A stretch of DNA of 64,000 nucleotides from Trypanosoma brucei (lineage: Eukaryota). Both the position numbers and the translations under genes were made by a program. The stretch spans positions 576,001-640,000 of the forward strand of contig CP000066.1 of the NCBI GenBank assembly GCA_000002445.1. The letters run 5' to 3'. The notes below the pieces were generated by a model. That model worked only from the letters and a program-made list of their open reading frames with translations, had not been told where the DNA came from and ran no database searches. Below are positions 1 to 64,000 of this stretch, piece by piece. Within the stretch, counting starts at the first letter, position 1; the number at the start of each line of letters is the position of its first letter.

Positions 1-594
1 TAGTAAAACAGCCATATCTGCCGCTACGCTACCACCGCCATTCCCCCTGTTACTCTCCCCATTTGAGGCACATTTTGTATGAAGTTCAATCGCTTTGGAG
101 AAGTGCCGCACAGCACTCAAATACTCGCCCTTCGTCATGGCTTCCTTTCCCTGCTCGATACCCTTGCGATAGTAGTAAGAGTCAAGGGTGTCCTTCGATG
201 CGACACCTCGGCCACTGCGCATCAGCTCTAACACTAGCTGATGTTGTTCCTTATACAAAATAGTGTTAGGGTCCAACTCGTAGGCACGAGCATAGTGTCG
301 CGAGGCCTCCTCGTAGTGCTTGAGCCCGTGGTAGGCTGCTGCCATTCGCCCATGAACTTTGCTGTTGCGGTCGTCCATCTGAAGGGCCTCCTTTGCAGCA
401 CTAAGTGCTTCAGCGAATTGTTCTCGCGCAGCATAACAGGCGCTCATATTAGAAAATGCCCGTATCTTTTGTGCCACTGTGATGTGCTCGTCGGAGCTAA
501 TCGTCTTGTACAAACCAATGGCGGCGATATGATTTCCTTCACGCACAAGGGATGCCGCCTTGACAAAGTTCTCCTCTAACGCTGCATTGGCCAT
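1..594 (-). CDS. TPR-repeat protein, N-terminal 198 codons (ORF runs off the left edge of the window)
   Basis: Own reverse-strand translation from the ATG at 594-592 reads MANAALEENFVKAASLVREGNHIAAIGLYKTISSDEHITVAQKIRAFSNMSACYAAREQFAEALSAAKEALQMDDRNSKVHGRMAAAYHGLKHYEEASRHYARAYELDPN...GEYLSAVRHFSKAIEL. There is no stop down to position 1. The spacing fits 34-residue TPR units. It is absent from the ORF track because it has no stop codon inside the window. Confidence 0.75.
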   Translation of the reverse strand, partial: MANAALEENFVKAASLVREGNHIAAIGLYKTISSDEHITVAQKIRAFSNMSACYAAREQFAEALSAAKEALQMDDRNSKVHGRMAAAYHGLKHYEEASRHYARAYELDPNTILYKEQHQLVLELMRSGRGVASKDTLDSYYYRKGIEQGKEAMTKGEYLSAVRHFSKAIELHTKCASNGESNRGNGGGSVAADMAVLL

Positions 595-1318
595 TGTACC
601 CAATAAACTTCCTCACATATACAAAAAAAAAAGTCTCCTCAGAGACAATTAATGTGACAAAAAGGGGGAGAGATGTCCTCAAAGGTCGTTGAGAAGAGGG
701 AAGAAAAAACAGAATGCGCCACCAAAATGGCAATAGGATGTTTCAGCAGCACACGCCCATATGGGAAAATTATAATAGTATTTGAATGTGGTGCGCGGCT
801 AAGAGTTGCAGGCAGATCGAGAAAACATCTCATCAATACAGACTGCAAGGAACCCCAACTACCTTTCAGCAACCACCTCCACAACCGGAACAGCTCAACA
901 CCAAGTAACTCTTTAAGTGAACACTCCACCAGGCGCAAATTTTTTAATCAAACAAATCCCCTGAACCATGGAGAACCTCCACCCTCACATAGCAACTGGA
1001 GGGCAGCACGAGTCAGAGTTGTCACCACAAAAGGAAGTGAGGCATTTACACCTCGAATGAAATATCAGTCCTCACGCACGCCCAAAACGCAAAATGTCAA
1101 TATAACAGCTAGAGTAGCGATAATAATTCTATGAAAGCACAGCTACAAGAGACTAATAGCAGTCAACGCAGATATCAACAATGTGAAGATACACGTACGA
1201 AGACAAACAATGGCGCACGCAAATCGAATTAAAAAGACCTCCGAATGGGAGGCTGCTATTAAGCGACGATCGACAGAAACAGCGAACGCACCGGTTTAAT
1301 TTTACACTTCGTGTTCGC

Positions 1319-3103
1319 TCAAGCAGTACGGTTGTACACACGCAAAAGATCCCGTTGCTTCAAGGGTAACATATCTATCATTTCGCGAGACAGCTGAACT
1401 TCCTTCTCCGTTTCATCCTCCATAGGGTTTGCAGATGCAAAATCAACGGCCTTTTGAAACATTTGAATGGCAACCGAGATATTCTCGAACTCCTCTCTGG
1501 GATTTTTAAAAACAAATTTTAGCTGCAGCTGGGCAAGTCGCATAGCCGCCCTGAAAAATGGCATCCTGGACTCCGATTCGAGTACCTCAGGTACCACCCC
1601 TGATTTTGGATCTTTCCATGTATCACAGAAACGCCTGTAGAAGGACTGATTGACCCTAACGAGGGCGTTCAGGCTCTTGTCACTCAACGGTTTCTCACCC
1701 TCCACAGGGTCGCTTCTCTGACGGATGCGCAGCTCAACTACTTCCTCATGAATGACGCCGAGGTCAAATAACAGTTGCCTCACCAGTGTCGGGTACGCCT
1801 TGAAACTAAGGTCATCTGGGAATTTCTCTAGTAGTGTCACGCGACGCTGATGCATAGCAATAATACGATCACGGCCCGTCTCGAAATGAATAAGCACCTC
1901 ATACAAACGCGCCTTGTCCTTCATGATCTCGATGTGCTCAGTGCAGCACCCATCGTACACATAAAATTTAAGAGCTTCATTAAACCAGTTGGTCGCAGTT
2001 TTGAAACATTCACGGGCGTCGTCAAAAGTTTCGATAATAGGAGGGAATTCTGGTGGGGGGATGTCAAGGGGAAAATCTTCCCACCAGCCCTCCAATTCGT
2101 CCGGTAGGGGGGCACGTGAAGCACAACCACGCTTGACATCAGCATAGTGCTGCAGGCGATGCAAGTAGAACCTTCCGTGTGCCCACGCCACAACACCGAG
2201 GGTCTCCTCAGTTGGATTTTCCTTCGGCATTACGAAACGACCAGCACTGAGGCAGTGTAGCGCTTTACCGTAGTCGTAGTAACTACTGTAAAATGCACTC
2301 AGATGCAGGGCGTTCGTAGCCCAGTCCTTCTTGGAGAACTCCATCTTGTTGAGTAGCTGACTGTACAGCGTTCTGTGGCAGTAACGCGAAGCCATCGCTG
2401 TCATCTGCGATGCTGAATAAACCTGCGCCAAAAAGAAAAGTGTAGATGTAAATGCCGTATCCATTTCGTACCTTGCAGTGTATATTGCCAGTGCATCTGT
2501 GGATATGCTTTCGCGGTCAAGCCCGCCGCTTTCTTTAACAGGAACTTGTTGCATCACGCAACTTCCAGGTAACGATTCAAACCACTTGTTCCAATTGTTA
2601 TATCCCTTTTCGGCAACATGAAGAACCTGCTTGGCATCGTTGAGACGCAATGTCGCATCCCGATTAGAGAAGTAGAGCCCTAGTGCATTATGAACCCGCA
2701 GAAACTCAGTTGCGAATGCAAAACGGTGGGTCGCGTCTATGTAAGGTGCCTCGTTCTGCAGTATTAACTCTATTGGGTGGGGTGTGATGTTCTCAACATC
2801 GGCCAACAGTTCCTCCTTAGCACCGGAAAGAGTAACAGAGTATGCCTTGCGCAGCTCTGTCATGCCCTCCTCTTCTTCCGATGTTTCCAACATGTTTAAA
2901 CCAATGAATATACCACACCGGCAAACTTGACTAAGCGCAGTAAAACTAGGCGACTCTCTGTATGCATTCACAACAGAGTCCCTTAATGATTGCATTTGGC
3001 TCCTGGCCGTGAACTTGGGCTCTAGAACGTTACGCCTCGGTCCCTCCTCTTCACTTAGTTTTACGATGGCATCGTATGACAACGTGAACGCAGTGTGGTC
3101 CAT
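1319..3103 (-). CDS. KIF1-binding protein (KBP/KIFBP) homologue
   Basis: 594-aa ATG-initiated ORF. Segments LFFLAQVYSASQMTAMASRYCHRTLYSQL, WATNALHLSAFY, ALHCLSAGRFV and the C-terminal LSREMIDMLPLK align with my recollection of human KBP (YFYLAQVYQHLEMFEKAAHYCHSTLKRQL, ARHCLSAANVIF, LSKEMVSLLPTK). Confidence 0.8.
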   Translation of the reverse strand: MDHTAFTLSYDAIVKLSEEEGPRRNVLEPKFTARSQMQSLRDSVVNAYRESPSFTALSQVCRCGIFIGLNMLETSEEEEGMTELRKAYSVTLSGAKEELLADVENITPHPIELILQNEAPYIDATHRFAFATEFLRVHNALGLYFSNRDATLRLNDAKQVLHVAEKGYNNWNKWFESLPGSCVMQQVPVKESGGLDRESISTDALAIYTARYEMDTAFTSTLFFLAQVYSASQMTAMASRYCHRTLYSQLLNKMEFSKKDWATNALHLSAFYSSYYDYGKALHCLSAGRFVMPKENPTEETLGVVAWAHGRFYLHRLQHYADVKRGCASRAPLPDELEGWWEDFPLDIPPPEFPPIIETFDDARECFKTATNWFNEALKFYVYDGCCTEHIEIMKDKARLYEVLIHFETGRDRIIAMHQRRVTLLEKFPDDLSFKAYPTLVRQLLFDLGVIHEEVVELRIRQRSDPVEGEKPLSDKSLNALVRVNQSFYRRFCDTWKDPKSGVVPEVLESESRMPFFRAAMRLAQLQLKFVFKNPREEFENISVAIQMFQKAVDFASANPMEDETEKEVQLSREMIDMLPLKQRDLLRVYNRTA

Positions 3104-3398
3104 CTAAGAAAGTAGAGGTGTAAAAATTAAATTTCTTCCCCTGTCACAGATGCCAAAAGGTTCAGAAGCAATGTCAAGGATGTCAGCTGTAGGCAATAGG
3201 GGCTCAGTGGGTTAGCCCCAGGAGTGTATAAAACGCCAACCTTCAGAAAAGCAGCTAAACGAAGTAAATCAAAACAGAAATGGAGGGGCACATACTCGAG
3301 TTCAACAACCTACTATTCCGCCAACAGCGGAAAGACGTGAATCTTTAAGTTACCACCAAACAAATAAAAGCTAACCTTACTATGGGAAGAAATGCACT

Positions 3399-4061
3399 TC
3401 ACATAAAGTTGTCATCACCATCGGGAACGTTGGCAGCACCACCCTCATCCCCTATGGTGTCCAATCCCAGTGCATCTCCTGCTGAAGAGCCACCCTTTGC
3501 GGATGCCCCTTCCTTCCCCGGTTGCTCCCGCTTGTCACCCTTTGTTTGCTTCATTTTTCCTTCACAAACCTTACTTGCGTTTGATACCTTGTCCTTAATG
3601 GTCCTGAGGGTGTCAAGGGCGTTGCCTGACTTAAACTCACGGGCTATATCACGGAAAACGACAGAAAGGATTGAGTTGAAGTGTGGAGACTCAGAAAAGC
3701 TAAGAAGGCGGTCAGCCAATACGACACCGAGCGCCTCCGCCTCCGCGGCAGTGTTGACGGGCATGTCAGCGATGAGCTTTACGGCGTTCTCACTGTCTTT
3801 TACCACATTCAGGGCTTCCCCGGCACTGCTTGCCGTGCTTTTCATATCTTCAAGAGCCCTTGCAACGTCAGCGGGTAATAGCTCCTCCTCTTCAGTTCGT
3901 GCAGAAGCTCTGGCACGTCTTCGCTGCCTTTCCTTCTCCAGTAGGGCTTGTTGTTCTCGCAGTTTTCGCTTAAGGGCTTCCTCCTCGGCAGCTTCTCCTT
4001 GCTGGGCTTCAACCTCCCAGTCATCAGCAGCGTCGTCATACTCATGGTAGTCCTCCTCCAT
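3399..4061 (-). CDS. Acidic protein, tentatively translation initiation factor eIF3 subunit J-like
   Basis: 220-aa ATG ORF on the PTU strand. It has an acidic N-terminus with a DDW motif (EYDDAADDWEVEAQ), then a K/E/R-rich helix. The C-terminal half (FNSILSVVFRDIAREFKSGNALDTLRTIKDKV) resembles the recalled eIF3j pattern (FLEVLVRDVCISLEIDDLKKITNSL). The CDS is solid but the function is tentative. Confidence 0.55.
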   Translation of the reverse strand: MEEDYHEYDDAADDWEVEAQQGEAAEEEALKRKLREQQALLEKERQRRRARASARTEEEELLPADVARALEDMKSTASSAGEALNVVKDSENAVKLIADMPVNTAAEAEALGVVLADRLLSFSESPHFNSILSVVFRDIAREFKSGNALDTLRTIKDKVSNASKVCEGKMKQTKGDKREQPGKEGASAKGGSSAGDALGLDTIGDEGGAANVPDGDDNFM

Positions 4062-4930
4062 GGCTATAAGAAGCTAGTTTACCTTTATTTAAAAAAATCC
4101 CTGGCGCACGCCAGACGTTAAGTGGAATTCAAAAGTATCAAGTACAGCCACATACGCGTGCTTCACAGCACCATCACCATAAATTGAGAATAAAGAATAG
4201 TGTCGGGAACAGAAATAAACTTTAAGTGGTCGTTCATTTATTTCCTTCCGATTCTGACGCAGGCGAAATACTCATTTCTTTTTTTCGGTAAATGCCCTTC
4301 CCTTTTTAGACAAAAAAAAACATCTCACTCAACGAGGAGTCGAACAGACGCATCACGTATCGTATAGAAATGTGCAAAGAAACATAATCGCTATTTACTC
4401 CCGCTTACTCAGAGAGTGAAGAACTGCACAGCGAAGAAGAGTGGACCGCGTGCTGACAGTCCCACCACAGAAAACAATCCTATGCTGAGCTCTTTTTGTT
4501 GTTGCCGTTGAGGACTTGTAGCGGTAACATGACTTGAAATTGTGAATCAGTGTGTGTACGTCGCTACGTACATTTAGCACTGACGGATCATGAGTTCCCT
4601 CATCCAAGACGTGTCTCGCCCCTCCTCCATGTACAACCACGGTTTCCCACTCTCCCCCACACCCGTCCTTCTTTACCAAACGTTCCCCTTCCTCGATTTT
4701 TCTTTAACCCCACAAACCCAAGGGAAAAGAAAAAACGCTGCTCACACGTGCCGTTCATTGCTTTATTTGCTTTAATGCCCCCCCCCTTTTACCTTCAACA
4801 AAACATACTCCGTCTCGCTCACATTGCCCGAACCCTTAGACGTCACAAGGGGGGAAATTGTACCAAATTTCCCCTCAAGTTCCTACTGTATAAACAAATA
4901 AACGGAAAAGAAAAAAAGCGATATTGCGCT

Positions 4931-5836
4931 TTAGATTGCCCTCTTTTTCATTAACTCAGCCATCAGCGCCCCGAGCTGAGCGGGTGAATGGGCCACAACG
5001 GCACCTGCAGCTTCAAGTGCTTCCATCTTTCCTTTCGCAGTCCCCTGCCCACCAGAGACAACAGCCCCAGCGTGACCCATTCTGCGTCCTGGGGGGGCAG
5101 TGGCACCACCAATGAAAGTAACCAAAGGTTTCTTGATGGGATGATTCTTTATGAATTCTGCAGCCTCTTCCTCAGCAGTACCACCGATCTCACCAATGAG
5201 AATGATACCTTCAGTTCCAGGATCTTCCAGATACAACTTAACGCAGTCGATCATGTTGGTACCGTTGAACGGATCGCCACCAATTCCCACGCACAACGAC
5301 TGTCCAAGGTTGACGGCTGTTGTTTGGGCAACAGCCTCGTAAGTAAGGGTGCCACTTCGGGAAACCACACCAATGCAGCCCTTCTTGTGGATGTGGCCAG
5401 GCATAATACCAATCTTGCACTCCTCCGGGCGAATAATACCCGGACAGTTAGGACCTATCAGCCGGGTCTTGTTCTGGGAGAGAAGCATAGATTTTACGCG
5501 GAGCATATCCCACTGCGGAATCCCTTCAGTGATAACAACAACCAGGGGAACTTCGGCAACCAAAGCCTCCTCCACTGCTGCAGCGCAGTGAGGAGCAGGG
5601 ACATAAATAACAGTAGCGTCGGCCCCAGTGTTTTTCACTGCCTCAGCAACCGTACCAAAGACAGGCAGGTTAAGGTAGGTCGAACCCGCTTTCTTAGGGT
5701 TCACTCCGCCCACCATTTTGGTGCCATAAGCAATCGCCTGCTCAGTGTGGTATGTGCCGTGCTTCCCCGTTATACCTTGGCATATGACCTTAGTGTTTTG
5801 GTTAATCCACAAGCGGCGAACTGTCCTTGAGAGCAT
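4931..5836 (-). CDS. Succinyl-CoA ligase (synthetase) alpha subunit, mitochondrial
   Basis: 301 aa. It has the CoA-binding N-terminus [36 protein letters not shown], the motif IGPNCPGII, and the phosphohistidine loop [20 protein letters not shown]. These are classic SCS-alpha signatures. Confidence 0.97.
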
Positions 5837-6245
5837 TTCAAATAATGTTTAACTTTAGTCACCTGAGAACACTTAAAGCGAACAAAGAAAATATGTTGTA
5901 TACGTTGTTGTGGGCATGTTAATAATCATTATTCACAGTTACTTACAGGAAAACATTGACCATCCTTTATCATGGAGGCAGAAAACATTAACAACTAACT
6001 TAGGCATGTCTGTATCAGACGAAAATAATGCGCCACGACGTGTGGTTATAATCTTGCACAACAATATATGTATGTGTGTGTAGGAAGAAGCCGGAAAGTG
6101 ATCAATATGACGAAAGAAAGGGAATAACCGCAACGTAATCAAGCGTTGAAAAGCGAGAGAAATTAAGAAGTAAAAACTCAACACAGCTTCCACTCAACCA
6201 ACTCCAAGTCTACTACATCGGCATTTTCACCGATTCCCCTCACTT

Positions 6246-7445
6246 TTAAACCCCAATAGAGATCTTAACTGGAGGACGCGCCACCGTTTGATGAGGGAAC
6301 GCCGCGGGTAATCTAATGTCCTTCTTTTGCGCAAGCACGGTGGGTGGAGGAAGCTCGAATGAATCTTCGGTTGCATTTGTGCGGTGCACCAAAGAGTTGA
6401 TTTTTCGACAGCGCTCAATATTTCTTTGAACAAAAATGCGGCAATCATCAACTAGTTCATCACCCCGAAATGGCAGCTTTTTTTTCTGTAAACCAGATGC
6501 CCTTTTTTCGGTGATGGCATTCGCCGCCAACAAATCAGACTGACTCGCAAGCCACAAACCGGCGGCAGGGTTGCTATCAAACAAACCACTGGAGGCATAC
6601 GAGTACGTTAAAGACTTGAACACATCAACCTTCAGCTTCACAAACGTCAGAACTTCATTGAATATGTTGTGATCGACTGCAACGCAGTTCAGGCCTACTT
6701 TATGAGCCTCTTCGTATATTTTAAAGGTTTGATGGAGGAGTCCCACGGTAAGCATCTTTCCTTCACTTTGTCCGTTTTCAGTGGATCTTGCTGACCCTAT
6801 CTCTTGCGCTTGACCTATGGCAACAAGGTGACAAAACTCCAAAACAGATGCCGAGACGTCCCCGGGTCTGGCGAGTCGTACGTCACCAACTACGTATAAT
6901 TCCATGTCATCAGAGATATCCTTGACAAGACAAAAATATCCGGCAGCTTGTAAAAGATAATGGTAGCATTCCTTCTGAAGGGCAGATGCGTGACCATGCG
7001 CCGATTGCCAACATACTAACCGTTCGCTCACATTCACCAGAATAACCCCGACGTTAAAGTACATGTTCTGTAAATCATAACGAAAGTCGTCAAAGTAAAT
7101 AGTCTCTTGTGGTGAAAGGCACGGAGTCCAACAATAATAATATCCATCTGCTAGGACGGGGTAGTGGTAGAGCAAGGCAGCTAGTTCCTTCGCATAGTCA
7201 TTGACAGCATCGACGACACAGTTGATCACCTTCTCACGCTCCTCAAAATTCTTCCAAAACCCAGTCGCATAATTATTGCTCTGCTTGAACTGGTCACGAA
7301 CCGAGCCAAACTTCGCAATGCACTCAGCTCTCCTTAACTCAAAACTCCTTTTCACGTTAGGAGGTATACTCTTCCAATTTGCATCAACTTTTTCACTAGG
7401 AACAACGGACTCCTTCAAGGCAAAAGTGACAAACCTAAGTAACAT
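6246..7445 (-). CDS. Conserved hypothetical protein, possibly BRO1-like domain
   Basis: The ORF-track start at 7451 is GTG, and the first ATG is at 7445 (399 aa). Long amphipathic helices (YFNVGVILVNVSERL, ECYHYLLQAAGYFCLVKD, VLEFCHLVAIGQAQEIGSARS, LLHQTFKIYEEAHK) are reminiscent of BRO1/BROX-type domains. This is unconfirmed without an HMM search. Confidence 0.6.
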   Translation of the reverse strand: MLLRFVTFALKESVVPSEKVDANWKSIPPNVKRSFELRRAECIAKFGSVRDQFKQSNNYATGFWKNFEEREKVINCVVDAVNDYAKELAALLYHYPVLADGYYYCWTPCLSPQETIYFDDFRYDLQNMYFNVGVILVNVSERLVCWQSAHGHASALQKECYHYLLQAAGYFCLVKDISDDMELYVVGDVRLARPGDVSASVLEFCHLVAIGQAQEIGSARSTENGQSEGKMLTVGLLHQTFKIYEEAHKVGLNCVAVDHNIFNEVLTFVKLKVDVFKSLTYSYASSGLFDSNPAAGLWLASQSDLLAANAITEKRASGLQKKKLPFRGDELVDDCRIFVQRNIERCRKINSLVHRTNATEDSFELPPPTVLAQKKDIRLPAAFPHQTVARPPVKISIGV

Positions 7446-7616
7446 CAACACACTGATCTGCTGTTCTCAGCAGTGTTCCCAGGGGAGCCACACAAGTATG
7501 GGGGAAGTGCAAGCAATTTACTGTTCAAAACAATACATGCACATGAGCAGTAAGACAACCAATAAAAAAAATGATAGCAACTGTCACAAAAAATAAGGAA
7601 GTCGTGTAGGCGTTTG

Positions 7617-8513
7617 TCAAAGACATGCGGACGACAAATGCGCTATGTTCTCCTTACCCAAAACAGCTAGACACTCCGACAACAGCATTTCCATATCTTT
7701 GAAATATTCACCTTGCTCGCTGACTAGATTGGACACGGGGTTGTACTGGAGATATTCATCAACATCAGTACAGTCACTGGTAGGAAGGGTAGTTGCCCCT
7801 GACACGCATTTCTGAACTAAGGAAGGATCATCGGTATTAGGCACACACTCACACCGGTTCTCTAAAAGTGGCGATGTATGCTTCACGTAATATCCACGCA
7901 TCTCGCTAAGTGCCAGCATGACCACTTCATTGCGTGAAACATGTTCCTCATCCCATAGGAAGTTACGAACCTCCGTCTCCTGTTGAATTAACCGAGTAAT
8001 CGAATTACCGACCCGAATATCGTTGAGTCCTTGCTCCAGGATTCTTCGTGACGCTGCGAGATCCGCCAACTGTGTTGCAACCTTGTGAACGTTGGTACGG
8101 CAGCGGTCCAAGCGAACTGCCAAACATTCTAGCAATCTTTCCATATACTCTGATTTCTCTGCGAAATTTTTCGTCACATCTTTTATGCCCCGTCTAACCG
8201 ATACTAGCGTCGTGTCAGGTTCAGTCTGCGTGGATGAAGAAAATGTGAAACATTCCGTCTGCGTATCACGGTTTGTAGGTTGTTGAGCGCACTGGATCCC
8301 AACATCTTTCAGATATATGGAATGTTGCACACCTTTACTGAAGATTTTTGACTCTGTTTGGATAGATTTGGAAAACGAGCTTGGCGGGGCCACCACGGGT
8401 TTCCCCTCTATGCTGGGTTGTTGCAACTTATCCTTCCTTGGGTAGCCTTCTATGGACGCTATTACCTCATCGGCGATAGCCAATATACTTTCGGTCTCCC
8501 TCTTCACGGTCAT
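7617..8513 (-). CDS. Hypothetical protein (298 aa)
   Basis: ATG ORF on the PTU strand with non-repetitive composition. It contains an internal duplicated motif, SEYMERLLECLAV and EYFKDMEMLLSECLAV. No family was recognised. Confidence 0.65.
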   Translation of the reverse strand: MTVKRETESILAIADEVIASIEGYPRKDKLQQPSIEGKPVVAPPSSFSKSIQTESKIFSKGVQHSIYLKDVGIQCAQQPTNRDTQTECFTFSSSTQTEPDTTLVSVRRGIKDVTKNFAEKSEYMERLLECLAVRLDRCRTNVHKVATQLADLAASRRILEQGLNDIRVGNSITRLIQQETEVRNFLWDEEHVSRNEVVMLALSEMRGYYVKHTSPLLENRCECVPNTDDPSLVQKCVSGATTLPTSDCTDVDEYLQYNPVSNLVSEQGEYFKDMEMLLSECLAVLGKENIAHLSSACL

Positions 8514-8706
8514 TACGCCTTCGGGAAGAAAACCAACATATGATAGCAGAATTTTCTCTCACTTAGTTAAAAGAAAGCATGCACAGGATATTTCCATTTG
8601 TGCCACGTTGTAACAAAAGCAGAAGGTCGTCATAATCCTCTTTTACGAAGATAATCGAAATAAATCCCAATAATAACAATTCGGTGCCACAGTAAAATCA
8701 GACAGT

Positions 8707-9393
8707 TCATGAACTCTGCTTCATCCCACTATAATATGTCCTCCCAAAATACCCCTTTGGCCGAGCTTCGTAACGTGGTGCCAAGTTTTGTAGTGGCTGC
8801 ATCTCCATCTCTTTGTATGGACTACGCTTCACATCTTCCGCTGTTATTTCGTCCACAGTCCAATCCCTGGGTCTCTCATCGTCCCTGTGTAGCAAATGGT
8901 CGTTCTGTTCAATTGCGTCAATTTGTGATTGCTCTGTTACACCATATTCTCCTAACGTCTTTTGTGGGTCCAATTCTTTCCCATCGATAGCAAGATGAAA
9001 GGACGAAACACAAAGATAGGGAGACTGATTCTCAACGAGAACAAGATCCTTTACTTGTGCAATAGTACTGTCTTTCGGAGCCATAATCTGAACAACCTGC
9101 ATACGCTGCTCCCAGCCAGATGTAACCCAGGTAAATATTTTGAACCTTATTCTTAATGGAATTAGGTGCTGCACCCTCGGGTCGTCAGTTACTGCCCGCC
9201 AATAGTGCCTGTCAGTATCATGAAGAATGGACTCTAAGCTCCCCGAATAAAAGCGCGTATCTCCAGGTGTCGCTGCTCGGATGGGTCCAGGATATGTCGT
9301 GGACTCTTCAAACCGTTTTCGGGCTTCAAACGCCTCCTGCTGGTAGTGTCCAAGAAGTCCTGCCTTCAACAGAGAAAGGGCGCCGCGCCTCAT
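8707..9393 (-). CDS. Hypothetical protein with possible ubiquitin-like fold; first gene of PTU-A
   Basis: 228-aa ATG ORF. The segment VVQIMAPKDSTIAQVKDLVLVENQ...LAIDGKELDPQKTLGEYGVTEQSQI looks like a ubiquitin-like beta-grasp pattern. It is the gene closest to the divergent strand switch. Confidence 0.6.
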   Translation of the reverse strand: MRRGALSLLKAGLLGHYQQEAFEARKRFEESTTYPGPIRAATPGDTRFYSGSLESILHDTDRHYWRAVTDDPRVQHLIPLRIRFKIFTWVTSGWEQRMQVVQIMAPKDSTIAQVKDLVLVENQSPYLCVSSFHLAIDGKELDPQKTLGEYGVTEQSQIDAIEQNDHLLHRDDERPRDWTVDEITAEDVKRSPYKEMEMQPLQNLAPRYEARPKGYFGRTYYSGMKQSS

Positions 9394-9510
9394 CTGCCGG
9401 CAGACAGCCCGATAACAAACTTTTGTGAAAGCGAGTGAAAATTAAAAAAGGCAGGTTTTTTCTTTTTAATGAGACACAGCGGTATATTGCAAGGTGTAAG
9501 CAATCCCCTA

Positions 9511-9521
9511 CCCCCCCCCCC
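9511..9521 (-). promoter_or_regulatory. G11 tract (C11 on the plus strand) 118 nt upstream of the first PTU-A start codon
   Basis: Counted directly: c at 9511-9521, preceded by cccc-ta. G-runs on the transcribed strand have been described at T. brucei divergent SSRs. Confidence 0.5.
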
Positions 9522-10379
9522 ATCTTAACAGGTGGAGTGCGCAGCTATATACACGCACACATATGTGCATATCCATGCCCGAAAAAGGCAAATAATCCTA
9601 GAGTCGCGGGCGCGCACGAAGAAACAGGTCTGGAAGCTTCCAAAACAACGTGCCAGTAGACAGCATACAATAGAGCAACAAAACGATAGCAGACAACTCT
9701 ACACGTTGTCTTCAAGGAAGGTTTCCACACTTCTGCAAAGCAGACAAGAGGAAATCGAAAGTGACAGGACCGAAAAGGGTTAATAAACCCAAAACACCAG
9801 TACAGCCAGCCCACCCACTGTCCGCCAAAACGGGACCACTGTCTAATGAAATTTAGACATCTGCAGACCCTCAGAAAACTACGGCCCCAAATTCCTCAGT
9901 AGTAGATGCGACCTTTTATCCCCGAAATAAATTTAAAAAGTGGAGGATAGCGCATACAATACTTACCATTTCCCCCAGCCAAACTTCCCGATGCGAAAGT
10001 CTGAGGACCCGCAGGGAACGGCACTGCACTCTGTCCTCTTTCTCAAATTGAAGGACGGAACAAGATGTTAGTAGACAGAATGATAGTTGTCCGGTTCTGT
10101 GGCTTTTCGGGAAACCGATAAATGACATTATTGAAGGAATGGCAGGATGATTTGAAAAATCGACCGTAAAAAAAAAAGAAAGAAACTACTGAGACATCTG
10201 GCGTTCGAAAGCTGGCCATCTCGGAACGAACGCAAGGCAGTGCGACTATACAGATGTCGGGGTGCTGCCACTAAACCTAAGAAACGCTACAGCATCTGCG
10301 AAAAGAAAGGGAATGAAAAGGCCAGAACTGTTAGCCCTCATGCCAAAGGTTGCGGTTGCCCCTAGAAACATCTTAGCTT

Positions 10380-11520
10380 AGGGGGGCCAAGCTTCGGTAC
10401 TGCACTCAACCGCCATCAGCCACAGCTGCATATGTTTTGTTGGTTATTTAAGCCTAGTGGTGCGTGTCGCAAAGCCCTTTTAGGCTTCCAGCTTCCATTG
10501 CCTGGGATATGCCCCTTATTTCTGAGAAGCATGGCGCGAGTCTGGTAACATTCCCAAATAATCAACAACGGCAAGACGACGTGCACAACACCCGTCTGCT
10601 GAGCGAGAGTGTGATTATAATAAAGAGGGCGGGCCAAATAACTCTGCTTGTGGAATCGCCCCCATGGAAGCCTCCTAGGGTGCCAGCGTCCCTCCAAGGT
10701 CGACCCGTTCTACGTTTGTTGTTTTTTTTTTCCTGGTTGGCAGCCGTGATTTTAGTTGCGTTTTCACATACACTGAACGGCGGCAGTGCAAGTGCAATGG
10801 CCAAGCGTCCGGATACACACAACTCTGTTTAATTACTTACAATCACCGTTCATGCAATACCGTTTTGTTTTTTTTTTGTGGGGAGAGGGTAACGGCCAAC
10901 AGTGACTCGAAGACGCAGCGCATGTTTGCACTTGCCTATCACAGTTTGCGCGTGTTTTGGTGCTGCCCGCGACACTCCATTTGCCTTGTCCGACAGTTCC
11001 TTGAACAAACTAGGCGTTTGGGGGCGAGATATTCTCAGGACGGTCCCTTCTAGCATGCAAGATTGCCCGTCCAAGCTTGACGCCGCGCTGGTGCAGCTTT
11101 CCCCTCCCACGCGCGCCGCCATTTCCGGGGTTTCAATCCTGTAGGTGGAGGTGACCTTCCGCTACACTCGTCCAAGAGTCCGGTGCAAATCTGAGCGGGT
11201 TTCTGTGGGGCCGTTGGGCCCGCCGCCGCTATGTTTGGTTCACTGCCGGGAGGAAAGTGCCCCCCTCCCCTGTTGCGGGTGTTCGGTGGCCTTCGGGTCA
11301 GTAGTGCGAACTTCCCACCCGGGCTTTGGCGTGTTCCCCTGTTGTTGTCTTGACCGGGGAGGTTACGCTCCTCTGTGTGCGTGCGGTTGCCATTCCAATC
11401 TTTGTTTGAAGGCGAAGATCTGCCGCGGCCACTTCGCGATCCGCTGCTGCAATGGAAGTGAGAGTGGAAGATATTCTTAGCAATGATGTGGTCTTTCGCT
11501 GCCCCTCTTAGTACCACCTT
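10380..11520. other. GC-rich, ORF-poor, hairpin-rich block inside the divergent SSR (candidate structured ncRNA, promoter element or gene/retroelement relic)
   Basis: Hand counts give 40/60 G+C for 11221-11280 and 38/60 for 11281-11340, whereas other spacers are AT-rich. It contains only mutually overlapping R/G/P-rich ORFs on both strands. Local helices include ggacgg(11038-11043)/ccgtcc(11067-11072) and the 11277-11320 helix with a c(uucg)g tetraloop hairpin ggcc-ttcg-ggtc at 11288-11299. Confidence 0.4.
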
Positions 11521-11790
11521 CCTATTATGTTTTTTTTACCGCTATCAAAGACACGTTCTTCAATTGTCACGTCACATACGAAACTGTGTTTTTCGTGCGC
11601 GTGCACACGCACGCATGTAAAAGCTGAGTTTGCTGACATTGTAATGCATACACTTTTTTATTACACTATTTCCAGACGATGCATCCCAAAATAGAAACGT
11701 TTGATCGCGTGGCTGGTTAGTTGTTGATTGGGGCGATTTTGTGCTTCACGACGCTTCTTGTTATTTTTTATTTGTATGGCTATTGTGTGA

Positions 11791-11852
11791 TTCTTTCTCA
11801 CTCTTTTTCCCTTTTTTTCTTTGTTTTCCCTGTCACTTATTCTTACGAACAG
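11791..11852 (+). promoter_or_regulatory. Polypyrimidine tract plus AG: candidate SL trans-splice acceptor for the Clp1-like gene
   Basis: The sequence ttctttctcactctttttccctttttttctttgttttccctgtcacttattcttacgaacag ends with AG at 11851-11852, just before the ATG at 11858. Confidence 0.45.
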
Positions 11853-11857
11853 GGGGT

Positions 11858-13183
11858 ATGTCCGCCATAGAACAGGCTAACTTTCGCCTACAAGCAGGTT
11901 CCGAGTTAGTGGTTGTAGTGCCCTACAGCACCGAGCGTTGTTCCGCTACCTTAAAAGTGGTGTCTGGGGCCGGTGGCTTGGAGCCGCGGGTGGATGTGCT
12001 TGGCGCCCCAGTTATTGTAGATGTATCGTACAATCTTCCTCCTGGAATCACCTTTACAGTCTTTACATGGAGCAACGCTAACATTCGAATTGAAGGATCA
12101 AAACAACTCGTTCAGAACTGTTTTCGCTCAACAACCCATCCATTTGCCCGTTCCATTGTTGAGTACCACTGCTTAATTCATAACGCTCGTCTACTTGCTG
12201 ACAAACAGGGTTTGTTTGGACCGATGGTCCTTATATGCGGGCAAAATGACACTGAGAAGCATGCAATATCTAGGACTCTTAGCAGCTATGCCGCAAGAAC
12301 AGGATGGGCCCCTCAATTTGTTGATCTTGATTGTGGGATGGGTCAGTTATTAAGCACTCCGGGAACTGTTGCAGCATGTGTAAGTGAGTGTCCGATGACA
12401 TTAGACGAGGATACCAGCACTGGTCCCCTTTCGGTTGCTTTTTTCGTAGGCTCGACCGAACCGCAGGTAAAAGGTGTTTCTGGGGAGTGGAACATGTTTG
12501 CCCCTTATGTTCATTATTGCCGTTTGCTACTATCATGTGTAAGTGAGCGAATAGCAAGACACAAGGGCGGGGCTGGAGGATCTAGTGGTGCAATCATCGT
12601 GCTGCCTGAACTGAGAGGGAGCAATGGACTGCTTTTCGTCGTGGATATCATTCGTCAGTTCAACATTTCGCATATTCTATGCGTGGGTGACGATTTCCTC
12701 TTTTGTGGACTCCACGAGAGGATACCGAGGTTGCGTGAACATATGGCTTCGCGTGTTGGTGGGGATATTCGTCTTGATAAACTATCGGGATCGCCTCACT
12801 TTCCTTCGCCAGACACTCGAACCGAACGTCTTTCCTCCATAATGGAAAGATATTTTTTTGGTGGTGGTGCAGTCGATCTCCAACCTTCAGAAATTAATAG
12901 GCGGTATGCAAGCATTGAGATACTTCTCTTAAAGGAAGCTAACGGACAGGCGGTAGTTTCCCCAGTAGAGCAGGATGCACTAGAGGGAGTTGTTGGGTGC
13001 GTGGGGTCCTTGTTTGAGTCATCCGCCATTCATGAGAAAGGTGCTCTTTCTCTTGCCCCATTTGCTCTCGCGAGGGTGCAGGGGATCGACGCCAATGGAG
13101 TCAGCCTTCTTGTGAGCACGCACTCGGCAATTCCAGAGAGGCTAACCATGATCGTGGGAGCTTTCCGGTGGGTAACAAGTTAA
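11858..13183 (+). CDS. Clp1-like protein (pre-mRNA cleavage complex II / polynucleotide kinase family) with degenerate Walker A
   Basis: The ORF-track start at 11741 is GTG inside the poly-Y tract, and the first ATG is at 11858 (441 aa). GPMVLICGQNDTEKHAISRTLSSYAARTGWAPQFVDLDCGMGQLLSTPGTVAA aligns with recalled human CLP1 [52 protein letters not shown]. Confidence 0.8.
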   Translation: MSAIEQANFRLQAGSELVVVVPYSTERCSATLKVVSGAGGLEPRVDVLGAPVIVDVSYNLPPGITFTVFTWSNANIRIEGSKQLVQNCFRSTTHPFARSIVEYHCLIHNARLLADKQGLFGPMVLICGQNDTEKHAISRTLSSYAARTGWAPQFVDLDCGMGQLLSTPGTVAACVSECPMTLDEDTSTGPLSVAFFVGSTEPQVKGVSGEWNMFAPYVHYCRLLLSCVSERIARHKGGAGGSSGAIIVLPELRGSNGLLFVVDIIRQFNISHILCVGDDFLFCGLHERIPRLREHMASRVGGDIRLDKLSGSPHFPSPDTRTERLSSIMERYFFGGGAVDLQPSEINRRYASIEILLLKEANGQAVVSPVEQDALEGVVGCVGSLFESSAIHEKGALSLAPFALARVQGIDANGVSLLVSTHSAIPERLTMIVGAFRWVTS

Positions 13184-13442
13184 TGAACAGGATATATTTT
13201 TTTGCTGTGCAATTCCACCCATTTACGACATCGTGAAACGGCCGAAGGGAGGGTTTGTACTATTTAACGTATTTGCAGACATTTCCTGGAGTGGATAACC
13301 ACACAAATGCCCACACATGTATGTGATCGTGTGGCCACTACTAACGCGCGATTGCTATTTTTACACTCCGGCTTTGAAGGAGGCTCTTTCTGCTTCTTGT
13401 CGAACTCTCTAATATTTCTGTAACCAAAGAGTTCAAAGCTTT

Positions 13443-15236
13443 ATGAACCCTTTATGCGAAATCATTAAGCTTAGCAGTCTTCGCGATGCTATGGTTGAGG
13501 AGCTAACGAAAATTATTAAGGGTCCCAAGTCAACTGAAAGTGATACGAAGGTGATTTATGCGTCTCCTAATATCCACTCAACATTGGGGACTATTTTTCC
13601 GACTGAAGAAACACTTCATAGTGGCCTTGGGGTATTGGGAATATTTCCGTTAGGTGTTGAAGCTGACATCGTAGAGGCAGACCGGGGTGTCTTCTTGGTG
13701 AATGCGGACATCGAATCACTTCGAAAGCTAGAGGGAACTTTGCTTAAATTCGCAGAGACAAACCCAAACGCCCCGCTCCATACCCTTTTTGTACCGAAAA
13801 AAACTGTTATGATTGAAGAAATAATGGAAAACAGTTTTCAGTCACTACTCTCTAACCCGAAGTTGCAAATAGAAGAGTTTGATTGGGACGCCTTCCCGCT
13901 AGATGATGACGTTGTGTCATTGGAATTGCCCCTTTCTTTTAGGCAGCTGGTGGGCGATGGAGATCCGACGGTTCTCTTCTTGTGTGCGAGAATGGTACTA
14001 AAGCTCCAGACATCGTTCTTTGGTTCAATACCCATAGTAAGAGGTCGGGGAGCACATGCAGCAAAAGTGGTTCATATGCTTAAGAGGATGCGCAGCGAAA
14101 TTGGCAGTGATTCTTTCGTAGCTGTGGCACCCAAGATCGAGTCTTTGCTTATTCTTGATAGGTCGGTGGATTTGTTAACACCGTCGCTCACCCAAATGAC
14201 TTATGAGGGTATCATAGACGAATTTTTCTCCATAAGCTCCGGGGGCGTCACTTTATCGTTTGACGTTGGCGAAGGTTCAAACCTGTGCACAGGTCAACGC
14301 ATTCACTTGTCTAACGACGACAAAGTATTCAAAGAGATCCGTGACAAGAACTACACCCATGTCGGGTCCGTTCTCCACAACAAGTCGGTTTGGATAAAGC
14401 AATGTTACGACAAGCGAAAGGAACTTCAGCAGCTCAAGGAACTCAAGGATTTTATGAAAGGGTTACCTGAAATGCAGGAAATGCATCGTTTAATTGGAGT
14501 CCACACAGCGATAGCAACAGAGATTGGAAAGAGGACGCAGACCATTGACTTTAGGCGGCGAATCGTCATAGAGCATTATATCTTACAGCAGACGAATGAA
14601 CGAGAAGTGTTTGAGTACATTGAAGAGCTCGCCAACGACAGCGCGCCGATGGAAGATGTTCTCAGACTTCTTTCTTTGTATTCAGTTATAAATGGAGGCT
14701 TGAAAGACAAATTTTACGATCATTTTAAACGGGTTCTGTTACTTTCATACGGTATTCCTTTTGCTATGGCCACGCTAATGTGTCTTGAACGATGTGGTTT
14801 GATAACAAAATACGATACGAAGCATTCAAATTATTCGTCACTACAGAAGCAATTTAAATTATGGACATCCGAATTACAGAATCAGCAGCAGAATGACTTA
14901 GCACTTCCATATGGCGGGTACGTGCCTCTCTCCGTACGACTGCTTGAAAAGGTGATAACTCATCCCGAGTCGTGGAGCACACCTGGGAGTATGGGAGAGT
15001 CCAGTCCTGATGAAAAAGTTGAAATTCGCTACAATGAAGAGACACCTGAAGGCCCACCGGTAACGATGTTTCTTCTTATTGGAGGTATCACACGCGCTGA
15101 GATAAGCGCAATAAGGCTCCTGCAGTCGAAGTTGGCCGATGCCGGTAATCCACGACGCATTGTCGTTGCGACGACAAGTATTGTGAATGGGGCTACAGTT
15201 ATAACTTCAGCACTGCCCTATCCTTTGGAAGAGTAG
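13443..15236 (+). CDS. VPS33: Sec1/Munc18-family protein, VPS33 orthologue
   Basis: 597 aa. [53 protein letters not shown] and [17 protein letters not shown] match recalled human VPS33A ([68 protein letters not shown]). Confidence 0.88.
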   Translation: [597 protein letters not shown]

Positions 15237-15398
15237 TGTACCGTTGCTGTGCTCACAAGTTTTTTTCTCCGGCGGCTAGTCGCGTTACCATAATTGTTTT
15301 TTTTTTAATTGCTGGAGGAAACAAGTGATCAAATATATGAGGTTCATTGGCTTTCTTTTGTCCCTTCTCTTTTTTCTTTGAACACACTTTCTCTCCAG

Positions 15399-16520
15399 AT
15401 GTCCGGGCCGCCTAAGCAGTGCTACTACGAGTTGCTTCAGGTTGACAGAAAAGCGTCATCAGAGGAAATACGCCAGGCATACAAGAAACAAGCACTCATT
15501 CACCACCCGGACAAGAACTATAGCAACGAACAAAGTACGATAGAAAAGTTCAAGGATATTCAAAATGCCTATGCCGTCTTAAGTGACCCTGATGAGCGTG
15601 CCTGGTATGATGCTCACCGAGAAAGCATACTAAATGGGGAGGACGCTGACAGTTCTCAGCATGAGGTTAACCTCTATTGCTACTTCACATCCAGGTGCTT
15701 CGATGGCTTTGACGATAACGAAGGAGGATTTTACTCTGTATATAGGAAGGTCTTCGACCAGCTTATCGAAGATGAAAGTGAGTATAGTTCAAATGCGAAA
15801 ACTTGGCCTCGTTTTGGTGACAGCGCGACGAGCTGGAGTTCTGTTTCCAAGTTTTACAGTCACTGGAGGAATTTCAGTTCCTGCAAGACGTTCGCGTGGA
15901 AAGATGAATATAAGGTGAATGAAATCCCTGACCGCGCATCTAGGAGAATGGCTGAAAGAATCAACCAAAAGCTGAGGACGTCGGCGAAAAAGGAGTACGT
16001 GCAAATTGTCCAGGGTTTGACTCGGTTTGTCCACCGTCGCGACCCTCGTGTGGCTGCGGAACTTACACGGCAGGAGGAAGAAAGACGACTGAAGGAAGAA
16101 GAGAGAGAAAAGAGGGAGCTTGAATGGGCGAAGAACCGTCGTGAAGCTAACGAGAAACTTTGGGCTGAAGCCGCTGAGAAGGAGGCCGAAGAGGAGCGGG
16201 CCAGAATTGAGCGGGGTGAGGCCCCCGATTCGTGCACTCTGGATCTTCTTTACGAGAAACAGAGGCAATGTGAAGAGGCGCGAAAGGTAAAAGGTGGGAC
16301 CAACTGTGGCTTTGCCATGTTGGAGGATGAGCATGAGGACAACTTACCCGAAAAGAAGCGTAGTTGTCCCGCGTGCAAGAAGCAGTTCAAAACTGATGCT
16401 CAGTACAAGGAACATGTGAACAGCAGCAAGCACAAAGCGAAGCTGCGGCAGCTGTCGGCAAAGGGTGTTGACATTGAAACCCTAATGAATGAGGAGAAAG
16501 ATATCAGTACCTGCGTGTAA
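15399..16520 (+). CDS. DnaJ-domain co-chaperone with C-terminal C2H2 zinc finger (JJJ1/DNAJC21-like)
   Basis: The ORF-track start at 15309 is TTG, and the ATG is at 15399 (373 aa). The J domain reads CYYELLQVDRKASSEEIRQAYKKQALIHHPDKN. It is followed by a charged E/R/K coiled region and the zinc finger CPACKKQFKTDAQYKEHVNSSKHKAKL. Confidence 0.88.
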   Translation: MSGPPKQCYYELLQVDRKASSEEIRQAYKKQALIHHPDKNYSNEQSTIEKFKDIQNAYAVLSDPDERAWYDAHRESILNGEDADSSQHEVNLYCYFTSRCFDGFDDNEGGFYSVYRKVFDQLIEDESEYSSNAKTWPRFGDSATSWSSVSKFYSHWRNFSSCKTFAWKDEYKVNEIPDRASRRMAERINQKLRTSAKKEYVQIVQGLTRFVHRRDPRVAAELTRQEEERRLKEEEREKRELEWAKNRREANEKLWAEAAEKEAEEERARIERGEAPDSCTLDLLYEKQRQCEEARKVKGGTNCGFAMLEDEHEDNLPEKKRSCPACKKQFKTDAQYKEHVNSSKHKAKLRQLSAKGVDIETLMNEEKDISTCV

Positions 16521-16646
16521 AACATTTAATTGTATGCTTTCATAGTTCTTATCAAGTTTTTGGGCACTCGTTCTTTTCTACCCCTCCCCAACACACTGCC
16601 AGTATGCTCTACACCTGACCTCTACACTTATTTGTTTAAGTAACAA

Positions 16647-17252
16647 ATGCTCCACACAGTGAGCGAGTTGGCGATGCGCAGGTGTTTGTGCCTGCGTGGC
16701 TTTCGTCCTCAGGTGGCGGTAAGCGCCCTTGGCATTGATTTACGGAGTTGTGGCGTGCGCTTTTGCGCATCGAAGCCTCCTGGGATTCATTTGACTCAGC
16801 GTACGTCCGAGGGCCCGGTCAGCGATGACCCCAGGCGGGGTGCTGTGAGGAACAATATCGAGGAGTTGGTAAAGAATCTCTCAGAGGAGGACCAAAGATT
16901 AATTCTCAGCGCTCTGCAGGATCCAGAGGCGCAACCCAGTTCGAAGATGGGTGGCCCTGGAATAGGCACAAAAACAGGTGACATGGTTGCGGCGTTCACG
17001 TGTGGGCAGTGTGAACATCGTATGGTCAAGAGGTTTAGCAAACATGCTTACACAAAAGGTATTGTAATTGTTCAGTGTCCCTCTTGTGAAGTGCGACATC
17101 TACTCGCCGACAACCTTGGCTGGTTTGTGGATGGGGCCAAGAACGTTGAAGAAATGCTCCGCGAAAAAGGCGATTCTTTTATTCGTGTGGGTAATGATTA
17201 TCAAGTTGAACCGACTAGTGTTGGGACTGAGCGCGACGGTAATAATAACTGA
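16647..17252 (+). CDS. DNL-type zinc-finger protein (Zim17/Hep1/Tim15-like mitochondrial Hsp70 escort protein)
   Basis: 201 aa with an N-terminal presequence-like region. The hallmark motif is FTCGQCEHRMVKRFSKHAYTKGIVIVQCPSCEVRHLLADNLGWF. Confidence 0.88.
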   Translation: MLHTVSELAMRRCLCLRGFRPQVAVSALGIDLRSCGVRFCASKPPGIHLTQRTSEGPVSDDPRRGAVRNNIEELVKNLSEEDQRLILSALQDPEAQPSSKMGGPGIGTKTGDMVAAFTCGQCEHRMVKRFSKHAYTKGIVIVQCPSCEVRHLLADNLGWFVDGAKNVEEMLREKGDSFIRVGNDYQVEPTSVGTERDGNNN

Positions 17253-17474
17253 GTTTTCCTCCGTTTTCCCTTCCCACTCCCCTCTTTGGTTGTCAAACTA
17301 CCCGGTGAGGATACCAGATTTCACTAAAGCTACCCTGTTGAGACACTTGCTGGTTTGTATCCCCCTCAACATTTTATGCCGCACTTATACACTTCTCGTT
17401 AGGTTTTGGGGATACCTGCATCACCTGTAGCATAGTAGGACGATACACGTATATCAACGAGAAGTGTCACAAAG

Positions 17475-18377
17475 ATGAGTTACGAGATACAACCCATATT
17501 GAAGGGGACGAAACGCGACCCAGCAACGCGGAAGTACAACAGGGCAGCGGGAAAGGGTCCTTTTGGTGCCTTCCCCCCAGGCTACGCTCCCAAGCAGGAG
17601 AAGCCCAGCATCCCTATCGAGGGACCGGTAGCGGTGCAAGGTGTGCGCTTCGCGTATAAGGGAACCGTTCAGCGCACAGGTGGCACCACGACATCCTTGT
17701 ATAAGGGTCGCCAACAACATGAGAGTGCAGTCGCCTTTACTACCAACGGTGCCGGTGACAGCAAGCCACCCAAAGCGGGTGCATTCAAGCGTCGATTGAT
17801 ACCACCCACTGAGTTCCGTCGGTACTATGATCGTGGAGACTTGCCGTTGTCTGTTGCTCATGGAAACCGCCCCACTATTGACTGGAAGGTAGATGTGGAA
17901 AGGCTTGATTATCACCATTATCTTCCTATATTCTTTGATGGGATTCGTGAGACGGAGGAGCCGTATATGTTTCTTGCGAGACAAGGGTGTTTGGATCTGC
18001 TAAAGCGTGGTGGTCCCAAGATACTCCCAACAATCCCTCAGCTGATTATTCCCATAAAAACTGCTTTAAACACGCGGCACCCGGAGATCATTTGCGCAAC
18101 GCTTCGGATTCTTCAACAACTGATTGTCAGTGGTGATCTGATTGGTGAGGCCTTGGTTCCTTACTACCGTCAGATACTTCCTATGTTTAACCTCTTTAAG
18201 AGCCGCCACAAGAATCGAGCCCGTGGAGATGCCATTGATTTTGGACAAAGGAAGCGCGACGATGTCGGCGATTTGGTTATTGAGACACTTCAGCTGTTGG
18301 AGGTTCATGGTGGCGACGATGCGTATATCAACATCAAATATATGGTGCCGACGTATGAGAGCTGTATTTTCAGTTGA
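17475..18377 (+). CDS. PACRG: Parkin co-regulated gene protein homologue (axonemal PACRG)
   Basis: 300 aa. [63 protein letters not shown] is the conserved PACRG core. Confidence 0.9.
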
Positions 18378-18908
18378 GCAGCGTGATGCCGGAGGAACGT
18401 CGAGAAGAAAGAATGAGAAAAGATGCGTTTTTTGAAGTTAGAAAAGAAAGCTCACCCCAACTATTGGTTGATTTGTATTCAAAGGCCCCATGATGTCCTC
18501 ATGTAATTTAGATAAGCCTTTTGTTACATGCAGCTGAATACAGTGAAGAAAGCAGCGGATGAATTCCAGGAAGGGGGCGCTCTTCTTCATTTACACCAAG
18601 CAGATAATTTTGTTTTGTTTTGATAGAGTGGCTGCAAGGTGAAGCATACGGTGCTTACCACATAAACATGTACGATGTTCTCCATCAGGTGAAGGTATAG
18701 CCGTGTGCATATACGCAAGGTGTAATTGTGATCATTACCCTTGTATCTTCTTCACCCTTCCATTTACACCATTGTGTTTATATTTCTATCTAATTTATTC
18801 TGCCGTTCCTTTTATTACGCCTCCTTTGGTTACGTAAGTTGGTCGCTCCTTTCAGCGTATACCTCACGGCTGCTTTTTCATTGTGTTGGTTAGGCAAAAG
18901 GAGCATTA

Positions 18909-20231
18909 ATGGAGGATTATTATTATTACGAAGACGACTATGGTGATGAAGAGGGTGAATCACAGGATTCAGCCCTTGGGGATGCCTACTCGACGGCCAA
19001 ATCGCTGATGGGCACAAATCCCCTTCAGTGCGTTGCCGGTCTCCTCGCTGTGGAACGCGACGATAGCAGTGGTGGCAAGTGGACATTTAAGTCTCTCAAA
19101 GCGCTGGTGAAGGTAAGTAGGCAGATGGGCGCCTACGAGGATATGCTCCGGTACTACGAAAGAGTCTGCACATTCAACCACAAAGATGTGGACAAGGGTT
19201 CGTTGCAGAAGGCCATGACGAAGTTCATCGACGAATCACAGCGTGTCCCCGTGGATTACCTGGGTCGCGCACTCAGAACGACAGCGGAAGTCACGTCACG
19301 AGACCTCAAAGCATACAGTAGATTGTGGTTCAACGCAAAAGTGAAGTATGCAACTTTGCTGTTGGATGCAAACGATGTTGGGTCAGTCATCAGTGAAATA
19401 GAACCTGTTTTGGCGTGGTGCAAAGAGGAAGATCCACTTGGCTTTAAGAAGGGTAGTCAGTTGTTTTTTTGCTATGCGCTGTTGCTTCAAGCATACACAG
19501 TCGGAAGAGACTGGAAAAAAGTGCGCGACATGTTTTTTTCCACCATTTCCATAGTTAACACCATTGCTCCATCTCGAGTTGTGGGAAGTGTACTGGAGTG
19601 TGGTGGTAAGATGTACGTTTGCTACCGTGACTGGCAATCAGCTTTCCAGACGTTTTCTGCTGCCTTTAGGTACTACAATGAAGGCGGTGATCCCCGAAGG
19701 ATTAACTGCCTAAAGTACCTTGTGCTGACATGTTTGCTTAGTGGCTCTGATGTTGATCTATTTGCCGCACCAGAGACGAGAGCGTATGAGGAAGTTGCTG
19801 AAATAGTACCCTTCTCAGGACTTGTGAAGGCTTATAGGAGGAATGACGTTCAACGATTCCTTAGTACTGCGGATCTAGTGCGTCAGTGCTTCACAGCAGA
19901 ACCTGCTGTGCTTGTGTGTCTTGACCTGCTGCTTGATAACCTTAGACTGCGGGCCCTTGTTGCTTTCGCATCTCCGTATGAACGGTTGTCCATGCAGCGG
20001 CTTCAGAGTGTGTTGCTTGTCGACAAGGATGAGGTGGATCGCCTATGCCTAAGAGCAGTGAGTGAGGGAGTGCTTCGTGCCAAACTTGACAACGAGAATG
20101 GTGTTGTTATTATGAACGGGGAGTCTGAAGTCGGGCCTGAGACGGAGAGGCTGCTAGCATTTGACCGGTGGGTCAATGCCCTCCATGAATTTAACAAAAG
20201 GTCATACAAGGACATAGAACGTAACCTTTGA
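18909..20231 (+). CDS. CSN2: COP9 signalosome subunit 2 (PCI-domain protein)
   Basis: 440 aa. GSVLECGGKMYVCYRDWQSAFQTFSAAFRYYNEGGDPRRINCLKYLVLTCLL aligns with recalled human CSN2 [52 protein letters not shown]. It also has the acidic N-terminus and the RLWFNAKVKYATL / RLWFKTNTKLGKL match. Confidence 0.85.
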   Translation: MEDYYYYEDDYGDEEGESQDSALGDAYSTAKSLMGTNPLQCVAGLLAVERDDSSGGKWTFKSLKALVKVSRQMGAYEDMLRYYERVCTFNHKDVDKGSLQKAMTKFIDESQRVPVDYLGRALRTTAEVTSRDLKAYSRLWFNAKVKYATLLLDANDVGSVISEIEPVLAWCKEEDPLGFKKGSQLFFCYALLLQAYTVGRDWKKVRDMFFSTISIVNTIAPSRVVGSVLECGGKMYVCYRDWQSAFQTFSAAFRYYNEGGDPRRINCLKYLVLTCLLSGSDVDLFAAPETRAYEEVAEIVPFSGLVKAYRRNDVQRFLSTADLVRQCFTAEPAVLVCLDLLLDNLRLRALVAFASPYERLSMQRLQSVLLVDKDEVDRLCLRAVSEGVLRAKLDNENGVVIMNGESEVGPETERLLAFDRWVNALHEFNKRSYKDIERNL

Positions 20232-21682
20232 CCTGATTTACCTTTGTTTTTGTATCGTACTGTTTTGCCTTTAGGCAAAGGGTGTTGTGTGAAACGTGCA
20301 TCAAAGGTGTTCGACGTTCACTGGGGGTTCGAATGGGAGCAGCGCACAACATTGGGGAGTGTTTCCTATAATATTATTTACCCGTTGCGCGTTTCTTCTC
20401 AACTTCCCATTTTTTCTAGCTCCCTCCTCATTCCTTTCCCGGTGCGAAGGACTTTCGTTTCTAGTTGGCGGCCCCTTTTTAGTACACGGTGTAATTAGAG
20501 ACTGTAGACGTTGTGCGGTCGGCTTTTTCGTCAATTAGATTCCACTATGTGGAGTTAGCCATTTGTCGGTCGATATATAAACCTGCACGTGGAAATGTAA
20601 CGCTTTCTTTACTTTTGTGTGTTGCCGTTACTGGTAAACACATTATTCGAAACTTTATTTGTCCAGACGGTAATAGAGGAATGGGTGACAACCCACCCAT
20701 CAGAATTGAGGAATCAATGACGTGTTGCTGTTGCATCCCATTTGTGCTGTGTAAATGGACCGTAACATCTCTTTTGCCTAGCTACTTGAGCAGTCATAAC
20801 CTCTTGTTGTGAGCAGAAACACTTGCGGGTAACACCGATCCGCCTCACACTGTGGCGTGCAATTATTAGTCACCGTCTCATCTCCGCCTTCTTTCTGGAG
20901 GAGCAGCAGCAGCAGAGAGAGAGAGAGAAAAGCAGGAGGCGGGAATTACTAAAGTTGCTTGGGTGATTTTTAGCTTTGGTGCCACTGTAGATCCGTTGTG
21001 TTGCTGCCTTTCTTCAGTTTCCGATGACATAACTGGAAGTACACTGCTGAACTTGTGCTGGCACGACTACCGTTTTCTTTGTTATTGTTGGAGGAGGGGA
21101 ATGATCATAGGCTGTACCTCAGCTTTATCCTTTGGGAGTGGAGAGGGATAACAATATCTATCTTATCAGGGAGAATTGGTACCTGTGATTTTGTGGACTG
21201 TCACAGACTCTGCAGTCAAGTGTTCTTACTACTCTACTCGTGACAAATATCATGCTGGCAATGGCACTAGGCCCTTATGGTCGCTGCGAGCCCGTGTGAG
21301 TAGGTTCGTTTGTTTAAGTGCCTGAACGAACGTTGTTCGTTTGACTAAACAAATGTGCGTTGGTGGGTTTTCGATGCGTTTGTTAACAACGTGTCGTACA
21401 CGAACAGCGACTGTTCAGTTGTTGTTGTTTTTGAGTGCTACAGACCCCCAGATTTTTGGTGTGGAGAGTCTCCTGGCAAGGTTTCTCACGCAGAGGAGGT
21501 CGGTCTCCGCTCCTCCCCATTTTTTCCCCCTCCTTTTCGCAGCTGATTGAACAAAGCACCGCTGTATTACGGCATTTTAGTGGGTAGCAAGTAGCCGCTA
21601 TCCTTGCCCAACAATTTTAAAGTTTCATAGTGTTCTGGAAGAAAAAAAACATAGAAGGTGTTGGCACCAATAGCTATACAGA

Positions 21683-23539
21683 ATGAAGTCTCGACAACCG
21701 ACGAAGAATTGCATCAACATGCACGACATTGTTGCCCAGCCACTTGACGCGGTGGTGGGTGCCATCAACGCTACTTTACGGCGGCCAGAGGAACTTGACG
21801 ATGCCGAGGTCCGCAGTATTTTCGAGGAAACTTCGTTTATTTTGCTACGGGCTGAAGAGGCGCTGATGGCCTCTGAGGAAGCTGCATTTCGTGCTCTCTT
21901 CACGCTTCTCAACAAGGGGTTTGCTCATAGCGCCGAGTCATTTGGCAAGGGCGTGGAGGTGTTTAGTTCCCAAGTCATGCTGCTGGAAGTGTTGGAAAGC
22001 ATTTTTCATCGTGCCGTCAAGCTCCAAGTCTTCCCGCTGCAGGGCGAAGCCGTTGCAGCGCTGCTTTACACCGTTGGAAACTTGTGTGATGGTGATGGCA
22101 CTAAAGATTCCTGTGGTCGCCTCTTTATTGGTGGGCTGGCAAACATCCTTGTCCACATGTACAGCCAGGATGTTGAAGAAGCACACCAGCACTTTGTCAC
22201 GCAACGCGCTGCTGTAGGTGCGATGATTAAATTGATGAAGAGGTCCCCACGGAATAGGAAACTCATCACTTCGTGGGACTTTTTGGCGAATTGCTGTGCT
22301 TTGAGCGTCGACCCCTTCTTCCAATTGCAGTGTATTGAGTTGTTGTATCGTGTTTCCCGCTCTAACAAATCGATATTTAAGCAAATGAAGAGTCGCCTTT
22401 CGACTGAGGTTATAGAGAAACTCGCCTCCTTGACAAACAGTGCAACATTGATATCTGATATGATGGGCGTGCTTGCGGTCATAAACCGTGACCGAGAGAG
22501 TCTTCTGGTGTTTCCTTTGGGAGCTTGTGAAGTGGCTGGTGTAGACTTAAACGGCTCGATGACGTGCTACTTCGCACCGCACTATTTTGTGCTTATATCC
22601 TCCGATGCCGTTACGGAGAGTACCATTCCTTATTCATCCATTCGGTCCGCGAAGTTTGTGGAACCCAGCGGTGTCGCTATCCGTGTTCACGAATTTCCTG
22701 CAAGTTTGGTGGCAGGGTTATCTAGAAAAACTCCAAAAGGCGATACACTAACGCTCCGTGTGAGCAGGGAACAACTCCAACGATTTAAGAGCTCGTCGAT
22801 TCATTCATGGATTACCGCTGCTATGAAAACTAGAGAAGGTGCACACCAGACCCCCGTTGGTGCACCCGGGGCCGGCAACAATGAACGCTGGAGCTCTGGT
22901 GTGACTCCAGTGGCATCGGACCATCCCCAGGACGGCAGCGGTCGTAAGAGATATCGAGAAGAATCCGTACAATCAGCAGGAAGCGGTAAGCCTGGCACAA
23001 CTTCCGACTTGAAAAATGTTGGGTCTTCGGAGGGACCGACAAGCGGTATCATGAAACATTCGGCTGAAGCGGTGAAGTTGATGAGCGAGGTATTCCCCCA
23101 GAAGGTAACTTCAATTATGTCTGAATCGATAAATAAGATCCAGGAAGCAGTCGACGGTGCACGTGTAACGACCGATGGATACCGCAGTCACGTCAAGTCG
23201 GCTGTCGAGGGGGCCATTCAACTCGTGGAGGATTCCCTTATGGCATCGCATTCAAAGGCTGCGGCAGCGGTGGAGAAACTAAACCACGAGCTGCAGGAAC
23301 GAAAAGCAACCGATACCGCCTTTCATCAGCGGATCGCGTGCATAGAGATTGCCGCGCAGCAGGCCTTGGAGGAAAGTAGAGAGAGTGAGGTGAGGTCGCT
23401 CGATTCGATAAAAAAGGAATTCGAGCAGCATGCAGCGAAGTATGCGGCAGCACTCGATGATGAACTTATACGACTGTCGAACCCGGTGAGTACCCTTTTT
23501 AACATTTTTAATTCCGAGGGTAACCAAAGCATTTGTTAG
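21683..23539 (+). CDS. Hypothetical protein (618 aa) with helical N-terminal half and C-terminal coiled coil
   Basis: Long ATG ORF on the PTU strand. Three long antisense ORFs are shadows of it. No family was recognised. Confidence 0.75.
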   Translation: MKSRQPTKNCINMHDIVAQPLDAVVGAINATLRRPEELDDAEVRSIFEETSFILLRAEEALMASEEAAFRALFTLLNKGFAHSAESFGKGVEVFSSQVMLLEVLESIFHRAVKLQVFPLQGEAVAALLYTVGNLCDGDGTKDSCGRLFIGGLANILVHMYSQDVEEAHQHFVTQRAAVGAMIKLMKRSPRNRKLITSWDFLANCCALSVDPFFQLQCIELLYRVSRSNKSIFKQMKSRLSTEVIEKLASLTNSATLISDMMGVLAVINRDRESLLVFPLGACEVAGVDLNGSMTCYFAPHYFVLISSDAVTESTIPYSSIRSAKFVEPSGVAIRVHEFPASLVAGLSRKTPKGDTLTLRVSREQLQRFKSSSIHSWITAAMKTREGAHQTPVGAPGAGNNERWSSGVTPVASDHPQDGSGRKRYREESVQSAGSGKPGTTSDLKNVGSSEGPTSGIMKHSAEAVKLMSEVFPQKVTSIMSESINKIQEAVDGARVTTDGYRSHVKSAVEGAIQLVEDSLMASHSKAAAAVEKLNHELQERKATDTAFHQRIACIEIAAQQALEESRESEVRSLDSIKKEFEQHAAKYAAALDDELIRLSNPVSTLFNIFNSEGNQSIC

Positions 23540-23845
23540 ACTGCCAATTCGTATTTACTGGCATGTTTTACTCCGACTTGTCCTTCCACGCTTGTATATA
23601 AATCACTTCTCGCGTGTATGCGGCAAACCATGGATCGTTCGTTGCCATGGCTGAGTAATGACGTAAACAGTAGTGAGCGTGCATGAAGCAATCGTTCGCA
23701 TGTACATGGGTCGATACTGCAAGATAGTTGTTTGGCATGGCTCCCTCATCTTCGTTCCCGTGTCCCTTTCCCCTTCCCCGCGTTATATTCTGCAGGGGAA
23801 GATATAAGAAAAAAGTTTTTTTAAAAAGGCATTAATACCACAGTC

Positions 23846-24844
23846 ATGGCTTGGATAACTGATGCTGCCGTTTCGCAGTTCCCATTGGCCACGGTCCTGA
23901 AGCAGCAGGGAGCTCTTCCCACATCCAACATGTTTACCGCTCTCCCCGAAAACCGAGTGCTTCGCATCTTTCAGCTCAATGCACTGACGACACAGGAGGA
24001 GGTTGTAGAGATCCTTCGTGGTTATCTGTTAGACATATTCAACATAGGAGCTCTTCAATCATACCGTTATGTTTACCAGGACGAGTTTAGCTTTCTTCTC
24101 GACGTCATTCTCTTTTTCGGGTCGACTTGGAGGTGCGGTCAGTCCGTGGGAGATCGTATGCAGAACCTTGTTTTACGCAATGAGATCAAAGCACTGGAAT
24201 CTGGGCAGAGCGACGCTGTACAGCTGGTCCATTCACTCGTGCCAAGCCGCGCTCGTCTTCTTTTGTATGGGGTACTTAATCTCTTCGTACCTTATTTATT
24301 CCGAAAACTGCAGCGGCGGACCTTGGAGGAAGGTTGGGAGGACGGGGGCGCAGGCGTTGTTAAGCGTAAATTGGCCAAACTACTGAAGGCTGTATCCGTT
24401 TCGTGGATGATCATCTCCCTGCTACACACCCTGCACTTCCTTGCTACAGCGCAGTATCGCACGCCTGTGGAGAGAATGCTTTCACTTCGGCTAGTATACG
24501 GTAGCCAGGATACTCGGAGGTTTACGAACCTTATCTACTTGAACCAACACATATTTTGGCAGATATGGAGTTCTTTCATAAGTGTGCTCAATATCGGCCG
24601 ATACACCTCAAGAGTAACTCGGTTTCTGCAAGCTTTCACAGCGAAGCCGGGAAATCCCTCTTTGACCGATAATGCATGTTCTGCATGCCACAATAAGCCA
24701 ACACTCCCACAACGATCAAACTGCGGGCACTTGTATTGCTATTACTGCATCAAGAGTCGCCTGTTAGGTCCTGGCTCCGCAAAGTCGTTTAGATGCTTGC
24801 GTTGCGGAACGGTTGTAAGCACAACCACCCCATGGGCACAGTGA
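23846..24844 (+). CDS. PEX2: Peroxin 2 (glycosomal/peroxisomal RING E3 of the import machinery)
   Basis: 332 aa with a Pex2/Pex12-type N-terminal membrane domain. The C-terminal RING CSACHNKPTLPQRSNCGHLYCYYCIKSRLLGPGSAKSFRCLRCGTVV matches the recalled human PEX2 RING [28 protein letters not shown]...FTCPKCGTEV. Confidence 0.82.
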   Translation: MAWITDAAVSQFPLATVLKQQGALPTSNMFTALPENRVLRIFQLNALTTQEEVVEILRGYLLDIFNIGALQSYRYVYQDEFSFLLDVILFFGSTWRCGQSVGDRMQNLVLRNEIKALESGQSDAVQLVHSLVPSRARLLLYGVLNLFVPYLFRKLQRRTLEEGWEDGGAGVVKRKLAKLLKAVSVSWMIISLLHTLHFLATAQYRTPVERMLSLRLVYGSQDTRRFTNLIYLNQHIFWQIWSSFISVLNIGRYTSRVTRFLQAFTAKPGNPSLTDNACSACHNKPTLPQRSNCGHLYCYYCIKSRLLGPGSAKSFRCLRCGTVVSTTTPWAQ

Positions 24845-25320
24845 TCTATATGCAGTGGATAAGATGATGGTTGGGCAGGACGGGGATGGAGGAGTAGTGC
24901 TAAACGGACTGAAGCAACATCAAACGCTGGAAGGGGAGGAGCGTGTAAATTTAAGTGTGTGTTCATGCGTATGAACTCTGTCATTCCAACTTCTTCCGAC
25001 TCCGCGTGTGTGTTTGCTGAGGTGGTATTGCGCGTAATCCCGCAGTTCGGTGTTGAATATCCTTTTCTTTTACTTTGATCTATGCAAAGGCAGAACCACA
25101 GGCTTCTCCGGCTTGAATGTAGTAGGCAACTTGCGAGCGCTTACTCGCTTTTTTGAATTTCTCAAATAAAGTGACCAGCCCTCTATGGTCCATCTGCCCC
25201 TTTGTTTTTCTCACCGTCCGCATCTTTGGTTATTATTAATTTTTTTTTTGCGTTTTGTTGCCCTCCATCCTCGCTCCCGAATTACTCTTTGGAGTATCGT
25301 AGACTTTCTCCCTTCAACAT

Positions 25321-25842
25321 ATGGATCCGGCGGTAGGGGTCTTCTCCCCTTTCCACAGCGTCCTTGACGGGAAGAATAGCCGGATAAACCAAGCATTGGA
25401 GCTGGCGACAAAGGTGACCGTAAAAGAGGAACCGGACACTGAGAACGGCGGTGGCAAGGCAGCGATCATCAAGACACCGAAAGAAAATGGATCAAACCCC
25501 AACGGAACGTTGTGTGGCGGCTGCGAAAAGGTTTACACAACGAAAAAAATCCCTAAAGGGGGGACTTACCTTTGCAAACAGTGTGGGGAGAGGTACATTT
25601 CCAAATCTGCCGCCGGTCATTTCCCACCAAACACGCTGAAGTGCTGTCCTGCTAGTGTTACGGAGGGTACCGACGGTGTTGTACGTTGTTGCGCATGCCA
25701 CAGCTGGTACCATTGTGCGTGCTTGGGTATAGTTGATAAAACGCTCAAAGAGTATATCTCGTTGTCTACTACTAAGTGGTATTGCATGGAACCCGCTTGC
25801 TGTGAAAAGGTTCTGTGCGAGAAATTGAAGCGGAAACGGTAG
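25321..25842 (+). CDS. Small zinc-finger protein with PHD-like finger
   Basis: 173 aa. It has a zinc-ribbon-like CGGCEKVY...CKQCGERY followed by the PHD-like VVRCCACHSWYHCACLGIVDKTLKEYISLSTTKWYCMEPAC. Confidence 0.7.
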   Translation: MDPAVGVFSPFHSVLDGKNSRINQALELATKVTVKEEPDTENGGGKAAIIKTPKENGSNPNGTLCGGCEKVYTTKKIPKGGTYLCKQCGERYISKSAAGHFPPNTLKCCPASVTEGTDGVVRCCACHSWYHCACLGIVDKTLKEYISLSTTKWYCMEPACCEKVLCEKLKRKR

Positions 25843-26104
25843 AAAAAGATTAACAGGGGGGGATACCGACCCGAACTGTGGTCACCCCCAGCGTTTCCAA
25901 GTCGATTTTATTCTTTTGTTGGTTGATCTATTTGTGGGGAAAGCGCTCCGAAGTTGCGTGAAGACCCGTCAACCCCCGCTGCTATCCGGTGTGGTGTGTG
26001 GTTTGTATCCTCCCTTTTTTTATCAACGTTCCTCTGTCTTTGCTTTATTTAGCACAAGTAACGTCAACAGAGCAAGGCGATTAGTGCACGCGTGATCATT
26101 CGCC

Positions 26105-27532
26105 ATGATTCACTTCGTCTTACTATGCTATCTCCTTTTCCCGCACGTACACCCGCAAGCCGCACCACTTCTCGAAGCGCTGGATCATCCGCTGTACTTC
26201 AGATCCAGCATGATGGCACAAAAAACAGATATTATAAATGGCAGTGTAATGAAGAAGCTGTTGGATTGGTACGTGGTCCGCGAGGCAAGTGAGTTGGGCT
26301 TTCGTGTTGCTACACTATTACAGACTGAAAACATGACACACTCAGAGCATGCAGAACCTTCCCTTGTTGCTCTTGGCCATGTAGTCACACGATGTAAACC
26401 CGTTTCAATGCCATCGTCTGCACCTGACGCTGCTTCTGTTGCATTACAGACATCACCTAGAACTATAAGGTTCTTTTATATCTGCAGCGGGTGGTCCTCC
26501 GCAACTCTTCGTGCCGTGGTTGCCCACTGGCGGGAAGGGACACTGGAGACAGTGGTGGACGAACCAGTCCTTTCGCTTGGTGCAGCGCGGGGGTGGCATT
26601 TGCCTATCAGCGTCCCAGATACGCCTCAACATTTGCTCTACGTTCTTGCGGCCGATGGGAAAACAACGGCAGTGCTGATCGAGGCCGATGAGTCTCCCAC
26701 AAGTGCACAACCCACTCGCATAACGACCCTACGCTTACCTCAGAAGTCGGCCGCGGGCGACACAAGATTAGTGTCATCTTGTTACCTGCCGAGCGTTGGG
26801 CTCAGTGGTCTCGTGCACCATTCAGAGACAGATGGACACTCGCACTTTGAACTGCACCGTGTCTTTTCCTCTGCACAGTCAGCAGAATTGCTACTGGAAA
26901 CATCAACGAACATCTTTACTGAACTCAGCGTGGAAGAGCGGCTTCACTGCAGCCTCTCGTCCCGCGTCACTTTCACTGACTGTAGCCTCACCTTCTCCAA
27001 TGAGGCGGTGTCTCGTGTGGACGTAACGGTTACCGCCCTTGTTGAGTCTCCAGTCGGAAGCGGTGGACACACAGTCGATGAGTGGATTTTGTGTGGCAAA
27101 ATAACACTTTCAGGAAACGCTGTGGTAAAAGAAAGTGGACTAAGAATTCAAGTGGCTCCTTTGCGCCGAGAGCGATTTACACCTGCGCGAACGACTCTTG
27201 AGCACGTTGCGCGCTTGGGATCGAACGGAAGTATCACGGGCCACATGAGGCGCTGTATTTTTTACCACGCTGGCGGTGCCGCCAGAGCTGAAGGTGGCGG
27301 TGAGGAGGTCGTGAATTGTAGCAGTGCCACAACCCACTTCCGCAGCGGTCGCCGCGGTGTTTCCAAGAGCTGCGTGGCGTTGCGGGTGTGGTGGAGACAA
27401 GAAGAGACCATCAATGGATATTTGTGCAATAAATTTGGTCTCTCCACCACCGAATTAAGCTCCGTTTTCTTTGTACTATTCACATCATTATGCGGTCTCC
27501 AACTTACCGCTTATTTTTTTTGTTCAACCTAG
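26105..27532 (+). CDS. Hypothetical protein with C-terminal transmembrane segment
   Basis: 475-aa ORF. The first 35 codons overlap a pyrimidine-rich stretch, so the true start may be the ATG-ATG at 26210-26215 (MMAQKTD...). The C-terminal hydrophobic tail is LSSVFFVLFTSLCGLQLTAYFF. Confidence 0.7.
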   Translation: MIHFVLLCYLLFPHVHPQAAPLLEALDHPLYFRSSMMAQKTDIINGSVMKKLLDWYVVREASELGFRVATLLQTENMTHSEHAEPSLVALGHVVTRCKPVSMPSSAPDAASVALQTSPRTIRFFYICSGWSSATLRAVVAHWREGTLETVVDEPVLSLGAARGWHLPISVPDTPQHLLYVLAADGKTTAVLIEADESPTSAQPTRITTLRLPQKSAAGDTRLVSSCYLPSVGLSGLVHHSETDGHSHFELHRVFSSAQSAELLLETSTNIFTELSVEERLHCSLSSRVTFTDCSLTFSNEAVSRVDVTVTALVESPVGSGGHTVDEWILCGKITLSGNAVVKESGLRIQVAPLRRERFTPARTTLEHVARLGSNGSITGHMRRCIFYHAGGAARAEGGGEEVVNCSSATTHFRSGRRGVSKSCVALRVWWRQEETINGYLCNKFGLSTTELSSVFFVLFTSLCGLQLTAYFFCST

Positions 27533-27855
27533 AGGCGGTTCTCTCTTAAGAGCATGAGGTCCTCGGTTTTGATCCCGTACAATATCCTAGTTTGTTTGTT
27601 GTTATTGTTCGTTTGTTTGTTTTACGTTTGTCTGTTCTGTTTGCTGTCTATTTTGTATAATTTTTACTATATTGTGCCACTTTCATTTTTGTTATCTTTC
27701 TCTCCCACGTACCTCCCCTCTCCCTACTCCCATGGAGCGGTGCACCGCATTTTGTGTGAATTTATCACATATGTTCGCTCCCACAGGTACATGTTCATCT
27801 GCGTATATTTTTCTTCCTTTTCCCTCGCCTTTGTACTTCGTGGAGCGAGTTAAGG

Positions 27856-28260
27856 ATGAACAACAAGGCACCGGGCACGCCGCCCCGTCCGGAAGGGTAT
27901 GAAACGGCGGGAGGTGCTGCAACAAATGAAAATTTTTTCCACCCCAAACGTAAGATGACGAAAAGCATTCAGCGAGCGGGGTTCCGCTCTGCGCGGCGCC
28001 TAATGGTGTGCTTTTCGGTAGTCATCGGAACAATTGTTATAGCGCCTTCGTACTTGGGACCATTTTATGTAAACTACGTGGCCGGTAAGAACTGGTTAGA
28101 GCGGGCGAGCAAGTCCATTTGGACCCGACGTAACGAGAAGGATTACGACCTCTACATGACGCAGCGCAAGAATGGGTGGTGGGAGTATTTAGGACTCAAA
28201 CACTACAACATTGGGGGTGAAACTAATGTTGGCGAGATCCAGACATACCGAAGCAAATAA
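27856..28260 (+). CDS. Small single-pass membrane protein (134 aa), hypothetical
   Basis: ATG ORF on the PTU strand with non-repetitive sequence and one TM segment (LMVCFSVVIGTIVIAPSYL). No family was recognised. Confidence 0.55.
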   Translation: MNNKAPGTPPRPEGYETAGGAATNENFFHPKRKMTKSIQRAGFRSARRLMVCFSVVIGTIVIAPSYLGPFYVNYVAGKNWLERASKSIWTRRNEKDYDLYMTQRKNGWWEYLGLKHYNIGGETNVGEIQTYRSK

Positions 28261-28764
28261 AACCATGAAGCCAGCATATGGAGGGAATCAGGGGAAAGCA
28301 GGTTTTGCTGTGCGGGTGCAAGTACCTATTTAGTCGTTGGTTCTAGCGTACGTAGTTGTTTCTTTTTATATATATATATATATATTATTTTTGAATTTAG
28401 TTTGTTTCATGTCAAGTTTCCCCTCCCTTTTCCCTTTTTTTTTCCTTTTGATCACATTTCAGCCTTTATATATGGTTTGTTGTCTGGCTCATAGAAGGCG
28501 TGTGTGGAGCTCTTGGCGTACCACAAATGGACTACCATTAGGCAGACAACAATCTGCTTTGGCTTTACCGGAAGCCGAACAATTGAAGGGCTTATTGTTG
28601 TTTGCGAAGTTTGGGGGACACCACACTCGATTTGCATGTGTTTCTTTTTTTTTTCTTTTACCTTTTAGCGCTTGACCTTTGGCTTATATAGCCCCCACTT
28701 TCCCCGTTATAATGTTGCGGACCTTCATCATCCTCTTTGCCTTTTTATAGCATAGCAAACGCAT

Positions 28765-29085
28765 ATGGAAAAAAATGCGCATGGGCTACTAGCCGATGCA
28801 GATTCACCGAAGGCCCATCGGCACATACGCAATACATTGAAAGTGAACAAATTGAGTAGTGCGCTTATGTTTATGGCAGTTGTTACGCCCGTAATGGTTT
28901 TGGTTTCGTTTTACAGCGCAAAGCTTGAAGCAGTGCGGGAAAAGTGGGTGGATCCGTATGAGTTGCCACCCGGCTTTAATCCCAAAACGGGAAGGTTTAT
29001 GTCTGACAGTAAACCTCAAGGGGTAACGGAGCCGCCGGCGCCACTTCTGCTGCGGGGCGCTGTGCCAGGGGCAACACGGCAATGA
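28765..29085 (+). CDS. Small single-pass membrane protein (106 aa), hypothetical
   Basis: ATG ORF on the PTU strand with one TM segment (ALMFMAVVTPVMVLVSFY). A longer antisense ORF (28804-29304) has poorer composition and lies on the wrong strand. Confidence 0.5.
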   Translation: MEKNAHGLLADADSPKAHRHIRNTLKVNKLSSALMFMAVVTPVMVLVSFYSAKLEAVREKWVDPYELPPGFNPKTGRFMSDSKPQGVTEPPAPLLLRGAVPGATRQ

Positions 29086-29627
29086 GGCAATTAAATCATA
29101 ACTAATAAGAGACACCGGCTGAATGTCAAAACAAAAAAATTCCAATCGGAACATGTACATTTGGGGCTTTTCCGCCTGAAGAATATGTGAGCGTTCGACA
29201 CCCACGAGTTTGTTTTGTCTTTTTGTGTGTTTTGATTTGCTTGACAGGACGAATGGCACGCGTTTGTCGTCAGCTGGGCATGCAATGGTGTATATTAGTG
29301 TCATATCTTGGGTATTTTATCCTAGTTTAGCCTCTTTTATTTGTGTTGGTGTCCGACTAAACTGCATGCCACAAAATTGTCTTGAATTTTTTTTTCACCT
29401 TTTTTTTTCTTTTTTGTTCTGTGTTTTCGTAATACTCAAGACCATTGGGAGCTTTTTGTACCTCTAAAAAAAAAAAAGCTCACCCGACGCCATTTGATTC
29501 ATATCCCACTCCTAGTGGTGGCATCGGCACAGAACTTTGTTTGTTTTGTTATTTTCTTTGTATTTAGTGGCTGGCACATATCGTTTGTGTTTGGAAGCCC
29601 ACGTAGCTGAATGTGATACGGCCCTTC

Positions 29628-30956
29628 ATGAAAATATTACGCGATGTTTACAGGCAAACCTTCCCAAAGAAATTGCGATTCGACAAGTCTTCCCGAATTC
29701 TTTACGCCCAGATATATGTGATAGCGAGGCGCCACAAGCATCGGAAATACATACCGAAGGAGGATATCGAAGACGTCCTTAACAATTACACAACGCTACC
29801 GGGATCCCCATGGTTACAGCTTCCGATAATCCGACATGTTTTGCTGATACGACAGATAAATGGGATCCGTGGCTTCTTTGGGAAACGCTCTTGGCTTCTC
29901 AACCGGGCTGTGGAAGAGGAGTTTAACAAAATTGTGCGGTGGATGAATGCGCAGGAGCAGTTAGTATTGAGGACGGGAGCGGGTAGATGCGCTGCAAATC
30001 TTGTGCTCCGAGAAAAGTTTGTAAAGGAGGTACTGGACGTTTTTCACGTAGCCACGGCTTACCAACGTATGGTGCGTGTTGGGGCCCTTTTGATTGTTAT
30101 ACTTTTACTTCTTCTTATCGTTATGGTAAATGTGGATCGTTTCGTGTACGTATACCTGGTACACTGGTCGGGCATGTGTCGCACGGAGGTGATGGAGTGG
30201 TTCCGTGAGATAACTGAGCAGCACGCCGTAGCGGAGGTGCCTCCGGCGTATCGAAGTTTGTTGCCACCTCCCTGTGTGATGCGTGTCGCTGAGGATGGCC
30301 GGGTAAAGTATGAATTAAAAATAGCTGAACTTGTTTCTAAGGATGAGAATATCATTGTTCTTGCGGTCCCCTGCCCACAGGTTGGGACAAAGTCGTTTTT
30401 TGCTGCACTGGGAAAGACGGTGGGGCTATGCGATGCTGTTCTCATGGAGGGGGTATCATTTGAGTATATTGATCGTATTGCCCCTGCATCCCTGTTTCCC
30501 CTGCGTGATGACACATTCCCCGCCCTTGGTGTGCATCATCGCTTTCTCGACATTCTTCGTGACTCGCGTGAGCCACCGTTTTTGTACCCTGCGGGCACAG
30601 AATTGAGCTGGTCGGCTTACTTGCAGCACCTTCTAATTCCATTTGAAGTCAAGTGTATTTATTGGCCCACATTCTCCTCTGCGTCAAAAGGGGAGGCGCG
30701 GGTGGGTTGGGGTCGATTGAGGGAGCTCATTGAAAAAGTAACTGTGGAACAAGAACGAGCACAATTAGGAGAGGATAAGAAAGAGCTGAAGCCGTATGTT
30801 ATTTGCTTACCGTGGACAGTGAACCAGATAGTTAATCTGGAGGCTAGCTTAGTTAAATTGGGGTTTCGCGTGAGAAGGGTGTTTCCATTGGAGTGGATCG
30901 ACCGCGACCACATGGGCGAGCATTTCTGTAATTATTACAGCCTTGTTGGGGAATGA
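29628..30956 (+). CDS. Hypothetical membrane protein (442 aa)
   Basis: The ORF-track start at 29613 is GTG, and the first ATG is at 29628. It has a basic N-terminus and one strong TM segment (VGALLIVILLLLLIVMVNV). No family was recognised. Confidence 0.72.
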   Translation: MKILRDVYRQTFPKKLRFDKSSRILYAQIYVIARRHKHRKYIPKEDIEDVLNNYTTLPGSPWLQLPIIRHVLLIRQINGIRGFFGKRSWLLNRAVEEEFNKIVRWMNAQEQLVLRTGAGRCAANLVLREKFVKEVLDVFHVATAYQRMVRVGALLIVILLLLLIVMVNVDRFVYVYLVHWSGMCRTEVMEWFREITEQHAVAEVPPAYRSLLPPPCVMRVAEDGRVKYELKIAELVSKDENIIVLAVPCPQVGTKSFFAALGKTVGLCDAVLMEGVSFEYIDRIAPASLFPLRDDTFPALGVHHRFLDILRDSREPPFLYPAGTELSWSAYLQHLLIPFEVKCIYWPTFSSASKGEARVGWGRLRELIEKVTVEQERAQLGEDKKELKPYVICLPWTVNQIVNLEASLVKLGFRVRRVFPLEWIDRDHMGEHFCNYYSLVGE

Positions 30957-31320
30957 ATCACATCTAAACTTCTTTTTGTTAATAAGGGAAGGAAGCACAC
31001 CCTTCAAACGAGCAGAGGTCCCCGTGCATGTGTACGAGGTGCCGGTGCCGTTGTGTGCTTAGGTGTGTGTGTGTGTGTTTGAGGACATTTTTGAAGTTCT
31101 AAAGTGCGTCACTCACATCTCCCTCACTCCATTTTTGTGTTTGAATATGTTTTTTCAAACGGCTATGTTGTATTTTGTTTGTTGATTGTAGTGCATGGTC
31201 TTACCATAACCCTTTTGCCTTTAATGTTAGCCTTGTAGTGCAAAAGAATCATCGTCGGATGAGATTTGGAAAATAGAACAACAACTTCAACGTTTCTGTG
31301 GCGCTATAGTGTAGGGTCTC

Positions 31321-32244
31321 ATGCTCAGCTTTCTTTCCCCCAAACGTGCTGGCGCCATCCGAGTTTGGCGCAATGGTGCGTTTTGTGTGGGACCCAACTA
31401 TATTTTCGCAGCTTCATGTTTTCTTTCCATTATCGCTGTGTCTACTGCTTCTATCGCGCTTAACAATATGCTGATGTTACGAATTTTGTGTGGTACCTCA
31501 GCCTTTCTGTCTCTAGGATTCATGTGGCTCTGCTCCACATCAGATCCGGGAATTTGCCCATGGCGTACTCGTGAGGAAATGGAGCGCGATACAAAGAATG
31601 GGGTGTCAAAAGGAAAGGATGCGGAACTCGTTACGTTTATTAATAAAAATGGTGAGGAAGAAAGCGCCTTGCTGCGTTGCAAATGGTGCTATACCTGTAA
31701 TCAGTTTCGGCCTCTACGTGCAGTTCACTGTAGTTACTGCGGCGTTTGCATCTTACGACGCGATCATCATTGTCCTTGGGTTGGTACATGCGTAGGGGAG
31801 CGCAACTACCGCTTCTATTGGTTCTTTTTGTGGTCTGTGACCTGCCTTTCCTTAACAGTTTTAGTCAGTGGGGTTTGGGGGATCGCAATTCGGGTTGCGC
31901 GACTCTGTGGCACCGTGTTCTGCACCGAGAAGAGCATGTTTGTTTCAGCATTTGGGGAAACGCACTACATTGAACCAACAATTTCATTAGTTGCTCTCAT
32001 TTCGTGCGCTTTTGTAGCACCATTGGCGGTGTACCATGCGATGCTGGTAACAAAGAACATGACCACTGGCGAGGAACTGAACTGTGATGGCGTTTCGGTG
32101 CACTACTTCAGCCGTGGTGGGTGTGTGGCTAACGTAAAAGCCTCACTTTGTTCTCCTATCCCACCGTCGATTTTCCAGGAAGGTGTTAGCAGTTTAACGC
32201 CACTCGCTACGGCCGTCGTGATGGTTGAAGAGGCGGAGGTGTGA
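31321..32244 (+). CDS. DHHC-type palmitoyl acyltransferase
   Basis: 307 aa. The DHHC cysteine-rich domain CKWCYTCNQFRPLRAVHCSYCGVCILRRDHHCPWVGTCVGERNYRFYWFFL is flanked by four TM segments. Confidence 0.93.
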   Translation: MLSFLSPKRAGAIRVWRNGAFCVGPNYIFAASCFLSIIAVSTASIALNNMLMLRILCGTSAFLSLGFMWLCSTSDPGICPWRTREEMERDTKNGVSKGKDAELVTFINKNGEEESALLRCKWCYTCNQFRPLRAVHCSYCGVCILRRDHHCPWVGTCVGERNYRFYWFFLWSVTCLSLTVLVSGVWGIAIRVARLCGTVFCTEKSMFVSAFGETHYIEPTISLVALISCAFVAPLAVYHAMLVTKNMTTGEELNCDGVSVHYFSRGGCVANVKASLCSPIPPSIFQEGVSSLTPLATAVVMVEEAEV

Positions 32245-32796
32245 TCCATTTTTTCCTTAGGCTGCCCACTAGATGTCAGACGTGTATCTACACACGTCAT
32301 ATGCCCTGCCGAAACCACTGATTTGGGCCTGCGCTTGTTTATCCGTTGAGGGCTTTGCTTCAAGAAACCCAACAGTCGACGACTTCCGTTCCTCGTAACC
32401 ATGGTTATGGACGGACCTGTCGATTTTTATTTAGTTTTGCTGGTCTTGCACACCCCTCTCTTTTCCATTTTCCGGTTTTGCCCCCCCCTCAACAACCTAT
32501 TTTTACTTTTACCTTTGATGTCACACAAACACACACACGCCTCATCTGCCTATTGAATTGGCTCTTTACATCTTTTTTCTTTCATTCCTTTCACTTGTTG
32601 TCTTTGGATTAATATTCTTGTGTATGTTACACTTTGGAGAGGTGTTTGTGATTTCAATACAACAAAAAATATATATACATATCAATAAATAAAGGAGAAC
32701 AAAGGAAGTAGAAGTGTATCACATATTTTACAGTGTGTAAGGGAACTCGGCCAAAGAGTGTTGTGGCTTTAATAACGTGGCGCACACATCTGAAAA

Positions 32797-33693
32797 ATGC
32801 AACCGGCCACTGCACCGTACCTTCTGCGCTCGTTGTACAAGGATGATCACATCATCAGCACGCATCTGAATCGGCAAATCACAAATATAGTCACTGCTCT
32901 CTTCGGCGCACACACCACCAATTGCTACGATGCGCAACTCTGTTACTTAGCAAAGGGGATTTATGTGGCGTTTGCGCTGCTGCGTGGGCAGACGTTGGGA
33001 CAAGAATTCTGTGACCTCTTACCAGTGACGGGTAGTAACCCACCTCGGCTGGTCGGCATGCGGAGAAAGCTGCTTCTCGCAACATTTCTCGCTTTGGAAC
33101 CAGCGGTAGTTTTTCAATTTGCAGTGCGTTTATTCCCCCGGCTCCCACCACACGATGTCGTATCGAATGTGAGCAAATGTACTTTGATGATGTTGATGCT
33201 GCTTGAAACATACGGTACTCTTGCCCACCGTTTCCTCAGAGTGCGTTATCTCAGCCTTGTGCCTTCGGGTGCCCTTCAAAATGGTGAAGGTGCCCCCCGT
33301 ACATATCTTAAACTAGGATTTGTGTTAATGCTCGAGCTGTTGATTCGGCTCTGGCGGGCTGTGGCAGAATGGCGGGGGAATCGTGGCGCGGGTGAACAAA
33401 ATGAGCAGGGCGGAGCTGCAGGTCGCGGAGAGGATGATTCAGACACGGCGGATGAGCATGCGTCAGTGTCTGGTAAATGCATGCTTTGTCTTGGGAACCG
33501 TAAGCAGCCCACGGCAACTCTCTGCGGCCATATTTTCTGCTGGCGCTGCCTTTCAGAGTGGATTAAGTCGAACACACAGGGAGCCATTTGTCCTTTTTGC
33601 AGACGGCGAATAACAGTAAACTCGTTAGTCCCGCTCTATTTCTATGTGGCGAAGGAGCCCCCGGTTGCGGATGGCGACAGCGGTGCGTCGTAG
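32797..33693 (+). CDS. PEX10: Peroxin 10 (glycosomal/peroxisomal RING E3)
   Basis: 298 aa. The C3HC4 RING CMLCLGNRKQPTATLCGHIFCWRCLSEWIKSNTQGAICPFCRRRI fits the PEX10 consensus (C.LCL....PTATPCGH.FCW.C...W....ECP.CR). The N-terminal domain is Pex2/Pex12-type. Confidence 0.88.
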   Translation: MQPATAPYLLRSLYKDDHIISTHLNRQITNIVTALFGAHTTNCYDAQLCYLAKGIYVAFALLRGQTLGQEFCDLLPVTGSNPPRLVGMRRKLLLATFLALEPAVVFQFAVRLFPRLPPHDVVSNVSKCTLMMLMLLETYGTLAHRFLRVRYLSLVPSGALQNGEGAPRTYLKLGFVLMLELLIRLWRAVAEWRGNRGAGEQNEQGGAAGRGEDDSDTADEHASVSGKCMLCLGNRKQPTATLCGHIFCWRCLSEWIKSNTQGAICPFCRRRITVNSLVPLYFYVAKEPPVADGDSGAS

Positions 33694-33766
33694 ACTGACG
33701 GCAGAGGAGGAAGAAGTGGCAGGTGCAGTTGGTACGCAAGGTTCCACCTCCGCGTCTTTTCCCTGC

Positions 33767-33808
<42 letters not shown>

Positions 33809-33820
33809 GTGTGTGTGTGT
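33767..33820. repeat. Compound microsatellite (AT)13-gtat-(GT)12
   Basis: Read directly: the AT run spans 33767-33792 and the GT run spans 33797-33820, 74 nt downstream of the PEX10 stop codon. Confidence 0.95.
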
Positions 33821-34111
33821 ATCCCTCACTTCCATCCCTTTGTTTGTCGGTTACAGTAATTGACCGTACATTTCTCACACGGCGTACACGTTCTTTGTAT
33901 GTGTATGTACGGGATTGTCACTTGTTCCTTTCCAAACTGAATACAGTACCGATTGTCATAAGCTCCCTTGCTCTTTACTTTCCTTTGTGCCTTATCAATT
34001 CACCCGCGTGATAACAATTACAATAATATTAAGTAAGAAAAAGAAAAGCGTGTGTAAAAACTTTTTTTTTCGTTGCCAGTTTCGTAGCATTCGAATTTGT
34101 TCAAAGCTCAA

Positions 34112-34492
34112 ATGGCTGGTGCAAAGGAAGTGCAGTCCGTGCACCCTTTCACACGGTGGGTTGCGGGGCTCTCATCACCCATGTCTTTAACAGATCAGCG
34201 TGCTGCGGCAACGAGGATCAGCCACCTTATGCTCACTACCGTTTTTGTCGCGACAGTGTGCGGTTACTTCGTTGGAAACGTTCACACGGCATTTTTTGCT
34301 GTAGCGGCGGCGTGCGGAGTGTCGCTTATTGTCTGGGGCCCAAATTGGTACCAAAACGAAGATCCGGATCAGCGGTGGTGCGATGAAAACGAAGTGAAGA
34401 AATATTACGAAACGCTGGAACAATTGCGTGACGAGGCGAAGCAGAAAATAATTGACGAGTTCGAGTCAAAAGGAGAGAAAAAGCGAAATTGA
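34112..34492 (+). CDS. Small two-TM protein, possibly signal peptidase complex subunit 1 (SPCS1/SPC12-like)
   Basis: The ORF-track start at 34097 is TTG, and the ATG is at 34112 (126 aa). The topology and spacing of TDQRAAATRISHLMLTTVFVATVCGYFVGNVHTAFFAVAAACGVSLIVWGPNW resemble recalled human SPCS1 ([55 protein letters not shown]). Confidence 0.5.
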   Translation: MAGAKEVQSVHPFTRWVAGLSSPMSLTDQRAAATRISHLMLTTVFVATVCGYFVGNVHTAFFAVAAACGVSLIVWGPNWYQNEDPDQRWCDENEVKKYYETLEQLRDEAKQKIIDEFESKGEKKRN

Positions 34493-34622
34493 AGGAGGGA
34501 CCTTGGCGTTATGCGAACCCACGACTTATGCATGGAAACGAGCTGTAAGTGAGGTTGTAAAGATGATGCTTTCATTTTATCTAATGAGTGAACTTGCCCG
34601 TGCGCTAAGCTTCCCTATTGTC

Positions 34623-34640
34623 ATTATTATTATTATTATT
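34623..34640. repeat. (ATT)6 microsatellite
   Basis: Read directly. Confidence 0.9.
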
Positions 34641-34861
34641 AGATTCCGCCCCTTCATCCCCACGCCTTTCTTTGGAGGAAGGGGGAAGGGTGCCACGCAA
34701 CTAAAGGCTCCTCTTTCTTCTCTGTTCCTTCCTTTTCTTTGCTTTACGCTACCCTTCGGTCCCTTATTTTTTTCAACTTCTCATCGTGGTCCAAGCAGCG
34801 ATATAGTTGGAGCGGACCAGCTGAGATTCAAAAAGGAAAAAAGAGAGAGGGAAGTGAGTTC

Positions 34862-37624
34862 ATGAAACGATGCAACAGTGAGTCTGAAACTGAGTTCGAT
34901 TCTTTAAAGAGTGAGAACCCGCTCCTTCATTCACCGTCTCTGAAGAGCTGGAACATAATGAAAAACACTCCCGTTGTGCCTCCTTTTTCCTCTGCCATGA
35001 CTATGGCAATGAAGGAACATTGCGGTGCCTCAACCGCAACCTCTGCAGCCAATGAACGGCAATATAAGGAACTAAACGTAGATTTCAACGATAAGTATTT
35101 CGGGGAAGTGACTCGTTCAGGTTCCATTGAGGTGCCTCATGGAAACGGGAGGCTGTTTTCGGGGGAGGGGAAACATTTTTATGAAGGTGGTTTCGTTAAC
35201 CGCTGCCGTGACGGGTACGGTGTGCTGAATACGGAGCGATATGCATTATGGTGTAAGTGGAAAATGAACCGTCCCGACCTCACGAGTCAGTCCCGTGTTG
35301 ATTACCGTGATGGCACAAGGTACAACGGTTTTTTGTCCGCTCATCAAAATAACAGTGCGGCCGCAAATATTCCCTCCTCCTTGCGGTGCCGTTTGTCGAA
35401 GTTTTCCATTTGGGTTCACAGCCTGACTTTAGTGCGTGAACGTTGGGGAGAAATTGTCCATAGCGGGGGTGACCGTTACTTTGGTCAATGGGACAACGAC
35501 ATGCCGTCGGGTTTCGGTTGTTATGTGACAAAATATGGCGACCGCTATATTGGATTGTTTCAACGAGGTAGGTTCCATGACACTGGCACGCTTTTTGTGC
35601 ACGCATGCAGGTGGGGAAATAGGGCTAGTAAAATTCCCGATGGTGTGGGCTTTTTGTATCAGCAGGAACAGGTGGAAAATCAACACGTCGAGGCTGCGGA
35701 GGCGGCTAAACAGAGAATAGAGGATCGTTTTAAAAATACTTTCACCGAATCCTGCGGTTGTAGCGGCGCGGACTATGAAATAAGTGGTCACAAGCGCCAG
35801 GGACCACCACGGGGTTGGGATGGCGTTATATTTGACGGTGTGTGGGAAATGGGCCGTTTCCTGGGCGAGGGACATGTGACGCTTCCATGTGGATCTCGCA
35901 TAACAGCTGAGTGGAAGAATCTATTCTCCCCCACGCAAGGGCGTGTGTTCATGGCATCCTCCAACGACAATAAAGCGAGTGGTCGGCAAGATATGGATAC
36001 GCGCGGTTGGTTCCAATGCTTTCATTGGGAATCGCTGCTCTCAGGACTCACTGACGAGTCAAAGGAGCAGAAATATGCCGCGTGTGCTTCTTTCCGTGAG
36101 CGACTGGGTCTCGCAACCACGGAAGAGGAGGAGCAGGTGGTTCTTGCCGACTTCTGCAGCAATGAGGATGCAATAAGAAACGCCCTAAAAGTTTTTCAAC
36201 GTTGCTTTTACTTTCTTCATGGGTCGTGTGGGAGCAGCAGTGAAATAGGATCTGGCTGGGGGTCGAACCCACTCGGTTGGTGTTATGTACGTAACTCATA
36301 CGGCGGCTGTATCCACAACATAAAGGGGCGACGGATAACGGCATGTGATGTGGACCTTGCGCTTACCGACATTATTTCATTTGTCCGCTCAACAGAGCGG
36401 TGGGTAGTGGAAATGTTAGGCGACTCTTCATTGTCGAGTCCAAGTTCGCATTTATTCGTCATGCGGAAGCTACTTGACTTAACGCTTCGCAGCGTCTACA
36501 ATGTGCTGTTCAACCTTTATGTTCATGCGTATGATGTGGAGGACATTGCGCTTACTCAGGCGTTGGAAAGAGTGCGTGAACATACCACACTTGACGACCT
36601 CGGAGTGAGTTTCGCGCGGCAGCAAAGTTCGGAAGAGCTCTTCGACCCGTACGCCGACGCTGTCAACCGGATTGAGCGTCTAGCCCGTGGTGTGTGGACG
36701 TATGGAAGCAAACTCAAGATTCTTGCACAGTGGTCTATGGAAATTGACCTTTCCACACGTCTGGCACGTGTAACTCTTGATGATGGGCCTCTGGCACTGT
36801 TGCCCAAAAGGAATGCGCAACCAGCGTCTGGCTCCGCTGACGATCTTATTCCCATTCACCAATTTGTGTTGATGAAAGCAAAAGTGGACCACTTATACGT
36901 GCACACGAAGTTGCTGGTGGACCTTAGTAGTGAGGACGTGTTCATGGAGTTTACGTCGCAGGAGAACTTCTTTGTTATCACGTTTCAGGCATGTACCATG
37001 ATATTATCGAAGTTTCACCCCCTGCTTCGTGATGAGTCACATGTGTTAGCACCACCTTCTCTGTTTGAGGAACGGCTGCGTTCTGGCGTGCATTCTATTA
37101 GACGACTAGCCGAAACATTTATTGCTCAGCTGTTGAAGTCGCATGGTGTATTTGAGGGGGAGGAATCGCGGGAATTCTCTGCTGAGGAATTTGGGGCTGT
37201 GGCTCTTGGCTACATCAAGGCGTGGTTAGCTGAAGCCGTTGACATGGCAGCGACGCACGGGGGCACCGCAGTTGCCAGTGGAAGTGATCAAATCCTTCCC
37301 GTAGCTGAATTATTGCAAATGGAGGAGACTCGTCAGTTGGCCCTTCTGAGCGAGCCGAACTTTCCGCGAGTGTTGGCACTTTTCTGTTGGCTTGCAGTTG
37401 CAAACGTCCTCTCGGTGCTTCACATTCACCTTGGTGTAATGGCGGCAAATGGTGATGACTTGCTAAATGTCGATACCGACCCGGCTAAGCTTCTAGACGA
37501 CTATGTTGCATGGCGCAACGTATGTGGTGGAGATGTTTCATCCCTCGTATTGCTCTTGGGCAAAGGTGCACCACGGCCTCTTTTCCTACGGCGAGCTGCG
37601 GCATTTATTGCATCTATTTTATAA
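34862..37624 (+). CDS. MORN-repeat protein with C-terminal VPS9 (Rab5-GEF) domain
   Basis: The ORF-track start at 34739 is TTG in a poly-Y tract, and the ATG is at 34862 (920 aa). It has MORN-like units (GNGRLFSGEGKHFYEGGFVNRCRDGYG, YRDGTRYNGF, GGDRYFGQWDNDMPSGFGCYVTKYGDRYIGLFQRGRFHDTG). It also has the VPS9 core motif ADDLIPIHQFVLMKAKVDHLYVHTKLLVDL (cf. DDLLPILIYVVIKANPP.L.SNL.YI). Confidence 0.78.
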   Translation: MKRCNSESETEFDSLKSENPLLHSPSLKSWNIMKNTPVVPPFSSAMTMAMKEHCGASTATSAANERQYKELNVDFNDKYFGEVTRSGSIEVPHGNGRLFSGEGKHFYEGGFVNRCRDGYGVLNTERYALWCKWKMNRPDLTSQSRVDYRDGTRYNGFLSAHQNNSAAANIPSSLRCRLSKFSIWVHSLTLVRERWGEIVHSGGDRYFGQWDNDMPSGFGCYVTKYGDRYIGLFQRGRFHDTGTLFVHACRWGNRASKIPDGVGFLYQQEQVENQHVEAAEAAKQRIEDRFKNTFTESCGCSGADYEISGHKRQGPPRGWDGVIFDGVWEMGRFLGEGHVTLPCGSRITAEWKNLFSPTQGRVFMASSNDNKASGRQDMDTRGWFQCFHWESLLSGLTDESKEQKYAACASFRERLGLATTEEEEQVVLADFCSNEDAIRNALKVFQRCFYFLHGSCGSSSEIGSGWGSNPLGWCYVRNSYGGCIHNIKGRRITACDVDLALTDIISFVRSTERWVVEMLGDSSLSSPSSHLFVMRKLLDLTLRSVYNVLFNLYVHAYDVEDIALTQALERVREHTTLDDLGVSFARQQSSEELFDPYADAVNRIERLARGVWTYGSKLKILAQWSMEIDLSTRLARVTLDDGPLALLPKRNAQPASGSADDLIPIHQFVLMKAKVDHLYVHTKLLVDLSSEDVFMEFTSQENFFVITFQACTMILSKFHPLLRDESHVLAPPSLFEERLRSGVHSIRRLAETFIAQLLKSHGVFEGEESREFSAEEFGAVALGYIKAWLAEAVDMAATHGGTAVASGSDQILPVAELLQMEETRQLALLSEPNFPRVLALFCWLAVANVLSVLHIHLGVMAANGDDLLNVDTDPAKLLDDYVAWRNVCGGDVSSLVLLLGKGAPRPLFLRRAAAFIASIL

Positions 37625-38039
37625 GTTGAAGACGCGTATGTGTGTGATGCCGGCAACATTTGAATCCTGGGCAAGAGGGTGGGTGTGGGAGGGGGGGATG
37701 GGCTTTTCAGCATGGTGCTTAACGTGTCGACAAAAAATTTGAAAAAAAAAGAGGCAAATGTGCGTTGCTGGGCTGCTACGCTGGTTGCAGTTGCCTTCTC
37801 TATTTTTCGCCTACGGTTGCTTACTTTTCGGATAACAATCACATTCCAAAACATGTGGTTCACAATCGCCACACAAATCTCTCTTTATGTTTTTTGCTTT
37901 TACTTTTTCTCTCAGTGTTTTTTTTTTCAGGGTAGTGGCGTGAATACGCTTGAAAAAAAAAAGGAGGAGGGTGTGCGGTTTTACGGTTCAATCGCTCAAT
38001 CCCTTGTTGTTTTTTGCATTCATTCATTTATTATTATTA

Positions 38040-38058
38040 TTTTTTTTTTTTTTTGCAG
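38040..38058 (+). promoter_or_regulatory. T-run plus AG: candidate trans-splice acceptor upstream of the AGC kinase gene
   Basis: A T15 run (38040-38054) is followed by gcAG (AG at 38057-38058), about 420 nt upstream of the ATG at 38482. Confidence 0.35.
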
Positions 38059-38433
38059 TCACTGCCTGAAAAGGGGTATATGCTGCTTTCTTTGTTAACT
38101 GAGTGGAATTGGTTTGTTTCCTCCTTCATTTGCTTCCTTTTCTTTCCATCTTTCCATCTACATTTCTCATTCCAAGTGCTCTGCCGGCAAACACCCGGTG
38201 CTGAGCAAGAAAAAAATAATAAAGTAAAAAAAGGAAACATAAAACAAGGGTGCAGAGCAACCGTGTGTGTCTGTGTGTGTGAGCCGTCGGTTACAACAAC
38301 CGTTAATACTTTGCTGCCTTCGTATTTGTTTGTGCAGCGAAGCAAATAATAAAAATAATAATAAGCGTAGAGGACGAACAGTGTGTAGTGCATAATATAT
38401 ATATATATATATTAAACGTGTTGGGAAGAATAA

Positions 38434-39702
<1,269 letters not shown>

Positions 39703-41330
39703 GGTGTCAAATATGCCCTCCTTTTCAGCATTGTTGGTAATGAAAGGGTGCAGTAAAGAAAAAAAAACGAAATAAAATCAAACAAAAACTAAAAAAATAA
39801 AAAAGGCAAACGTAACACAAGAAGAGGAAAATAAAACAAGAGGGTAATGAAAGAAAACAAAAGAGAGTTTGGGATGAAATGAGTGTGGATGAACGTTGTG
39901 ACGAAAGAAGAGCATGAAAAGGGGAAATTAAGAGTAAGTAAAGTGTAAGTGTTTGTAGGAAGAAAAAAGGGGGTGCGTTAGGAGCTGGTGTAGATATGTG
40001 ATGTTTGTGTTTGTGGCGTGAAATACAGGACTGATACTTTTTTTTTACTTTTTTTGATCTCTCTCTTTGTGTTTGTGTGTGTGTGTGTATGGTTTTTTTT
40101 TTCTTCCTTCTTGTGTGGTGTGTGTTATAACTGTTGCGTTTGTCCTTGCTTGTGTATTTACCATTTCATGTGCATTTTCCACCCACCCCCTCATTTATTC
40201 CTGATATATTTCCCTTATCTACTTTTTCGATTCCGTTCCTGCCACCACGTCACGTTACCGCCATCCAACCAACCACTTTTTCAATTTTTCGTGTGTTTTA
40301 TATGAATTAAATGCATGTAGGCTTTCATGTGCAGTAATTCCTCTTGTCATTAAACGACAACACACGGAGCCACGGACGCGTAACATTTCGTTTTTTTTTT
40401 CTTGTTCTTATTGTTTGGAGGAGAGTTTCATCATTTATTGACTCTTTTCATAATTCCCTTGCAATATGAATGTATGTATTTATATATATAATATATATGT
40501 TTACTTGTGTTTCTGTGTGGGTATGTTTTTTTCCTTCTTTCTTGGAGCTTCAGATGTGATGATGCTAATGATCATGGTCAGCACAATTATAAGTGTTGCT
40601 ATTTTCTATTTTTTTTTCTTTCATTTGATTTTTCTCCAACATTTTTTTCTTTTTATTTAACTATTCCGTGCGGCGCGTCGATATGCCTTGAGTAATTAAC
40701 TGATTGGCTCCCTGTGTTTTATTTTGTTTGCTTGGATGTGTGGAAGAGCGATGGCAGCAGCAGAAGCAGGAAATAAAAGAAAGAGGAAGTAAAAAAACAA
40801 AAAGGAGGCAATGGGAGAGAAAGTATATTATAACAGCAGCAACAAAATGAAAAAAAAAAAGAAGGTATATATATACATTGATTAAACAGAAATTCAGGAC
40901 AAAACAAACGAAAATAAAATAAAACAGATATCTCTTCACTGGCTCACCACTTCGTTTGTTATTTTACCAACAAATCCCGCTGGGCGTGTGACATGTGCAG
41001 TTATCCTTACGTCTGTGAAACCGTTATATTACCACTACTACTCTTCTTGCTCTTGTGTTTCTTGTTTCTTTTTAATGTTTTTTTTTCCTCTTTCACTTCA
41101 CTTCACTTGCATGGCACTGCAGCGAACATTAGACTTTTTTTTTGTTTTCTTCCCTTGTTGGCGTTTTTGGCGTTGCTGTTTTCTTTTCTTTTTTTGAGGG
41201 GGGTGGGGGTATTATTATTGTTATTATTATTACTATCATTATTTATTCACTGCTATTTGCGTTTCTCCCGGTCAGACCGATTGAGATGCTCATATATCTT
41301 CCTTTTGATTGTTTTCATTTCCTTTTTGTT

Positions 41331-41385
41331 GATGATGATGATGATGATGTTTTTGATTTGTTTTGTTTTGTTTTGTTTTGTTTTG
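41331..41385. repeat. (GAT)6 followed by (TTTTG)5 microsatellites
   Basis: Read directly: GAT units at 41331-41348 and TTTTG units at 41361-41385. Confidence 0.9.
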
Positions 41386-41807
41386 TGCCCACCAGCACCT
41401 CACTGTCAGTTGTTCACACTTTTCCGCTACCTTTTTTTTTTTGCCGTGCAGGTCTCCAATAATATAAAGAAATATATACGTTTGTACTGAACAAATGATG
41501 ACCTCTTGCATTGGGAAATGAGTGAAAATGCACCGGGTTGTAACGCAAACGCAGCGATGTCCTCGTCCGTTACCTACTCTTTTTTTTTTTTCGTTTCTTC
41601 ATCACTTTTGTTTTTCTTCCTTCCTCTTGTGTCAGTTTCCTCCCTTCCTGTATCGCAAAGTGAAGGCTTTTTCCCCCTTTTTTGTTTGGTTTGGTTTCCT
41701 TCGCTTTCACCCCAACCACTGTGTTAGTTACAAACTGTAAAGTTACGCAAAGAAGTACACACATATATATATATACGCGCATAGTGACGGTTTTGAAGCG
41801 TAAAGAA

Positions 41808-42815
41808 ATGAAAGAAGTTAAAGGGGAAAATGAGTTTTTAAGCTGCAATGTGGAACTGTCAGAAGGTGTTGAAGATATTGCTGATGCCTTAAAACTTTGG
41901 GAGGATCAATTATATGCAGTAGAGCCACTTCTTGCAATATCGCTCAAGCTTCAACACCTCCAAGACACCACTCGCGGCATTGTTGCATCACTTGCCACTT
42001 CCAAAAAGAAATTACTGCAATCCACAAGATGCCACAAATATAAGCGTCAATATTTACTAAAAATGGAAGACACACCAAAGAAAGAAACAGCGTTATCGGA
42101 TTTTTCTTCACCCGATCCAATTGATGAATATGTGCGGCTGCATAAATGCAAGAGGGCGAGGGATGTAAATGTAAATGTAAATGCAAATGCAAATACGGAT
42201 GCGGGTGATGTTTCGTTGAGTGTTACCGCTGAGGAACATCAGACATGTGTGGAGGCGCTTCTTCGATGGGTTGATGAATCCATGCCATCGGTTGCGGAAC
42301 CTCATCTCACAGCCTCACGGAAGAAATTAGTCGCTCTCCTCACAAAAGGGGAATCACATGGAAAAGCAAAACCAACTAAAGAAACGCTCAGTAATGCTGA
42401 TGCATTTTGTAGTAAGCATTGGGCATATTATGCGGAGCAGCTGCATGCCGCACACAATGATGAATATGCGGCACTTAGGCGGGTGTGTGCTACGGATATC
42501 GGTGAGAGAATTCGCTCTCAAATGAAGTGGGAACAGTCACAAAGCAATTCAGTTCATGTCGTCACGCCTGCTGCTTCTGCTGGTGGTCTTCAGAGAAGTT
42601 TCACGCAGTTGTTAGGCGCAAAGGATGCATTGGCGGATTGTCAAAAAGCTGTTACGGTTTTATTATCGCTTCTGGGTGGCGCACTTGATGAATACGATGA
42701 ACAAACGCACAACGTCATCAAACGCGAAGAGGCATTTTGGAACAACGTACGAATTGCTGAATGTGAAAGTGAAGCGTTACGTTCCTTGTCTCTTCGTGTC
42801 AAAAAGCATTGTTGA
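41808..42815 (+). CDS. Hypothetical protein (335 aa)
   Basis: The ORF-track start at 41682 is TTG in T-rich sequence, and the first ATG is at 41808 (MKEVKGENEF...). The sequence is non-repetitive except for a hexamer-encoded NVNVNANAN stretch. No family was recognised. Confidence 0.65.
   Translation: MKEVKGENEFLSCNVELSEGVEDIADALKLWEDQLYAVEPLLAISLKLQHLQDTTRGIVASLATSKKKLLQSTRCHKYKRQYLLKMEDTPKKETALSDFSSPDPIDEYVRLHKCKRARDVNVNVNANANTDAGDVSLSVTAEEHQTCVEALLRWVDESMPSVAEPHLTASRKKLVALLTKGESHGKAKPTKETLSNADAFCSKHWAYYAEQLHAAHNDEYAALRRVCATDIGERIRSQMKWEQSQSNSVHVVTPAASAGGLQRSFTQLLGAKDALADCQKAVTVLLSLLGGALDEYDEQTHNVIKREEAFWNNVRIAECESEALRSLSLRVKKHC
42163..42192 (+). repeat. In-frame hexanucleotide repeat (ATGTAA)3(ATGCAA)2 encoding NVNVNANAN
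   Basis: Read directly inside the CDS 41808-42815. Confidence 0.9.
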
Positions 42816-43536
42816 CTGCATCGTCTGTCATAAGTGCTTTTTCCCCCTTGTTTTAAAAAAAAAAAAAACGAGCATTGTCTCTACCTTGTATTACGTATGA
42901 TGCCTTTTTTTCCACTTCGTTTTTGTTGGTGTTTACCTTTTTTTCTTCCGTTATTTTTACCATTTTCCCTGTATTTTCTCTCTGTCTCTGTATCTGTTGT
43001 TGCTGTTTTGTTTTCGTTTTCGTTTTTGTTCTTTGCTTGGCTCCTTTTCATGATTGTGAAGACGAGACCTCCGACACGAGGTATCGAAGGTTATGACGAT
43101 TGTGCTGTTTAATTCTATGAATCCACATTACGTTGGAATTAATAAAACGGAACTTTCGCCTGGCGGTGGAGGGCGATGTGGACGCGTTTCTGCATCCTCC
43201 CGGGGGGGATCATATATTTTCAGTGACAAAAATGTCGACCCCTTGAAGGTGCTAAAAACTTCCTTTTTTATTTTTCTCTCTATTTTTTTTCTATTTGTTA
43301 TTTTTGTTATTGTTATTGTTGTTGTTGTTTTAGTCCTATAATTGGCGCGTGTTTCGCCTCATTTCATCATTCACACCATATCCTTTGTTGTTTTCATCTT
43401 TTCCCCCACACGTACTTTACATTTCTTTCCTCTTTTTTTTTTTTATTTTATTATTTTTTTCACCCTCTGCATGTGTATGGTTTGCATTGCGTGTGGGAAA
43501 AAAAATAATAAAATAAACTAAAATAAACAACAAAAG

Positions 43537-45351
43537 ATGGGTAAAACTAACACAAAAAAGCAGGAGGCTCGTGTTGCCCGCCTGCGTAGCCTTCCAAAGT
43601 CGGAGAGGCTCGTAAAGATTGCACGAATTAAAAAGCGTGAGGGAAGGATTCTCGACTCAGCAGAGAAACATGCCTTAAAGATGTCTTCCGAGTATGGTGA
43701 AATCATACGGCTTTGGGAGGTTCTCCGCACATCTGAGGGACAATCTAAAGAAGAGGAAGAGAAGGAAAAACAAAAAAAGAAAGGAAAGAACAAAAAAGGG
43801 GAGGATTCCACCGATGATGTGAAGCAGCAGAAACTCAGTCGATACAAACACAAATACCCAACAGTTGACAAACTGCTAAAAAAGATTGAGCCAAAATTCG
43901 ACACATATGTGAGGACGCCTCGTACAAGTCGTGTCATTCAGTCCATGATAAAGTACGGCTCAACTGAGCAGCTTGGGAAAATTGTTGGACTAATTTCTAG
44001 TGGATATGCGAACTACGCAACTGATGCGTATGGTCATTTTGTCGTCGTCGCATTACTTCGTCATGCACCGCATGATTTGTTTGATAAAATCCTGTCACTC
44101 ACCATTCCCGCCGTCCCCACGCTGATTTCGCATCGCTTCGGCATTGAGGTGATCCACAGCGCGTATAGCAGTAACCTTTGTACGGCTACGAACCGAAACC
44201 TTCTAATTTTAGCCGTGTTCAAGGACAACATTGCGCTCATGAAGCGGTGGAAAGGTTATCCCATTTTGGAGGATGTGTTAGCGCAAGAGGTGGAGCAGCG
44301 CAAGAGACTTCTTCCTAAACTCTTTGAATTGTGTGAAAAACTTGTGTCGCAAAAAAGTGCTGTGGATTTCCCATTTGTCCAGCGCTTAGCCGCTGCCTTT
44401 ATTCGAAACGGAACAAAACATGAAGTATCTGAGCTGTGTGACACACTTCGACCACATTTGGCGGTGCTGTGCACAATTCGCGAGGGAGCACCTCTTGCAT
44501 CACTTGCCTTTTCACTTACGGAGCCTAAAAAGCGAAAGGTTATTTTACGCGCCTTCTCTGAAAACCTTGGTGTACTCGTGGTGAGCAAATACAGTGCTCC
44601 CGTCATTGCGCGTCTATTTGATATTGTGTATGATGTGCAACTTCTCTGCAAATATGTGGTGAATGATGTGGTCTCGCATATTACACAACTTATCAACAGT
44701 CCCTTTGGACATCAAATTTTGTTACACCTTTTAACACCACATGACGAACGCAAAACTAAATTCCTCCTTCCCAACTGGTTCCAACATAACCTTTACTCCG
44801 TGGAGAATACGCGGTGGAATTGCCACACATGGCTCACACATGAGTACAAGGAAGAGGAAGTTGAGCTGTGTAGCAAAGACGCTGAGCAAACGCATTTGGC
44901 TGTGTTGCCAACTTTAATTAAAAAGTTCTTGGAAGTTCTGAGCAACTCCGAAGTGGCTTCAAAACTTAATAAACATTACGTGGGTCTCATTGCAAGGGAG
45001 GTGCTGCATGTTCATGAAAAGGAGCCAGCTTACCGGAAGGCACTGAAGCTTTCAGCGAATGATGTTCAAGTGCTGGAACGCTTATCGCTTTCACGTGGAA
45101 AGAAGGAACCACGACATGAAGAAGGCGGAAATTCTGTGGGGAAAATCACATCAGAGGTACAAAACAAAACGAAAGGGCGGAGGTTGGAACGGCCGCAAAT
45201 GCAAAAACCCGCCGAGACTCCCCGAGTTGTTAAAAAGATGATGAAAAGTAGCGGTGTTGAGAGATCTCGCAAGGAAGGAACTAAAGTGGAAACTGTGAGC
45301 CATGCGGTGAGTACACTCAAGAAGAAAAAGAAGGTTCTCCCCAAGAAATAA
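43537..45351 (+). CDS. Pumilio-repeat protein of the nucleolar Puf-A/PUF6/PUM3 type
   Basis: 604 aa with basic N- and C-termini (MGKTNTKKQEARVARLR..., ...KKKKKVLPKK). It has PUF-like repeats (SRVIQSMIKYGSTEQLGKIV, DAYGHFVVVALLRH, HRFGIEVIHSAY, KYSAPVIARLF, SPFGHQILLHLL). It may correspond to one of the nucleolar trypanosome PUFs, but I cannot say which. Confidence 0.82.
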   Translation: MGKTNTKKQEARVARLRSLPKSERLVKIARIKKREGRILDSAEKHALKMSSEYGEIIRLWEVLRTSEGQSKEEEEKEKQKKKGKNKKGEDSTDDVKQQKLSRYKHKYPTVDKLLKKIEPKFDTYVRTPRTSRVIQSMIKYGSTEQLGKIVGLISSGYANYATDAYGHFVVVALLRHAPHDLFDKILSLTIPAVPTLISHRFGIEVIHSAYSSNLCTATNRNLLILAVFKDNIALMKRWKGYPILEDVLAQEVEQRKRLLPKLFELCEKLVSQKSAVDFPFVQRLAAAFIRNGTKHEVSELCDTLRPHLAVLCTIREGAPLASLAFSLTEPKKRKVILRAFSENLGVLVVSKYSAPVIARLFDIVYDVQLLCKYVVNDVVSHITQLINSPFGHQILLHLLTPHDERKTKFLLPNWFQHNLYSVENTRWNCHTWLTHEYKEEEVELCSKDAEQTHLAVLPTLIKKFLEVLSNSEVASKLNKHYVGLIAREVLHVHEKEPAYRKALKLSANDVQVLERLSLSRGKKEPRHEEGGNSVGKITSEVQNKTKGRRLERPQMQKPAETPRVVKKMMKSSGVERSRKEGTKVETVSHAVSTLKKKKKVLPKK

Positions 45352-45864
45352 CGAACTGTTTTTTTTTCCTGCTTTGTTTACGCGGGCGAAGAATAAATGT
45401 CACAATGGTGTGAAATGGGGCGGGGGAGGGGAACAGAAGCCCTTCGTTCTTTCCCTTCCTTTTCAAGTTAGCAGTTGGATTACTTCAGAAGGCACAAAAC
45501 AAAAAAAAAAAGAAAAACACATAGCAGGGCAAAAAAAAAAATTTTAAAAAGGAGGAGGACGAGGAGGAGGGAGGAAAGAGGACAAAGTTACGCAGCACAA
45601 ATGCAACGTATGCGGTTCCGCTATTTAGAGGAGAGAAAAGTTAAATTGATGTTAGTGTTAGTGCGCCACGCGTCGTCATGCGCACCAAAACATAATTCTT
45701 CGTTTCAGGTGTATGCGTTCGAACTCACCATTACCTCCTCCCTTCCTCCCCCCGCCCCACGCAACCGACCCGAATGACTCTCTTAATTCGTTATTCGCAC
45801 CGTTAAAATCATTTTTTTTTTGTTTTCACAATGTGCAACGCATCCATTCCTTTTCACCCACCCA

Positions 45865-45876
45865 CCCCCCCCCCCC
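45865..45876 (+). repeat. C12 homopolymer
   Basis: Counted directly (45865-45876), preceded by cacccaccca. Confidence 0.95.
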
Positions 45877-46085
45877 ATTCCCTATCACTTAACATAAGTT
45901 TCGAATAAAAATAATAATAATAATAATAACAAAATAAAATAAAAATAAAGTGAACGAAAAGTTGCGGTTTGATGTGTGTCCCAACCCATTCTCTTGAATG
46001 TGCAATATTTTCCCCTCCTCTCTTCTCGTATCTCTTCTTTTAATGTTTACTCCCGCATTGTTTGTTTATGTGTGTTTGATTGAGT

Positions 46086-46099
46086 GGGGGGGGGGGGGG
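46086..46099 (+). repeat. G14 homopolymer
   Basis: Counted directly (46086-46099). It lies 210 nt downstream of the C12 run and 336 nt upstream of the ATG at 46435. Confidence 0.95.
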
Positions 46100-46434
46100 C
46101 CCACAGTGAAGGAAACACGGAGGAAAAACCTTTAGAAACCAAACAAACAAATAAATAATAACACCAACATCAGGGGAAATAATACCGGAGCGAAGAAGTA
46201 CTGAATTCAAAGTGATATATAGAATAGAAAGAAAAATCAATCAAAAAAAAGGAGTATTAAACACGAATAGAAGGTACGCAACGAGTAGTCTCCTCATATC
46301 TGATTGCATACCCACACTCTGTTATTATCACTCCCTTCTATTTTATTTTTTATTTTGTTGTTGTTAGAAGAAAGAAAAAAAAACTGAGAAACGAAAAAAA
46401 AAAGGTTGTGGTGGTGGTACTGTTGAAGAAATAA

Positions 46435-46815
46435 ATGCCACCAAAGAAGAGCAGCAATGCCAAAGCCGGCAAATCCGAAGCTGTCAGCGAAGTGAGCAAA
46501 ATTAATATGGATTATGTGCAATATGAACTTCCATCACCTGATATGGCTGTTGTGGAAAAATATATTGAAACGGCCAAAGCAAAAGCTCGCGCCTCATCTG
46601 CGCAACGAAGGCGGGAAGGCCGAAAGAGTTGTTGGAGGGCGGCGTCACCAAACATGTCACTTTGCAAAAAAATTCGTGGAGTGTTTTGTCCAAATATCTT
46701 TCAAACTCTGAAAGGACCTGTGAGGGATTTTGTGTTGGGATTTGTCGTTACTTTCTTCGTCATGTATGTATTTTTTGTGGCGTTGTATTTCGAAAAGGCG
46801 CCTTCCAAGCGATAG
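46435..46815 (+). CDS. Small tail-anchored membrane protein (126 aa), hypothetical
   Basis: ATG ORF on the PTU strand with a polar/basic N-terminal part and a single C-terminal TM segment (RDFVLGFVVTFFVMYVFFVALYFEKA). Confidence 0.5.
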   Translation: MPPKKSSNAKAGKSEAVSEVSKINMDYVQYELPSPDMAVVEKYIETAKAKARASSAQRRREGRKSCWRAASPNMSLCKKIRGVFCPNIFQTLKGPVRDFVLGFVVTFFVMYVFFVALYFEKAPSKR

Positions 46816-47107
46816 GCGGTAAAATAGATCTCAAAAACAAAAGAAAGAAAGAAAAAAAGAGGGACTGAAGAAATGAAGATGAAGATGAGAGAAATGAGTG
46901 AAGAAGTTACGAGGGGAGGGAGAGAAAGAAAAAGAAAAAGGGAGGGAAGGAGGGAAAGAAATAATTTCAAAATAAAACAAAAAAAAAGGGAAGTGACCAC
47001 AAATAGACGGCAACGCAAACGTTTTACGGTGTCGTATAATTTGGTAACCATCTTTAATGAAAAGTGTCTTCATTAGGCGAGGGACACCGTTCGTTTTTTG
47101 TTTTCTT

Positions 47108-47175
47108 TATATATACATATATATATATATTTATTTATTTATTTATTTATATTTATATATCCTCTCTCTCTCTCT
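47108..47175. repeat. Compound microsatellite (TA)n-(TTTA)n-(CT)n
   Basis: Read directly: tatatatacatatatatatatatttatttatttatttatttatatttatatatcctctctctctctctg. Confidence 0.9.
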
Positions 47176-47856
47176 GTGTGTTCCTCTTCCTTTCCCTATC
47201 CCTTTCTCTCTAATTCGCTAAATCTTCATTTATCTTCTTTCCATCCCCTCCCTTTCCACATCCTTTGATTTGTTTTGGAGGATTTTCGCACATCTTGTCG
47301 AGTTTCTACCGATTATTGTGGTGGTGAATTCTCGAATGCATCAAATGGTACAAATATTTCTTTCTGTTGCTTTTGTGTTCTCCCCTCTTTTTTTCTTTTA
47401 GGCGTTGTTATTACCGCTACGGTTGGTATTTTTGTACTTTCTTCGCATTCTTTTGGCATGTGTTGTCTTTGTATTTATTTAAATCTTGTTCTTGTTGTCG
47501 TTTTGCCTTCATACTCTTACAGTTCTAAACAGAAACAAACAAAAAAAATACCTTTACATCACTTTCCTTTACTTCCCTTTTACTTCATTTCTTTCTTTCG
47601 GCTTTCCTCTACCCATCTGCTGTTTGATTTATTTATTTATTGGTGCTTATGCGTCACGTAAATGTGCACATGAATAAATAAATAAATGAATGAATTGTTC
47701 TTTGCTTTATTAGTTCAAGGGAGAAAAAATAAATAAATAATAAATAGTAGTAACAGCATCACCAACAGTAGCGGCATAACAAAGAAAATTTCAAAAAAAA
47801 AGAAATAGAGGTGTGAGTTTATTTGCATCATTTATAAATATTAATATCAAATATAA

Positions 47857-48054
47857 ATGCCTGAGACGCCACAGCGAAATGGATTCAAGCGTCCAAGTCT
47901 TGCAGCTAAATTATTCGGTGATGCGGATGTCGTTTATTCGAGAGAAACAACATCTCGACTAACGGATTTTGCGGGAACATTTTTAGTCGGATTTTTCGCG
48001 GTTTACTTCACAATTGCGGGATATTTACTTTATCGTGAGGCAGCGCTCTCGTAA
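47857..48054 (+). CDS. Very small tail-anchored protein (65 aa), speculative
   Basis: ATG ORF on the PTU strand. It is the only non-low-complexity ORF in a 2.3-kb spacer. Its C-terminal TM segment TDFAGTFLVGFFAVYFTIAGYLLYREA resembles that of the 46435 ORF. Confidence 0.35.
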   Translation: MPETPQRNGFKRPSLAAKLFGDADVVYSRETTSRLTDFAGTFLVGFFAVYFTIAGYLLYREAALS

Positions 48055-49054
48055 AAAATAAAAAATAATATAATAATAATAAATAAATAAATAAATAAAG
48101 GAGAAGAAGAGAAAAATAAAATAAAATAAAACGTGTCATGGCGATGTTGTTGGATATTATTATTATTACTATTTATTCCAACAATGAAGATGCACCCATA
48201 ACGATCAGTTGAAGGGAAGGAAAGTGTGAAAAATCAATCATTACACTACCTATTTAGACATAGGTTTGGAGGGGAGAGATCTTTTTTTAAAAAAAACAAA
48301 AAAAAAATCTCCCCGGGTCCCTTTTGTGTTCTTCCTTTTATACGTGCGGTGTGTTGCGCTGAGAACTCACTGAGAAGTGCGTGACTGCGTATTTAAAAAT
48401 AAAAATAAAAAAAACACCGTCACCTTCCCTCGGTATTTAGTTAATCATTATATTGCCATACCTGTTTTTATTTTATTTTATTTACTTACTCACTTTGATC
48501 ACAATGTAAGTTCTCGGGCCGGTGCCGTTTTTTTTTTGCAATTTTTGGTGTTATGATCTTCCATTCGTCCCTCTTTTTTATCTCCTTTTTTTTTCCTTTT
48601 TTTTTCCACTGCTTTCTCCGCCTACACACTTTTAAAAATGAAATAAAAATTGTGCAGCATTTTCGCGCAGAAAGTCAATGTGCTCCCTTTATAAAAGCTA
48701 AGAGAATGGGGGAGTGTTGCGTACGCTCATGCGTTTTTGTGAGGGTTAATGAGTTTTCATCCTTTCAAAACAAAAACACAAAAGGGAGAAAATAACAGGG
48801 ACAAAGGGGGGGAAAAAAGTAGCAATGTTTTGTTTATTGATAATCCGCTAATTTATCTTAACTGCGTTACGGAATATATGATATATATTTGTGTGTGTAC
48901 GCGTGCATGTGAAATATCCAACACTCATTGCGTCATTTTGAAATTTATACCTTCTTTCTTTTTTGTTTTCCTTAAAATAATTCCGCTCCGCTTGGTTATT
49001 GCTCTGAAAGCTCAAGCGGCGCAGCGGGGGGGCGACTTTCCGTTGTTGTTGCTG

Positions 49055-49072
49055 TTATTATTATTATTATTA
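49055..49072. repeat. (TTA)6 microsatellite
   Basis: Read directly, preceded by (GTT)3. Confidence 0.9.
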
Positions 49073-49139
49073 TTGCTATTGTTGTGTGTTGTTCTTTTTT
49101 TTTAAAAATAAATAAATAAATAAAAGGAAACAGCATTGT

Positions 49140-49898
49140 ATGCTCCGGTGTATACAATGTAATGCGGCGGTCTACCGAATTGTTCAGCCGGAAAACGAGG
49201 TGGTTGAGAAGTGTGGGACATGCGGTAGGCGGTGTGATAGGTATTATGAATTCTCTAACTGTCAAAAGTGGATAAGCATCACGTTGCTTGAGAAACCTGC
49301 ATGGATTCATGTGTTATTTAACAAAAAAGATATCCGCGCGACATTATTTTGCACAGCCCTCCTGTCACGACTTATTGAAGCGTACGTCGTGCGAACGAGT
49401 TTGGTGTATGGCGCCTTACGCATGCTTCGGTCTAAGGGACCGGTTTCTAACGTAAGTTCGGTTGCGACACTTCAGCTTTTCCGGAATGTGAATCCCAAAA
49501 TAGAACCGCTGATGGCGTATCAGGACACTTTGCCCAATATATTTATTTGTGCTTGTGGAGAATATTTGCTTTGCCTTTTGGTCACTGTTATATTTGCGCT
49601 TCATTCGTGGCGTCGTGGTGGCTCGGCTTTATGGGATGTTGTACTCACATGGATGACATGTGTTAATCTTGCCTATTCAGCGAAGTTGTGTTTCGTAGTG
49701 TTCCTTATTTGGCGCATTCCCATCGCATTAGTATCCCTGGTGGATCTTATCAGTCTCCTTTGGGCTGCTCGCGGTTTCAGTCTTGTGGAAAATAGATATC
49801 CACCATTATTTACATCTGTTGTTGTGCTGATTTGTACGGCAGCCACACGATATCTCTTCCGTAGTGTTACGCAGTGGAGTCCACAACTTCTGGTGTGA
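49140..49898 (+). CDS. ARV1: ARV1-like lipid/sterol homeostasis protein
   Basis: 252 aa. The N-terminal Arv1 homology domain has a zinc ribbon, CIQCNAAVYRIVQPENEVVEKCGTCGRRCDRYYEFSNCQKWISITLLEKPAWIHVLFN (cf. consensus C..C...............C..C....D.Y.E........D..L.K..AY.H.LFN). Several TM segments follow. Confidence 0.78.
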   Translation: MLRCIQCNAAVYRIVQPENEVVEKCGTCGRRCDRYYEFSNCQKWISITLLEKPAWIHVLFNKKDIRATLFCTALLSRLIEAYVVRTSLVYGALRMLRSKGPVSNVSSVATLQLFRNVNPKIEPLMAYQDTLPNIFICACGEYLLCLLVTVIFALHSWRRGGSALWDVVLTWMTCVNLAYSAKLCFVVFLIWRIPIALVSLVDLISLLWAARGFSLVENRYPPLFTSVVVLICTAATRYLFRSVTQWSPQLLV

Positions 49899-50647
49899 TC
49901 GAAATGAATGTGAATGTCTCTTTTTCCCATTGTTCTCGCCCTTTTGTAATCATATTTATATATTTTTTCTTGTTTTTTTTTGTATTCTTCCGTCCTCGGT
50001 CCGGTCGGTTACCACTGTAAATGTAACCTACAACTTTCCTTTCCTTTCCTTTCTGCTTTGGTTTGGTTTGGTTTGGCTTGGTTGCACCGAAAGCACTTTT
50101 CTACTTCTCCATCGCCGCAATAATTGTTTTTTGTGGTGTTTCCCGTTCATTCGGTATCAGCATCAGATGGGAACTTTGTCGCTGCTTCTTTTCTTTGTTG
50201 TGTACCTTCCTCTTCTCCACTATTAATTGCGGTGCCCTCTGATTTATTTGCTTCGTCGTGTATATGCTGATGTATGTATATATATATATATAGAAATATA
50301 TAAATATACATGTGTGTATATGTATATATTGGCCCTTTTTGTTTCAATTTATTTCTTCGTCGTCTTTTCATGTTTCGTTATTGTGCAAGTAGAAACACCC
50401 ACAGGTGTCTGACACTTAGGCATAACAGTGTAAAAAGGTGGGGATTAGTTACGGGTGGAAGAAGAGGAGGAAGTTGAGGAAAAGATAGCAACGAAACAAA
50501 AGCTAAAGCTAAAGCAAAAAAAAAAAAGAAGAGAAAACGATAGAAGGGAGAGTAAAAAAACGGAAAAAAAACGGGAAAAAGTTAAGAGAACAATCATAGG
50601 GCAATAAAATAAGGCCAGATTTTCGCACAGGTGATAAACAGGAAACA

Positions 50648-53539
50648 ATGGATGCGAAACTTGTGTTCTGTGCGCACTCGCTCAAGTTACCAACGCTGAG
50701 CATTCCCCCAGCTCTGTCAGTAGATAATGAAACCATCAACTTCAGATGTCCGGAACCTCTTGCAGAAGCTGGTTTCCCCGTTCCAAACGCATCATTTACT
50801 GCTGACGTGATGATGGAGCAACCGCAATCCCGCTCCATTTACCAGCGGGTGTTCGCAACAGCTGCACGGGATTTCGAAGGGCGTAAAAATCTGGTAGTTT
50901 TCAGCTACGGCGTGCGTTCCACACCGAAACGGCAGCTTATGTTTGGTTCGGAATCGGGTAGCGGTTATGCTGCGAAGATCATTGGCGATGTTGTGGATGT
51001 TGGTGCCACCAAAGGCATCTTCGCCATCTCTGCGTATGGTGTTGGTTCCTCAGAGCATCTCACCGACTTCACTGATGAGAATAACGAAATGGGAGTAATT
51101 GTAGAATCGGTGAAGGAGGGCCCGCGTGTGCGTATGGTTGGGCGTGTTCGTGTAACGTCATCGGAGGATGTGCGTTCCGTTTTTAACACAGTTACGAAGA
51201 ACTATCAAAAACATTTCGAGTCAGTACTCCGCGAGAGGCAACCAACAGCTGAGCTTGAAGCCCTTCCGCCATATATGCCTGAGTCAATGATTCTTCAGCT
51301 CTACCGTTATGATGATGAGGAAGCATTCAGCGAGTATGTGGAAGCGAACTCCATGACGTTTGTTGCACTGGGAGACTCGGAACGGCCTGTTCTTTGTGGA
51401 ATTGAAGAAGAAACTCAGCAGGAGTATGAAAAGACACAGAAAGTCCTTGCGTCAGCAGTAGGAATTATCTCCAGTATTCGCTGTAATCGTCTGCGCATTC
51501 CATTCGGCAAGTCGAAATTAAGTCAGCTCCTTCGCCGTGCATACAATGCCGAGAAGGGCAACCCCAACAACGGCTACAATGAGCCAACATCAACCGTTTT
51601 TATTATTCATGCCTTTACAGACGCTGTTTGGGCAGAGGAGTCATACCACTGCCTTTTACTCTCGCGACGAGTTAGCAGCGTTGTTGGCACGAGCAGCATC
51701 GGTTCCATTACGCGCGACCTCAGTGTCGATAAGTGGCGTTTGGATCAAGATATTATGGAGTTGCGTGATGAGCTTCAAATTGCGCGCACAGTGTATGACT
51801 ACAGGCCCTGTATATATGACCAACCGAAGCCAGTTCAGAATATCAGAGAGGAGGAACAGAAACGCATTAGCGCCATTGTTTCAAAACGGGAGGAAGCCCG
51901 TGAAAGGCAGCTGAGTTTGGTCCGCGAGCAAGCCAAGCAGGATGCTGATAAAATCATTAAGGATCTCGAAGCTCGGACGGGGACGACGCTCTCGGCGCTG
52001 GAGGCCTCCCTCGAGGCGAAAATGAAGGAAAACTCGGCGCTTCATGCGGACAGGGAAAAACGAATTCATGAATATGAGCAAACCTTAGAAAAGATTCGCA
52101 AAAAGAAGCAGGAGGAGGAATCCGCGTGCGAGAAGCTACGTGAAGAGATGCTCCAGCTTGAACAGGAACTTAGTGTTCGGCAAAACGCAATTGAGAGCAA
52201 GCAGAAGAATTTGGAAATGATAAAGCTGGATAAGTCAAAGGGCCGTGACGCGGTTATGCGTGAGCGACAGTCCATACAAGCGATGCGCAAAACGGTGCTA
52301 GAGGAGAGGCGGCGTCAGCGCAAACAGTGGATTAACCAAATAAAAGAAATCAACGCTAAGGTTATTGATCAGGTCCGGATGCTGGCCGAGGAACGGAAGA
52401 AAAACGGTGAGCAGCCCACAGCAAATGAAGAGGCTGCTGAAAAGGCAATCATCGCGGATGTGCGAACTATCGAGGAATACTTGCCAAAACTCATTTCACT
52501 TGAGGACGTTCCCGTGAATTTGGAGGAGACGGAAGCCATTCGCCGACAATTTGCGGATGTGTTTGCGGAAGAGAAAAAGACATATCTTGCGCGGATCGAA
52601 GAGGAGAAGGCGCGGAGAGAAAAGCTGGAGCGTGGCCTCGAAGTATATCGTCAGCGCCTACTCGACACATATCAAGCTAAGAAAAAGGAGAAGGTGCATG
52701 ACGCCATAACAAAAGAGCAACACCTCAGCTCATTGGTGGATCAAGTCATTACGTACTTGCGCAACGGTGTCCGAATGAGCAAAATTTCAAGCAAAGGAAA
52801 TATTCGCCGGCGGTTCTACTTCCTCTCCGAAGATTACAAACGCATTCACTCCTGTGAGATTGATAACCAAGGCGCGCCAATCAGCCGGAAGAAACCACCC
52901 GTCACCATATGGCTGAAAGATATAAAGAAAGTGGTTATTGGCGTATACACATCTTCATTTACAAACTTTAGCAGTGAGGCTCAGTTGGCGAAGACGCGTC
53001 AGGAGGCCGTTTCTGACAGCGGAACTTACCGTCAAGACCCAACGCAAAACATCACCTCAGCCAACCTTGGTTTGCATAATTACAGATCCTTTGCACTTCT
53101 GCTTCGTGGAGGTAAATCTCTGGAAGTTGTTTGCGAAACGGACAGCGACTGCGAGGCTTGGCTTGTTGCGCTCAAGCGACTCCTTCAAATAAAATCTCCT
53201 ATTGAGCGAATTCTTGAGGAAAGGATGAACGGCAATACGACGAAAGAATCACCAAGTAACACACATGAAGGTGCTGTTGATATAAAATGGGGTGGTTCAC
53301 TTGATATACACAACATGCGCGGGTTTGTTTCCCTGTCGTCTGAAGAAGCCACGCTGTGTAGTGAAAACCACATCCCGCCCGCTTTGTTCCTTCGGATGAA
53401 GCAAGAAATGGCAGAAAAGGCGGAAAGGAATACCATCACGATTTATGATGTCCGTGTTTCTTCCGGTCTTGACTTATTCCGCTCAGGGAAGCTTTATGAT
53501 TTCTTATGCGAAAAGAGAGTCATACCGCTCCCGTACTGA
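50648..53539 (+). CDS. Kinesin-like protein with degenerate motor motifs, long coiled coil and C-terminal PH domain
   Basis: 963 aa with a kinesin-fold N-terminus. FTADVMMEQPQSRSIYQRVF...NLVVFSYGVRSTPKRQLMFG sits where F.FD.VF...Q..VY...N..IFAYGQTGSGKT.TM.G is expected. MTFVALGDSERP corresponds to LVDLAGSER, and IPFGKSKLSQLLRRAY to IPYRDSKLT.LLQDSL. Residues ~400-700 are an E/K/R/Q-rich coiled coil. The PH-like region is KGNIRRRFYFLSEDYKRIHSCE...LEVVCETDSDCEAWLVALKRLLQ. Confidence 0.78.
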   Translation: MDAKLVFCAHSLKLPTLSIPPALSVDNETINFRCPEPLAEAGFPVPNASFTADVMMEQPQSRSIYQRVFATAARDFEGRKNLVVFSYGVRSTPKRQLMFGSESGSGYAAKIIGDVVDVGATKGIFAISAYGVGSSEHLTDFTDENNEMGVIVESVKEGPRVRMVGRVRVTSSEDVRSVFNTVTKNYQKHFESVLRERQPTAELEALPPYMPESMILQLYRYDDEEAFSEYVEANSMTFVALGDSERPVLCGIEEETQQEYEKTQKVLASAVGIISSIRCNRLRIPFGKSKLSQLLRRAYNAEKGNPNNGYNEPTSTVFIIHAFTDAVWAEESYHCLLLSRRVSSVVGTSSIGSITRDLSVDKWRLDQDIMELRDELQIARTVYDYRPCIYDQPKPVQNIREEEQKRISAIVSKREEARERQLSLVREQAKQDADKIIKDLEARTGTTLSALEASLEAKMKENSALHADREKRIHEYEQTLEKIRKKKQEEESACEKLREEMLQLEQELSVRQNAIESKQKNLEMIKLDKSKGRDAVMRERQSIQAMRKTVLEERRRQRKQWINQIKEINAKVIDQVRMLAEERKKNGEQPTANEEAAEKAIIADVRTIEEYLPKLISLEDVPVNLEETEAIRRQFADVFAEEKKTYLARIEEEKARREKLERGLEVYRQRLLDTYQAKKKEKVHDAITKEQHLSSLVDQVITYLRNGVRMSKISSKGNIRRRFYFLSEDYKRIHSCEIDNQGAPISRKKPPVTIWLKDIKKVVIGVYTSSFTNFSSEAQLAKTRQEAVSDSGTYRQDPTQNITSANLGLHNYRSFALLLRGGKSLEVVCETDSDCEAWLVALKRLLQIKSPIERILEERMNGNTTKESPSNTHEGAVDIKWGGSLDIHNMRGFVSLSSEEATLCSENHIPPALFLRMKQEMAEKAERNTITIYDVRVSSGLDLFRSGKLYDFLCEKRVIPLPY

Positions 53540-55197
53540 GCGGTGAAGGAAATATGAGAGTGTTATCAGGAGCCAACAGAATTTGTTTCTGAACTTTACC
53601 TTCCCTTCCTCTTTATTATTTCCCCTTATTTCAGTGATGATTCTGCTGCCGTCGCATTGTCCCACCCGCTACGTTCAATTATTTAGTAAATAGTTGGGAA
53701 GGGTGTCCACGTTTTTTTTTCAAGTTCTTTTTTTTTTTTTGGAACTTCCGGTCATATCCGAAATGGGCAGGGAGGTAGAAAGAGGAGGAAAGAGCAATAT
53801 AAACTTGGTTCCAGTCTGCGTTGCGTGAAATCCCCACGTTTCGAAACTGAAATAATATGTTCGAATGTTATGCTTAATAGTAACAATCACAATAATAATA
53901 ATAATACGTCTCACATCATCTTTCTTTCTTTCTTTATATTTAAATTTTTATTTGACAAAGAAAAAAGGATTATGGGTTTATAGTTAGGAAAAAATGACTA
54001 TATTTCCCCAATAACTGAGTTAAGGCGCATACCGCAGCAACATGCGAAACCCAAGTTTCAGTACCACTCAAATATACATTCATTAGTTAAAAATTTTTTT
54101 GCTTGCGGAATGAAGCTCGTTAGCTCACGCAAAAGGTGATGAAGTGGAACCGGCAATTTTTACAAAAAAAAAGCGTTATTGCTTTAATGACACAAGGGTG
54201 GGTATTCTTCGTAAAAACATAACGGCGTGATATGGGGTCAAATATGCGGACAGCCGCATATTTTAATTTTCGCACATGAAAAAAGCTCACCCGCAGCCAC
54301 ATCTCACTAGGGAAAGTTAGGAAGGGTAAAGTGCTCCCGCAAACGATGTGACGGAAGGATCAGAAATGATGCATTTGAAGATGGGGGCTGCCGGATTTTA
54401 TTATTTTGGGCCGGGGGAATACTCTTGCAAATGTGTGGAACGGGGGAAAAGGCAACACGAGGGGAGGGTTTTTTTTTAAAAAAAAGTGTCCGGGGAACAG
54501 GAATTTAATACGCTGTGCGGAGCATGGTGAAATTGGCAGAGGATGGTTTCATGGGAAGGACAGAGGTAGAATTCGGGCAAAACTGCTTGGAAGAAACTAA
54601 GCGAGGGTGCAATTTGTTAGAAATATCTAAATAAAGCGAACGTGGCGGATTGGGGGAAAGGGCGAGAGGAAACGCAAGAAACGCGAGCGCTTCTGTCAAA
54701 TACGGAAATACAGGAAATTGGAAGCAGGGCCAAGTTATCCGGTCAGATGCATAAAGACGCAACTCCCTCGTAATAATCCTCTGGAGAATACCATTAGGAA
54801 GTTTTATTTTAAAAAAAAAAAACTTTCGAAGTTCAACGCAAGATTCTTCGGAAGTACCGCAAAACTAAAACCGTGCCTACACTCGCTCCAGTCGACAAGA
54901 CGCTTTTAGCTAGTTTCTCAGTTGAGGTTGCACCTTTTGCTCCCAAGCATACTTGTTGTTTTGCTTTATCTGAAGAGATATAAAAAAAATACCACGCATC
55001 CGCAAAATGCGTCTGAACCAAACCGATCTTTTATGTATCGTATCAACTAGCCGATGAGGTGCGTGAGGAAACTTCCTTCATAGAATTGCTAAAACAACAG
55101 GTGTGTGGGGAGGAAGAAAGTGTTGTATAACAGTTTTGCATCGTTAAGACTCCGTGGGCACGTACCTGAACCAAACGTTAGGATTTAAGGGGTGTGC
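53540..55197. terminator. Convergent strand-switch region (candidate RNA pol II transcription termination zone)
   Basis: The plus-strand array ends at 53539 and the minus-strand array ends at 55198. There is no credible CDS or tRNA between them. In trypanosomes such regions are the known termination sites, marked by base J, H3.V and H4.V. Confidence 0.75.
54153..54386 (+). repeat. Inverted-repeat arm A (about 234 bp)
   Basis: It is the reverse complement of 63159-63390. Hand alignment gives about 13 substitutions and 4 indel positions, e.g. the shared blocks ttattgctttaatg, cacaagggtgggtattcttcgtaaaaacataacggcgtgatatggggtcaaatatgcgga and ccacatctcactagggaaagttaggaagggtaaagtgctcccgcaaac. Confidence 0.9.
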
Positions 55198-56385
55198 TTA
55201 AAAAACTAGAAAAAATAACTTAAGTGGTTCTGGGAGGCGGTTTACACCGCTGGAGGTGAATAATCTTCGTATGGAAGTCACGCATTCGCTCCCATTCCAT
55301 TCGCACCGCGGCTTCTGTTCCAGGCAAGTTACCTTGCTTTCGAAACCAGAGCATCCTCTTTTAGAGGACGTAGTCGGTTTTTTCCCCTCCAGTCCATTAT
55401 CAGTATTATTGGATTCGTCCTTTTCTTTTTCGCTTGAATTGTTTGGGACAGGTCGTGCCCCCCTCTTCAATTCGTTTACTTGGTTTTGAATCTTCACGAG
55501 GTACTCCTCGGCTTGGATCAGTTCTTCCATTCTGGTTGCAGCTTCTCGCAACTTTAGATACCACGAAATTGTTGGCGTGCTTTCATTGACGTGTCTTGGG
55601 AGATATATTACGCATCGGCCATGGCCAACCTCGGTGCTTCCGTCGCAGCCGTTGTGTAAGTCGGCGCCGCGCGCGCCCAGTAAGTTTCGTGAATCCGATG
55701 AAGAGTCCGGTATTTCCTGGAGTTCGCCAAGGAAGAAAGCGACCGCCTCTGAGAGCGCTTGAAGCGGCCGAGTTTTCTCTCTCCTCACGTTGCTGCACTT
55801 GGGATGGAGCAAATTCCAGTGATCAGGAGAATTTCTCTGGGGTACCCATGATCCTACATAAGTGGTGTTGCATCCATCACAGCAAACCGCGCTGCCGCCT
55901 TTGCCTTCGCTGGATGCTGCACAGATGCACAGTAAATCAAGCGCCAGCGCATCACCCGCTTTATTTCCGGGCTGGCCGCCAGCTCTTCCACATAACTCCG
56001 ACCTCCCACCCCGCGTGCGCCCGACCACCACCTGTTTATGACCGTTGCCGTACAGCGCTTCTGTTAAATTTTTTCTGATAGCTGATAAGGCCCGGCCGTT
56101 CCATAAATCACCGTTCTCTTCCTTATATGTTTTCGCTTTTAGTTTAAGTTCCTCAAGTTTTTTAACATTTTCTTCGGGCGCTTCGGCCTCTCCCTGAATT
56201 TCGTCTTCTGTTTCCTTAACCTTGCGCTCCAGATCCTCCGGTGTTTGTGTATCCAGCGCAAGATTTACAAAACCACACAGCGCTTCGAATTCCTTTCCAT
56301 TCACAATGTTGTTTTCATGCGCCTTTGAATTGACGCAGATATGTTGCAGCGTTACCACCGCAACAAACACGATGTAACTCCTCAT
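55198..56385 (-). CDS. VSG-related (b-type N-domain-like) surface protein with signal peptide and hydrophobic C-terminal tail
   Basis: The ORF-track start at 56553 is TTG. The likely start is the ATG at 56385, giving the signal peptide MRSYIVFVAVVTLQHICVNS (395 aa). Motifs are KEFEALCGFVNL and GDALALDLLCICAASS, with many Cys residues. The C-terminus SSGVNRLPEPLKLFFLVF is GPI-signal-like. Confidence 0.78.
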   Translation of the reverse strand: MRSYIVFVAVVTLQHICVNSKAHENNIVNGKEFEALCGFVNLALDTQTPEDLERKVKETEDEIQGEAEAPEENVKKLEELKLKAKTYKEENGDLWNGRALSAIRKNLTEALYGNGHKQVVVGRTRGGRSELCGRAGGQPGNKAGDALALDLLCICAASSEGKGGSAVCCDGCNTTYVGSWVPQRNSPDHWNLLHPKCSNVRREKTRPLQALSEAVAFFLGELQEIPDSSSDSRNLLGARGADLHNGCDGSTEVGHGRCVIYLPRHVNESTPTISWYLKLREAATRMEELIQAEEYLVKIQNQVNELKRGARPVPNNSSEKEKDESNNTDNGLEGKKPTTSSKRGCSGFESKVTCLEQKPRCEWNGSECVTSIRRLFTSSGVNRLPEPLKLFFLVF

Positions 56386-56831
56386 CCCCAACAATTTCGT
56401 ATATGCCTTTTTGTTCACAATGATGTCACCTGTCTCCCCAGAAAATTCGAAAGATGACGTACCAAACTTAGCGAAAAATACACACATACCGCGTAGGTGA
56501 GGATCATGACGAATAAAAAGCTCTCTCGGCTTCTCTCCCCAGCACACACACAAAAAATTGTTACATAACGTTTCAGCTCCCTTGAGAAGTCATAGCATCA
56601 CAAGAGAGCTCCACATGGAAGCCACCGCTGCTATCTCGATAGCAGCATCAAAAAGCCAGACACAAATTCCAAAAAAAGAAGGTGATACCACCTTAATTAT
56701 TCATCCAAAGAAAAACGAATTCATATGCGATTGTTAATAAACCCACATATTGTTAAAATGAAACACACGTACACATAAAAGCAAAATATAAAAAAGATAC
56801 TGCACGACAATGTTGGTAGCGTACCAGTAAA

Positions 56832-58202
56832 CTAAGACATACAAAAAAGGGATAGAATCATTAATGTAAAAATATCAGTTGTTATATCTATATAGTTGAA
56901 TCCATTATTATTTACTTCAGCATTGCCACCTTCACCATCATCCTGACCTCGGTTACTTCGCCATAGCTCAGCATCACCACCTAGCTTCACCTCAAGAAAT
57001 ATTTCCTCTGCCTCATGTTGGTATTCTTCCAATTCGTGAAGATGACTGTCAGACTCTTTGGCATACTTTGCCATTTCTTGTAGTTGCTCGGTGGCGTTAG
57101 TAAGATGGTTGTACCAAGGGATCCCACCATTTTCAAGTGTGTAGTTGTAGCTGACACATGTGAATCCAGCAGTATGACCCGTGCAGGTGCGATTCTCGTT
57201 GTTTAATGTTTTCACATAACCAAGAATACCCTTCACCTGATACTTATCCTGTTCCATTTCCACTAACGCATCGAACTGAGCTAGCGCACTCTTTAAGGTT
57301 TTCACATTAGATGCAATATTCTTGTACACGCAAGCTTTACTAATCACATCCCATGCCTCAGTATGGTTGTATTTTATATTTTCAGGCTTGCAGGTATTAT
57401 AGTTGCTCGGACAATACTCAGCCATCATAGTCCAACTACCATTTTTAGGTCTCCTTATTGCATCCTTACAAGGACAGTCATATCCACTGTATATGTTTTC
57501 ACTACTTGAGCCAGTATCCATTTGGTATACGCGTGTCTGTCGCTCTTCCTTCTTTTTTTCTATAGCCTCTCCCACACATAGGCAAAAGAAGTCATTAATT
57601 AGTGTCTTTCCAACTAGCTTGTCTCCGTAAGAACCACAGCTTGCGTCCGCATTGTAGACACTATTGAACAACAGTGATTTGTTTCCCCTCATGGCTTCCT
57701 CCAGAGTTTTATTCTCATTTCTTGCCACATCCACAGCGTCGCCATACACAGCCCTCAGCATATTTTCTTCAGCAGAGCGACTTGCATTCAAGGCTTTTGT
57801 CCTATTCACCTCTATCTGCTCCTTAAGCTTTTTCGCCTTCTCAAATAGTTTCTTCATCTCCTGATATGCTGTCGTGCTGTTAGATGAATTGTTCGAGCCC
57901 TTATTGCCACCAGCAGCTTCTGCCTCACTGACCATTTCCTCCAAATTCTTCAGAATCTCTCCTTCCTTCTCACGATTCTTAAAGGAGGGTTGCGGGGCCT
58001 CTGCTTGCGTGATTCGGTAAATCTTGCACAGTGTTTCGAACTCACCAACGTTGTGATGTTTTTCATCTGCATCGACGGTCTCCATAATCCTATCCCAGTC
58101 AAGCATATCAGTTCTCCATCGATATTCTGCCATATCACCCTGAGAGGAAGGAGATAAAACAACCACAAGCATCCCAACGGCAAACACTGTTTCGTGTCTC
58201 AT
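56832..58202 (-). CDS. VSG-related (b-type N-domain-like) surface protein with signal peptide and hydrophobic C-terminal tail
   Basis: The ORF-track start at 58289 is TTG. The likely start is the ATG at 58202, giving MRHETVFAVGMLVVVLSPSSQG (456 aa). Motifs are GEFETLCKIYRI and GKTLINDFFCLCVGEA. The C-terminus DITTDIFTLMILSLFCMS is GPI-signal-like. Confidence 0.78.
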   Translation of the reverse strand: MRHETVFAVGMLVVVLSPSSQGDMAEYRWRTDMLDWDRIMETVDADEKHHNVGEFETLCKIYRITQAEAPQPSFKNREKEGEILKNLEEMVSEAEAAGGNKGSNNSSNSTTAYQEMKKLFEKAKKLKEQIEVNRTKALNASRSAEENMLRAVYGDAVDVARNENKTLEEAMRGNKSLLFNSVYNADASCGSYGDKLVGKTLINDFFCLCVGEAIEKKKEERQTRVYQMDTGSSSENIYSGYDCPCKDAIRRPKNGSWTMMAEYCPSNYNTCKPENIKYNHTEAWDVISKACVYKNIASNVKTLKSALAQFDALVEMEQDKYQVKGILGYVKTLNNENRTCTGHTAGFTCVSYNYTLENGGIPWYNHLTNATEQLQEMAKYAKESDSHLHELEEYQHEAEEIFLEVKLGGDAELWRSNRGQDDGEGGNAEVNNNGFNYIDITTDIFTLMILSLFCMS

Positions 58203-58440
58203 CGTGATTTTGCCTCTACAATCATCAGTCAAAAGGAGGGAAAAAAATCTTATTATCACGTTCATTACTGTTATTGACAAACACAACAAACATGGAGATA
58301 CATCAATGTATCGAAGTTAACAAGTGCCCGACACAAGTCAACCGAAACAGTATCCAACAAAACAGGAAGCACATCCCAATACATACAGTTAGATGAGTGT
58401 ATTCTTTCAAGCTGGACATCAACGTTAGACTTCCTCACAA

Positions 58441-58660
58441 CTGCGGTATTCTCCTTTTCGTTACACCATTTCTCCTAATTTCCTCCCCAAAAAATCTGCT
58501 TTATTTGATACCATGCCAGTATATCCAATTTTCCAACTGAGTTCCTCTTGCACTCCCTTGATTTCCTCAATAATAAGCTGATCCATTCTCTTAATGAAGA
58601 CTTGCACCTTTATGCCATGTTTTTTTCCACATCCTTCATTGGATCTGTTAGTTTAAGTTG
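58441..58660 (-). pseudogene. Possible relic of the 3' part of a VSG-related gene
   Basis: Own minus-strand translation gives TDPMKDVEKNMA*, then in another frame KVQVFIKRMDQLIIEEIKGVQEELSWKIGYTGMVSNKADFLGRKLGEMV*. The RMDQLIIEEIKGVQEEL stretch resembles RMEELIQAEEYLVKIQNQVNEL of the 55198 gene. It is short, frame-broken and weakly similar. Confidence 0.25.
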
Positions 58661-59418
58661 CCATTTTATGGTCTTATTTGCTAATAGATTACGTGCTTAA
58701 TTCGCACGTGTTACCTTTATCCAATGCACACAACTCTGCTGCTGAACTCCACTCAGCATATCCTCCTCCACTCATACGCATACTCACAAAACTTTTTGTT
58801 TACCTATTCTTGACCATGCACAGTTTCCTGCCTTCCATTTTCTTAAGCCATACACTAGAAAAGATAAAAGTTGTATTTTCAAAACACCATCTCGGATACT
58901 TATGCTCACTATTGAGGCCCTTGATTATATGGTGACATGATGGAATATTATGGTATTTTCCAACACAAAAAAGTCCCAGAATAATTAGTGACCTTCCCTG
59001 TCAGCACCCTCATTTAGATCGTTCACCTCATTAACCAGCCACCATCCTTATAGATACGCTGGTAGAAAAAAACGGAAGTTATGCACGTTATCGCCCATCC
59101 CCTCAACGAATTCTATCCACCCTTACCCCACACAGGTTTTTTGCATAAGAAACGACAAACAAGAAACAAAACTACTCTTGTGAGCACAAAACCAAATATT
59201 TCTTCCTTACTTCACATGCAGAAAGAATTAACACACCCCACTACCCTACAACACAAATGGTGGAGGGACAGCCATAGTCACTACCACTCACAATTAAGAT
59301 AACCCAGACAGGGAAACTCCAGATAAAGAAATGCCCAGTTACGAGAAAGATCCTAGCGCGCACACGTAAAGATATTTCATTTATTATGGAACAGGGAGAA
59401 TATTAATGAAAGTACTTT

Positions 59419-60393
59419 TCAGATGGTAAAATTAGTACTCTTCATATTATCAATGTTATTCGTGCTGAACTGCAGCGAAGTGAAATTCCTATGGATATCG
59501 TTGAAGTAGCTCTGCAGTAAAGTGATATTGGCCATCATATCCAGGAGTTCAGGAGGTGCTTTGCCAGAAGTAAAAGGTTCGATAAGAGGGTCAAATATCT
59601 CCTCCACGTAAATTTGGAGCTGAAAAAAAGCGGGGCCGTTCTCACGCCAGTTTATTAAGCCAGTTGAATTCTTCACCGCACCACCCTTATATAAGTTGTC
59701 ACGCGGTAAGTTCAAGCATTTGCTCACAGATCCAGATCCAGTTAAAACATCAATTTGAAGGCAACCTCCCCTGTATTTTTGGAGAGTGATCTCGTTCACA
59801 CCGGTTAATAAAGGACATGTCTGATCAACACATACGACTGGGAACCCCCTGACACCTTTCAGCGCTCCTTTCTTGCACTCGGGTCCTTCATCATTGCTCA
59901 CGGCTTTAACGTCATCCCACACAGTTCTTGCGATCTCAGCAATAGCTGTGTAATATTTATTTGATGTTATGAGGGCACCAGGTATTGCATTCCTCACTGC
60001 CCTCACGCTTTCATTAACCTCAGCAAATAATCCACCTGCCTTAGCAACAAGATCTCCCATTGCATTTCCATAAGATATAAGGTTTTCCAATTTATCATTT
60101 TCCTCTACCATTACACTGCTAATAACACTCAAATATATAACACTTTCGCCTGTTTTCCCTTCCATGTCATCCAGCATACGAGACGCATTTGCGTATACCT
60201 CCTCATTCAAAAAAAGCTTCCTCTCGCCATCTGTATATAGTTTGTTTAAGGCATCTGAAAGACATTTGAGGTAACATACGGATTGGTTTAAGTTTGTGCC
60301 CTTGTCATCATCTATTGATGTGCAATAACTTTCTTCTGCCACTCCAAAGGTCACAAAAAAAAAAACAACCAATCCTACAATCTTAATTTTCAT
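59419..60393 (-). CDS. Secreted/surface-family protein, divergent from its three neighbours, no C-terminal hydrophobic tail
   Basis: Within the 421-aa ORF the likely start is the ATG at 60393, giving the signal peptide MKIKIVGLVVFFFVTFGVAEES (324 aa). The helical N-terminal half is CYLKCLSDALNKLYTDGERKLF...AMGDLVAKAGGLFAEVNESVRAVRNAIPGAL and the middle is Cys-containing. It ends polar (NNIDNMKSTNFTI). It lacks the LC.C motif of the neighbouring genes. Confidence 0.62.
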   Translation of the reverse strand: MKIKIVGLVVFFFVTFGVAEESYCTSIDDDKGTNLNQSVCYLKCLSDALNKLYTDGERKLFLNEEVYANASRMLDDMEGKTGESVIYLSVISSVMVEENDKLENLISYGNAMGDLVAKAGGLFAEVNESVRAVRNAIPGALITSNKYYTAIAEIARTVWDDVKAVSNDEGPECKKGALKGVRGFPVVCVDQTCPLLTGVNEITLQKYRGGCLQIDVLTGSGSVSKCLNLPRDNLYKGGAVKNSTGLINWRENGPAFFQLQIYVEEIFDPLIEPFTSGKAPPELLDMMANITLLQSYFNDIHRNFTSLQFSTNNIDNMKSTNFTI

Positions 60394-61732
60394 TACTAAA
60401 CAATTACATTTGACAAGAGGAATGAAAAAAACACATACACATCGCCACACAAAACCAATGAGTGTCACAAATGTATAATCCCAATACCCACAGTGTTTCA
60501 TACACATAACATTGAACCACATAATAAATATTGCTACAAGAGACGTTAAACCCAACAGAATATGATGCTCCTTCTTCATTGTCAATCCTCCTTCATCCGT
60601 CACATCGTCATCATCCTCACTTCCATTGCATTTCCTCCCACTCTCCTTGAAATATTTACACACAATCAGGTTTTGAGATAGCAACTCTTTCAGTTTATTT
60701 TCATGCCCAGTAAAGGAAACAAAGATCAGCTCTACATCACCGTACCGTTTGGTGATACTCCCATATCATTTTGTGACTAAATTGTAGCTGTTGATAAGCT
60801 AGGGCACTATATCACTGAACATTAGGGTGACAACACCATCCCTATGGTAGTTAACGAAACCTCCGGTAGTTCCCACTATGAAAGTTCCAACTCCTGCAAC
60901 CGCAGCACCTTACGTACCCATGATCCAGCAATTGATGGTTGCTATCGGTTGTAAATTCAATTGGTTGATTAGCTGTGTAATTATTTGTGCAACCAATATA
61001 CCATCATTTGGCATATCTTCAGTGAAAGAGAAATTACACATGTTAGGAGATTCCGCTACTCTGTGCTTATGTTAATTACTTTAACATTCATTTCCTGAAG
61101 AGGCGGCTTTCTCCTTCACAAGACAACAACCATTTGCTTTAGCATTTGTTTGTCTAAAAACCATTACCAGATCCTTCAACACTTGTCCAATTGACAATGA
61201 TGCATTCACAACATGATTAGACACTCTTATTTCGTTTAAATAACTTGCGTCTATTACCTGTCCAGGTTCATCTGTATTCTTCATTATATTCCTCAACCTC
61301 TACGTTATCGCTTTCCATGCCCTTCCCTTTACATCATAGTGATATCACCACATCAGAAACCCATTCAACATTTACATAGCCTCCGATTGTCATCTTCAAA
61401 ACACTAACACTCACAGTCCCCAAGGCACAACTGAAGCTAAATACCGTTTGTGTCCCTTGACGGACACCTCAACTCAGTGCCAGGGTCTAGCACCCTGCTC
61501 AGGTAAGAGAAAAAAAGCGACAGCATCCTACTCCATTAGGATTAAGTTCAGACGGAAAATCCAAGGCTTCAATTCACAATGGAGCACACACCGTAAACGT
61601 TACAGGACAAGCATTATTCTTGGAAATAAAATAGGCACAGTTGCTGTGCCGTCAACTATACCAAAAAGAAATCCACTATTATTACCATTAGTGTTAGTAT
61701 TGGCGCAGTGGAGCCACATATGATGTTGTGTG

Positions 61733-62845
61733 TCACAGCAGAAAGAGCAAAAACACCACCAACGGTGAAATAGCCTGAGCGACATTTTTCGGCCGAAGTG
61801 GCTGGTGTGAGGGTTGGAGTGAGTGATTGGTTCTTGTTTCACCAAGAGGAACCAAGTCAGGGTCGGTGGTGCTTTGTGTAGCTGCACTTGTGTTGGGTGC
61901 CATTGGTGTATTGCCATCAGTTGCCGTTGAGGGAGATTGCTTGGGACGTTGCTCGGGAGATGGATCCTCCTCTGGTTGTACCTTTATTTCCGGGGGTGAC
62001 TGACGGGGTGGTGAGCCTCTTGTTGGAATAGGCGGTTCCCTCTGCTCCTGCGGTGGCATTTTGTTGACTTTTTGTGCATTTTCCTTTTTAGGGGTTTTCA
62101 ACCTTTTGACAAGGTCTTCTAGTTGTGTCAACCACTCAATTTTGACTTGATTTGCTCCTCCGCCTTCCATTTTATAGAAAACACATGGGGCGTTATTTGC
62201 ACTGCCAGACCCTCCACAAGATTTGGTGATCGGCTCCCGCCCGTGTCCGAAGCGCTTAGTTTCCCTCTCTGTTGTTTTCTCGGTCATTTCATTCAGTTTT
62301 TTCCTAAGATTTTGGACGGTTGTGGTTAATGATTCAAAACCGATGCTTTCTATATTAATTTGCTCGGTGCACTTTTGCTTGATTTTCCCCCAACTTTCTT
62401 CGGCTCTGTCCTTGTTTCCCCAACTTTCGGCAGGATCATACCACGCATTGGCTTCGTAGCACAGATTTTTTTGGTGGTCACCGTTTCCGCTGGGTCTGCA
62501 AAGACACAGAAGGTCCAGCGCTAACGCTTTGCCTCCAAATCCGCCTCCGAATATGCTGGTGTAGCCACAGTCAGCTTCTCGTTTTTCTTTTCCAGTCCAA
62601 TTAAGGGAGCCATCGCTGTCACTACCGTACAAGACTTTCATCGCGGAACTGTCGAAGTCGTTTGCGACCTCGGCTGTGAGTCTCTCTTTCTCCACCCACT
62701 CGTGTATTCTCAGTGTCAAATTTAAGAAACTGCAGAGCACGTCAAACTCCCTTTGGTTCAACGTATTTTCTATCTCTGCGGCCGGCACGCTCAACCCTGC
62801 CGCCTTCCAAACCACGCACAGCATAGTCACTAATATTTTCCACAT
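61733..62845 (-). CDS. VSG-related (b-type N-domain-like) surface protein with Pro/Ser/Thr-rich stalk and hydrophobic C-terminal tail
   Basis: The likely start is the ATG at 62845 (MWKILVTMLCVVWKAAGLSV) or at 62860. Motifs are REFDVLCSFLNL and GKALALDLLCLCRPSG. About 90 residues are P/S/T/Q-rich (PPQEQREPPIPTRGSPPRQSPPEIKVQPEEDPSPEQRPKQSPSTATDG...). The C-terminus AISPLVVFLLFLL is GPI-signal-like. Confidence 0.75.
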   Translation of the reverse strand: MWKILVTMLCVVWKAAGLSVPAAEIENTLNQREFDVLCSFLNLTLRIHEWVEKERLTAEVANDFDSSAMKVLYGSDSDGSLNWTGKEKREADCGYTSIFGGGFGGKALALDLLCLCRPSGNGDHQKNLCYEANAWYDPAESWGNKDRAEESWGKIKQKCTEQINIESIGFESLTTTVQNLRKKLNEMTEKTTERETKRFGHGREPITKSCGGSGSANNAPCVFYKMEGGGANQVKIEWLTQLEDLVKRLKTPKKENAQKVNKMPPQEQREPPIPTRGSPPRQSPPEIKVQPEEDPSPEQRPKQSPSTATDGNTPMAPNTSAATQSTTDPDLVPLGETRTNHSLQPSHQPLRPKNVAQAISPLVVFLLFLL

Positions 62846-63158
62846 CGCCTTCCTAAGCATCAATAAAAAAAATGAAACAGATAGTAGAGAAATCTCCAAT
62901 GAGAGGGGCAGGGACACTTTTAAAGGGTGAAAGTTTAACCCTATTAGGTATTTCATGAAACATCAGCAGAGGTCAACCAGAGAAGATATGAAAGCTCATA
63001 TCTCCATAGACTACATTTATTTTTTTAAAAGTCTCTTTACCATCCCAAGACTAGTTTGGCACTTAAGTTTACTTCTGGTTTTGATACTTGCTGCCATTGT
63101 CTTAACCTATCTGCCTTAAAGTTTTGATAACATCAAGGGTTTCCGCTCTTTTTTGGGG

Positions 63159-63390
63159 GCCTCCATCTTCAAATGCATCATTTCTGATCCTTCCGTCACA
63201 TTGTTTGCGGGAGCACTTTACCCTTCCTAACTTTCCCTAGTGAGATGTGGCTGCAGGAGAGCTTTTTCATATGTGGAAATAAAACCACGCGGCTATCCGC
63301 ATATTTGACCCCATATCACGCCGTTATGTTTTTACGAAGAATACCCACCCTTGTGCCATTAAAGCAATAACGTTTTTTTTGTAAAAATGC
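63159..63390 (-). repeat. Inverted-repeat arm B (about 232 bp)
   Basis: It is the reverse complement of 54153-54386 (see arm A) and lies about 200-300 nt upstream of the 61733-62845/62956 gene. Confidence 0.9.
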
Positions 63391-64000
63391 GATTAATTAT
63401 TAACATGACTATTGAAAACGCTATTGTGATGTTGAACATGGTTTACCGTTTCAATTCAATTATTTCACCACAACAATAGCCAAATAATACACGATCTACC
63501 AAACAAACGCAACAGAAAGGCATTCACCAACTTCAGAAAAAAAATTTATTCAAACGGTTTTCAAACAGTACATATCCTACCATTCCCACCCAAAACACCT
63601 CAGAAACTGTTGATTTTCAAGGTAAATCACAAATCGAAACATAAGCAGCAAACTACCCCACCCATACAAATACACGAGAATAAATGTGGTATAACAATAC
63701 CAGATAAGCTCGGTGACCGTATCCTACACCAAAATAGGTATTAATAACAATGTGAGGCTTGGGCACAAAATATGAAGGGCCATTGATTCCGCCTTTTTTC
63801 TTAGGGCAGAGGAGTTCTGTTCCCTTTCATTGGTGATGAGGCTATTATTATCACCCCAAAACCAGTTTTTTTTATCACTGCCTCTCCATGTGGATATTTT
63901 CCTTGTCTGGCGACCCGGCACTCACTTTTTTCTGCTTTTCTTAGGTGATGTTAATTGATTGCCTTACAGCCTATACCATTTATCTATTCACGAACGTTAC

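What the first reader, a model, noticed from the sequence alone, without database searches (positions are those of the whole stretch)
10380..11520. GC-rich, ORF-poor, helix-rich 1.1-kb block in the middle of the divergent strand-switch region
Seen in the sequence: spacers elsewhere in the window are AT-rich and homopolymeric, but this block is strongly GC-rich (hand counts 40/60 and 38/60 G+C for 11221-11280 and 11281-11340). It contains only mutually overlapping R/G/P-rich ORFs on both strands, as expected from stop-codon paucity rather than coding. It is full of local complementarity. Examples are ggacgg/ccgtcc (11038-11043 with 11067-11072, loop containing the palindrome gcatgc), and a composite helix at 11277-11320 (gggtg-ttcg ... 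cgaa ... caccc) that encloses a textbook c(uucg)g tetraloop hairpin, ggcc-ttcg-ggtc, at 11288-11299. Strings such as gggaggaaagtgcccccc (11248-11266) and cctgtaggtgg / gtcagtagtgcg superficially recall RNase P/MRP CR-I and SRP RNA segments, but I could not build either consensus structure. Established knowledge: pol II initiation in T. brucei occurs in such divergent SSRs, and sequence-specific promoter elements have only recently begun to be defined. Inference: this is a candidate structured ncRNA, a promoter or nucleosome-excluding element, or a relic of a GC-rich gene or retroelement.
Basis: partly seen in the sequence, partly recalled or inferred. Interest (0 to 1): 0.65.

Follow-up and report, generated by a model that had tools for sequence, protein, structure and literature searches.

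The report
GC-rich core of a trypanosome promoter region
The GC-rich block is the middle of an already mapped region where Trypanosoma brucei RNA polymerase II starts transcribing two gene arrays in opposite directions; it is not a structured RNA gene or a dead gene, so it is an ordinary, known kind of feature.

Summary
The window is T. brucei TREU927 chromosome 3, 576,001-640,000. This follows from three published splice sites that match to the base. The block lies between Tb927.3.2260 (minus strand) and Tb927.3.2270/Clp1 (plus strand). Kolev et al. 2010 list these as the first genes of two divergent Pol II units.

The composition claim is right but narrower than stated. Only 11040-11450 is strongly GC-rich: 61.8% GC, 12% A, the richest 400 bp of the 64 kb. 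The stretch 10380-11039 is 50.5% GC. The quoted hairpins exist, but folding is no better than dinucleotide shuffles (z +1.35 and +0.40). Rfam finds nothing.

The overlapping ORFs are frameshifted in T. b. gambiense and T. equiperdum and have no homologues. There is no Pr77 retroposon hallmark.

Published maps place two transcripts in the strand-switch region. Tb3.NT.24 runs 10295 to 9600 on the minus strand. Tb3.NT.25 covers 11291-11718 on the plus strand at 0.04 copies per cell, and its 5' end lies inside the GC core.

G/T-rich 10-mers switch strand at about 10300-10400. The core evolves fastest among brucei-group genomes. Even so, a GC peak sits at the same relative position in T. melophagium, T. 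rangeli and T. cruzi, without sequence similarity.

Verdict: this is the bidirectional Pol II start region, and the GC core is most likely its rightward start zone.

The parts
8707..9393 (-). CDS of Tb927.3.2260 (ubiquitin-like domain protein), first annotated gene of the leftward Pol II unit. Its splice-acceptor site is at 9419.
   Evidence: ORF. Pfam ubiquitin E=1.2e-6. Kolev Table S12 gives SAS 585419 and a 5'UTR of 26, and Table S14 lists 'Tb927.3.2260 -> Tb927.3.1510, -, Divergent'. CT at 9420-9421 is AG on the minus strand.
9600..10295 (-). Tb3.NT.24: published trans-spliced, polyadenylated 'novel transcript' (695 nt, 0.48 RNA per cell). It is the true first processed transcript of the leftward unit.
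   Evidence: Kolev Tables S7 and S12 give 586295 -> 585600 on the minus strand, with the SAS at 586295. CT at 10296-10297 is AG on the minus strand. It has 1.29 substitutions per 100 bp against 3.3 in the non-coding DNA to its right (p=0.003).
10296..10330 (-). Splice-acceptor AG and polypyrimidine tract (read on the minus strand) of Tb3.NT.24. Leftward transcription must therefore start to the right of this point, inside the finding's block.
   Evidence: The sequence gaaaagaaagggaatgaaaagg on plus is pyrimidine-rich on minus. SAS coordinate. The consequence for the start site is inference.
10300..10700 (.). Strand-asymmetry switch zone. The cumulative (G+T)-(A+C) skew reaches its minimum for the whole 64-kb window at 10424.
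   Evidence: G/T-rich 10-mers (at least 9 of 10) number 8 plus / 47 minus in 9394-10295 and 116 plus / 12 minus in 10296-11857.
10380..11520 (.). The block as reported. It is the non-coding centre of the divergent Pol II start region and the 5' part of the rightward start region (79 G/T-rich 10-mers on plus against 11 on minus).
10715..10731 (+). T-tract (tttgttgtttttttttt), length-variable between subspecies. A second tract lies at 10863-10877.
   Evidence: indels at 10721 and 10867. Two of the few exact matches to the published coding-strand 10-mers lie here.
11040..11450 (+). GC-rich, A-poor core (61.8% GC, 12% A). Proposed start zone and core promoter of the rightward unit. It is the fastest-evolving segment among T. 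brucei-group genomes.
   Evidence: 5.6 substitutions per 100 bp against 0.6-0.7 in the coding sequences; p=0.004 against the flanks. No Pfam, Rfam or homologue hit.
11291..11718 (+). Tb3.NT.25: published low-abundance polyadenylated transcript (427 nt, 0.04 RNA per cell). Read here as the cut-off 5' leader of the primary rightward transcript. Its 5' end lies within the ggcc-ttcg-ggtc hairpin and is not preceded by AG.
   Evidence: Kolev Table S7 gives 587291 -> 587718 on the plus strand. It is absent from the SAS table between Tb3.NT.24 and Tb927.3.2270. The transcript class is described. Sequence context.
11760..11852 (+). Polypyrimidine tract and AG (11851-11852) of the first rightward splice-acceptor site (SAS at 11853).
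   Evidence: Kolev Table S12 gives SAS 587853 and a 5'UTR of 5. Sequence.
11858..13183 (+). CDS of Tb927.3.2270 (Clp1/Grc3-type polynucleotide kinase), first gene of the rightward Pol II unit.
   Evidence: Pfam CLP1_N and CLP1_P; 100% identical to the T. b. gambiense DAL972 protein. Table S14 lists 'Tb927.3.2270 -> Tb927.3.2490, +, Divergent'.

Best explanation
The block is the promoter-containing centre of a known divergent RNA polymerase II transcription start region on T. brucei chromosome 3, between Tb927.3.2260 and Tb927.3.2270.

Proposed working:
- Pol II initiates in both directions within the roughly 1.56-kb gap (10296-11852) that separates the first splice-acceptor site of each direction.
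- Rightward initiation occurs in or around the GC-rich, A-poor core (11040-11450).
- The nascent RNA runs into the first polypyrimidine tract and AG (SAS at 11853), where the spliced leader is added to the Clp1 mRNA.
- The cut-off upstream leader is polyadenylated near 11718 and survives at about 0.04 copies per cell as Tb3.NT.25, with its 5' end at 11291.
- Leftward initiation must lie to the right of 10330, because Tb3.NT.24 is trans-spliced at 10295. It is probably near the skew switch at about 10350-10450, or in the C-rich left flank of the core.

The core works through composition (a G+C island with T>A on the sense strand, flanked by T-tracts) rather than through a conserved sequence or an RNA fold. 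In this it resembles a dispersed, TATA-less, CpG-island-type promoter.

Shown: the location, the published transcript ends, the composition, the strand-bias switch, the absence of coding or RNA-family signal, and the positional GC peak in other species.

Inferred: that 11291 is, or lies close to, a true 5'-triphosphate start; that the GC core itself recruits Pol II or organises H2A.Z chromatin; and where leftward initiation occurs.
For: - Coordinates. Three published splice sites fall exactly after AG when 576,000 is subtracted: 585419 -> 9419, 586295 -> 10295, 587853 -> 11853.
- Published start-region call. Kolev Table S14 lists Tb927.3.2260->1510 (-) and Tb927.3.2270->2490 (+) as 'Divergent' Pol II units. 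It was derived from 5'-triphosphate-enriched RNA-seq, which was enriched 'at every divergent transcription unit'.
- Transcripts in the region. Tb3.NT.24 (10295->9600, minus) and Tb3.NT.25 (11291->11718, plus) are in Table S7. [quoted passage not shown]
- NT.25 ends 135 nt upstream of the Clp1 SAS. From established knowledge, that spacing is what splicing-coupled polyadenylation would give.
- Strand asymmetry. The whole-window keto-skew minimum is at 10424. G/T-rich 10-mers are 79:11 (plus:minus) in the block and 8:47 to its left. This matches the coding-strand GT bias at the 5' end of start regions reported by Wedel et al. 2017.
- The GC core is the top 400-bp window of the 64 kb.
- Other species. 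The syntenic strand-switch regions of T. melophagium, T. rangeli and T. cruzi each carry a 200-bp GC peak (67%, 68.5%, 56%; z 3.7, 3.1, 2.2; rank 1st, about 2nd and 6th of about 650 windows). The peaks lie 170-450 bp upstream of the Clp1 ATG, with no sequence similarity.
- Not coding, not a known RNA family, not retroposon-derived.
Against: - No raw 5'-triphosphate, Pol II, H2A.Z or MNase track was available, so no start site in the block is directly seen here.
- The 5' end of Tb3.NT.25 could be a coverage boundary or a processing or decay end. Its absence from the SAS table is weak evidence, because the stored tables are truncated and other NT transcripts also lack entries.
- Exact matches to the published coding-strand 10-mers are not enriched in the block: 4 on plus and 2 on minus.
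- The core is G+C-rich rather than G+T-rich (GT fraction 56%).
- G/T-rich 10-mers in 10296-11039 favour the plus strand (54:8), which sits awkwardly with a leftward start far to the right.
- The core is the least conserved segment among subspecies. That is compatible with a composition-only element but also with no function.
- In Leptomonas the syntenic region has only a weak peak (58% per 100 bp). In Leishmania, start regions are reported as GC-poorer than the genome.
Confidence: 0.8

Rival explanations
1. The GC island is a by-product, not a working element. Open, transcription-initiating chromatin (R-loops, exposed single strands, recombination with GC-biased repair) drives fast, GC-biased sequence turnover at the start region. 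Pol II placement is set by chromatin or by other sequences.
For: - The core has the highest substitution density of the locus: 5.6 per 100 bp against 2.5 in flanking non-coding DNA (p=0.004) and 0.6-0.7 in the coding sequences.
- There is no sequence conservation between species although the composition recurs.
- Wedel et al. found that all 12 start-region fragments they tested could drive transcription, which argues against unique elements.
- R-loops are reported in strand-switch regions.
Against: - The peak keeps the same position relative to Clp1 in four lineages whose strand-switch regions differ four-fold in length.
- A mapped RNA 5' end lies inside it.
- The direction of substitutions could not be polarised, because no alignable outgroup is available, so GC-biased turnover is untested.
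Confidence: 0.12
2. A structured non-coding RNA gene (RNase P/MRP-like, SRP-like, snoRNA or a new class) is encoded in 11040-11450.
For: - Local hairpins, including a UUCG tetraloop, are present.
- A discrete transcript, Tb3.NT.25, overlaps the right half of the core.
Against: - No Rfam family reaches threshold. The best sensitive hits are CRISPR-DR9 at E=3.1 and mir-2057 at E=8.1.
- Folding z-scores are +1.35 and +0.40 for the core and at most -1.05 in strength for single hairpins.
- The transcript is polyadenylated and present at 0.04 copies per cell.
- The core is the fastest-evolving segment.
- There are 0 compensatory pairs. One change breaks a G-C pair in the tetraloop stem and two convert C-G to U-G.
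- A 1-nt indel occurs at 11260.
- There is no homologous sequence in other trypanosomes.
Confidence: 0.03
3. The block is a relic of a GC-rich protein-coding gene or of an ingi/RIME/SIDER/DIRE retroposon. Such elements are reported to accumulate in strand-switch regions and carry the Pr77 Pol II promoter.
For: - The T. brucei strand-switch region is 2.46 kb against 0.62-0.97 kb in T. melophagium, T. rangeli and T. cruzi, so DNA has been gained.
- Long ORFs are open on both strands.
- The literature states that retroposons accumulate in strand-switch regions.
- In T. vivax a GC-rich kelch gene lies next to Clp1.
Against: - No Pfam domain is found in any ORF or in any of the six frames of 10296-11857.
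- The 155-aa minus ORF has 0 hits among 1.84 billion representative proteins. The 111-aa plus ORF has 0 hits in the 5.8-billion-protein index.
- The T. vivax kelch protein has no tblastn or tblastx match in the region.
- The L1Tc Pr77 sequence matches only by 7-8-nt words, while the same scan finds a degenerate Pr77 at 61449-61490.
- There is no copy of the block elsewhere in the window.
- The sense strand is A-poor, with no poly(A) tail.
- The short strand-switch regions of other species also have the GC peak, so the peak is not part of the gained DNA.
Confidence: 0.04

Closest known systems
T. brucei RNA polymerase II transcription start regions at divergent strand-switch regions (Siegel et al. 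2009; Kolev et al. 2010, PMC2936537)
   Same: This very region is listed as the start of two divergent Pol II units. It shows low-abundance polyadenylated transcripts next to the start, as described for such sites. It lies between the first splice-acceptor sites of the two directions.
   Different: Nothing of substance. The published start regions are defined by chromatin marks over several kb, whereas the block is only the 1.1-kb non-coding centre.
GT-rich dispersed Pol II promoters of T. brucei (Wedel et al. 2017, PMC5579346)
   Same: There is a strong excess of G/T-rich 10-mers on the coding strand at the 5' end of each direction, at least 6-fold as in their criterion: 79:11 in the block and 47:8, mirrored, to its left. 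There is no discrete conserved motif.
   Different: The published enriched 10-mers (G10, (GT)n, T-rich) are not enriched here: 4 against 2. The most striking part is G+C-rich and A-poor rather than G+T-rich.
Sequence-specific 75-bp PTU promoters (Cordon-Obras et al. 2022, Cell Rep 38:110221)
   Same: The concept is the same: two oppositely oriented core promoters inside a divergent strand-switch region, as summarised in PMC11796357.
   Different: The paper and its motif are not held in the library, so no sequence comparison was possible. Staneva et al. could not find those motifs under other Pol II peaks.
Vertebrate CpG-island promoters
   Same: Both are G+C-rich, TATA-less and give broad, divergent initiation with unstable promoter-proximal transcripts. 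Kolev et al. drew this analogy for the initiation pattern.
   Different: There is no CpG contrast: observed/expected CpG is 0.89 in the core against 0.91 in the window. The genes are polycistronic and trans-spliced. This is an analogy only, with no homology implied.
Pr77 internal Pol II promoter / HDV-like ribozyme of L1Tc/ingi-clade retroposons (PMC1874656, PMC4748587)
   Same: It is a GC-rich Pol II promoter reported to accumulate in strand-switch regions.
   Different: Tested and absent from the block.

Membership tests
Pol II divergent transcription start region (T. brucei) | Lies between two head-to-head polycistronic units, upstream of the first splice-acceptor site of each | tested here: met
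   Gene map. Published SAS at 10295 (minus) and 11853 (plus). Table S14 lists both units as 'Divergent'.
Pol II divergent transcription start region (T. brucei) | 5'-triphosphate RNA ends, and low-abundance SL-poor polyadenylated transcripts, at the site | tested here: inconclusive
   The published table names the units, and Tb3.NT.25 (5' end at 11291, no AG before it, 0.04 copies per cell) fits the class. Raw read tracks were not available.
Pol II divergent transcription start region (T. brucei) | Enrichment of H2A.Z/H2B.V, H4K10ac, H3K4me3, Pol II and SPARC | not testable with these tools
   No ChIP data are accessible. The supplements of PMC9566855 hold no coordinates for this locus.
GT-rich dispersed promoter (Wedel 2017) | [quoted passage not shown] | tested here: met
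   79 against 11 in 10380-11520. 116 against 12 in 10296-11857. Mirrored 8 against 47 in 9394-10295.
GT-rich dispersed promoter (Wedel 2017) | Presence of the published enriched 10-mers (Dataset EV1) | tested here: not met
   Only 4 plus and 2 minus exact matches in the block, which is the window's background density.
Sequence-specific PTU promoter (Cordon-Obras 2022) | Match to the published 75-bp promoter or its motifs | not testable with these tools
   The paper is not held.
Structured ncRNA (any Rfam family, including RNase P/MRP, SRP, snoRNA) | Covariance-model match at or near the gathering score | tested here: not met
   0 hits at gathering thresholds. The best sensitive hits have E=3.1 and 8.1, far below gathering.
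Structured ncRNA (any Rfam family, including RNase P/MRP, SRP, snoRNA) | Folding energy beyond composition, with conservation or covariation | tested here: not met
   z +1.35 and +0.40. 0 compensatory pairs. Highest substitution rate of the locus. No similarity in other species.
ingi/RIME/SIDER/DIRE retroposon | Pr77 hallmark at the 5' end, RT/endonuclease remnants, poly(A) tail, multiple copies | tested here: not met
   No Pr77. No Pfam domain in six frames. No other copy within the 64 kb. Copy number in the whole genome was not testable.
Protein-coding gene or pseudogene | ORF kept open in close relatives, with homologues or domains | tested here: not met
   A frameshift at 11260 breaks both long ORFs in two subspecies, and all 12 differences in the 10464-10832 ORF change the amino acid. 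No hits in Pfam or the protein databases.
CpG-island promoter (analogy only) | Local excess of CpG observed/expected over the surrounding genome | tested here: not met
   0.89 in the core against 0.91 in the window. Only G+C content is raised.

The most novel reading that the evidence does not exclude
A short G+C island, conserved in position but not in sequence, may be the ancestral core of bidirectional Pol II promoters at trypanosome divergent strand-switch regions. It would act through composition, by setting nucleosome or H2A.Z placement or DNA melting behaviour, much as CpG-island promoters do. In T. melophagium and T. rangeli it is C-rich on the left and G/T-rich on the right. In T. brucei, about 1.6 kb carrying a new transcript (Tb3.NT.24) has been inserted between the island and the leftward gene. 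The papers I could read describe GT-rich elements and poly(dA:dT) tracts, but I found no such G+C island described.
Probability: 0.3. Interest if true: 0.55.

Novelty: already known. Interest (0 to 1): 0.22.

Why it matters
Pol II promoters for protein-coding gene arrays in trypanosomes are still poorly defined. This locus adds nothing new in kind: it is a catalogued divergent start region, and the RNA that begins in the GC core is already in a published table.

The useful by-products are three:
- A clean single-base anatomy of one start region: splice sites, poly(A) sites, skew switch and GC core.
- A negative result that removes the ncRNA and pseudogene readings.
- A modest lead. A G+C peak recurs at the same relative position upstream of Clp1 in four Trypanosoma lineages despite complete sequence turnover and a four-fold difference in region length.

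If the peak holds genome-wide, it would give a simple compositional predictor of start sites and a defined 400-bp fragment to test in existing reporter assays.

Tried and rejected
- Rfam at gathering thresholds (whole window) and a sensitive scan of 9300-12000: nothing usable.
- tRNA scan: none.
- Folding of the core, of the quoted hairpins and of sliding windows on both strands: no excess structure.
- Pair counting for the tetraloop helix on three genomes: no compensatory change, but three sequences are too few to say more.
- Pfam on all ORFs of the strand-switch region and on six-frame translations. The first attempt with raw DNA references failed because of stop codons. It was repeated with X for stops and found nothing.
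- Exhaustive HMMER search with the 155-aa minus ORF (0 hits) and an indexed search with the 111-aa plus ORF (0 hits).
- Test of whether the T. vivax GC-rich kelch gene next to Clp1 is the ancestor of the block: no translated similarity. The T. vivax contig is not syntenic on the left and was dropped from the comparison.
- Pr77 retroposon hallmark: absent. The first script timed out.
- Self-BLAST of the block against the window: no repeats.
- G-quadruplex motifs: none in the block.
- CpG observed/expected: not raised.
- Exact published GT-rich 10-mers: not enriched.
- T. congolense syntenic region: the protein is not on record, so it could not be fetched.
- T. grayi contig: too short, with 190 bp upstream.
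- Cordon-Obras 2022: not held.
- Supplements of the SPARC and Wedel papers: no usable coordinates for this locus.
- Generality across other T. brucei strand-switch regions: could not be tested, because only this locus is reachable with the tools.
Full report
**Identity of the window**

The Clp1-type ORF at 11858-13183 is 100% identical in protein to T. b. gambiense DAL972 and T. equiperdum OVI. The neighbouring genes (succinyl-CoA ligase alpha, BRO1, a ubiquitin-like protein; Sec1/VPS33, DnaJ/zuotin, PACRG) are in the same order in T. melophagium, T. cruzi and T. rangeli.

Kolev et al. 2010 (PMC2936537, Tables S7, S12, S14) give splice-acceptor sites for this stretch of TREU927 chromosome 3:
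- 585419: Tb927.3.2260, 5'UTR 26.
- 586295: Tb3.NT.24.
- 587853: Tb927.3.2270, 5'UTR 5.

Subtracting 576,000 puts them at 9419, 10295 and 11853. Each then falls immediately after an AG on the right strand: CT at 9420-21 and at 10296-97 for the minus strand, AG at 11851-52 for the plus strand. Both start codons (9393 and 11858) are reproduced. The window is therefore Tb927 chr3:576,001-640,000.

**The observation**

The hand counts are correct: 40/60 and 38/60. The strongly GC-rich part is a 411-bp core, 11040-11450. It is 61.8% GC with only 12% A. It is the richest 400-bp window in the 64 kb (window mean 45.2%, sd 5.3%; intergenic mean 41.6%; coding 47.9%). The left 660 bp of the block is 50.5% GC.

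The ORFs are as described, overlapping on both strands.

The 'helix-rich' impression does not survive a control:
- The core folds no better than dinucleotide-preserving shuffles (z +1.35 on plus, +0.40 on minus).
- 120-nt sliding windows over the block give z between -1.3 and +2.0.
- The composite helix with the UUCG hairpin gives z -0.67, and 53 of 200 shuffles fold as well.

**Anatomy from published transcript maps**

Table S14 of Kolev et al. lists Tb927.3.2260->1510 (minus) and Tb927.3.2270->2490 (plus) as 'Divergent' Pol II units. The authors state that 5'-triphosphate reads were enriched at every divergent unit.

Two 'novel transcripts' lie inside the annotated strand-switch region:
- Tb3.NT.24: 586295->585600, minus strand, 695 nt, 0.48 RNA per cell. 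This is window 10295->9600. It is trans-spliced at 10295.
- Tb3.NT.25: 587291->587718, plus strand, 427 nt, 0.04 RNA per cell. This is window 11291->11718.

The gap free of processed transcripts is thus 10296-11852, and the finding's block is essentially that gap.

Tb3.NT.25 starts inside the GC core, in the stem of the 'textbook' hairpin. It is not preceded by AG. It is not in the splice-site table between NT.24 and Tb927.3.2270. It ends 135 nt before the Clp1 splice site.

Kolev et al. describe exactly such polyadenylated, SL-poor, low-abundance RNAs at initiation regions. They interpret them as remnants of the 5' end of primary Pol II transcripts.

**Strand asymmetry**

The cumulative (G+T)-(A+C) skew has its minimum for the entire window at 10424, on a plateau from 10300 to 10700. 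Counts of 10-mers with at least 9 G/T:

| Segment | Plus | Minus |
|---|---|---|
| 9394-10295 | 8 | 47 |
| 10296-11857 | 116 | 12 |
| The block, 10380-11520 | 79 | 11 |

This is the coding-strand GT bias that Wedel et al. 2017 reported for the 5' end of start regions. The specific 10-mers they list are not enriched here: 4 against 2. The core is G+C-rich and A-poor rather than G+T-rich.

**Comparison of genomes**

Substitutions per 100 bp among TREU927, T. equiperdum and T. b. gambiense:

| Segment | Substitutions per 100 bp |
|---|---|
| The two flanking coding sequences | 0.60 and 0.73 |
| Tb3.NT.24 body | 1.29 |
| 10296-11039 | 2.93 |
| GC core | 5.60 |
| 11451-11857 | 1.72 |

The core is significantly faster than its non-coding flanks (p=0.004). 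A 1-nt indel at 11260 frameshifts both long ORFs of the core in the other two genomes. The ORF that the gambiense annotation calls at 10510-10832 is frameshifted in T. equiperdum, and all 12 of its nucleotide differences change the amino acid.

The three substitutions in the 44-nt helix all hit one arm of the tetraloop stem. One breaks a G-C pair, two give G-U, and none is compensatory.

Outside the brucei group there is no detectable similarity in the strand-switch region. Yet the syntenic regions of three other species each hold a sharp GC peak 170-450 bp upstream of the Clp1 ATG:

| Species | Region length | 200-bp GC peak | z | Rank in its locus |
|---|---|---|---|---|
| T. melophagium | 619 bp | 67% | 3.7 | 1st |
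| T. rangeli | 661 bp | 68.5% | 3.1 | about 2nd |
| T. cruzi | about 970 bp | 56% | 2.2 | 6th of 657 |

Each peak is flanked by an A-rich tract on the left and a T-rich tract on the right. In T. melophagium and T. rangeli the island is C-rich on its left and G/T-rich on its right. A weak echo of this C-to-G flip occurs at about 11150-11200 in T. brucei.

For T. brucei, T. melophagium and T. rangeli, the chance that the top GC window falls in a region covering 4-5% of each locus is of the order of 1e-4. This is my arithmetic.

T. vivax is not informative. A kelch-domain ORF lies next to Clp1 there, and the left-hand synteny is broken. Leptomonas shows only a weak peak.

**Rivals**

Structured ncRNA: no Rfam hit, no excess folding, no conservation, no covariation, very low abundance and a poly(A) tail.

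Gene or retroelement relic:
- No Pfam domain in any ORF or frame.
- No homologue of the 155-aa or 111-aa ORF in 1.84 and 5.8 billion proteins.
- No translated similarity to the T. vivax kelch gene.
- No Pr77 hallmark, although the same scan picks up a degenerate Pr77 at 61449-61490.
- No second copy in the window.

The GC peak also exists in species whose strand-switch region is four times shorter. It is therefore not part of the DNA that T. brucei gained.

The rival I cannot dismiss is that the island is a passive consequence of initiation-associated mutation or repair rather than a working element. The high substitution rate fits it. The positional stability and the RNA 5' end inside the island argue against it.

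**Mechanism**

I read the block as a bidirectional, dispersed, TATA-less Pol II promoter region.
- Rightward initiation in or around the GC core yields a primary transcript.
- That transcript is trans-spliced at 11853.
- The discarded leader is polyadenylated at about 11718 and is seen as Tb3.NT.25.
- Leftward initiation must lie to the right of 10330 to feed the splice site of Tb3.NT.24.

Whether the core acts by excluding, positioning or destabilising nucleosomes, or by helping H2A.Z deposition, is inference from what is known of such start regions.

**Comparison with what is known, and novelty**

The locus meets the positional and transcript criteria of a T. brucei divergent start region, and it is itself listed as one. 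It meets the strand-bias criterion of GT-rich promoters but not the k-mer list. It cannot be compared with the Cordon-Obras promoter, because that paper is not held. It resembles CpG-island promoters in G+C content and divergent broad initiation, an analogy Kolev et al. made, but has no CpG contrast.

The feature is therefore already known in kind and in instance. The recurrent G+C island is a modest, untested lead. In the papers I could search, start regions are described as GT-rich (T. brucei), poly(dA:dT)-rich (T. cruzi core regions) or GC-poorer than the genome (Leishmania). I cannot claim that nobody has described a GC peak.

**Limits**

- No sequencing tracks, no full T. brucei genome and no T. 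congolense sequence were available.
- The supplementary tables used are partly truncated in storage.
- The reading of 11291 as a primary 5' end is inferred.

Noticed in passing
window 9600-10295 (minus strand): The published transcript Tb3.NT.24 fills the left part of the annotated strand-switch region. It varies much less between brucei-group genomes than the non-coding DNA to its right (1.29 against 3.3 substitutions per 100 bp, p=0.003; only 2 substitutions in 9600-10099). It carries short ORFs: 70 aa at 9916-10128, with a single change in gambiense, and 89 aa at 9545-9814, identical in all three. There is no room for it in the 0.6-1.0-kb regions of T. melophagium, T. rangeli and T. cruzi, so it looks like a lineage-specific, possibly functional transcript.
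   Followed up: partly
window 11040-11450: The GC core is a substitution hot spot among T. brucei-group genomes (5.6 per 100 bp, about 9 times the flanking coding sequences). TREU927 differs from both other genomes at about 20 sites. The cause (relaxed constraint, transcription-associated mutation, biased gene conversion or divergent haplotypes) was not resolved.
   Followed up: partly
window 9505-9522: A run of 12 C (G12 on the minus, sense strand of the leftward unit) forms the only G-quadruplex-type motif in the strand-switch region. It lies between the poly(A) site of Tb3.NT.24 and the splice site of Tb927.3.2260. The T. equiperdum assembly has an N-gap just beside it (window 9490-9510). 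G10 is the top coding-strand 10-mer in Wedel's list.
   Followed up: partly
window 61449-61490 (plus strand): A degenerate Pr77-like retroposon hallmark: 23 of 37 matches to the L1Tc Pr77 start plus an exact 14-mer GTGCCAGGGTCTAG (E=0.013). This suggests a SIDER/RIME/DIRE remnant between minus-strand genes.
   Followed up: no
window 39700-49100: A long AT-rich (31-41% GC), ORF-poor stretch within the plus-strand unit, with a very high density of T-rich 10-mers (53 plus-strand matches to the Wedel list in 40-44 kb). Published novel transcripts Tb3.NT.27 and Tb3.NT.28 map to 46046-47526 and 47714-49006, Tb3.NT.29 to 53961-54860, and Tb3.NT.26 to 20420-21451.
   Followed up: no
L002 4650-4973 (= window 10510-10832, plus strand): The T. 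b. gambiense annotation calls a 107-aa gene inside the strand-switch region. It is frameshifted in T. equiperdum, all 12 differences from TREU927 change the amino acid, and it has no Pfam hit. It is most likely a spurious gene model.
   Followed up: yes
L005 2316-3092 (minus strand), T. vivax Y486 contig CAEX01002004: A GC-rich kelch-repeat ORF (Kelch_3 E=1e-8), followed by a DnaJ gene, lies upstream of Clp1 in place of the ubiquitin-like/BRO1 genes. This is either a synteny break or an assembly join. The remaining 880-bp gap is T-rich and has no GC peak.
   Followed up: partly
L006 6001-7325, T. rangeli: Clp1 is called as two ORFs (294 aa and 124 aa), so there is a frameshift, a pseudogene or a sequencing error in that assembly.
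   Followed up: no
window 53540-55197: A convergent strand switch: plus-strand genes end at 53539 and minus-strand genes begin at 55198. The cumulative GC skew turns over here. Tb3.NT.29 lies in it.
   Followed up: no

What the first reader, a model, noticed from the sequence alone, without database searches (positions are those of the whole stretch)
50648..53539. Kinesin-fold protein with degenerate ATP-binding motifs fused to a coiled coil and a PH domain
Seen in the sequence: the N-terminal ~340 residues align motif-by-motif with a kinesin motor, but the catalytic signatures are lost. The P-loop GQTGSGKT is GVRSTPKR (nt 50909-50932), and switch II DLAGSE is ALGDSE. Structural motifs are retained (IPFGKSKLSQLLRRAY for IPYRDSKLT.LLQDSL, VLASAVGIISSI for the SLSALG.VI.AL helix). 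The motor-like domain is followed by ~300 residues of heptad-rich E/K/R/Q sequence and a PH-like domain (…RRRFYFLSEDYKRIHSCE…LEVVCETDSDCEAWLVALKRLLQ). Established knowledge: Walker A Gly-Lys-Ser/Thr is required for kinesin ATPase activity, and trypanosomes have many orphan kinesins. Inference: this is a pseudo-motor that may still bind microtubules statically and link them to phosphoinositide membranes through the PH domain, for example at the flagellar pocket, FAZ or subpellicular array.
Basis: partly seen in the sequence, partly recalled or inferred. Interest (0 to 1): 0.5.

Follow-up and report, generated by a model that had tools for sequence, protein, structure and literature searches.

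The report
TbPH1, a known dead-kinesin PH protein

Summary
Window 50648-53539 (+) is a 963-aa, 110-kDa ORF, and every quoted motif sits at the stated coordinates. An orthologue-only profile hits only kinesin motors in the PDB (best E=6e-13). A confident AlphaFold model of aa 1-340 matches only kinesin motor domains (Foldseek E down to 3.5e-19, TM up to 0.80). The PH domain passes Pfam's cut-off.

The protein is 100% identical to XP_843843.1 / Q582W2 and matches published TbPH1 (Tb927.3.2490; Benz et al., Mol Microbiol 2022) in mass, P93/R95 and domain order. That paper already reports the dead Walker A, the coiled coil, the PH domain and a C-terminal homeodomain-like fold. It also reports a tight complex with the active kinesin TbKifX2A, localisation to the microtubule quartet at the flagellar pocket, and pocket enlargement on double knock-down. 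So the finding is already known.

The stand-alone tether idea misses the motor partner.

Small additions from this work:
- Switch I and II and the RxRP motif are also lost, yet the pocket remnants are the best-conserved part of the head.
- The PH domain is PLC-delta1-like and keeps its basic signature.
- The tail is SWIRM-like.
- TbPH1 is a degenerate member of a wider Discoba kinesin-PH-SWIRM family.

The parts
50648..53539 (+). Complete TbPH1 (Tb927.3.2490) coding sequence, 963 aa plus stop, 110.07 kDa
   Evidence: ORF list. 100% identical to XP_843843.1/Q582W2 of T. brucei TREU927 on a 1,653,225-bp contig. Mass, P93 and R95 match the published description.
50648..51682 (+). Kinesin motor-like (pseudo-motor) domain, aa 1-345
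   Evidence: Profile A2 against the PDB hits only kinesins, best E=6.1e-13. AF2 pLDDT is about 90 or higher. Foldseek top 50 are all kinesin motors, E to 3.5e-19, TMt to 0.80.
50909..50932 (+). Walker A / P-loop remnant GVRSTPKR (aa 88-95), against the kinesin consensus GQTGSGKT
   Evidence: Coordinates. Across 34 orthologues: G88 34/34, P93 29/34, K/R94 34/34, R95 34/34. The G93P and T/S95R substitutions are as published.
51233..51286 (+). Switch I remnant (aa 196-213): SSRSH is absent and replaced by ERQPT...ALPPYMPES, with a ~9-residue insertion
   Evidence: HMMER alignment to 1sdm and MAFFT alignments against intact relatives. P207 33/34, P208 30/34, Y209 31/34.
51365..51400 (+). Switch II remnant ALGDSERPVLCG (aa 240-251), against DLAGSER
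   Evidence: L241, D243, R246, P247, L249, C250 and G251 are invariant in 34/34. The canonical first Asp and the Gly are replaced.
51407..51544 (+). alpha4-L12-alpha5 region (aa 254-299), the main tubulin-contacting elements of kinesins; basic and highly conserved (RLRIPFGKSKLSQLLRRAY)
   Evidence: Helix 254-278 in the model. R281, L282, R283, P285 and R297 are 34/34. Mean identity for aa 283-303 is 0.83, against 0.53 for the whole head. The tubulin-contact role is established kinesin knowledge applied by inference.
51719..51796 (+). Neck helix directly after the head (aa 358-383, DKWRLDQDIMELRDELQIAR...), the most conserved inter-domain segment
   Evidence: Helix 358-383. Region 346-400 has mean identity 0.68. 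W363, R364, Q367, D368, E371, L372 and E375 are invariant.
51842..52762 (+). Segmented long-helix / coiled-coil stalk (aa 399-705)
   Evidence: AF2 helices 399-444, 449-525, 533-585, 592-617 and 625-705. E/K/R/Q fraction 0.35-0.62. Annotated as CC in the paper.
52739..53185 (+). PH domain (aa 698-846), PLC-delta1-like, with the conserved basic signature K712...R720-x-R722
   Evidence: PF16457, 36.5 bits against GA 27. Profile A3 against the PDB: PLC-delta1 PH 1mai, E=3.6e-9. Foldseek 1mai E=2e-6, TMt 0.72. K712 34/34, R720 34/34, R722 33/34.
53288..53515 (+). C-terminal SWIRM-like helical domain (aa 881-956), the paper's 'homeodomain-like fold'
   Evidence: Ada2alpha SWIRM 2aqe: E=0.013 with the single sequence and 7.6e-7 with profile A3. 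Foldseek 2cuj E=4.2e-4, TMt 0.66. Sub-threshold Pfam SWIRM hits in the orthologues P0050 and P0045. pLDDT >90.

Best explanation
The ORF is TbPH1 (Tb927.3.2490) of Trypanosoma brucei, a published kinesin-like protein. Its N-terminal head keeps the kinesin fold and the basic alpha4/L12/alpha5 face but has lost every nucleotide-handling motif, so it almost certainly cannot hydrolyse ATP. The most likely mechanism has three steps. First, TbPH1 pairs through its conserved neck helix and coiled-coil stalk with a catalytically active, plus-end-directed X2 kinesin. The main partner is TbKifX2A, with TbKifX2C as a second partner. This gives a one-live-head, one-dead-head dimer analogous to yeast Kar3-Vik1. 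Second, the dead head serves as a non-catalytic microtubule-binding foot that helps hold or target the complex on the microtubule quartet (MtQ) around the flagellar pocket. Third, the C-terminal PH plus SWIRM-like module is the cargo or membrane end. It contacts FP45 and possibly acidic phosphoinositides of the pocket membrane, so the complex helps keep the pocket compact. Shown in the literature: the salt-resistant TbPH1-TbKifX2A complex, cytoskeletal fractionation, MtQ localisation, BioID proximity to FP45 and TbKifX2C, and pocket enlargement on double RNAi. Shown here: the identity, the kinesin fold, loss of N1-N4 with strong conservation of the remnants, a PLC-delta1-like PH with a conserved basic signature, and a SWIRM-like tail. 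Inferred only: loss of ATPase activity, tubulin binding by the pseudo-head, dimerisation through the neck and stalk, and lipid binding. Sub-confidences: identity about 0.98, dead ATPase about 0.85, Kar3/Vik1-like division of labour about 0.55, PH-lipid contact about 0.4.
For: Identity: 100% match to XP_843843.1/Q582W2 on a 1.65-Mb T. brucei TREU927 contig. The protein is 110.07 kDa with P93 and R95, exactly as published ('110 kDa', 'G93P and T/S95R'). Fold. Motif loss and conservation. Mean identity is 0.76 for the P-loop remnant, 0.85 for the switch II remnant and 0.83 for L12/alpha5, against 0.53 for the whole head. The neck region is the most conserved linker at 0.68. Partner, localisation, interactors and phenotype come from the bioRxiv version 10.1101/2021.09.29.462327, published as Mol Microbiol 2022;118:155-74. 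The authors themselves draw the Kar3/Vik1 analogy. PH. Tail. The PH and tail model as one rigid unit (pTM 0.88).
Against: ATPase loss is 'likely but empirically unproven' according to the authors. The Walker lysine position stays basic (K/R94 34/34), and the pocket remnants are under strong constraint, which could mean residual or altered ligand binding. No experiment shows that the pseudo-head touches tubulin; MtQ binding could come entirely from the partner's motor. Direct coiled-coil heterodimerisation has not been mapped. In the HMMER alignment, two of the PLC-delta1 IP3 ligands (K32, W36) align to S714 and N718, and the beta3-beta4 ligands are not clearly matched. The best-scoring Pfam family, PH_12, includes the ELMO1 PH (Foldseek hit), which from my own knowledge acts mainly in protein-protein contacts. 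Single knock-downs gave weak phenotypes.
Confidence: 0.75

Rival explanations
1. One reading: TbPH1 works alone as a static cross-linker. The dead head binds microtubules in a rigor-like way and the PH domain binds phosphoinositide membranes, with no motor partner needed.
For: The tubulin-facing alpha4/L12/alpha5 elements are conserved and basic. The PH is PLC-delta1-like with a conserved K/R signature. TbPH1 fractionates with the cytoskeleton and is released by salt. TbPH1 alone also gives a signal at the anterior cell tip that TbKifX2A lacks.
Against: TbPH1 co-purifies with TbKifX2A as the two prominent bands of the eluate in 300 mM NaCl and overlaps with it almost completely. The stability of TbKifX2C and FP45 depends on TbPH1 and/or TbKifX2A. 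The neck helix that normally mediates kinesin dimerisation is the most conserved linker.
Confidence: 0.12
2. Adaptor/regulator model: the pseudo-head does not bind microtubules. It is a protein-protein interaction or auto-regulatory module that stabilises and regulates X2 kinesins and links them to FP45 and dynamin-like proteins. MtQ targeting comes from the partners' active motors.
For: The pocket remnants (LGDSERPxLCG, GxRxTPKR) are invariant and could form a new binding surface. Partner and interactor stability depends on the complex. DLP1/2 were enriched in the BioID data.
Against: The elements that in kinesins face tubulin are among the best-conserved parts of the head and stay basic. The authors propose that TbPH1 may confer MtQ specificity. 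No direct data favour either side.
Confidence: 0.18
3. The head is not dead. It retains non-canonical nucleotide binding, or slow hydrolysis, that acts as a switch.
For: G88 and a basic residue at the Walker lysine position are universally kept (K/R94 34/34). E245 and R246 of switch II are kept. The pocket is under stronger constraint than the rest of the head.
Against: Four changes argue against it together. Pro93 replaces the penultimate Gly and Arg95 replaces the Mg-coordinating Ser/Thr. The switch I SSRSH is absent. The switch II Asp and Gly are replaced. No RxRP follows beta1. The authors note that divergent but active Walker A motifs do not carry both of the Walker A changes.
Confidence: 0.07

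Closest known systems
TbPH1 (Tb927.3.2490), Benz et al., Mol Microbiol 2022;118:155-74 (bioRxiv 10.1101/2021.09.29.462327)
   Same: It is the same protein. The sequence is 100% identical to the TREU927 entry XP_843843.1/Q582W2. It shares the 110-kDa mass, the Walker A P93/R95, and the domain order pseudo-motor, CC, PH, C-terminal helical fold.
   Different: Nothing differs in the object itself. The paper argues inactivity from the two Walker A substitutions only and does not mention switch I/II, lipids or SWIRM. It also left TbPH1 out of its kinesin tree because of a PF00225 E<1e-40 cut-off.
Kar3-Vik1 / Kar3-Cik1 (budding yeast kinesin-14 heterodimers with a non-catalytic motor-homology partner)
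   Same: An active kinesin is paired with a kinesin-fold partner that lacks a working nucleotide site and, in yeast, still binds microtubules. The TbPH1 authors invoke this analogy themselves.
   Different: From my own knowledge, Vik1's motor-homology domain is C-terminal, has no recognisable P-loop at all, and works in a minus-end-directed kinesin-14. TbPH1's head is N-terminal, its partner is predicted to be plus-end-directed, and it carries a PH and SWIRM-like tail. There is no sequence relationship beyond the shared fold, and the heterodimer geometry of TbPH1 is untested.
Kinesin-PH-SWIRM-like kinesins of Discoba (for example P0054 Namystynia karyoxenos, P0122 Hemistasia, P0126 Sulcionema, P0111 Andalucia godoyi); TbKifX2C may be one of them
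   Same: They share the overall architecture and a homologous PH and tail module. TbPH1 aa 685-953 against P0054 gives 31% identity, E=3e-30. More than 30 cluster representatives carry both modules.
   Different: These relatives keep GQTGSGKT, SSRSH and DLAGSE, whereas TbPH1 has lost all three. P0054 lacks the K712/R720/R722 basic signature in its PH domain. Whether TbKifX2C belongs to this group could not be tested, because its sequence was not retrievable.
PLC-delta1 PH domain (PDB 1mai)
   Same: It is the best sequence-profile and fold match for the PH domain (E=3.6e-9; TMt 0.72). The IP3 ligands K30 and R40 align with the conserved residues K712 (34/34) and R722 (33/34).
   Different: The ligands K32 and W36 align to S714 and N718. 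The TbPH1 PH has a long insertion at aa ~765-810. No lipid-binding data exist.

Membership tests
Kinesin superfamily (motor domain, PF00225) | Kinesin motor-domain three-dimensional fold | tested here: met
   AF2 model pLDDT is about 90 or higher over aa 1-340. The Foldseek PDB top 50 are all kinesin motors, E 3.5e-19 to 1.8e-16, TMt up to 0.80.
Kinesin superfamily (motor domain, PF00225) | Significant sequence homology to kinesin motors | tested here: met
   The single sequence fails Pfam PF00225 (no hit at E<=10) and gives only E~0.03 against PDB kinesins. The orthologue-only profile gives E=6.1e-13 with 60/60 kinesins. The orthologue P0045, which has the same degenerate P-loop, passes Pfam's cut-off (61.1 against 29.3 bits).
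Kinesin superfamily (motor domain, PF00225) | N1 Walker A / P-loop GxxxxGK[S/T] | tested here: not met
   The sequence is GVRSTPKR: Pro replaces the penultimate Gly and Arg replaces the Ser/Thr. This is conserved family-wide.
Kinesin superfamily (motor domain, PF00225) | N2 switch I (NxxSSRSH) | tested here: not met
   It is replaced by ERQPT-(insertion ALPPY)-MPES in the HMMER and MAFFT alignments.
Kinesin superfamily (motor domain, PF00225) | N3 switch II (DxxGxE) | tested here: not met
   The sequence is ALGDSE: the first Asp becomes Ala/Ser/Val and the Gly becomes Asp. Only the Glu (and the following Arg) is kept.
Kinesin superfamily (motor domain, PF00225) | Microtubule-stimulated ATPase activity and motility | not testable with these tools
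   The authors state that inactivity is 'likely but empirically unproven'.
Kinesin superfamily (motor domain, PF00225) | Microtubule binding through alpha4/L12/alpha5 | not testable with these tools
   The elements are present, basic and highly conserved. Cytoskeletal fractionation and MtQ localisation are published, but direct binding by the head has not been shown.
PH domain (PF16457 PH_12 / PH clan) | Profile match above the curated threshold | tested here: met
   PH_12 gives E=7.7e-9, 36.5 bits against 27, over aa 698-846.
PH domain (PF16457 PH_12 / PH clan) | PH fold (seven-stranded beta sandwich capped by a C-terminal helix) | tested here: met
   C-terminal model pLDDT 91.1. Foldseek hits the PLC-delta1, ELMO1, BTK and GRK2 PH domains, TMt 0.5-0.72.
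PH domain (PF16457 PH_12 / PH clan) | Phosphoinositide-binding basic signature K-Xn-(K/R)-X-R in beta1-beta2 | tested here: met
   K712 34/34, R720 34/34, R722 33/34. K712 and R722 align with PLC-delta1 K30 and R40. Actual lipid binding has not been tested anywhere.
SWIRM domain (PF04433) | Profile match above the curated threshold, or significant homology to solved SWIRM domains | tested here: inconclusive
   There is no Pfam SWIRM hit for the T. brucei sequence. The orthologues are sub-threshold (25.7 and 21.7 bits against 28.6). The orthologue profile hits the Ada2alpha SWIRM at E=7.6e-7, and Foldseek hits 2cuj at E=4.2e-4, TMt 0.66. 'SWIRM-like' is the best description.
Kar3/Vik1-type live-head/dead-head kinesin heterodimer (works-like comparison) | Stable complex between an active kinesin and a non-catalytic kinesin-fold partner | not testable with these tools
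   Published reciprocal co-IP of TbPH1 and TbKifX2A in 300 mM NaCl. The stoichiometry and the coiled-coil interface have not been determined.
Kinetoplastid X2 kinesin family | Phylogenetic placement of the head inside the X2 clade | not tested
   The TbKifX2A/B/C sequences could not be retrieved. The paper's tree excluded TbPH1 through its PF00225 cut-off.

The most novel reading that the evidence does not exclude
The 'dead' nucleotide pocket may be a repurposed, strongly selected site rather than a decayed one. The invariant elements are G-x-R-x-T-P-K/R-R and L-G-D-S-E-R-P-x-L-C-G. One possibility is that the site locks the head in a permanently nucleotide-free, strongly microtubule-bound conformation. 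Another is that it forms the docking surface for the partner head. On this reading the pseudo-head lineage also predates Kinetoplastea, because diplonemid proteins P0093, P0098 and P0124 share its degenerate head and neck. It would have arisen from an ancient Discoba family of active kinesins with a PH and SWIRM-like tail that also exists in the jakobid Andalucia. That would make TbPH1 an old, dedicated non-catalytic subunit for a class of heterodimeric kinesins, not a kinetoplastid oddity.
Probability: 0.3. Interest if true: 0.4.

Novelty: already known. Interest (0 to 1): 0.15.

Why it matters
As a discovery it matters little. The gene, its degenerate Walker A, its domain layout, its kinesin partner, its location on the microtubule quartet and its knock-down phenotype were published in 2022.

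It remains biologically interesting as one of the few documented pairs of a kinesin with a dead kinesin-like partner. It is also a handle on the poorly understood microtubule quartet and flagellar pocket, a structure essential for trypanosome endocytosis and immune evasion.

The modest additions here sharpen the experiments still missing (head ATPase and microtubule binding, PH lipid binding, the dimer interface):
- All four nucleotide motifs are lost, yet their remnants are invariant.
- The PH domain is PLC-delta1-like with a conserved basic signature.
- The tail is SWIRM-like.
- Relatives with intact motors and the same tail exist in diplonemids and a jakobid.
- Probable diplonemid pseudo-head orthologues exist.

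The last two points suggest that the statement 'kinetoplastid-specific' may need revisiting for TbPH1's lineage.

Tried and rejected
1. Pfam on the single sequence gave no kinesin hit.

2. I tried three routes to the T. brucei X2 kinesins (TbKifX2A/C) to test whether TbPH1 is a degenerate X2 paralogue.
- A broadened PH and tail profile (A4) returned only fragments, many ~190-aa T. cruzi pieces and a partial Bodo saltans paralogue.
- A search with the prokinetoplastid paralogue P0088 returned only itself.
- The paper's supplementary files are not held.
X2 ancestry therefore remains untested.

3. A search for later functional work on TbPH1 found only one citing mention, as a possible DLP1/2 interactor. 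The 2025 flagellar-pocket-collar paper does not mention TbPH1 at all.

4. I considered that the intact kinesin P0054 might bias the kinesin match, so I rebuilt the alignment without it (A2) before the PDB search, the structure prediction and the exhaustive search.

5. I considered that the C-terminal helices might be PLC-like EF-hands, because full-length PLC-gamma aligned over ~297 columns. The rmsd is 18 Å, and the sequence profile specifically hits Ada2 SWIRM domains, so SWIRM-like is preferred.

6. I rejected a mis-registered intact P-loop. No G-x4-GK[ST] match occurs anywhere in the protein or in its orthologues among the profile-search hits scanned, and none is present at the aligned position in any of the 34 orthologues of A2.

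7. There are no tRNA genes in window 45000-57000, which includes the strand-switch region.


Full report
**1. What is at the coordinates**

Window 50648-53539 on the + strand is a single uninterrupted ORF of 963 codons with an ATG start. The encoded protein has a calculated mass of 110.07 kDa.
- GVRSTPKR at aa 88-95 (nt 50909-50932)
- ALGDSE at aa 240-245
- VLASAVGIISSI at aa 266-277
- IPFGKSKLSQLLRRAY at aa 284-299
- the two PH strings at aa 720-737 and 825-847

The start codon is right, because orthologue profiles align from residue 1.

**2. Is the kinesin resemblance real?**

On the single sequence the evidence is weak.

I collected orthologues and built an alignment of 34 of them. I deliberately left out the one relative with an intact motor, so the profile could not be pulled towards kinesins (A2). 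Three results followed:
- The profile matches PDB kinesin motor domains exclusively. All 60 listed hits are kinesins, the best is E=6.1e-13, and coverage is aa ~12-347.
- An AlphaFold2 model built on the same alignment is confident over the head (pLDDT about 90 or higher for aa 1-340).
- Its Foldseek search of the PDB returns only kinesin motor domains in the top 50 (E 3.5e-19 to 1.8e-16, target-normalised TM up to 0.80).

The kinesin fold is therefore established.

**3. The catalytic motifs**

- Walker A is GVRSTPKR instead of GQTGSGKT.
- In the HMMER and MAFFT alignments, switch I (SSRSH) is replaced by ERQPT...ALPPYMPES with a ~9-residue insertion.
- Switch II is ALGDSE instead of DLAGSE.
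- Beta1 is followed by HSLKLP rather than RxRP.
- No G-x4-GK[ST] match occurs anywhere in the protein or in its orthologues among the profile-search hits that I scanned, and none is present at the aligned position in any of the 34 orthologues of A2. A mis-registered intact P-loop is therefore excluded.

The remnants are not drifting. Across the 34 orthologues, which go down to 37% identity, conservation is as follows:
- G88 34/34, P93 29/34, K/R94 34/34, R95 34/34
- L241, D243, R246, P247, L249, C250 and G251 all 34/34

Mean identity to the T. brucei residue is 0.76 for the P-loop remnant, 0.85 for the switch II remnant and 0.83 for L12/alpha5. The whole head averages 0.53.

The alpha4/L12/alpha5 elements are the main tubulin-contacting face in kinesins; that is established knowledge and was not tested here. 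In this protein they stay basic and nearly invariant (R281, R283 and R297 34/34; K288 32/34).

**4. The rest of the protein**

After a short low-confidence linker comes a neck helix at aa 358-383. It lies in the most conserved linker region of the protein (0.68). Long helices then span aa 399-705, with an E/K/R/Q content of 0.35-0.62.

The PH domain passes Pfam's curated cut-off (PH_12, 36.5 against 27 bits, aa 698-846).

A profile of the C-terminal 274 residues (A3) has two informative PDB matches:
- The best is the PH domain of phospholipase C-delta1 in complex with IP3 (1mai, E=3.6e-9).
- The next is the SWIRM domain of Ada2alpha (2aqe, E=7.6e-7).

A separate AF2 model of this module is very confident (pLDDT 91.1, pTM 0.88), which suggests that the two domains pack as one unit. 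Foldseek confirms the PH fold (1mai TMt 0.72, followed by the ELMO1, BTK and GRK2 PH domains). It also gives a SWIRM hit (2cuj, E=4.2e-4, TMt 0.66).

In the HMMER alignment, PLC-delta1's IP3 ligands K30 and R40 align with K712 and R722. The signature K712...R720-x-R722 is 34/34, 34/34 and 33/34 conserved. A second basic cluster, R747-K748-K749, is also conserved. The ligands K32 and W36 are not conserved; they align with S714 and N718. Lipid binding is therefore plausible but unproven.

**5. Identity**

The protein is 100% identical to 'hypothetical protein, conserved' XP_843843.1 / UniProt Q582W2 of Trypanosoma brucei brucei TREU927, on a 1,653,225-bp contig. The neighbouring genes fit T. brucei: Arv1 lies upstream, and VSG_B-domain and ESAG1 genes lie on the opposite strand downstream.

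[quoted passage not shown] It is published as Mol Microbiol 2022;118:155-74. It describes TbPH1 (Tb927.3.2490) as follows:
- Walker A carrying 'G93P and T/S95R'
- a coiled coil and a C-terminal PH domain
- a proximate homeodomain-like fold

The window protein is 110.07 kDa and has P93 and R95. The locus tag itself is not in the databases I could query, so the link rests on these matching properties. I rate the identification at about 0.98.

**6. What is known about how it works (from the paper)**

- TbPH1 fractionates with the cytoskeleton and is released by 300 mM NaCl.
- It co-purifies reciprocally and tightly with TbKifX2A (Tb927.9.15470), an N-terminal kinesin with a canonical Walker A.
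- Both proteins localise to the microtubule quartet, enriched where it wraps the flagellar pocket.
- BioID adds FP45, the PH-bearing kinesin TbKifX2C (Tb927.6.2880) and, moderately, the dynamin-like proteins DLP1/2.
- Double RNAi depletes FP45 and TbKifX2C and enlarges the flagellar pocket.
- The authors compare the pair with Kar3/Vik1 and state that loss of ATPase activity is 'likely but empirically unproven'.
- The text never mentions switch I/II, lipids, phosphoinositides or SWIRM.
- TbPH1 was not in their kinesin tree, because inclusion required PF00225 E<1e-40.

**7. Best mechanism**

Combining the published data with the anatomy, the most likely model is a live-head/dead-head kinesin pair.
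- TbPH1 dimerises with an active X2 kinesin through the conserved neck and stalk.
- Its nucleotide-blind head acts as a non-catalytic microtubule foot that contributes MtQ affinity or specificity.
- The PH and SWIRM-like module is the cargo or membrane end (FP45, possibly pocket-membrane phosphoinositides).

The complex, the location and the phenotype are shown. Dead catalysis, tubulin contact by the head, the dimer interface and lipid binding are inferred.

They are scored in the rival section, with the experiments that would separate them.

**8. Wider family (incremental, not part of the original finding)**

An exhaustive profile search of 1.84 billion cluster representatives found 929 hits at E<=1e-3. 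I sorted them with domain-specific HMMs and motif scans and looked up the sources. Four groups emerge.

(a) TbPH1 orthologues run throughout Kinetoplastea, including Trypanoplasma, prokinetoplastids and many environmental sequences. All have the degenerate motifs.

(b) More than 30 representatives have intact GQTGSGKT/SSRSH/DLAGSE motors and carry a homologous PH and SWIRM-like tail.
- They include diplonemids (Namystynia P0054, Hemistasia P0122, Sulcionema P0126) and the jakobid Andalucia godoyi (P0111).
- P0054 matches TbPH1 aa 685-953 at 31% identity, E=3e-30.
- P0054 scores 1e-87 on PF00225.

(c) A group has partly degenerate motors and the same tail (P0088 Apiculatamorpha, P0151 Papus and others).

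(d) Diplonemid proteins (P0093 Lacrimia, P0098 Diplonema japonicum, P0124) share TbPH1's degenerate head pattern and neck:
- P-loop GHDVTRKF
- switch II VLPDAARP
- the same switch I insertion
- AIRLKRRRVPF in alpha4/L12

They do not share its PH or tail in my HMM search.

This suggests two things. TbPH1 is a degenerate offshoot of an old Discoba kinesin-PH-SWIRM family, and the pseudo-head may predate kinetoplastids. No tree was built, and I could not retrieve the X2 kinesins to test the obvious hypothesis of X2 ancestry.

**9. Verdict**

The thing itself is already known and published. Interest is therefore low. The residual value lies in the small refinements listed in sections 3, 4 and 8.

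Noticed in passing
The TbPH1 paper calls it a 'homeodomain-like fold'. It is specifically SWIRM-like: Ada2alpha SWIRM at E=7.6e-7 with a family profile, and Foldseek 2cuj at TMt 0.66. It models as a rigid unit with the PH domain (pTM 0.88). A SWIRM-like domain in a cytoskeletal protein is unusual, and its role is unknown.
   Followed up: partly
P0093 (Lacrimia lanifica), P0098 (Diplonema japonicum), P0124; compared with window aa 78-304: These diplonemid proteins have a TbPH1-like degenerate head (P-loop GHDVTRKF, switch II VLPDAARP, the same switch I insertion, AIRLKRRRVPF) and a matching neck, but no detectable PH or tail. They are possible diplonemid orthologues, which would make the pseudo-head older than Kinetoplastea.
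   Followed up: partly
P0054, P0110, P0111, P0122, P0126 and >25 other representatives: Catalytically intact kinesins carry a PH and SWIRM-like tail homologous to TbPH1's. They occur in diplonemids and in the jakobid Andalucia godoyi. This looks like a wider Discoba kinesin-PH-SWIRM family of which TbPH1 is a degenerate member.
   Followed up: partly
P0035 (EukProt/MMETSP0127, labelled Platyophrya macrostoma, a ciliate): This full-length TbPH1 orthologue is 52% identical and has the kinetoplastid-type degenerate motifs, yet it is filed under a ciliate transcriptome. It most likely comes from a bodonid contaminant or prey in the culture.
   Followed up: no
P0214-P0233 (Trypanosoma cruzi strains): Many separate ~140-230-aa T. 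cruzi entries, 64-73% identical to the TbPH1 PH region, lie on different contigs, alongside the full-length orthologue P0006. They could be gene fragments, pseudogene copies or assembly splits.
   Followed up: no
window 49140-49898 (+): The upstream neighbour is an Arv1-family protein (PF04161, E=1.7e-16) of 252 aa with an N-terminal CxxC...CxxC zinc ribbon.
   Followed up: no
window 55198-62956 (- strand): A cluster of VSG_B-domain ORFs (55198-56553, 56832-58289, 61733-62956) and an ESAG1-family ORF (59419-60684) lies on the opposite strand. TbPH1 is therefore the last gene of a + strand unit, before a convergent strand switch at ~53.5-55.2 kb. GC skew flips sign at ~56 kb. No tRNA genes lie in the switch region.
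   Followed up: partly
window 43537-45351 (+) and 40000-50000: A 604-aa ORF has a sub-threshold NOP9-like PUF repeat match (26.6 against 27 bits). The surrounding 40-50 kb stretch has noticeably lower GC (0.36-0.45) than the rest of the window.
   Followed up: no

What the first reader, a model, noticed from the sequence alone, without database searches (positions are those of the whole stretch)
54153..63390. A ~232-bp inverted repeat brackets exactly the four-gene surface-protein cluster
Seen in the sequence: plus-strand 54153-54386 is the reverse complement of 63159-63390. My hand alignment gives about 13 substitutions and 4 indel positions over ~234 columns (roughly 93% identity). Differences are concentrated in a central patch (about 54256-54292). 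Homology stops abruptly at the outer ends (54153 / 63390) and within a few nt of the inner ends. The arms face each other across 8.8 kb that holds the four surface-family genes and nothing else. Established knowledge: T. brucei has an active RNAi pathway, and inverted repeats and convergent transcription zones are among its known endogenous siRNA-producing locus classes. Inference, three options: (a) both arms lie on the same minus-strand primary transcript and could form a ~230-bp dsRNA stem that feeds RNAi and dampens the cluster. (b) The arms are footprints of the event that inserted or duplicated the cluster into a housekeeping core. (c) They are recombination substrates that could invert the cluster relative to the termination zone.
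Basis: partly seen in the sequence, partly recalled or inferred. Interest (0 to 1): 0.75.

Follow-up and report, generated by a model that had tools for sequence, protein, structure and literature searches.

The report
Inverted repeat flanking surface-gene cassette
A real, conserved ~235-bp inverted duplication flanks four Trypanosoma brucei-specific surface-protein genes at the silenced tail of a transcription unit; it looks most like a rearrangement scar whose two copies still exchange sequence, not a demonstrated RNAi trigger.

Summary
Window 54157-54392 is the reverse complement of 63155-63388 (93% identity, BLAST E 1e-96). It is the only non-low-complexity repeat in the 64 kb. It encloses three VSG_B genes and one ESAG1-like gene, and nothing else. 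The window is T. b. brucei TREU927 chromosome 3, genes Tb927.3.25xx.

Both arms sit in the same place and orientation in T. b. gambiense DAL972 and T. equiperdum IVM-t1. The arms are no better conserved than neighbouring intergenic DNA. Their differences cluster in a 35-nt central patch, and elsewhere the arms share strain-specific states, which indicates gene conversion between them. There is no target-site duplication, no transposase, no extended homology, no ncRNA and no third copy in about 150 kb examined.

Published work places the cassette in "cSSR 3.3". There, base J and histone H3.V stop Pol II upstream of Tb427.03.2590, beyond the right arm, so the silencing already has an explanation. 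The published siRNA inverted-repeat list has no chromosome 3 entry, and the local convergent unit gave only 227 reads.

Best reading: a scar of an old inversion or inverted duplication, now a neutral substrate for recombination. The hairpin-RNAi idea is not excluded but lacks support. Genome-wide copy number could not be tested.

The parts
54157..54392 (.). Left arm of the inverted repeat. It lies in the middle of the convergent strand-switch region, ~615 bp past the stop of the plus-strand PH-domain gene and ~805 bp past the stop of the last minus-strand gene.
   Evidence: nhmmer 54157-54392, E 1.8e-86
63155..63388 (.). Right arm of the inverted repeat. It lies ~200 bp upstream (in the minus-strand sense) of the annotated ATG of Tb927.3.2540 and ~860 bp downstream of the Tb927.3.2550 tandem array.
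54258..54292 (.). Central diverged patch of the left arm (partner 63255-63288). It holds 7 differences fixed between all left and all right arms, plus one indel. Identity here is 71-74%, against ~97% in the two flanking thirds.
63316..63329 (.). Minimal gene-conversion tract in the TREU927 right arm. Four sites (alignment columns 80, 81, 84, 93) carry the TREU927 left-arm states, whereas the DAL972 and IVM-t1 right arms differ. The tract is bounded by 63295 and 63356.
53540..55197 (.). Convergent strand-switch region between the plus-strand transcription unit (last gene 50648-53539) and the minus-strand unit. By inference it corresponds to 'cSSR 3.3' / CTU6 in the literature.
55198..56487 (-). 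VSG-related gene 1 (VSG_B domain, 429-aa ATG model). It is the last gene of the minus-strand unit.
   Evidence: (Pfam 7e-45)
56832..58265 (-). VSG-related gene 2 (VSG_B domain). Its N-terminal half is hypervariable between subspecies.
   Evidence: (2e-24)
59419..60579 (-). ESAG1-like gene (Tb927.3.2530 by position). It is intact here, truncated in DAL972 and IVM-t1, and annotated as a pseudogene in Lister 427.
   Evidence: (2e-114)
61733..62956 (-). VSG-related gene Tb927.3.2540, 100% identical to XP_843847.1. It is derepressed 12-24-fold on loss of H3.V with or without loss of J.
50648..53539 (+). PH-domain gene (XP_843843.1). It is the last gene that is syntenic with T. vivax and T. theileri, so the conserved core ends here.
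62968..63158 (.). 190-bp segment abutting the inner edge of the right arm. It is ~20% diverged between TREU927 and DAL972/IVM-t1, while both neighbouring stretches are 98-99% identical.

Best explanation
The two arms are an old, low-copy inverted duplication of one ~235-bp non-coding segment. It was most likely created by the rearrangement that set the four-gene VSG-related/ESAG1 cassette in its present orientation at the end of a minus-strand polycistronic unit. That rearrangement could have been an inversion through staggered breaks, which duplicates the breakpoint sequence in inverted orientation at both ends, or an inverted segmental duplication.

Since then the arms have drifted like neutral intergenic DNA. 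Occasional short-tract gene conversion between them keeps the outer and inner thirds ~97% alike, while a 35-nt central heterology persists.

The repeat is not what silences the cassette. Silencing comes from base J/H3.V-dependent Pol II termination that begins upstream of Tb927.3.2590, several kb beyond the right arm. When Pol II does read through, the two arms could pair in the primary transcript and add a few DCL2-dependent siRNAs to those of the convergent zone. This would be a by-product, not a dedicated function.

Shown here: the repeat, its conservation, the lack of sequence constraint, and the mosaic site pattern that points to conversion. Taken from the literature: the position inside the J/H3.V-silenced tail. 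Inferred: the origin by inversion or duplication, and neutrality.
For: - The repeat is real and unique within 64 kb.
- The arms are present in the same position and orientation in DAL972 and IVM-t1. The left arm is also present in T. equiperdum OVI.
- Orthologous arms are closer to each other (96.1% and 97.8%) than left is to right (90.5-91.8%). The duplication therefore predates the split of the subspecies.
- TREU927-DAL972 divergence is 3.0% in the arms and 2.0% in flanking intergenic DNA (Fisher P = 0.22), so there is no sign of purifying selection.
- The mosaic site pattern indicates gene conversion. The TREU927 right arm carries four TREU927-left-type states within 14 nt, and OVI and IVM-t1 show reciprocal exchanges.
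- There is no target-site duplication, no extended homology and no coding remnant next to the arms.
- There is no tRNA or Rfam hit, and single arms are not unusually structured.
- The four genes are 21-26% identical or unalignable. The 92%-identical arms are therefore not leftovers of the gene duplications themselves.
- Synteny with T. vivax and T. theileri ends exactly after the PH-domain gene. The cassette lies in a lineage-specific zone where rearrangements accumulate.
- VR genes and ESAG1 are T. brucei-specific (PMC3605285).
- The silencing is explained independently. Tb427.03.2500.2530.2540.2580 and .2590 are derepressed by loss of H3.V/J at 'cSSR 3.3' (PMC4721609; PMC4150806).
Against: - The origin cannot be reconstructed. 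No outgroup carries the cassette, so no un-inverted or single-copy state was seen.
- Genome-wide copy number of the unit could not be measured. Only about 150 kb of T. brucei-clade and outgroup DNA was searched.
- The sharp 20%-diverged patch abutting the right arm hints at an unseen paralogous donor, that is, possibly a third copy elsewhere.
- Concordant changes in both arms are also what selection for RNA pairing would produce.
- No small-RNA reads were mapped to the arms here.
Confidence: 0.55

Rival explanations
1. Long-range RNA hairpin. Both arms are transcribed on one minus-strand precursor and pair into a ~230-bp imperfect dsRNA. The nuclear Dicer DCL2 processes it, and the siRNAs dampen the cassette mRNAs or the PH-gene 3' region, or reinforce the silent chromatin.
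For: - Both arms lie in one transcription unit and are complementary in the minus-strand transcript.
- The duplex ddG is -292 kcal/mol against -20 for shuffled controls, with perfect runs of 60, 52 and 39 bp.
- T. brucei makes siRNAs from inverted repeats and from all convergent units (PMC3447711).
- CTU6 reads are 99% DCL2-dependent.
- Concordant substitutions in both arms (columns 81 and 93) would preserve pairing.
Against: - The seven published siRNA inverted repeats are 422 bp to 10 kb long and at least 99% identical, and none is on chromosome 3.
- CTU6 gave 227 reads, 9th lowest of 48, against a median of 1349. Its 7.7-kb interval cannot contain both arms.
- No other chromosome 3 small-RNA region is listed.
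- The bloodstream-form small-RNA table has no row for this strand-switch region.
- Pol II normally stops upstream of Tb427.03.2590, so the precursor is rare.
- Four trans-splicing/polyadenylation units lie between the arms.
- Tb427.03.2540 mRNA rises 12-24-fold on read-through in RNAi-competent cells.
- Loss of DCL2 did not change mRNA levels at the two convergent units tested.
- The central 35 nt stay mismatched in every strain, and the arms are not conserved above background.
Confidence: 0.15
2. Recombination switch. Homologous recombination between the arms occasionally inverts the 8.8-kb cassette. This would move the four genes from the silenced tail of the minus-strand unit to the end of the plus-strand unit and so change their expression.
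For: - The arms interact by recombination, as the gene-conversion tracts show.
- The geometry fits: inverted arms exactly flank the cassette beside a strand-switch region.
- Tb927.3.2540 is developmentally regulated, with a stumpy-associated profile and a 3.3-fold difference between cultured bloodstream and procyclic forms.
Against: - The orientation is the same in TREU927, DAL972 and IVM-t1.
- No recombinase gene and no site-specific motif is present; the cassette holds only VSG_B and ESAG1 ORFs.
- With 232 bp at 93% identity and a central heterology, the arms are a poor crossover substrate.
- An inverted cassette would still lie against a J/H3.V-marked termination zone.
Confidence: 0.08
3. 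Dispersed repeat. The 235-bp unit belongs to a multi-copy family, for example a module upstream of VR-type genes or a degenerate retroelement fragment, and two copies happen to flank the cassette.
For: - The sharply bounded 20%-diverged 190-bp patch next to the right arm looks like conversion from a paralogous donor that shares the arm.
- Genome-wide copy number was not measurable with these tools.
Against: - A profile search finds only the two arms in the 64-kb window, in ~9 kb further upstream in DAL972, and in the other fetched loci.
- There is no similarity to the neighbouring tandem array.
- There is no poly(A) tail, target-site duplication or reverse-transcriptase/transposase remnant.
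Confidence: 0.12
4. Mobile cassette. The arms are terminal inverted repeats of a 9.2-kb DNA-transposon-like element that carried the four surface genes into the strand-switch region.
For: The arms are inverted, end sharply and enclose a lineage-specific gene set in a synteny-break zone.
Against: - There is no target-site duplication at the outer edges (GGCAA|TTTTTAC... versus ...GTAAAAA|TGCGA).
- There is no transposase.
- No second copy of the element is known.
- To my knowledge no DNA transposons are known in T. brucei.
- The lineage-specific region extends beyond the right arm.
Confidence: 0.03

Closest known systems
Long inverted repeats IR1-IR7 of T. brucei (Tschudi et al. 2012, BMC Genomics 13:427)
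   Same: Both are chromosome-internal pairs of inverted arms separated by a few kb in the same genome, with the potential to fold back into dsRNA in an RNAi-competent organism.
   Different: The published repeats are 422 bp to 10 kb long and at least 99% identical, and all were shown to yield AGO1-bound siRNAs. This one is ~235 bp and 92-93% identical with a mismatched centre. It is absent from that list and has no demonstrated siRNAs.
PTU-internal termination domain at cSSR 3.3 marked by base J and H3.V (Reynolds et al. 2014, 2016)
   Same: By inference it is the same locus. Tb427.03.2500/2530/2540 lie between the arms and are silent in wild type and derepressed on loss of H3.V/J.
   Different: The published domain starts upstream of Tb427.03.2580/2590, beyond the right arm, so the arms do not delimit it. 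The papers read here do not mention this inverted repeat at the locus.
Inverted duplications at inversion breakpoints (staggered-break model described for Drosophila inversions; recalled from memory, Ranz et al. 2007)
   Same: A short, originally single-copy sequence is present in inverted orientation at exactly the two ends of a segment. There are no target-site duplications and no mobile-element features.
   Different: No un-inverted outgroup is available to show the ancestral single copy. To my knowledge the mechanism has not been documented in trypanosomes.
Convergent-transcription-unit siRNA loci (CTUs) of T. brucei
   Same: The left arm lies inside a convergent strand-switch region that is, by inference, CTU6, which yields DCL2-dependent small RNAs.
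   Different: CTU siRNAs arise from overlapping transcription of both strands and need no inverted repeat. The right arm lies outside the convergent zone.

Membership tests
T. brucei siRNA-producing long inverted repeats (Tschudi 2012) | Two arms in inverted orientation on one chromosome, a few kb apart | tested here: met
   Arms 54157-54392 and 63155-63388, 8.8 kb apart
T. brucei siRNA-producing long inverted repeats (Tschudi 2012) | Arms at least ~420 bp long and essentially identical (99-100%) | tested here: not met
   ~235 bp at 92-93% identity, with a central 35 nt at only 71-74%, against Table 3 of PMC3447711
T. brucei siRNA-producing long inverted repeats (Tschudi 2012) | AGO1-bound 22-25-nt small RNAs map to the arms or spacer | not testable with these tools
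   No read data are available here. The published tables list no chromosome 3 inverted repeat or miscellaneous locus, and CTU6 has 227 reads
Base J/H3.V PTU-internal termination domain | Genes at the 3' end of a polycistronic unit, next to a convergent strand-switch region | tested here: met
   Four minus-strand genes converge on the plus-strand unit. Upstream genes are on the same strand in DAL972
Base J/H3.V PTU-internal termination domain | Low expression in wild type, derepressed on loss of H3.V and/or J | tested here: met
   This rests on the literature, not on a computation made here. Tb427.03.2540 goes from 0.34 to 4.1/8.3 RPKM.2530 from 0.8 to 2.2/2.6, and .2500 from 1.6 to 2.6/3.9. 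.2580 and .2590 also rise
Base J/H3.V PTU-internal termination domain | Position of the J/H3.V peaks relative to the arms | not testable with these tools
   ChIP/IP tracks are not available. The gene list implies that the termination site lies upstream of .2590, beyond the right arm
DNA transposon with terminal inverted repeats | Target-site duplication flanking the terminal repeats | tested here: not met
   The outer flanks ...AACCGGCAA| and |TGCGATTAAT... share nothing
DNA transposon with terminal inverted repeats | Transposase gene, or other copies of the element | tested here: not met
   Only VSG_B and ESAG1 domains lie between the arms. No further copy was found in the DNA searched. The whole genome was not searchable
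Invertible DNA switch | Both orientations found among genomes or populations | tested here: not met
   Same orientation in TREU927, DAL972 and IVM-t1. This covers only three assemblies
Inversion-breakpoint inverted duplication (staggered breaks) | Inverted copies exactly at the two ends of the segment, with no mobile-element hallmarks | tested here: met
Inversion-breakpoint inverted duplication (staggered breaks) | Single copy of the unit and opposite orientation in an outgroup | not testable with these tools
   VR genes and ESAG1 are T. brucei-specific. The T. vivax and T. theileri loci lack the cassette and the unit
Structured non-coding RNA gene (duplicated) | Match to a known RNA family, or unusually stable fold of a single arm | tested here: not met
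   No Rfam or tRNA hit. Fold z-scores are -1.9, 0.0, -2.0 and +0.6

The most novel reading that the evidence does not exclude
The repeat is a fail-safe. When J/H3.V-dependent termination upstream fails, or is developmentally relaxed, read-through Pol II transcribes both arms. The precursor then folds into a long-range hairpin that loops out the whole cassette. DCL2-made siRNAs from the arms act in the nucleus to keep the cassette, or its chromatin, repressed. This would be an RNAi layer coupled to transcription termination at a surface-antigen-family locus.
Probability: 0.08. Interest if true: 0.7.

Novelty: new member of a known kind. Interest (0 to 1): 0.3.

Why it matters
The repeat flanks a cassette of VSG-related and ESAG1-like genes at one of the model loci (cSSR 3.3) used to study base J/H3.V-controlled transcription termination in T. 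brucei. No paper in the searchable library mentions an inverted repeat together with VSG-related genes.

If it were functional, it would link RNAi or DNA inversion to the control of surface-protein genes. As it stands, it matters in three smaller ways:
- It is a dated structural marker of how lineage-specific surface-gene islands are built next to strand-switch regions.
- It is direct sequence evidence that short inverted repeats about 9 kb apart in the chromosome core exchange sequence by gene conversion.
- It is a caveat for read mapping and for knock-in design at this locus.

Tried and rejected
- **TREU927 look-ups failed.** Exact-protein look-ups for the TREU927 gene models found nothing, so TREU927 is not in the contig index. 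Sequence beyond window position 64000 had to be read from DAL972 instead.
- **Tb927.3.2500 could not be placed.** I tried to find which annotated small ORF is Tb927.3.2500 and whether it overlaps the left arm. Ten ATG-ORFs were looked up and none is in the collection.
- **Few homologues with contigs.** Homologue searches with two VR proteins returned only 2 hits each, most without contigs. Other VR loci could therefore not be scanned for the unit.
- **tRNA, Rfam and single-arm folding gave nothing**.
- **No decayed gene next to the left arm.** tblastn found nothing.
- **No extended arm homology.** Word-7 BLASTN found nothing.
- **Transposon reading rejected.** There is no target-site duplication and no transposase.
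- **Leftover flank of a VR gene duplication rejected.** The genes are 21-26% identical, whereas the arms are 92% identical.
- **No mention of this repeat in the searchable literature**.


Full report
**1.

The repeat finder on 52-64 kb, and on the whole window, returns two adjoining inverted blocks. They are 54159-54283 / 63263-63387 (125 nt, 90%) and 54280-54388 / 63159-63267 (109 nt, 96%). BLASTN joins them into one 233-nt match at 93.1%, E = 1.5e-96. A profile built from the arms places them at 54157-54392 and 63155-63387.

All other repeats in the 64 kb are low-complexity AT, GT or A-rich tracts. The alignment with flanks shows that homology ends within a few bases at all four edges. A word-7 BLASTN of the flanks finds nothing more.

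In TREU927 the outer 92 columns have 3 differences, the central 35 columns (54258-54292) have 9 substitutions and one indel, and the inner 97 columns have 3. The binomial P for this clustering is 9e-5.

**2. What lies between and around the arms**

The window carries minus-strand ORFs at 1.3-9.4 kb, plus-strand ORFs from 11.7 to 53.5 kb, and minus-strand ORFs from 55.2 to 63.0 kb. So 53540-55197 is a convergent strand-switch region, and the left arm lies in its middle.

The four ORFs between the arms are, from left to right:

| ORF (window coordinates) | Pfam domain | E-value |
|---|---|---|
| 55198-56553 | VSG_B | 7e-45 |
| 56832-58289 | VSG_B | 2e-24 |
| 59419-60684 | ESAG1 | 2e-114 |
| 61733-62956 | VSG_B | 3e-27 |

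Their proteins are only 21-26% identical to each other, or unalignable. They are not a recent tandem duplication. No tRNA and no Rfam family is present.

**3. Identity of the locus**

The 61733-62956 product is 100% identical to XP_843847.1, a VSG-related protein of T. b. brucei TREU927 on a 1,653,225-bp record, chromosome 3. The PH-domain protein at 50648-53539 is XP_843843.1.

In the DAL972 locus (L001) the gene is preceded by a tandem array with a 1519-bp period encoding 219-aa products. This matches the "Tb927.3.2550" array reported in the T. b. gambiense genome paper. Tb927.3.2540 is listed as VSG-related. So the cassette is Tb927.3.2510-2540. This assignment is an inference from adjacency and gene order.

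**4. Conservation of the repeat**

- T. b. gambiense DAL972 chromosome 3 is collinear with window 51766-64000 and has both arms.
- T. b. equiperdum IVM-t1 is collinear over 47130-63527 and has both arms in the same orientation.
- T. equiperdum OVI has the left arm, but its contig ends inside the cassette.

Orthologous arms are 96.1% (left) and 97.8% (right) identical between TREU927 and DAL972. Left-versus-right identity is 90.5-91.8% in every combination. The duplication therefore predates these lineages.

TREU927-DAL972 divergence is 3.0% in the arms and 2.0% in the adjoining intergenic DNA (Fisher P = 0.22). The arms are not under detectable sequence constraint.

**5. The arms exchange sequence**

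In the seven-sequence alignment, seven substitutions and one indel are fixed between all left and all right arms, and all lie in the central patch. Outside the patch the pattern is mosaic:

- The TREU927 right arm carries the TREU927 left-arm states at columns 80, 81, 84 and 93 (63329-63316). The DAL972 and IVM-t1 right arms differ there.
- The OVI left arm has right-arm states at columns 123, 124 and 208.
- The IVM-t1 right arm has the left-arm state at column 208.
- The IVM-t1 left arm has the right-arm state at column 36.

Two coincident lineage-specific changes alone would be expected with P of about 0.017. Four linked ones within 14 nt are best read as a short gene-conversion tract, bounded by 63295 and 63356.

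Selection for RNA pairing would also give concordant changes. But the central patch stays mismatched in every strain, which argues against strong selection for a perfect stem. The IVM-t1 single-base indels may be assembly errors, so I did not rely on them.

**6. What the unit is not**

- The outer flanks share no direct repeat, so there is no target-site duplication.
- No transposase or reverse-transcriptase domain lies between the arms.
- No VR- or ESAG1-like coding remnant adjoins the left arm.
- Single arms fold no better than shuffled controls (z = -1.9, 0.0, -2.0, +0.6).
- The unit is absent from the tandem array and from the rest of the DAL972 flank.
- The unit is absent from the T. vivax and T. 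theileri loci.

**7. Synteny**

In T. vivax the Arv1 and PH-domain genes and two genes further upstream match the window. The five genes after the PH gene have no counterpart in the window or in L001. In T. theileri the PH gene is followed by a glycosyl-hydrolase-32 gene.

The conserved core thus ends at the PH gene, and each species has its own content after it. VR genes and ESAG1 are T. brucei-specific according to Jackson et al. 2013. VR genes typically sit at chromosome-internal strand-switch regions (Jensen et al. 2009).

The T. brucei-specific region does not stop at the right arm. It runs on through the 219-aa tandem array.

**8. What is already known about this locus**

Reynolds et al. 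2016 show chromosome 3, 617-670 kb, "cSSR 3.3", as a model of PTU-internal termination. There base J and H3.V mark a site inside the unit, and the downstream genes are silent. Expression values from their tables (RPKM):

| Gene | Wild type | H3.V knockout | H3.V knockout + DMOG |
|---|---|---|---|
| Tb427.03.2590 | 10.2 | 20.1 | 45.6 |
| Tb427.03.2580 | 0.73 | 5.5 | 14.6 |
| Tb427.03.2540 | 0.34 | 4.1 | 8.3 |
| Tb427.03.2530 (ESAG pseudogene) | 0.80 | 2.2 | 2.6 |
| Tb427.03.2500 | 1.6 | 2.6 | 3.9 |

Reynolds et al. 2014 validated the rise of Tb427.03.2590 after J loss. Silencing therefore starts upstream of .2590/.2580, that is, beyond the right arm. The repeat is not the boundary of the silent domain.

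That this is the same locus is an inference. It rests on the gene identifiers, on their being the only multi-gene chromosome 3 cluster in the table between .1490 and .5890, and on the coordinates.

**9. RNAi evidence in the literature**

- Tschudi et al. 2012 surveyed the genome for inverted repeats. They listed seven (422 bp to 10 kb, at least 99% identical), all siRNA sources, and none on chromosome 3.
- Of their three chromosome 3 convergent units, CTU6 (626,600-634,300) falls within 617-670 kb. It gave 227 AGO1-bound reads in wild type and 11 in dcl2-/-. That is the 9th lowest of 48 units, against a median of 1349.
- CTU6 spans 7.7 kb and so cannot contain both arms, which are 9.2 kb apart edge to edge.
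- Their list of other small-RNA regions has no chromosome 3 entry.
- The bloodstream-form small-RNA table of Reynolds 2016 has 72 rows and none for this region.
- Loss of DCL2 did not change mRNA levels at the two convergent units tested.
- Tb427.03.2540 mRNA accumulates 12-24-fold when read-through occurs in RNAi-competent cells.

The hairpin is thermodynamically easy to form. The ddG is -292 kcal/mol against -20 for shuffled controls, with perfect runs of 60, 52 and 39 bp. That follows trivially from 93% complementarity. Four mRNA-processing units lie between the arms.

**10. Interpretation**

The most economical account is that one ~235-bp intergenic segment was duplicated in inverted orientation by the event that placed or flipped the cassette. 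That event was either an inversion by staggered breaks or an inverted segmental duplication. It happened well before the T. brucei subspecies diverged but long after the VR genes themselves diverged. The copies then evolved neutrally, with occasional conversion.

I give this 0.55. The rivals are:

| Reading | Confidence |
|---|---|
| Functional hairpin-siRNA source | 0.15 |
| Member of an unseen dispersed family | 0.12 |
| Inversion switch | 0.08 |
| Transposon-like cassette | 0.03 |

The main gap is genome-wide copy number, which none of the tools could measure. The 20%-diverged 190-bp patch that ends exactly at the right arm's inner edge is unexplained. It is the best hint that another copy may exist.

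**11. Verdict**

The feature is real and accurately described. It is not mentioned in the papers I could search and is conserved across the T. brucei clade. But it is ordinary in kind. The known chromatin-based termination explains the behaviour of the cassette, and the published small-RNA data give the RNAi idea little room. Novelty: new member of a known kind. Interest: 0.3.

Noticed in passing
window 62968-63158: This 190-bp segment lies between the Tb927.3.2540 start and the inner edge of the right arm. It is ~20% diverged between TREU927 and DAL972/IVM-t1, with sharp edges, while both neighbouring stretches are 98-99% identical. It suggests conversion from an unseen paralogous donor, or two old haplotypes.
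   Followed up: partly
window 57000-59200: The N-terminal half of VSG-related gene 56832-58289 and the intergenic DNA upstream of it are only 70-90% identical between TREU927 and DAL972. The rest of the cassette is 97-99% identical. The T. equiperdum OVI contig also ends here.
   Followed up: partly
window 62954-62956: The ATG that starts the 407-aa TREU927 model (XP_843847.1) is not conserved: the plus strand reads TTTCATGAA in TREU927 and TTTTATGAA in DAL972 and IVM-t1. The DAL972 model is 375 aa, so the real start is probably Met33 or Met38.
   Followed up: partly
window 59419-60684; L001 12467-13324; L004 18782-19759: The ESAG1-like ORF is full length in TREU927 (the Pfam ESAG1 match covers the whole profile). 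It is only 285 aa in DAL972 and 325 aa in IVM-t1, and it is annotated as an ESAG pseudogene in Lister 427. The gene appears to be decaying in several lineages.
   Followed up: partly
window 54238-54261 (partner 63285-63308): The left arm holds a perfect 10-bp stem with a 4-nt loop (AAATATGCGG-ACAG-CCGCATATTT). The right arm reads CCGCGTGGTTT instead. Three of the fixed left/right differences are exactly those that perfect the palindrome, as expected from a quasipalindrome-templated mutation.
   Followed up: no
L001 2876-8608 (just right of the window end): A tandem array of four units with a 1519-bp period encodes 219-aa products with no Pfam match (Tb927.3.2550 family). It ends ~860 bp from the right arm and belongs to the same silenced tail of the transcription unit.
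   Followed up: partly
L002 (T. vivax) 14467-21123; L003 (T. theileri) 14569-16470: Directly after the conserved PH-domain gene each species carries different lineage-specific genes: five unmatched ORFs in T. vivax and a glycosyl-hydrolase-32 gene in T. theileri. This position is a recurrent synteny break.
   Followed up: partly
window 3382-4061 and 4931-5836: Pairs of long ORFs overlap almost completely on opposite strands (222/220 aa and 301/280 aa). One ORF of each pair is probably a shadow of the real gene.
   Followed up: no

What the first reader, a model, noticed from the sequence alone, without database searches (positions are those of the whole stretch)
59419..60684. The odd member of the cluster is a secreted helical protein without a membrane anchor among three anchor-tailed paralogues
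Seen in the sequence: the third gene has a clear signal peptide (MKIKIVGLVVFFFVTFGVAEES). It lacks the EF..LC and LC.C motifs of its neighbours. Its N-terminal half is long and helix-like (…ENLISYGNAMGDLVAKAGGLFAEVNESVRAVRNAIPGALITSNKYYTAIAEIARTVWDD…), and it ends in polar residues (…NNIDNMKSTNFTI) with no hydrophobic tail. Established knowledge: the T. brucei transferrin receptor is a heterodimer of a GPI-anchored (ESAG6) and a non-anchored (ESAG7) VSG-fold protein, so anchored plus non-anchored pairs have precedent. Inference (speculative): this protein could be a soluble partner of one of the anchored neighbours, which would make the cluster a receptor-like module. Alternatively it is a truncated pseudogene of an a-type VSG-like gene.
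Basis: partly seen in the sequence, partly recalled or inferred. Interest (0 to 1): 0.5.

Follow-up and report, generated by a model that had tools for sequence, protein, structure and literature searches.

The report
Chromosome-internal ESAG1 gene copy
The "odd" gene is an intact, already annotated copy of the Trypanosoma brucei ESAG1 family, in which every member has a signal peptide and no membrane anchor; it is ordinary, apart from a predicted receptor-like three-helix-bundle fold that the papers I could search do not report for this family.

Summary
The window is T. brucei brucei TREU927 chromosome 3. The gene is real, but its CDS is 59419-60393 (-), 324 aa. The upstream 291 nt of the reported range is non-coding open frame. 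It matches XP_843846 at 100% ("ESAG protein, putative", probably Tb927.3.2520) and Pfam ESAG1 at E=8e-115 over the whole profile.

All 35 full-length ESAG1 proteins retrieved have a hydrophobic N-terminus and the same polar, sequon-rich C-terminus. The missing anchor is therefore a family trait, not a truncation.

The neighbours are b-type VSG-like genes: a VSG-related gene, a GRESAG2 and Tb927.3.2500. They show no detectable homology to ESAG1 (hhalign probability 0.3%), so the gene is not a divergent paralogue of them.

Two AlphaFold models (pLDDT 65 and 75) give a long three-helix bundle with a variable Cys-rich head. In both, the ten best Foldseek PDB hits are African-trypanosome surface bundle proteins (HpHbR, factor H receptor, GARP, ISG65, MISP), with weak E-values (7e-4 to 4e-2). 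No VSG or ESAG6/7 appears.

The "soluble partner of an anchored neighbour" idea is untested, and indirect evidence weighs against it. Tagged ESAG1 is not at the surface while ESAG2 is, the T. b. gambiense orthologue is frameshifted beside intact neighbours, and other ESAG1 loci lack ESAG2.

The parts
59419..60393 (-). CDS of the ESAG1-family protein (324 aa plus stop at 59419-21). Equals XP_843846 / Q582W5 and is probably Tb927.3.2520. It is a chromosome-internal 'GRESAG1'.
   Evidence: 100% match to the annotated TREU927 protein. Pfam PF03238 E=8.4e-115, 382 bits against a cut-off of 27, profile 1-227/227. ATG position.
60337..60393 (-). Predicted cleavable signal peptide (aa 1-19, MKIKIVGLVVFFFVTFGVA|EES).
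   Evidence: Read from the sequence: n-region, 14-residue h-region, and small residues at -3 and -1. The N-terminal 12-mer KD is 2.93, and all 35 full-length homologues have a hydrophobic N-terminus. No dedicated predictor was available.
60118..60291 (-). Predicted long helix 1 (aa 35-92), strongly conserved in the family.
   Evidence: AF2 models. Mean column entropy 0.59 bits.
59905..60099 (-). Predicted long helix 2 (aa 99-163), antiparallel to helix 1 and strongly conserved.
   Evidence: Entropy 0.62 bits.
59557..59904 (-). Variable Cys-rich 'head' insert between helix 2 and helix 3 (aa 164-279), with five conserved Cys (173, 188, 193, 211, 226), short strands and short helices.
   Evidence: Entropy 1.67 bits. 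Model confidence here is low to moderate.
59458..59556 (-). Predicted helix 3 (aa 280-312), which completes the three-helix bundle.
59422..59457 (-). Polar C-terminal tail bearing an N-glycosylation sequon (aa 313-324, ...NNIDNMKSTNFTI). It has no hydrophobic GPI or TM signal.
   Evidence: All 35 full-length ESAG1s end with an equivalent polar tail.
60394..60684 (-). Upstream open frame that was included in the finding's coordinates but is not coding (5' flank/UTR).
   Evidence: It is absent from the annotated protein and from all homologues. It has an in-frame stop in T. b. gambiense.
61733..62956 (-). Upstream neighbour: a VSG-related (VR) b-type VSG-like gene (XP_843847, Tb927.3.2540) with a hydrophobic GPI-type tail.
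   Evidence: Pfam VSG_B 2e-27. Name. PMC2753553. Tail KD 2.93.
56832..58202 (-). Downstream neighbour: a GRESAG2 (ESAG2-family, b-type VSG-like, 456 aa, XP_843845) with a GPI-type tail.
   Evidence: 65-79% identity to named ESAG2/GRESAG2 proteins. VSG_B 1e-24. Tail KD 2.57.
55198..56385 (-). Tb927.3.2500, a b-type VSG-like 'hypothetical' protein (395 aa) with a weak, short hydrophobic tail.
   Evidence: VSG_B 4.4e-45. Name. Tail KD 1.43.
54159..54388 (.). Arm 1 of a ~230-nt inverted repeat that brackets the four-gene cluster. It lies in the convergent strand-switch region.
   Evidence: 90-96% complementary. Conserved in T. b. gambiense.
63159..63387 (.). Arm 2 of the inverted repeat, just upstream of the VR gene.

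Best explanation
This is a full-length, chromosome-internal member of the T. brucei-specific ESAG1 family (a 'GRESAG1', probably Tb927.3.2520). It sits in a small cluster of T. brucei-specific surface-type genes (VR, ESAG1-like, GRESAG2, Tb927.3.2500) at a convergent strand-switch region on chromosome 3.

Shown:
- It belongs to the ESAG1 family and is complete.
- The family-wide design is a hydrophobic N-terminal leader, 6-9 Cys beyond the leader (8 in most members, including the target), 4-10 N-glycosylation sequons (7 in the target), and a polar C-terminus with no GPI or TM signal.

Inferred from two moderate-confidence AlphaFold models:
- After signal-peptide cleavage the protein folds in the ER as a disulfide-bonded, N-glycosylated, elongated three-helix bundle. 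The topology is helix down, helix up, variable Cys-rich head, helix down.
- This is the architecture of the trypanosome HpHbR / GARP / factor-H-receptor / ISG65 / MISP proteins, but the GPI or TM attachment that those proteins carry at the end of helix 3 is absent.

Inferred mechanism: it is a soluble or peripherally held luminal glycoprotein of the secretory/endocytic system. It would bind something through its very conserved helix 1-helix 2 hairpin, while the head diversifies. This particular copy is Pol II-context, diverged (at most 64% identical to any other copy found) and probably redundant, because its T. b. gambiense orthologue is frameshifted.
For: Identity: 100% match to the TREU927 protein on the 1,653,225-bp contig, and Pfam ESAG1 at 8.4e-115 over the full profile.

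Completeness: the 34-sequence alignment is collinear from M1 to the last residue. All 35 full-length members lack a C-terminal hydrophobic stretch.

Family restriction: a profile search of 1.84 billion representatives finds only T. brucei-group ESAG1s. This agrees with PMC3605285.

Conservation: helices 1 and 2 have about 0.6 bits of entropy, the head about 1.7 bits.

Constraint: dN/dS is about 0.24 against the T. b. gambiense orthologue.

Literature: ESAG1 has a signal sequence but is not at the cell surface when tagged (PMC4587319). Transcript of Tb927.3.2520 was detected and found regulated (PMC9763322).

Against: No sequence or profile link to any bundle family was found.

No ligand, partner or localisation is known for this copy. 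The signal-peptide call rests on inspection, not on a trained predictor. [quoted passage not shown] The T. b. gambiense frameshift shows that this locus is dispensable in at least one subspecies.
Confidence: 0.85

Rival explanations
1. The anchorless protein is the soluble subunit of a heteromeric, receptor-like complex, and a GPI-anchored neighbour (GRESAG2, VR or Tb927.3.2500) holds it on the membrane, as ESAG7 pairs with ESAG6.
For: ESAG1 lies next to an ESAG2-family gene here. It also lies next to a frameshifted ESAG2 copy at one T. b. equiperdum locus (L005). In bloodstream expression sites the order is ESAG2-ESAG11-ESAG1, and these three share phylogenetic signal (PMC2567434). The helix 1/helix 2 hairpin is unusually conserved for a surface-type family, as a protein-protein interface would be. 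The protein has no anchor of its own.
Against: ESAG6/7 pair because they are close paralogues with a VSG-like dimer interface, whereas ESAG1 shows no homology to the b-type VSG-like neighbours (hhalign probability 0.3%; BLASTP E>4). Its best structural matches are HpHbR/GARP-type bundles, not VSG or TfR. Tagged ESAG2 is on the cell body and tagged ESAG1 is 'other', not surface. The T. b. gambiense ESAG1 orthologue is frameshifted while VR, ESAG2-like and Tb927.3.2500 stay intact. Four of the 5 other ESAG1 loci have no ESAG2 within 10 kb.
Confidence: 0.1
2. It is a truncated pseudogene of an a-type VSG-like (or other anchored) gene that lost its C-terminal anchor signal through a premature stop.
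For: Only the absence of a hydrophobic tail, in a cluster whose other members have one.
Against: The full ESAG1 Pfam profile is covered to its last position. The other 33 full-length homologues in alignment A1, including expression-site copies, stop at the same aligned residue. No VSG, ESAG6/7 or other family is hit at E<=10, and no VSG or TfR is among the top structural hits. The reading frame is intact and dN/dS is about 0.24.
Confidence: 0.01
3. The copy is intact by sequence but functionally a redundant, decaying relic. It would be a dispersed duplicate with no role of its own, sitting at the transcription-termination end of a polycistron.
For: The syntenic T. b. gambiense orthologue has a +2 frameshift in a T-run, giving a premature stop. 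It also has substitutions at invariant or near-invariant family positions (Y87C, P280L). PMC3605285 counts 21 non-ES ESAG1 copies. [quoted passage not shown] The gene lies next to a convergent strand-switch region.
Against: In TREU927 the ORF is complete and every family-invariant residue is present. dN/dS of about 0.24 indicates past purifying selection. A transcript assigned to Tb927.3.2520 was measured and changed 3.5-fold in an RNA-seq study. The T. b. gambiense frameshift is in a homopolymer and could be a sequencing error.
Confidence: 0.2
4. The N-terminal hydrophobic segment is an uncleaved signal-anchor, which would make the protein a type II membrane protein rather than a soluble one.
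For: ESAG1 products have historically been described as membrane-associated glycoproteins (from my own recollection of 1980s work; not checked here). The protein has no other membrane attachment.
Against: The hydrophobic core is only about 14 residues in the target, too short for a stable span. It is followed by a canonical small -3/-1 site and acidic residues. The leader is poorly conserved in the family (entropy 1.7 bits), as cleaved signals are. PMC4587319 treats it as a signal sequence.
Confidence: 0.07

Closest known systems
ESAG1 (Pfam PF03238) of T. brucei bloodstream expression sites, e.g. 'VSG expression site-associated protein 117A/221A'
   Same: Same family. The target is collinear over its full length with these proteins at 48-64% identity. 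It shares the leader, the Cys pattern, the N-glycosylation sequons and the polar C-terminus.
   Different: This copy is not in a telomeric expression site. It lies among core genes (PH-domain protein, Arv1, kinase, VPS9) on chromosome 3. It lies upstream of a GRESAG2 in the direction of transcription, the reverse of the BES order ESAG2-ESAG11-ESAG1. It is the most divergent full-length TREU927 copy recovered (best non-self hit 64%).
Trypanosome three-helical-bundle surface proteins: HpHbR (4e40, 4x0j, 4wjg), factor H receptor (6xz6), GARP (2y44), MISP (5vtl), ISG65 (7pi6, 8ovb)
   Different: There is no detectable sequence or profile similarity. ESAG1 has a much larger Cys-rich insert between helices 2 and 3 (about 115 aa). 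It lacks the GPI anchor (HpHbR, GARP, FHR, MISP) or TM helix (ISG65). No ligand is known. Tagged ESAG1 is reported not to be at the cell surface.
ESAG6/ESAG7 transferrin receptor (GPI-anchored plus anchorless heterodimer)
   Same: The concept of an anchorless secretory protein encoded beside GPI-anchored VSG-like genes. Both families occur in expression sites.
   Different: ESAG6 and ESAG7 are close paralogues of a-type VSG fold, and ESAG7 is ESAG6 minus its C-terminus (PMC3605285). ESAG1 is unrelated to its neighbours, and neither TfR nor VSG appears among its structural matches.

Membership tests
ESAG1 family (Pfam PF03238) | Scores above the curated Pfam threshold over the whole model | tested here: met
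   382.4 bits against a cut-off of 27, E=8.4e-115, profile 1-227/227.
ESAG1 family (Pfam PF03238) | Full-length collinearity with expression-site ESAG1 proteins, including the conserved Cys and the common start and stop | tested here: met
   34-sequence alignment with 40 invariant columns including C40, C44, C173, C188 and C193. Lengths are 323-334 aa and all sequences end at the same aligned position.
ESAG1 family (Pfam PF03238) | N-terminal signal sequence and no C-terminal GPI/TM signal | tested here: met
   Hydropathy of 35 members. PMC4587319 states that ESAG1 contains a signal sequence. No trained signal-peptide or GPI predictor was available.
ESAG sensu stricto (expression-site associated) | Located in a telomeric VSG expression site, co-transcribed with the VSG | tested here: not met
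   It is flanked by core housekeeping genes with conserved synteny in T. b. gambiense chromosome 3, and no VSG gene or ESAG7/6 promoter-proximal genes were seen in the parts of the window examined. It is therefore a gene related to ESAG1 (GRESAG1).
a-type VSG / ESAG6-7 / PAG (VSG-fold) | Sequence-profile match to VSG N-terminal or TfR-like families | tested here: not met
   Only PF03238 is hit in all 34 members at E<=10. No PDB sequence hit at E<=10.
a-type VSG / ESAG6-7 / PAG (VSG-fold) | Structural match to solved VSG or TfR structures | tested here: not met
   No VSG, SRA or ESAG6/7 chain is in the top 50-60 of the three PDB fold searches.
b-type VSG-like (Pfam VSG_B; the neighbours' family) | Profile homology and the EF..LC / LC.C motifs | tested here: not met
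   hhalign probability 0.3%. Both motifs are absent.
HpHbR/GARP-type three-helical-bundle surface proteins | Elongated three-helix bundle with a membrane-distal head, and the C-terminus at the membrane-proximal end | tested here: met
   Two AF2 models share the topology H35-92, H99-163, head, H280-312. Confidence is moderate (pLDDT 65 and 75).
HpHbR/GARP-type three-helical-bundle surface proteins | Significant structural similarity to solved members | tested here: inconclusive
HpHbR/GARP-type three-helical-bundle surface proteins | C-terminal GPI anchor (or TM helix in ISGs) and cell-surface or flagellar-pocket location | tested here: not met
   There is no hydrophobic C-terminus in any ESAG1. 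Tagged ESAG1 is not at the surface.
ESAG6/7-like heterodimeric receptor | Physical complex between the anchorless and the anchored subunit | not testable with these tools
   No multimer prediction or interaction data were available. Indirect evidence is given under the rival explanations.

The most novel reading that the evidence does not exclude
ESAG1 has been described as having no homology beyond T. brucei and as having arisen de novo in the expression site (PMC3605285). It may instead be a highly diverged, anchorless offshoot of the African-trypanosome three-helical-bundle receptor superfamily (HpHbR/GARP/FHR/ISG/MISP). Under this reading it is a soluble ligand-binding or decoy glycoprotein of the flagellar pocket or endocytic lumen. 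It would use its conserved helical hairpin to bind a host or parasite partner while its head diversifies.
Probability: 0.4. Interest if true: 0.55.

Novelty: already known. Interest (0 to 1): 0.25.

Why it matters
The gene itself adds nothing new. It is an annotated member of a family known since the 1980s, and the missing anchor is a family trait. The useful by-product concerns the family. ESAG1 is one of the few ESAGs with no known function or ancestry. A reproducible, though only moderately confident, prediction places it among the three-helix-bundle receptors that trypanosomes use to capture host ligands such as haptoglobin-haemoglobin, factor H and C3. That gives a concrete hypothesis, an anchorless ligand binder, and a testable evolutionary origin. 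It also tells future readers of such windows that an "odd member" of a VSG-like cluster may simply belong to a different ESAG family.

Tried and rejected
- Sequence links to solved structures: hmmsearch of the ESAG1 profile against all PDB chains found nothing at E<=10.
- Weak Pfam links: scanning all 34 members at E<=10 gave only noise besides PF03238.
- Exhaustive profile search of 1.84 billion representatives found only T. brucei-group ESAG1s.
- hhalign of ESAG1 against the ESAG2/VR profile gave probability 0.3%, so paralogy with the neighbours was rejected.
- The Foldseek afdb50 library was unavailable, so fold relatives in T. congolense or T. vivax could not be sought.
- Exact-protein look-ups for the TREU927 ESAG1 copies P0024, P0031 and P0010 returned nothing. 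Adjacency was therefore sampled in T. b. gambiense and T. b. equiperdum instead.
- tRNA and Rfam scans of the strand-switch region and the inverted repeat were negative.
- Literature searches linking ESAG1 to AlphaFold, a helical bundle or haptoglobin found no statement about its fold.
- AlphaFold-Multimer with the neighbours could not be run with the tools offered.
Full report
**1. What is at the coordinates**

The minus-strand ORF 59419-60684 exists. That range is the mechanical TTG-to-stop frame, not the gene. The coding sequence runs from the ATG at 60393 to the stop at 59419-21 and encodes 324 aa.

This 324-aa product is 100% identical to XP_843846 / Q582W5, "expression site-associated gene (ESAG) protein, putative", of Trypanosoma brucei brucei TREU927. 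That protein is on a 1,653,225-bp contig, a size I recognise as chromosome 3; the Tb927.3 gene identifiers agree. One paper calls Tb927.3.2520 "ESAG 1" (PMC9763322). The neighbouring VR gene is Tb927.3.2540 (PMC2753553) and the last gene of the cluster is Tb927.3.2500. The target is therefore most probably Tb927.3.2520.

The 291 nt upstream of the ATG is not part of any homologue. It carries an in-frame stop in T. b. gambiense.

**2. Family assignment**

Pfam ESAG1 (PF03238) is hit at E=8.4e-115 (382 bits, cut-off 27) over profile positions 1-227 of 227. A word-indexed search returned 40 homologues, all from the T. brucei group (brucei, gambiense, rhodesiense, equiperdum), at 48-64% identity.

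The 34 full-length sequences align collinearly from Met1 to the last residue, with 40 invariant columns.

An exhaustive HMM search of 1.84 billion cluster representatives found only four clusters, all ESAG1. The most divergent is a 146-aa T. b. gambiense fragment. This reproduces the published statement that ESAG1 has no homology beyond T. brucei and has 21 non-expression-site copies (PMC3605285).

**3.

- Signal peptide: the sequence reads MKIK, then a 14-residue hydrophobic core, then G-V-A|E-E-S, which looks like a cleavable signal peptide. All 35 full-length members have a hydrophobic N-terminus. I had no trained predictor, but Gadelha et al. also treat ESAG1 as signal-sequence bearing (PMC4587319).
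- No anchor: no member has a hydrophobic C-terminal stretch. The maximum 12-mer Kyte-Doolittle value in the last 40 aa is 1.57 or less, against 2.57 for GRESAG2 and 2.93 for VR.
- Shared C-terminus: all members end in an equivalent polar, sequon-rich tail (...STNSTI).
- Conclusion: anchorlessness is a family trait, and this copy is not truncated.
- Secretory-pathway features: the target has 7 N-glycosylation sequons and 8 Cys.
- Motifs: EF..LC and LC.C are absent from the target and present in all three neighbours.

**4. The neighbours**

All three neighbours match Pfam VSG_B.

- The gene at 56832-58202 is a GRESAG2, 65-79% identical to named ESAG2/GRESAG2 proteins.
- The gene at 61733-62956 is annotated VSG-related.
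- The gene at 55198-56385 is Tb927.3.2500, a "hypothetical" protein with a VSG_B domain. Its hydrophobic tail is short and weak, so "three anchor-tailed" overstates the case.

ESAG1 is not detectably related to them. Profile-profile hhalign gives probability 0.3% and BLASTP gives E>4. The gene is therefore not a divergent paralogue within the cluster. It belongs to a different family that happens to be interleaved with the others.

**5. Fold**

Two AlphaFold2 models were built.

- The target with 34 sequences gave mean pLDDT 64.6 and pTM 0.52. The other four runs were poor, at 30-44.
- A bloodstream expression-site ESAG1 (117A) with 41 sequences gave pLDDT 74.9 and pTM 0.66.

Both give the same topology. 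In target numbering:
- a short N-terminal strand;
- helix 1 (aa 35-92);
- a tight turn;
- helix 2 (aa 99-163);
- a Cys-rich, partly β, low-confidence insert of about 115 residues;
- helix 3 (aa 280-312);
- a disordered polar tail.

The N-terminal segment and the insert lie at one end of the bundle. The helix 1-2 turn and the C-terminus lie at the other end.

Foldseek against the PDB was run on both models. In each, the ten best hits are T. congolense and T. brucei HpHbR, the T. brucei factor H receptor, ISG65, GARP and MISP. E-values are 1e-2 to 4e-2 for model 1 and 7e-4 to 1e-2 for model 2.

No VSG, SRA or ESAG6/7 structure appears in any list. I read this as moderate support for an HpHbR/GARP-type three-helical bundle, and as evidence against an a-type VSG fold. 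Common ancestry is unproven, because no sequence or profile signal exists. I found no paper in the searchable library that states this fold for ESAG1.

**6. Conservation pattern**

Across the family, helices 1 and 2 are very conserved (mean column entropy about 0.6 bits). More variable are:
- the N-terminal segment (1.8 bits);
- the helix 1-2 turn (1.5 bits);
- the head (1.7 bits);
- the tail (1.8 bits).

Published tests found near-significant positive selection in ESAG1 (PMC2567434). A conserved hairpin with a diversifying head fits a binding protein whose functional surface lies along the bundle, as in HpHbR (PMC5268388). This is inference only.

**7. Orthologue and selection**

The syntenic 14-kb region of T. 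b. gambiense DAL972 chromosome 3 is collinear and 95.2% identical. VR and Tb927.3.2500 are about 98% identical at the protein level, and a GRESAG2 is present. No gene is called where the ESAG1 copy should be.

The sequence is there, at 96% amino-acid identity over aa 19-257. A T7 to T9 change after codon ~254 shifts the frame to a premature stop. There are also in-frame +3 and -6 indels.

Substitutions include Y87C at a family-invariant position and P280L at a near-invariant one.

dN/dS between the two copies is about 0.24 (13.2 synonymous and 11.8 non-synonymous differences).

The TREU927 copy therefore looks constrained and intact. The locus is dispensable, or a sequencing error exists, in T. 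b. gambiense. No orthologue or paralogue has a C-terminal extension.

**8. The "receptor-like module" idea**

For:
- ESAG1 is adjacent to an ESAG2-family gene here.
- It is adjacent to a frameshifted ESAG2 at one T. b. equiperdum locus (L005).
- ESAG2-ESAG11-ESAG1 is a conserved, co-evolving block in expression sites.
- The helical hairpin is conserved, like an interface.

Against:
- There is no homology between the putative partners, unlike ESAG6/7 (PMC3605285).
- Endogenously tagged ESAG2 is on the cell-body surface, whereas tagged ESAG1 is classed "other" and is absent from the surface proteome.
- The T. b. gambiense neighbours persist without an intact local ESAG1.
- Of the five other ESAG1 loci examined within ±10 kb, one has ESAG2, two have only a distant VR-like gene 6-7 kb away, and two have neither.

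Multimer prediction could not be run. I put this model at about 0.1.

**9. Verdict**

The finding is a correctly described but already annotated ESAG1-family gene, and the puzzle of the "missing anchor" is explained by the family design. The truncated-VSG alternative is refuted, and the heterodimer speculation is unsupported.

The one point of some interest is at family level. ESAG1 is predicted, reproducibly but with moderate confidence, to share the three-helix-bundle architecture of trypanosome host-ligand receptors while lacking their anchor. This qualifies the published view that it arose de novo.

Noticed in passing
window 54159-54388 and 63159-63387: A ~230-nt inverted repeat (90-96% complementary, arms ~8.8 kb apart) brackets the whole four-gene VR/ESAG1/GRESAG2/Tb927.3.2500 cluster. 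Both arms are conserved in T. b. gambiense (L001 4779-5011 and 13805-14039). This suggests the cluster is an inserted or invertible segment. There is no Rfam or tRNA match.
   Followed up: partly
L001 7774-8744 (T. b. gambiense DAL972 chr3, FN554966.1), syntenic to window 59419-60393: The ESAG1-like orthologue is an uncalled pseudogene. A T7 to T9 homopolymer change after codon ~254 shifts the frame to a premature stop. It also has in-frame +3 and -6 indels and substitutions at conserved positions (Y87C, P280L). It could be a real loss or a homopolymer sequencing error.
   Followed up: yes
window 60232-60273 (codons 41-54 of the ESAG1-like gene): Ten of the 21 codon differences between the TREU927 and T. 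b. gambiense orthologues fall within these 14 codons. At three of the four amino-acid differences there, the T. b. gambiense residue matches residues common in the family alignment. This looks like a short gene-conversion patch, in line with the ~90-bp recombination tracts reported for ESAG1.
   Followed up: partly
window 56832-58202 vs L001 10001-11359: The GRESAG2 at the syntenic position is only 78% identical in protein between TREU927 and T. b. gambiense, whereas the flanking VR and Tb927.3.2500 are ~98% identical. This suggests replacement or conversion of this gene by another ESAG2 copy in one lineage.
   Followed up: no
window 53540-55197: A convergent strand-switch region. The plus-strand gene array (11.7-53.5 kb, ending with a 963-aa PH-domain protein) meets the minus-strand surface-gene cluster here. 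The region has no tRNA gene and contains long poly-T/poly-A runs.
   Followed up: partly
window 55198-56385 (Tb927.3.2500): This gene is annotated 'hypothetical' but has the strongest VSG_B match of the cluster (4.4e-45). Its C-terminal hydrophobic tail is unusually short (LKLFFLVF), so GPI anchoring is doubtful. The T. b. gambiense and equiperdum annotations start 34 codons further upstream (429 aa against 395 aa).
   Followed up: no
L001 1-3254 (beyond the window's right end in T. b. gambiense): Three tandem genes encoding 219-aa proteins with no Pfam hit lie just upstream of the VR gene on the same strand. They may be another T. brucei-specific tandem family next to the strand-switch region.
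   Followed up: no
PMC4587319 supplementary figure 2 legend: [quoted passage not shown] None of the 35 ESAG1 C-termini examined has the hydrophobic stretch that a GPI signal needs. The label may refer to the tagging vector or to a predictor false positive.
   Followed up: partly
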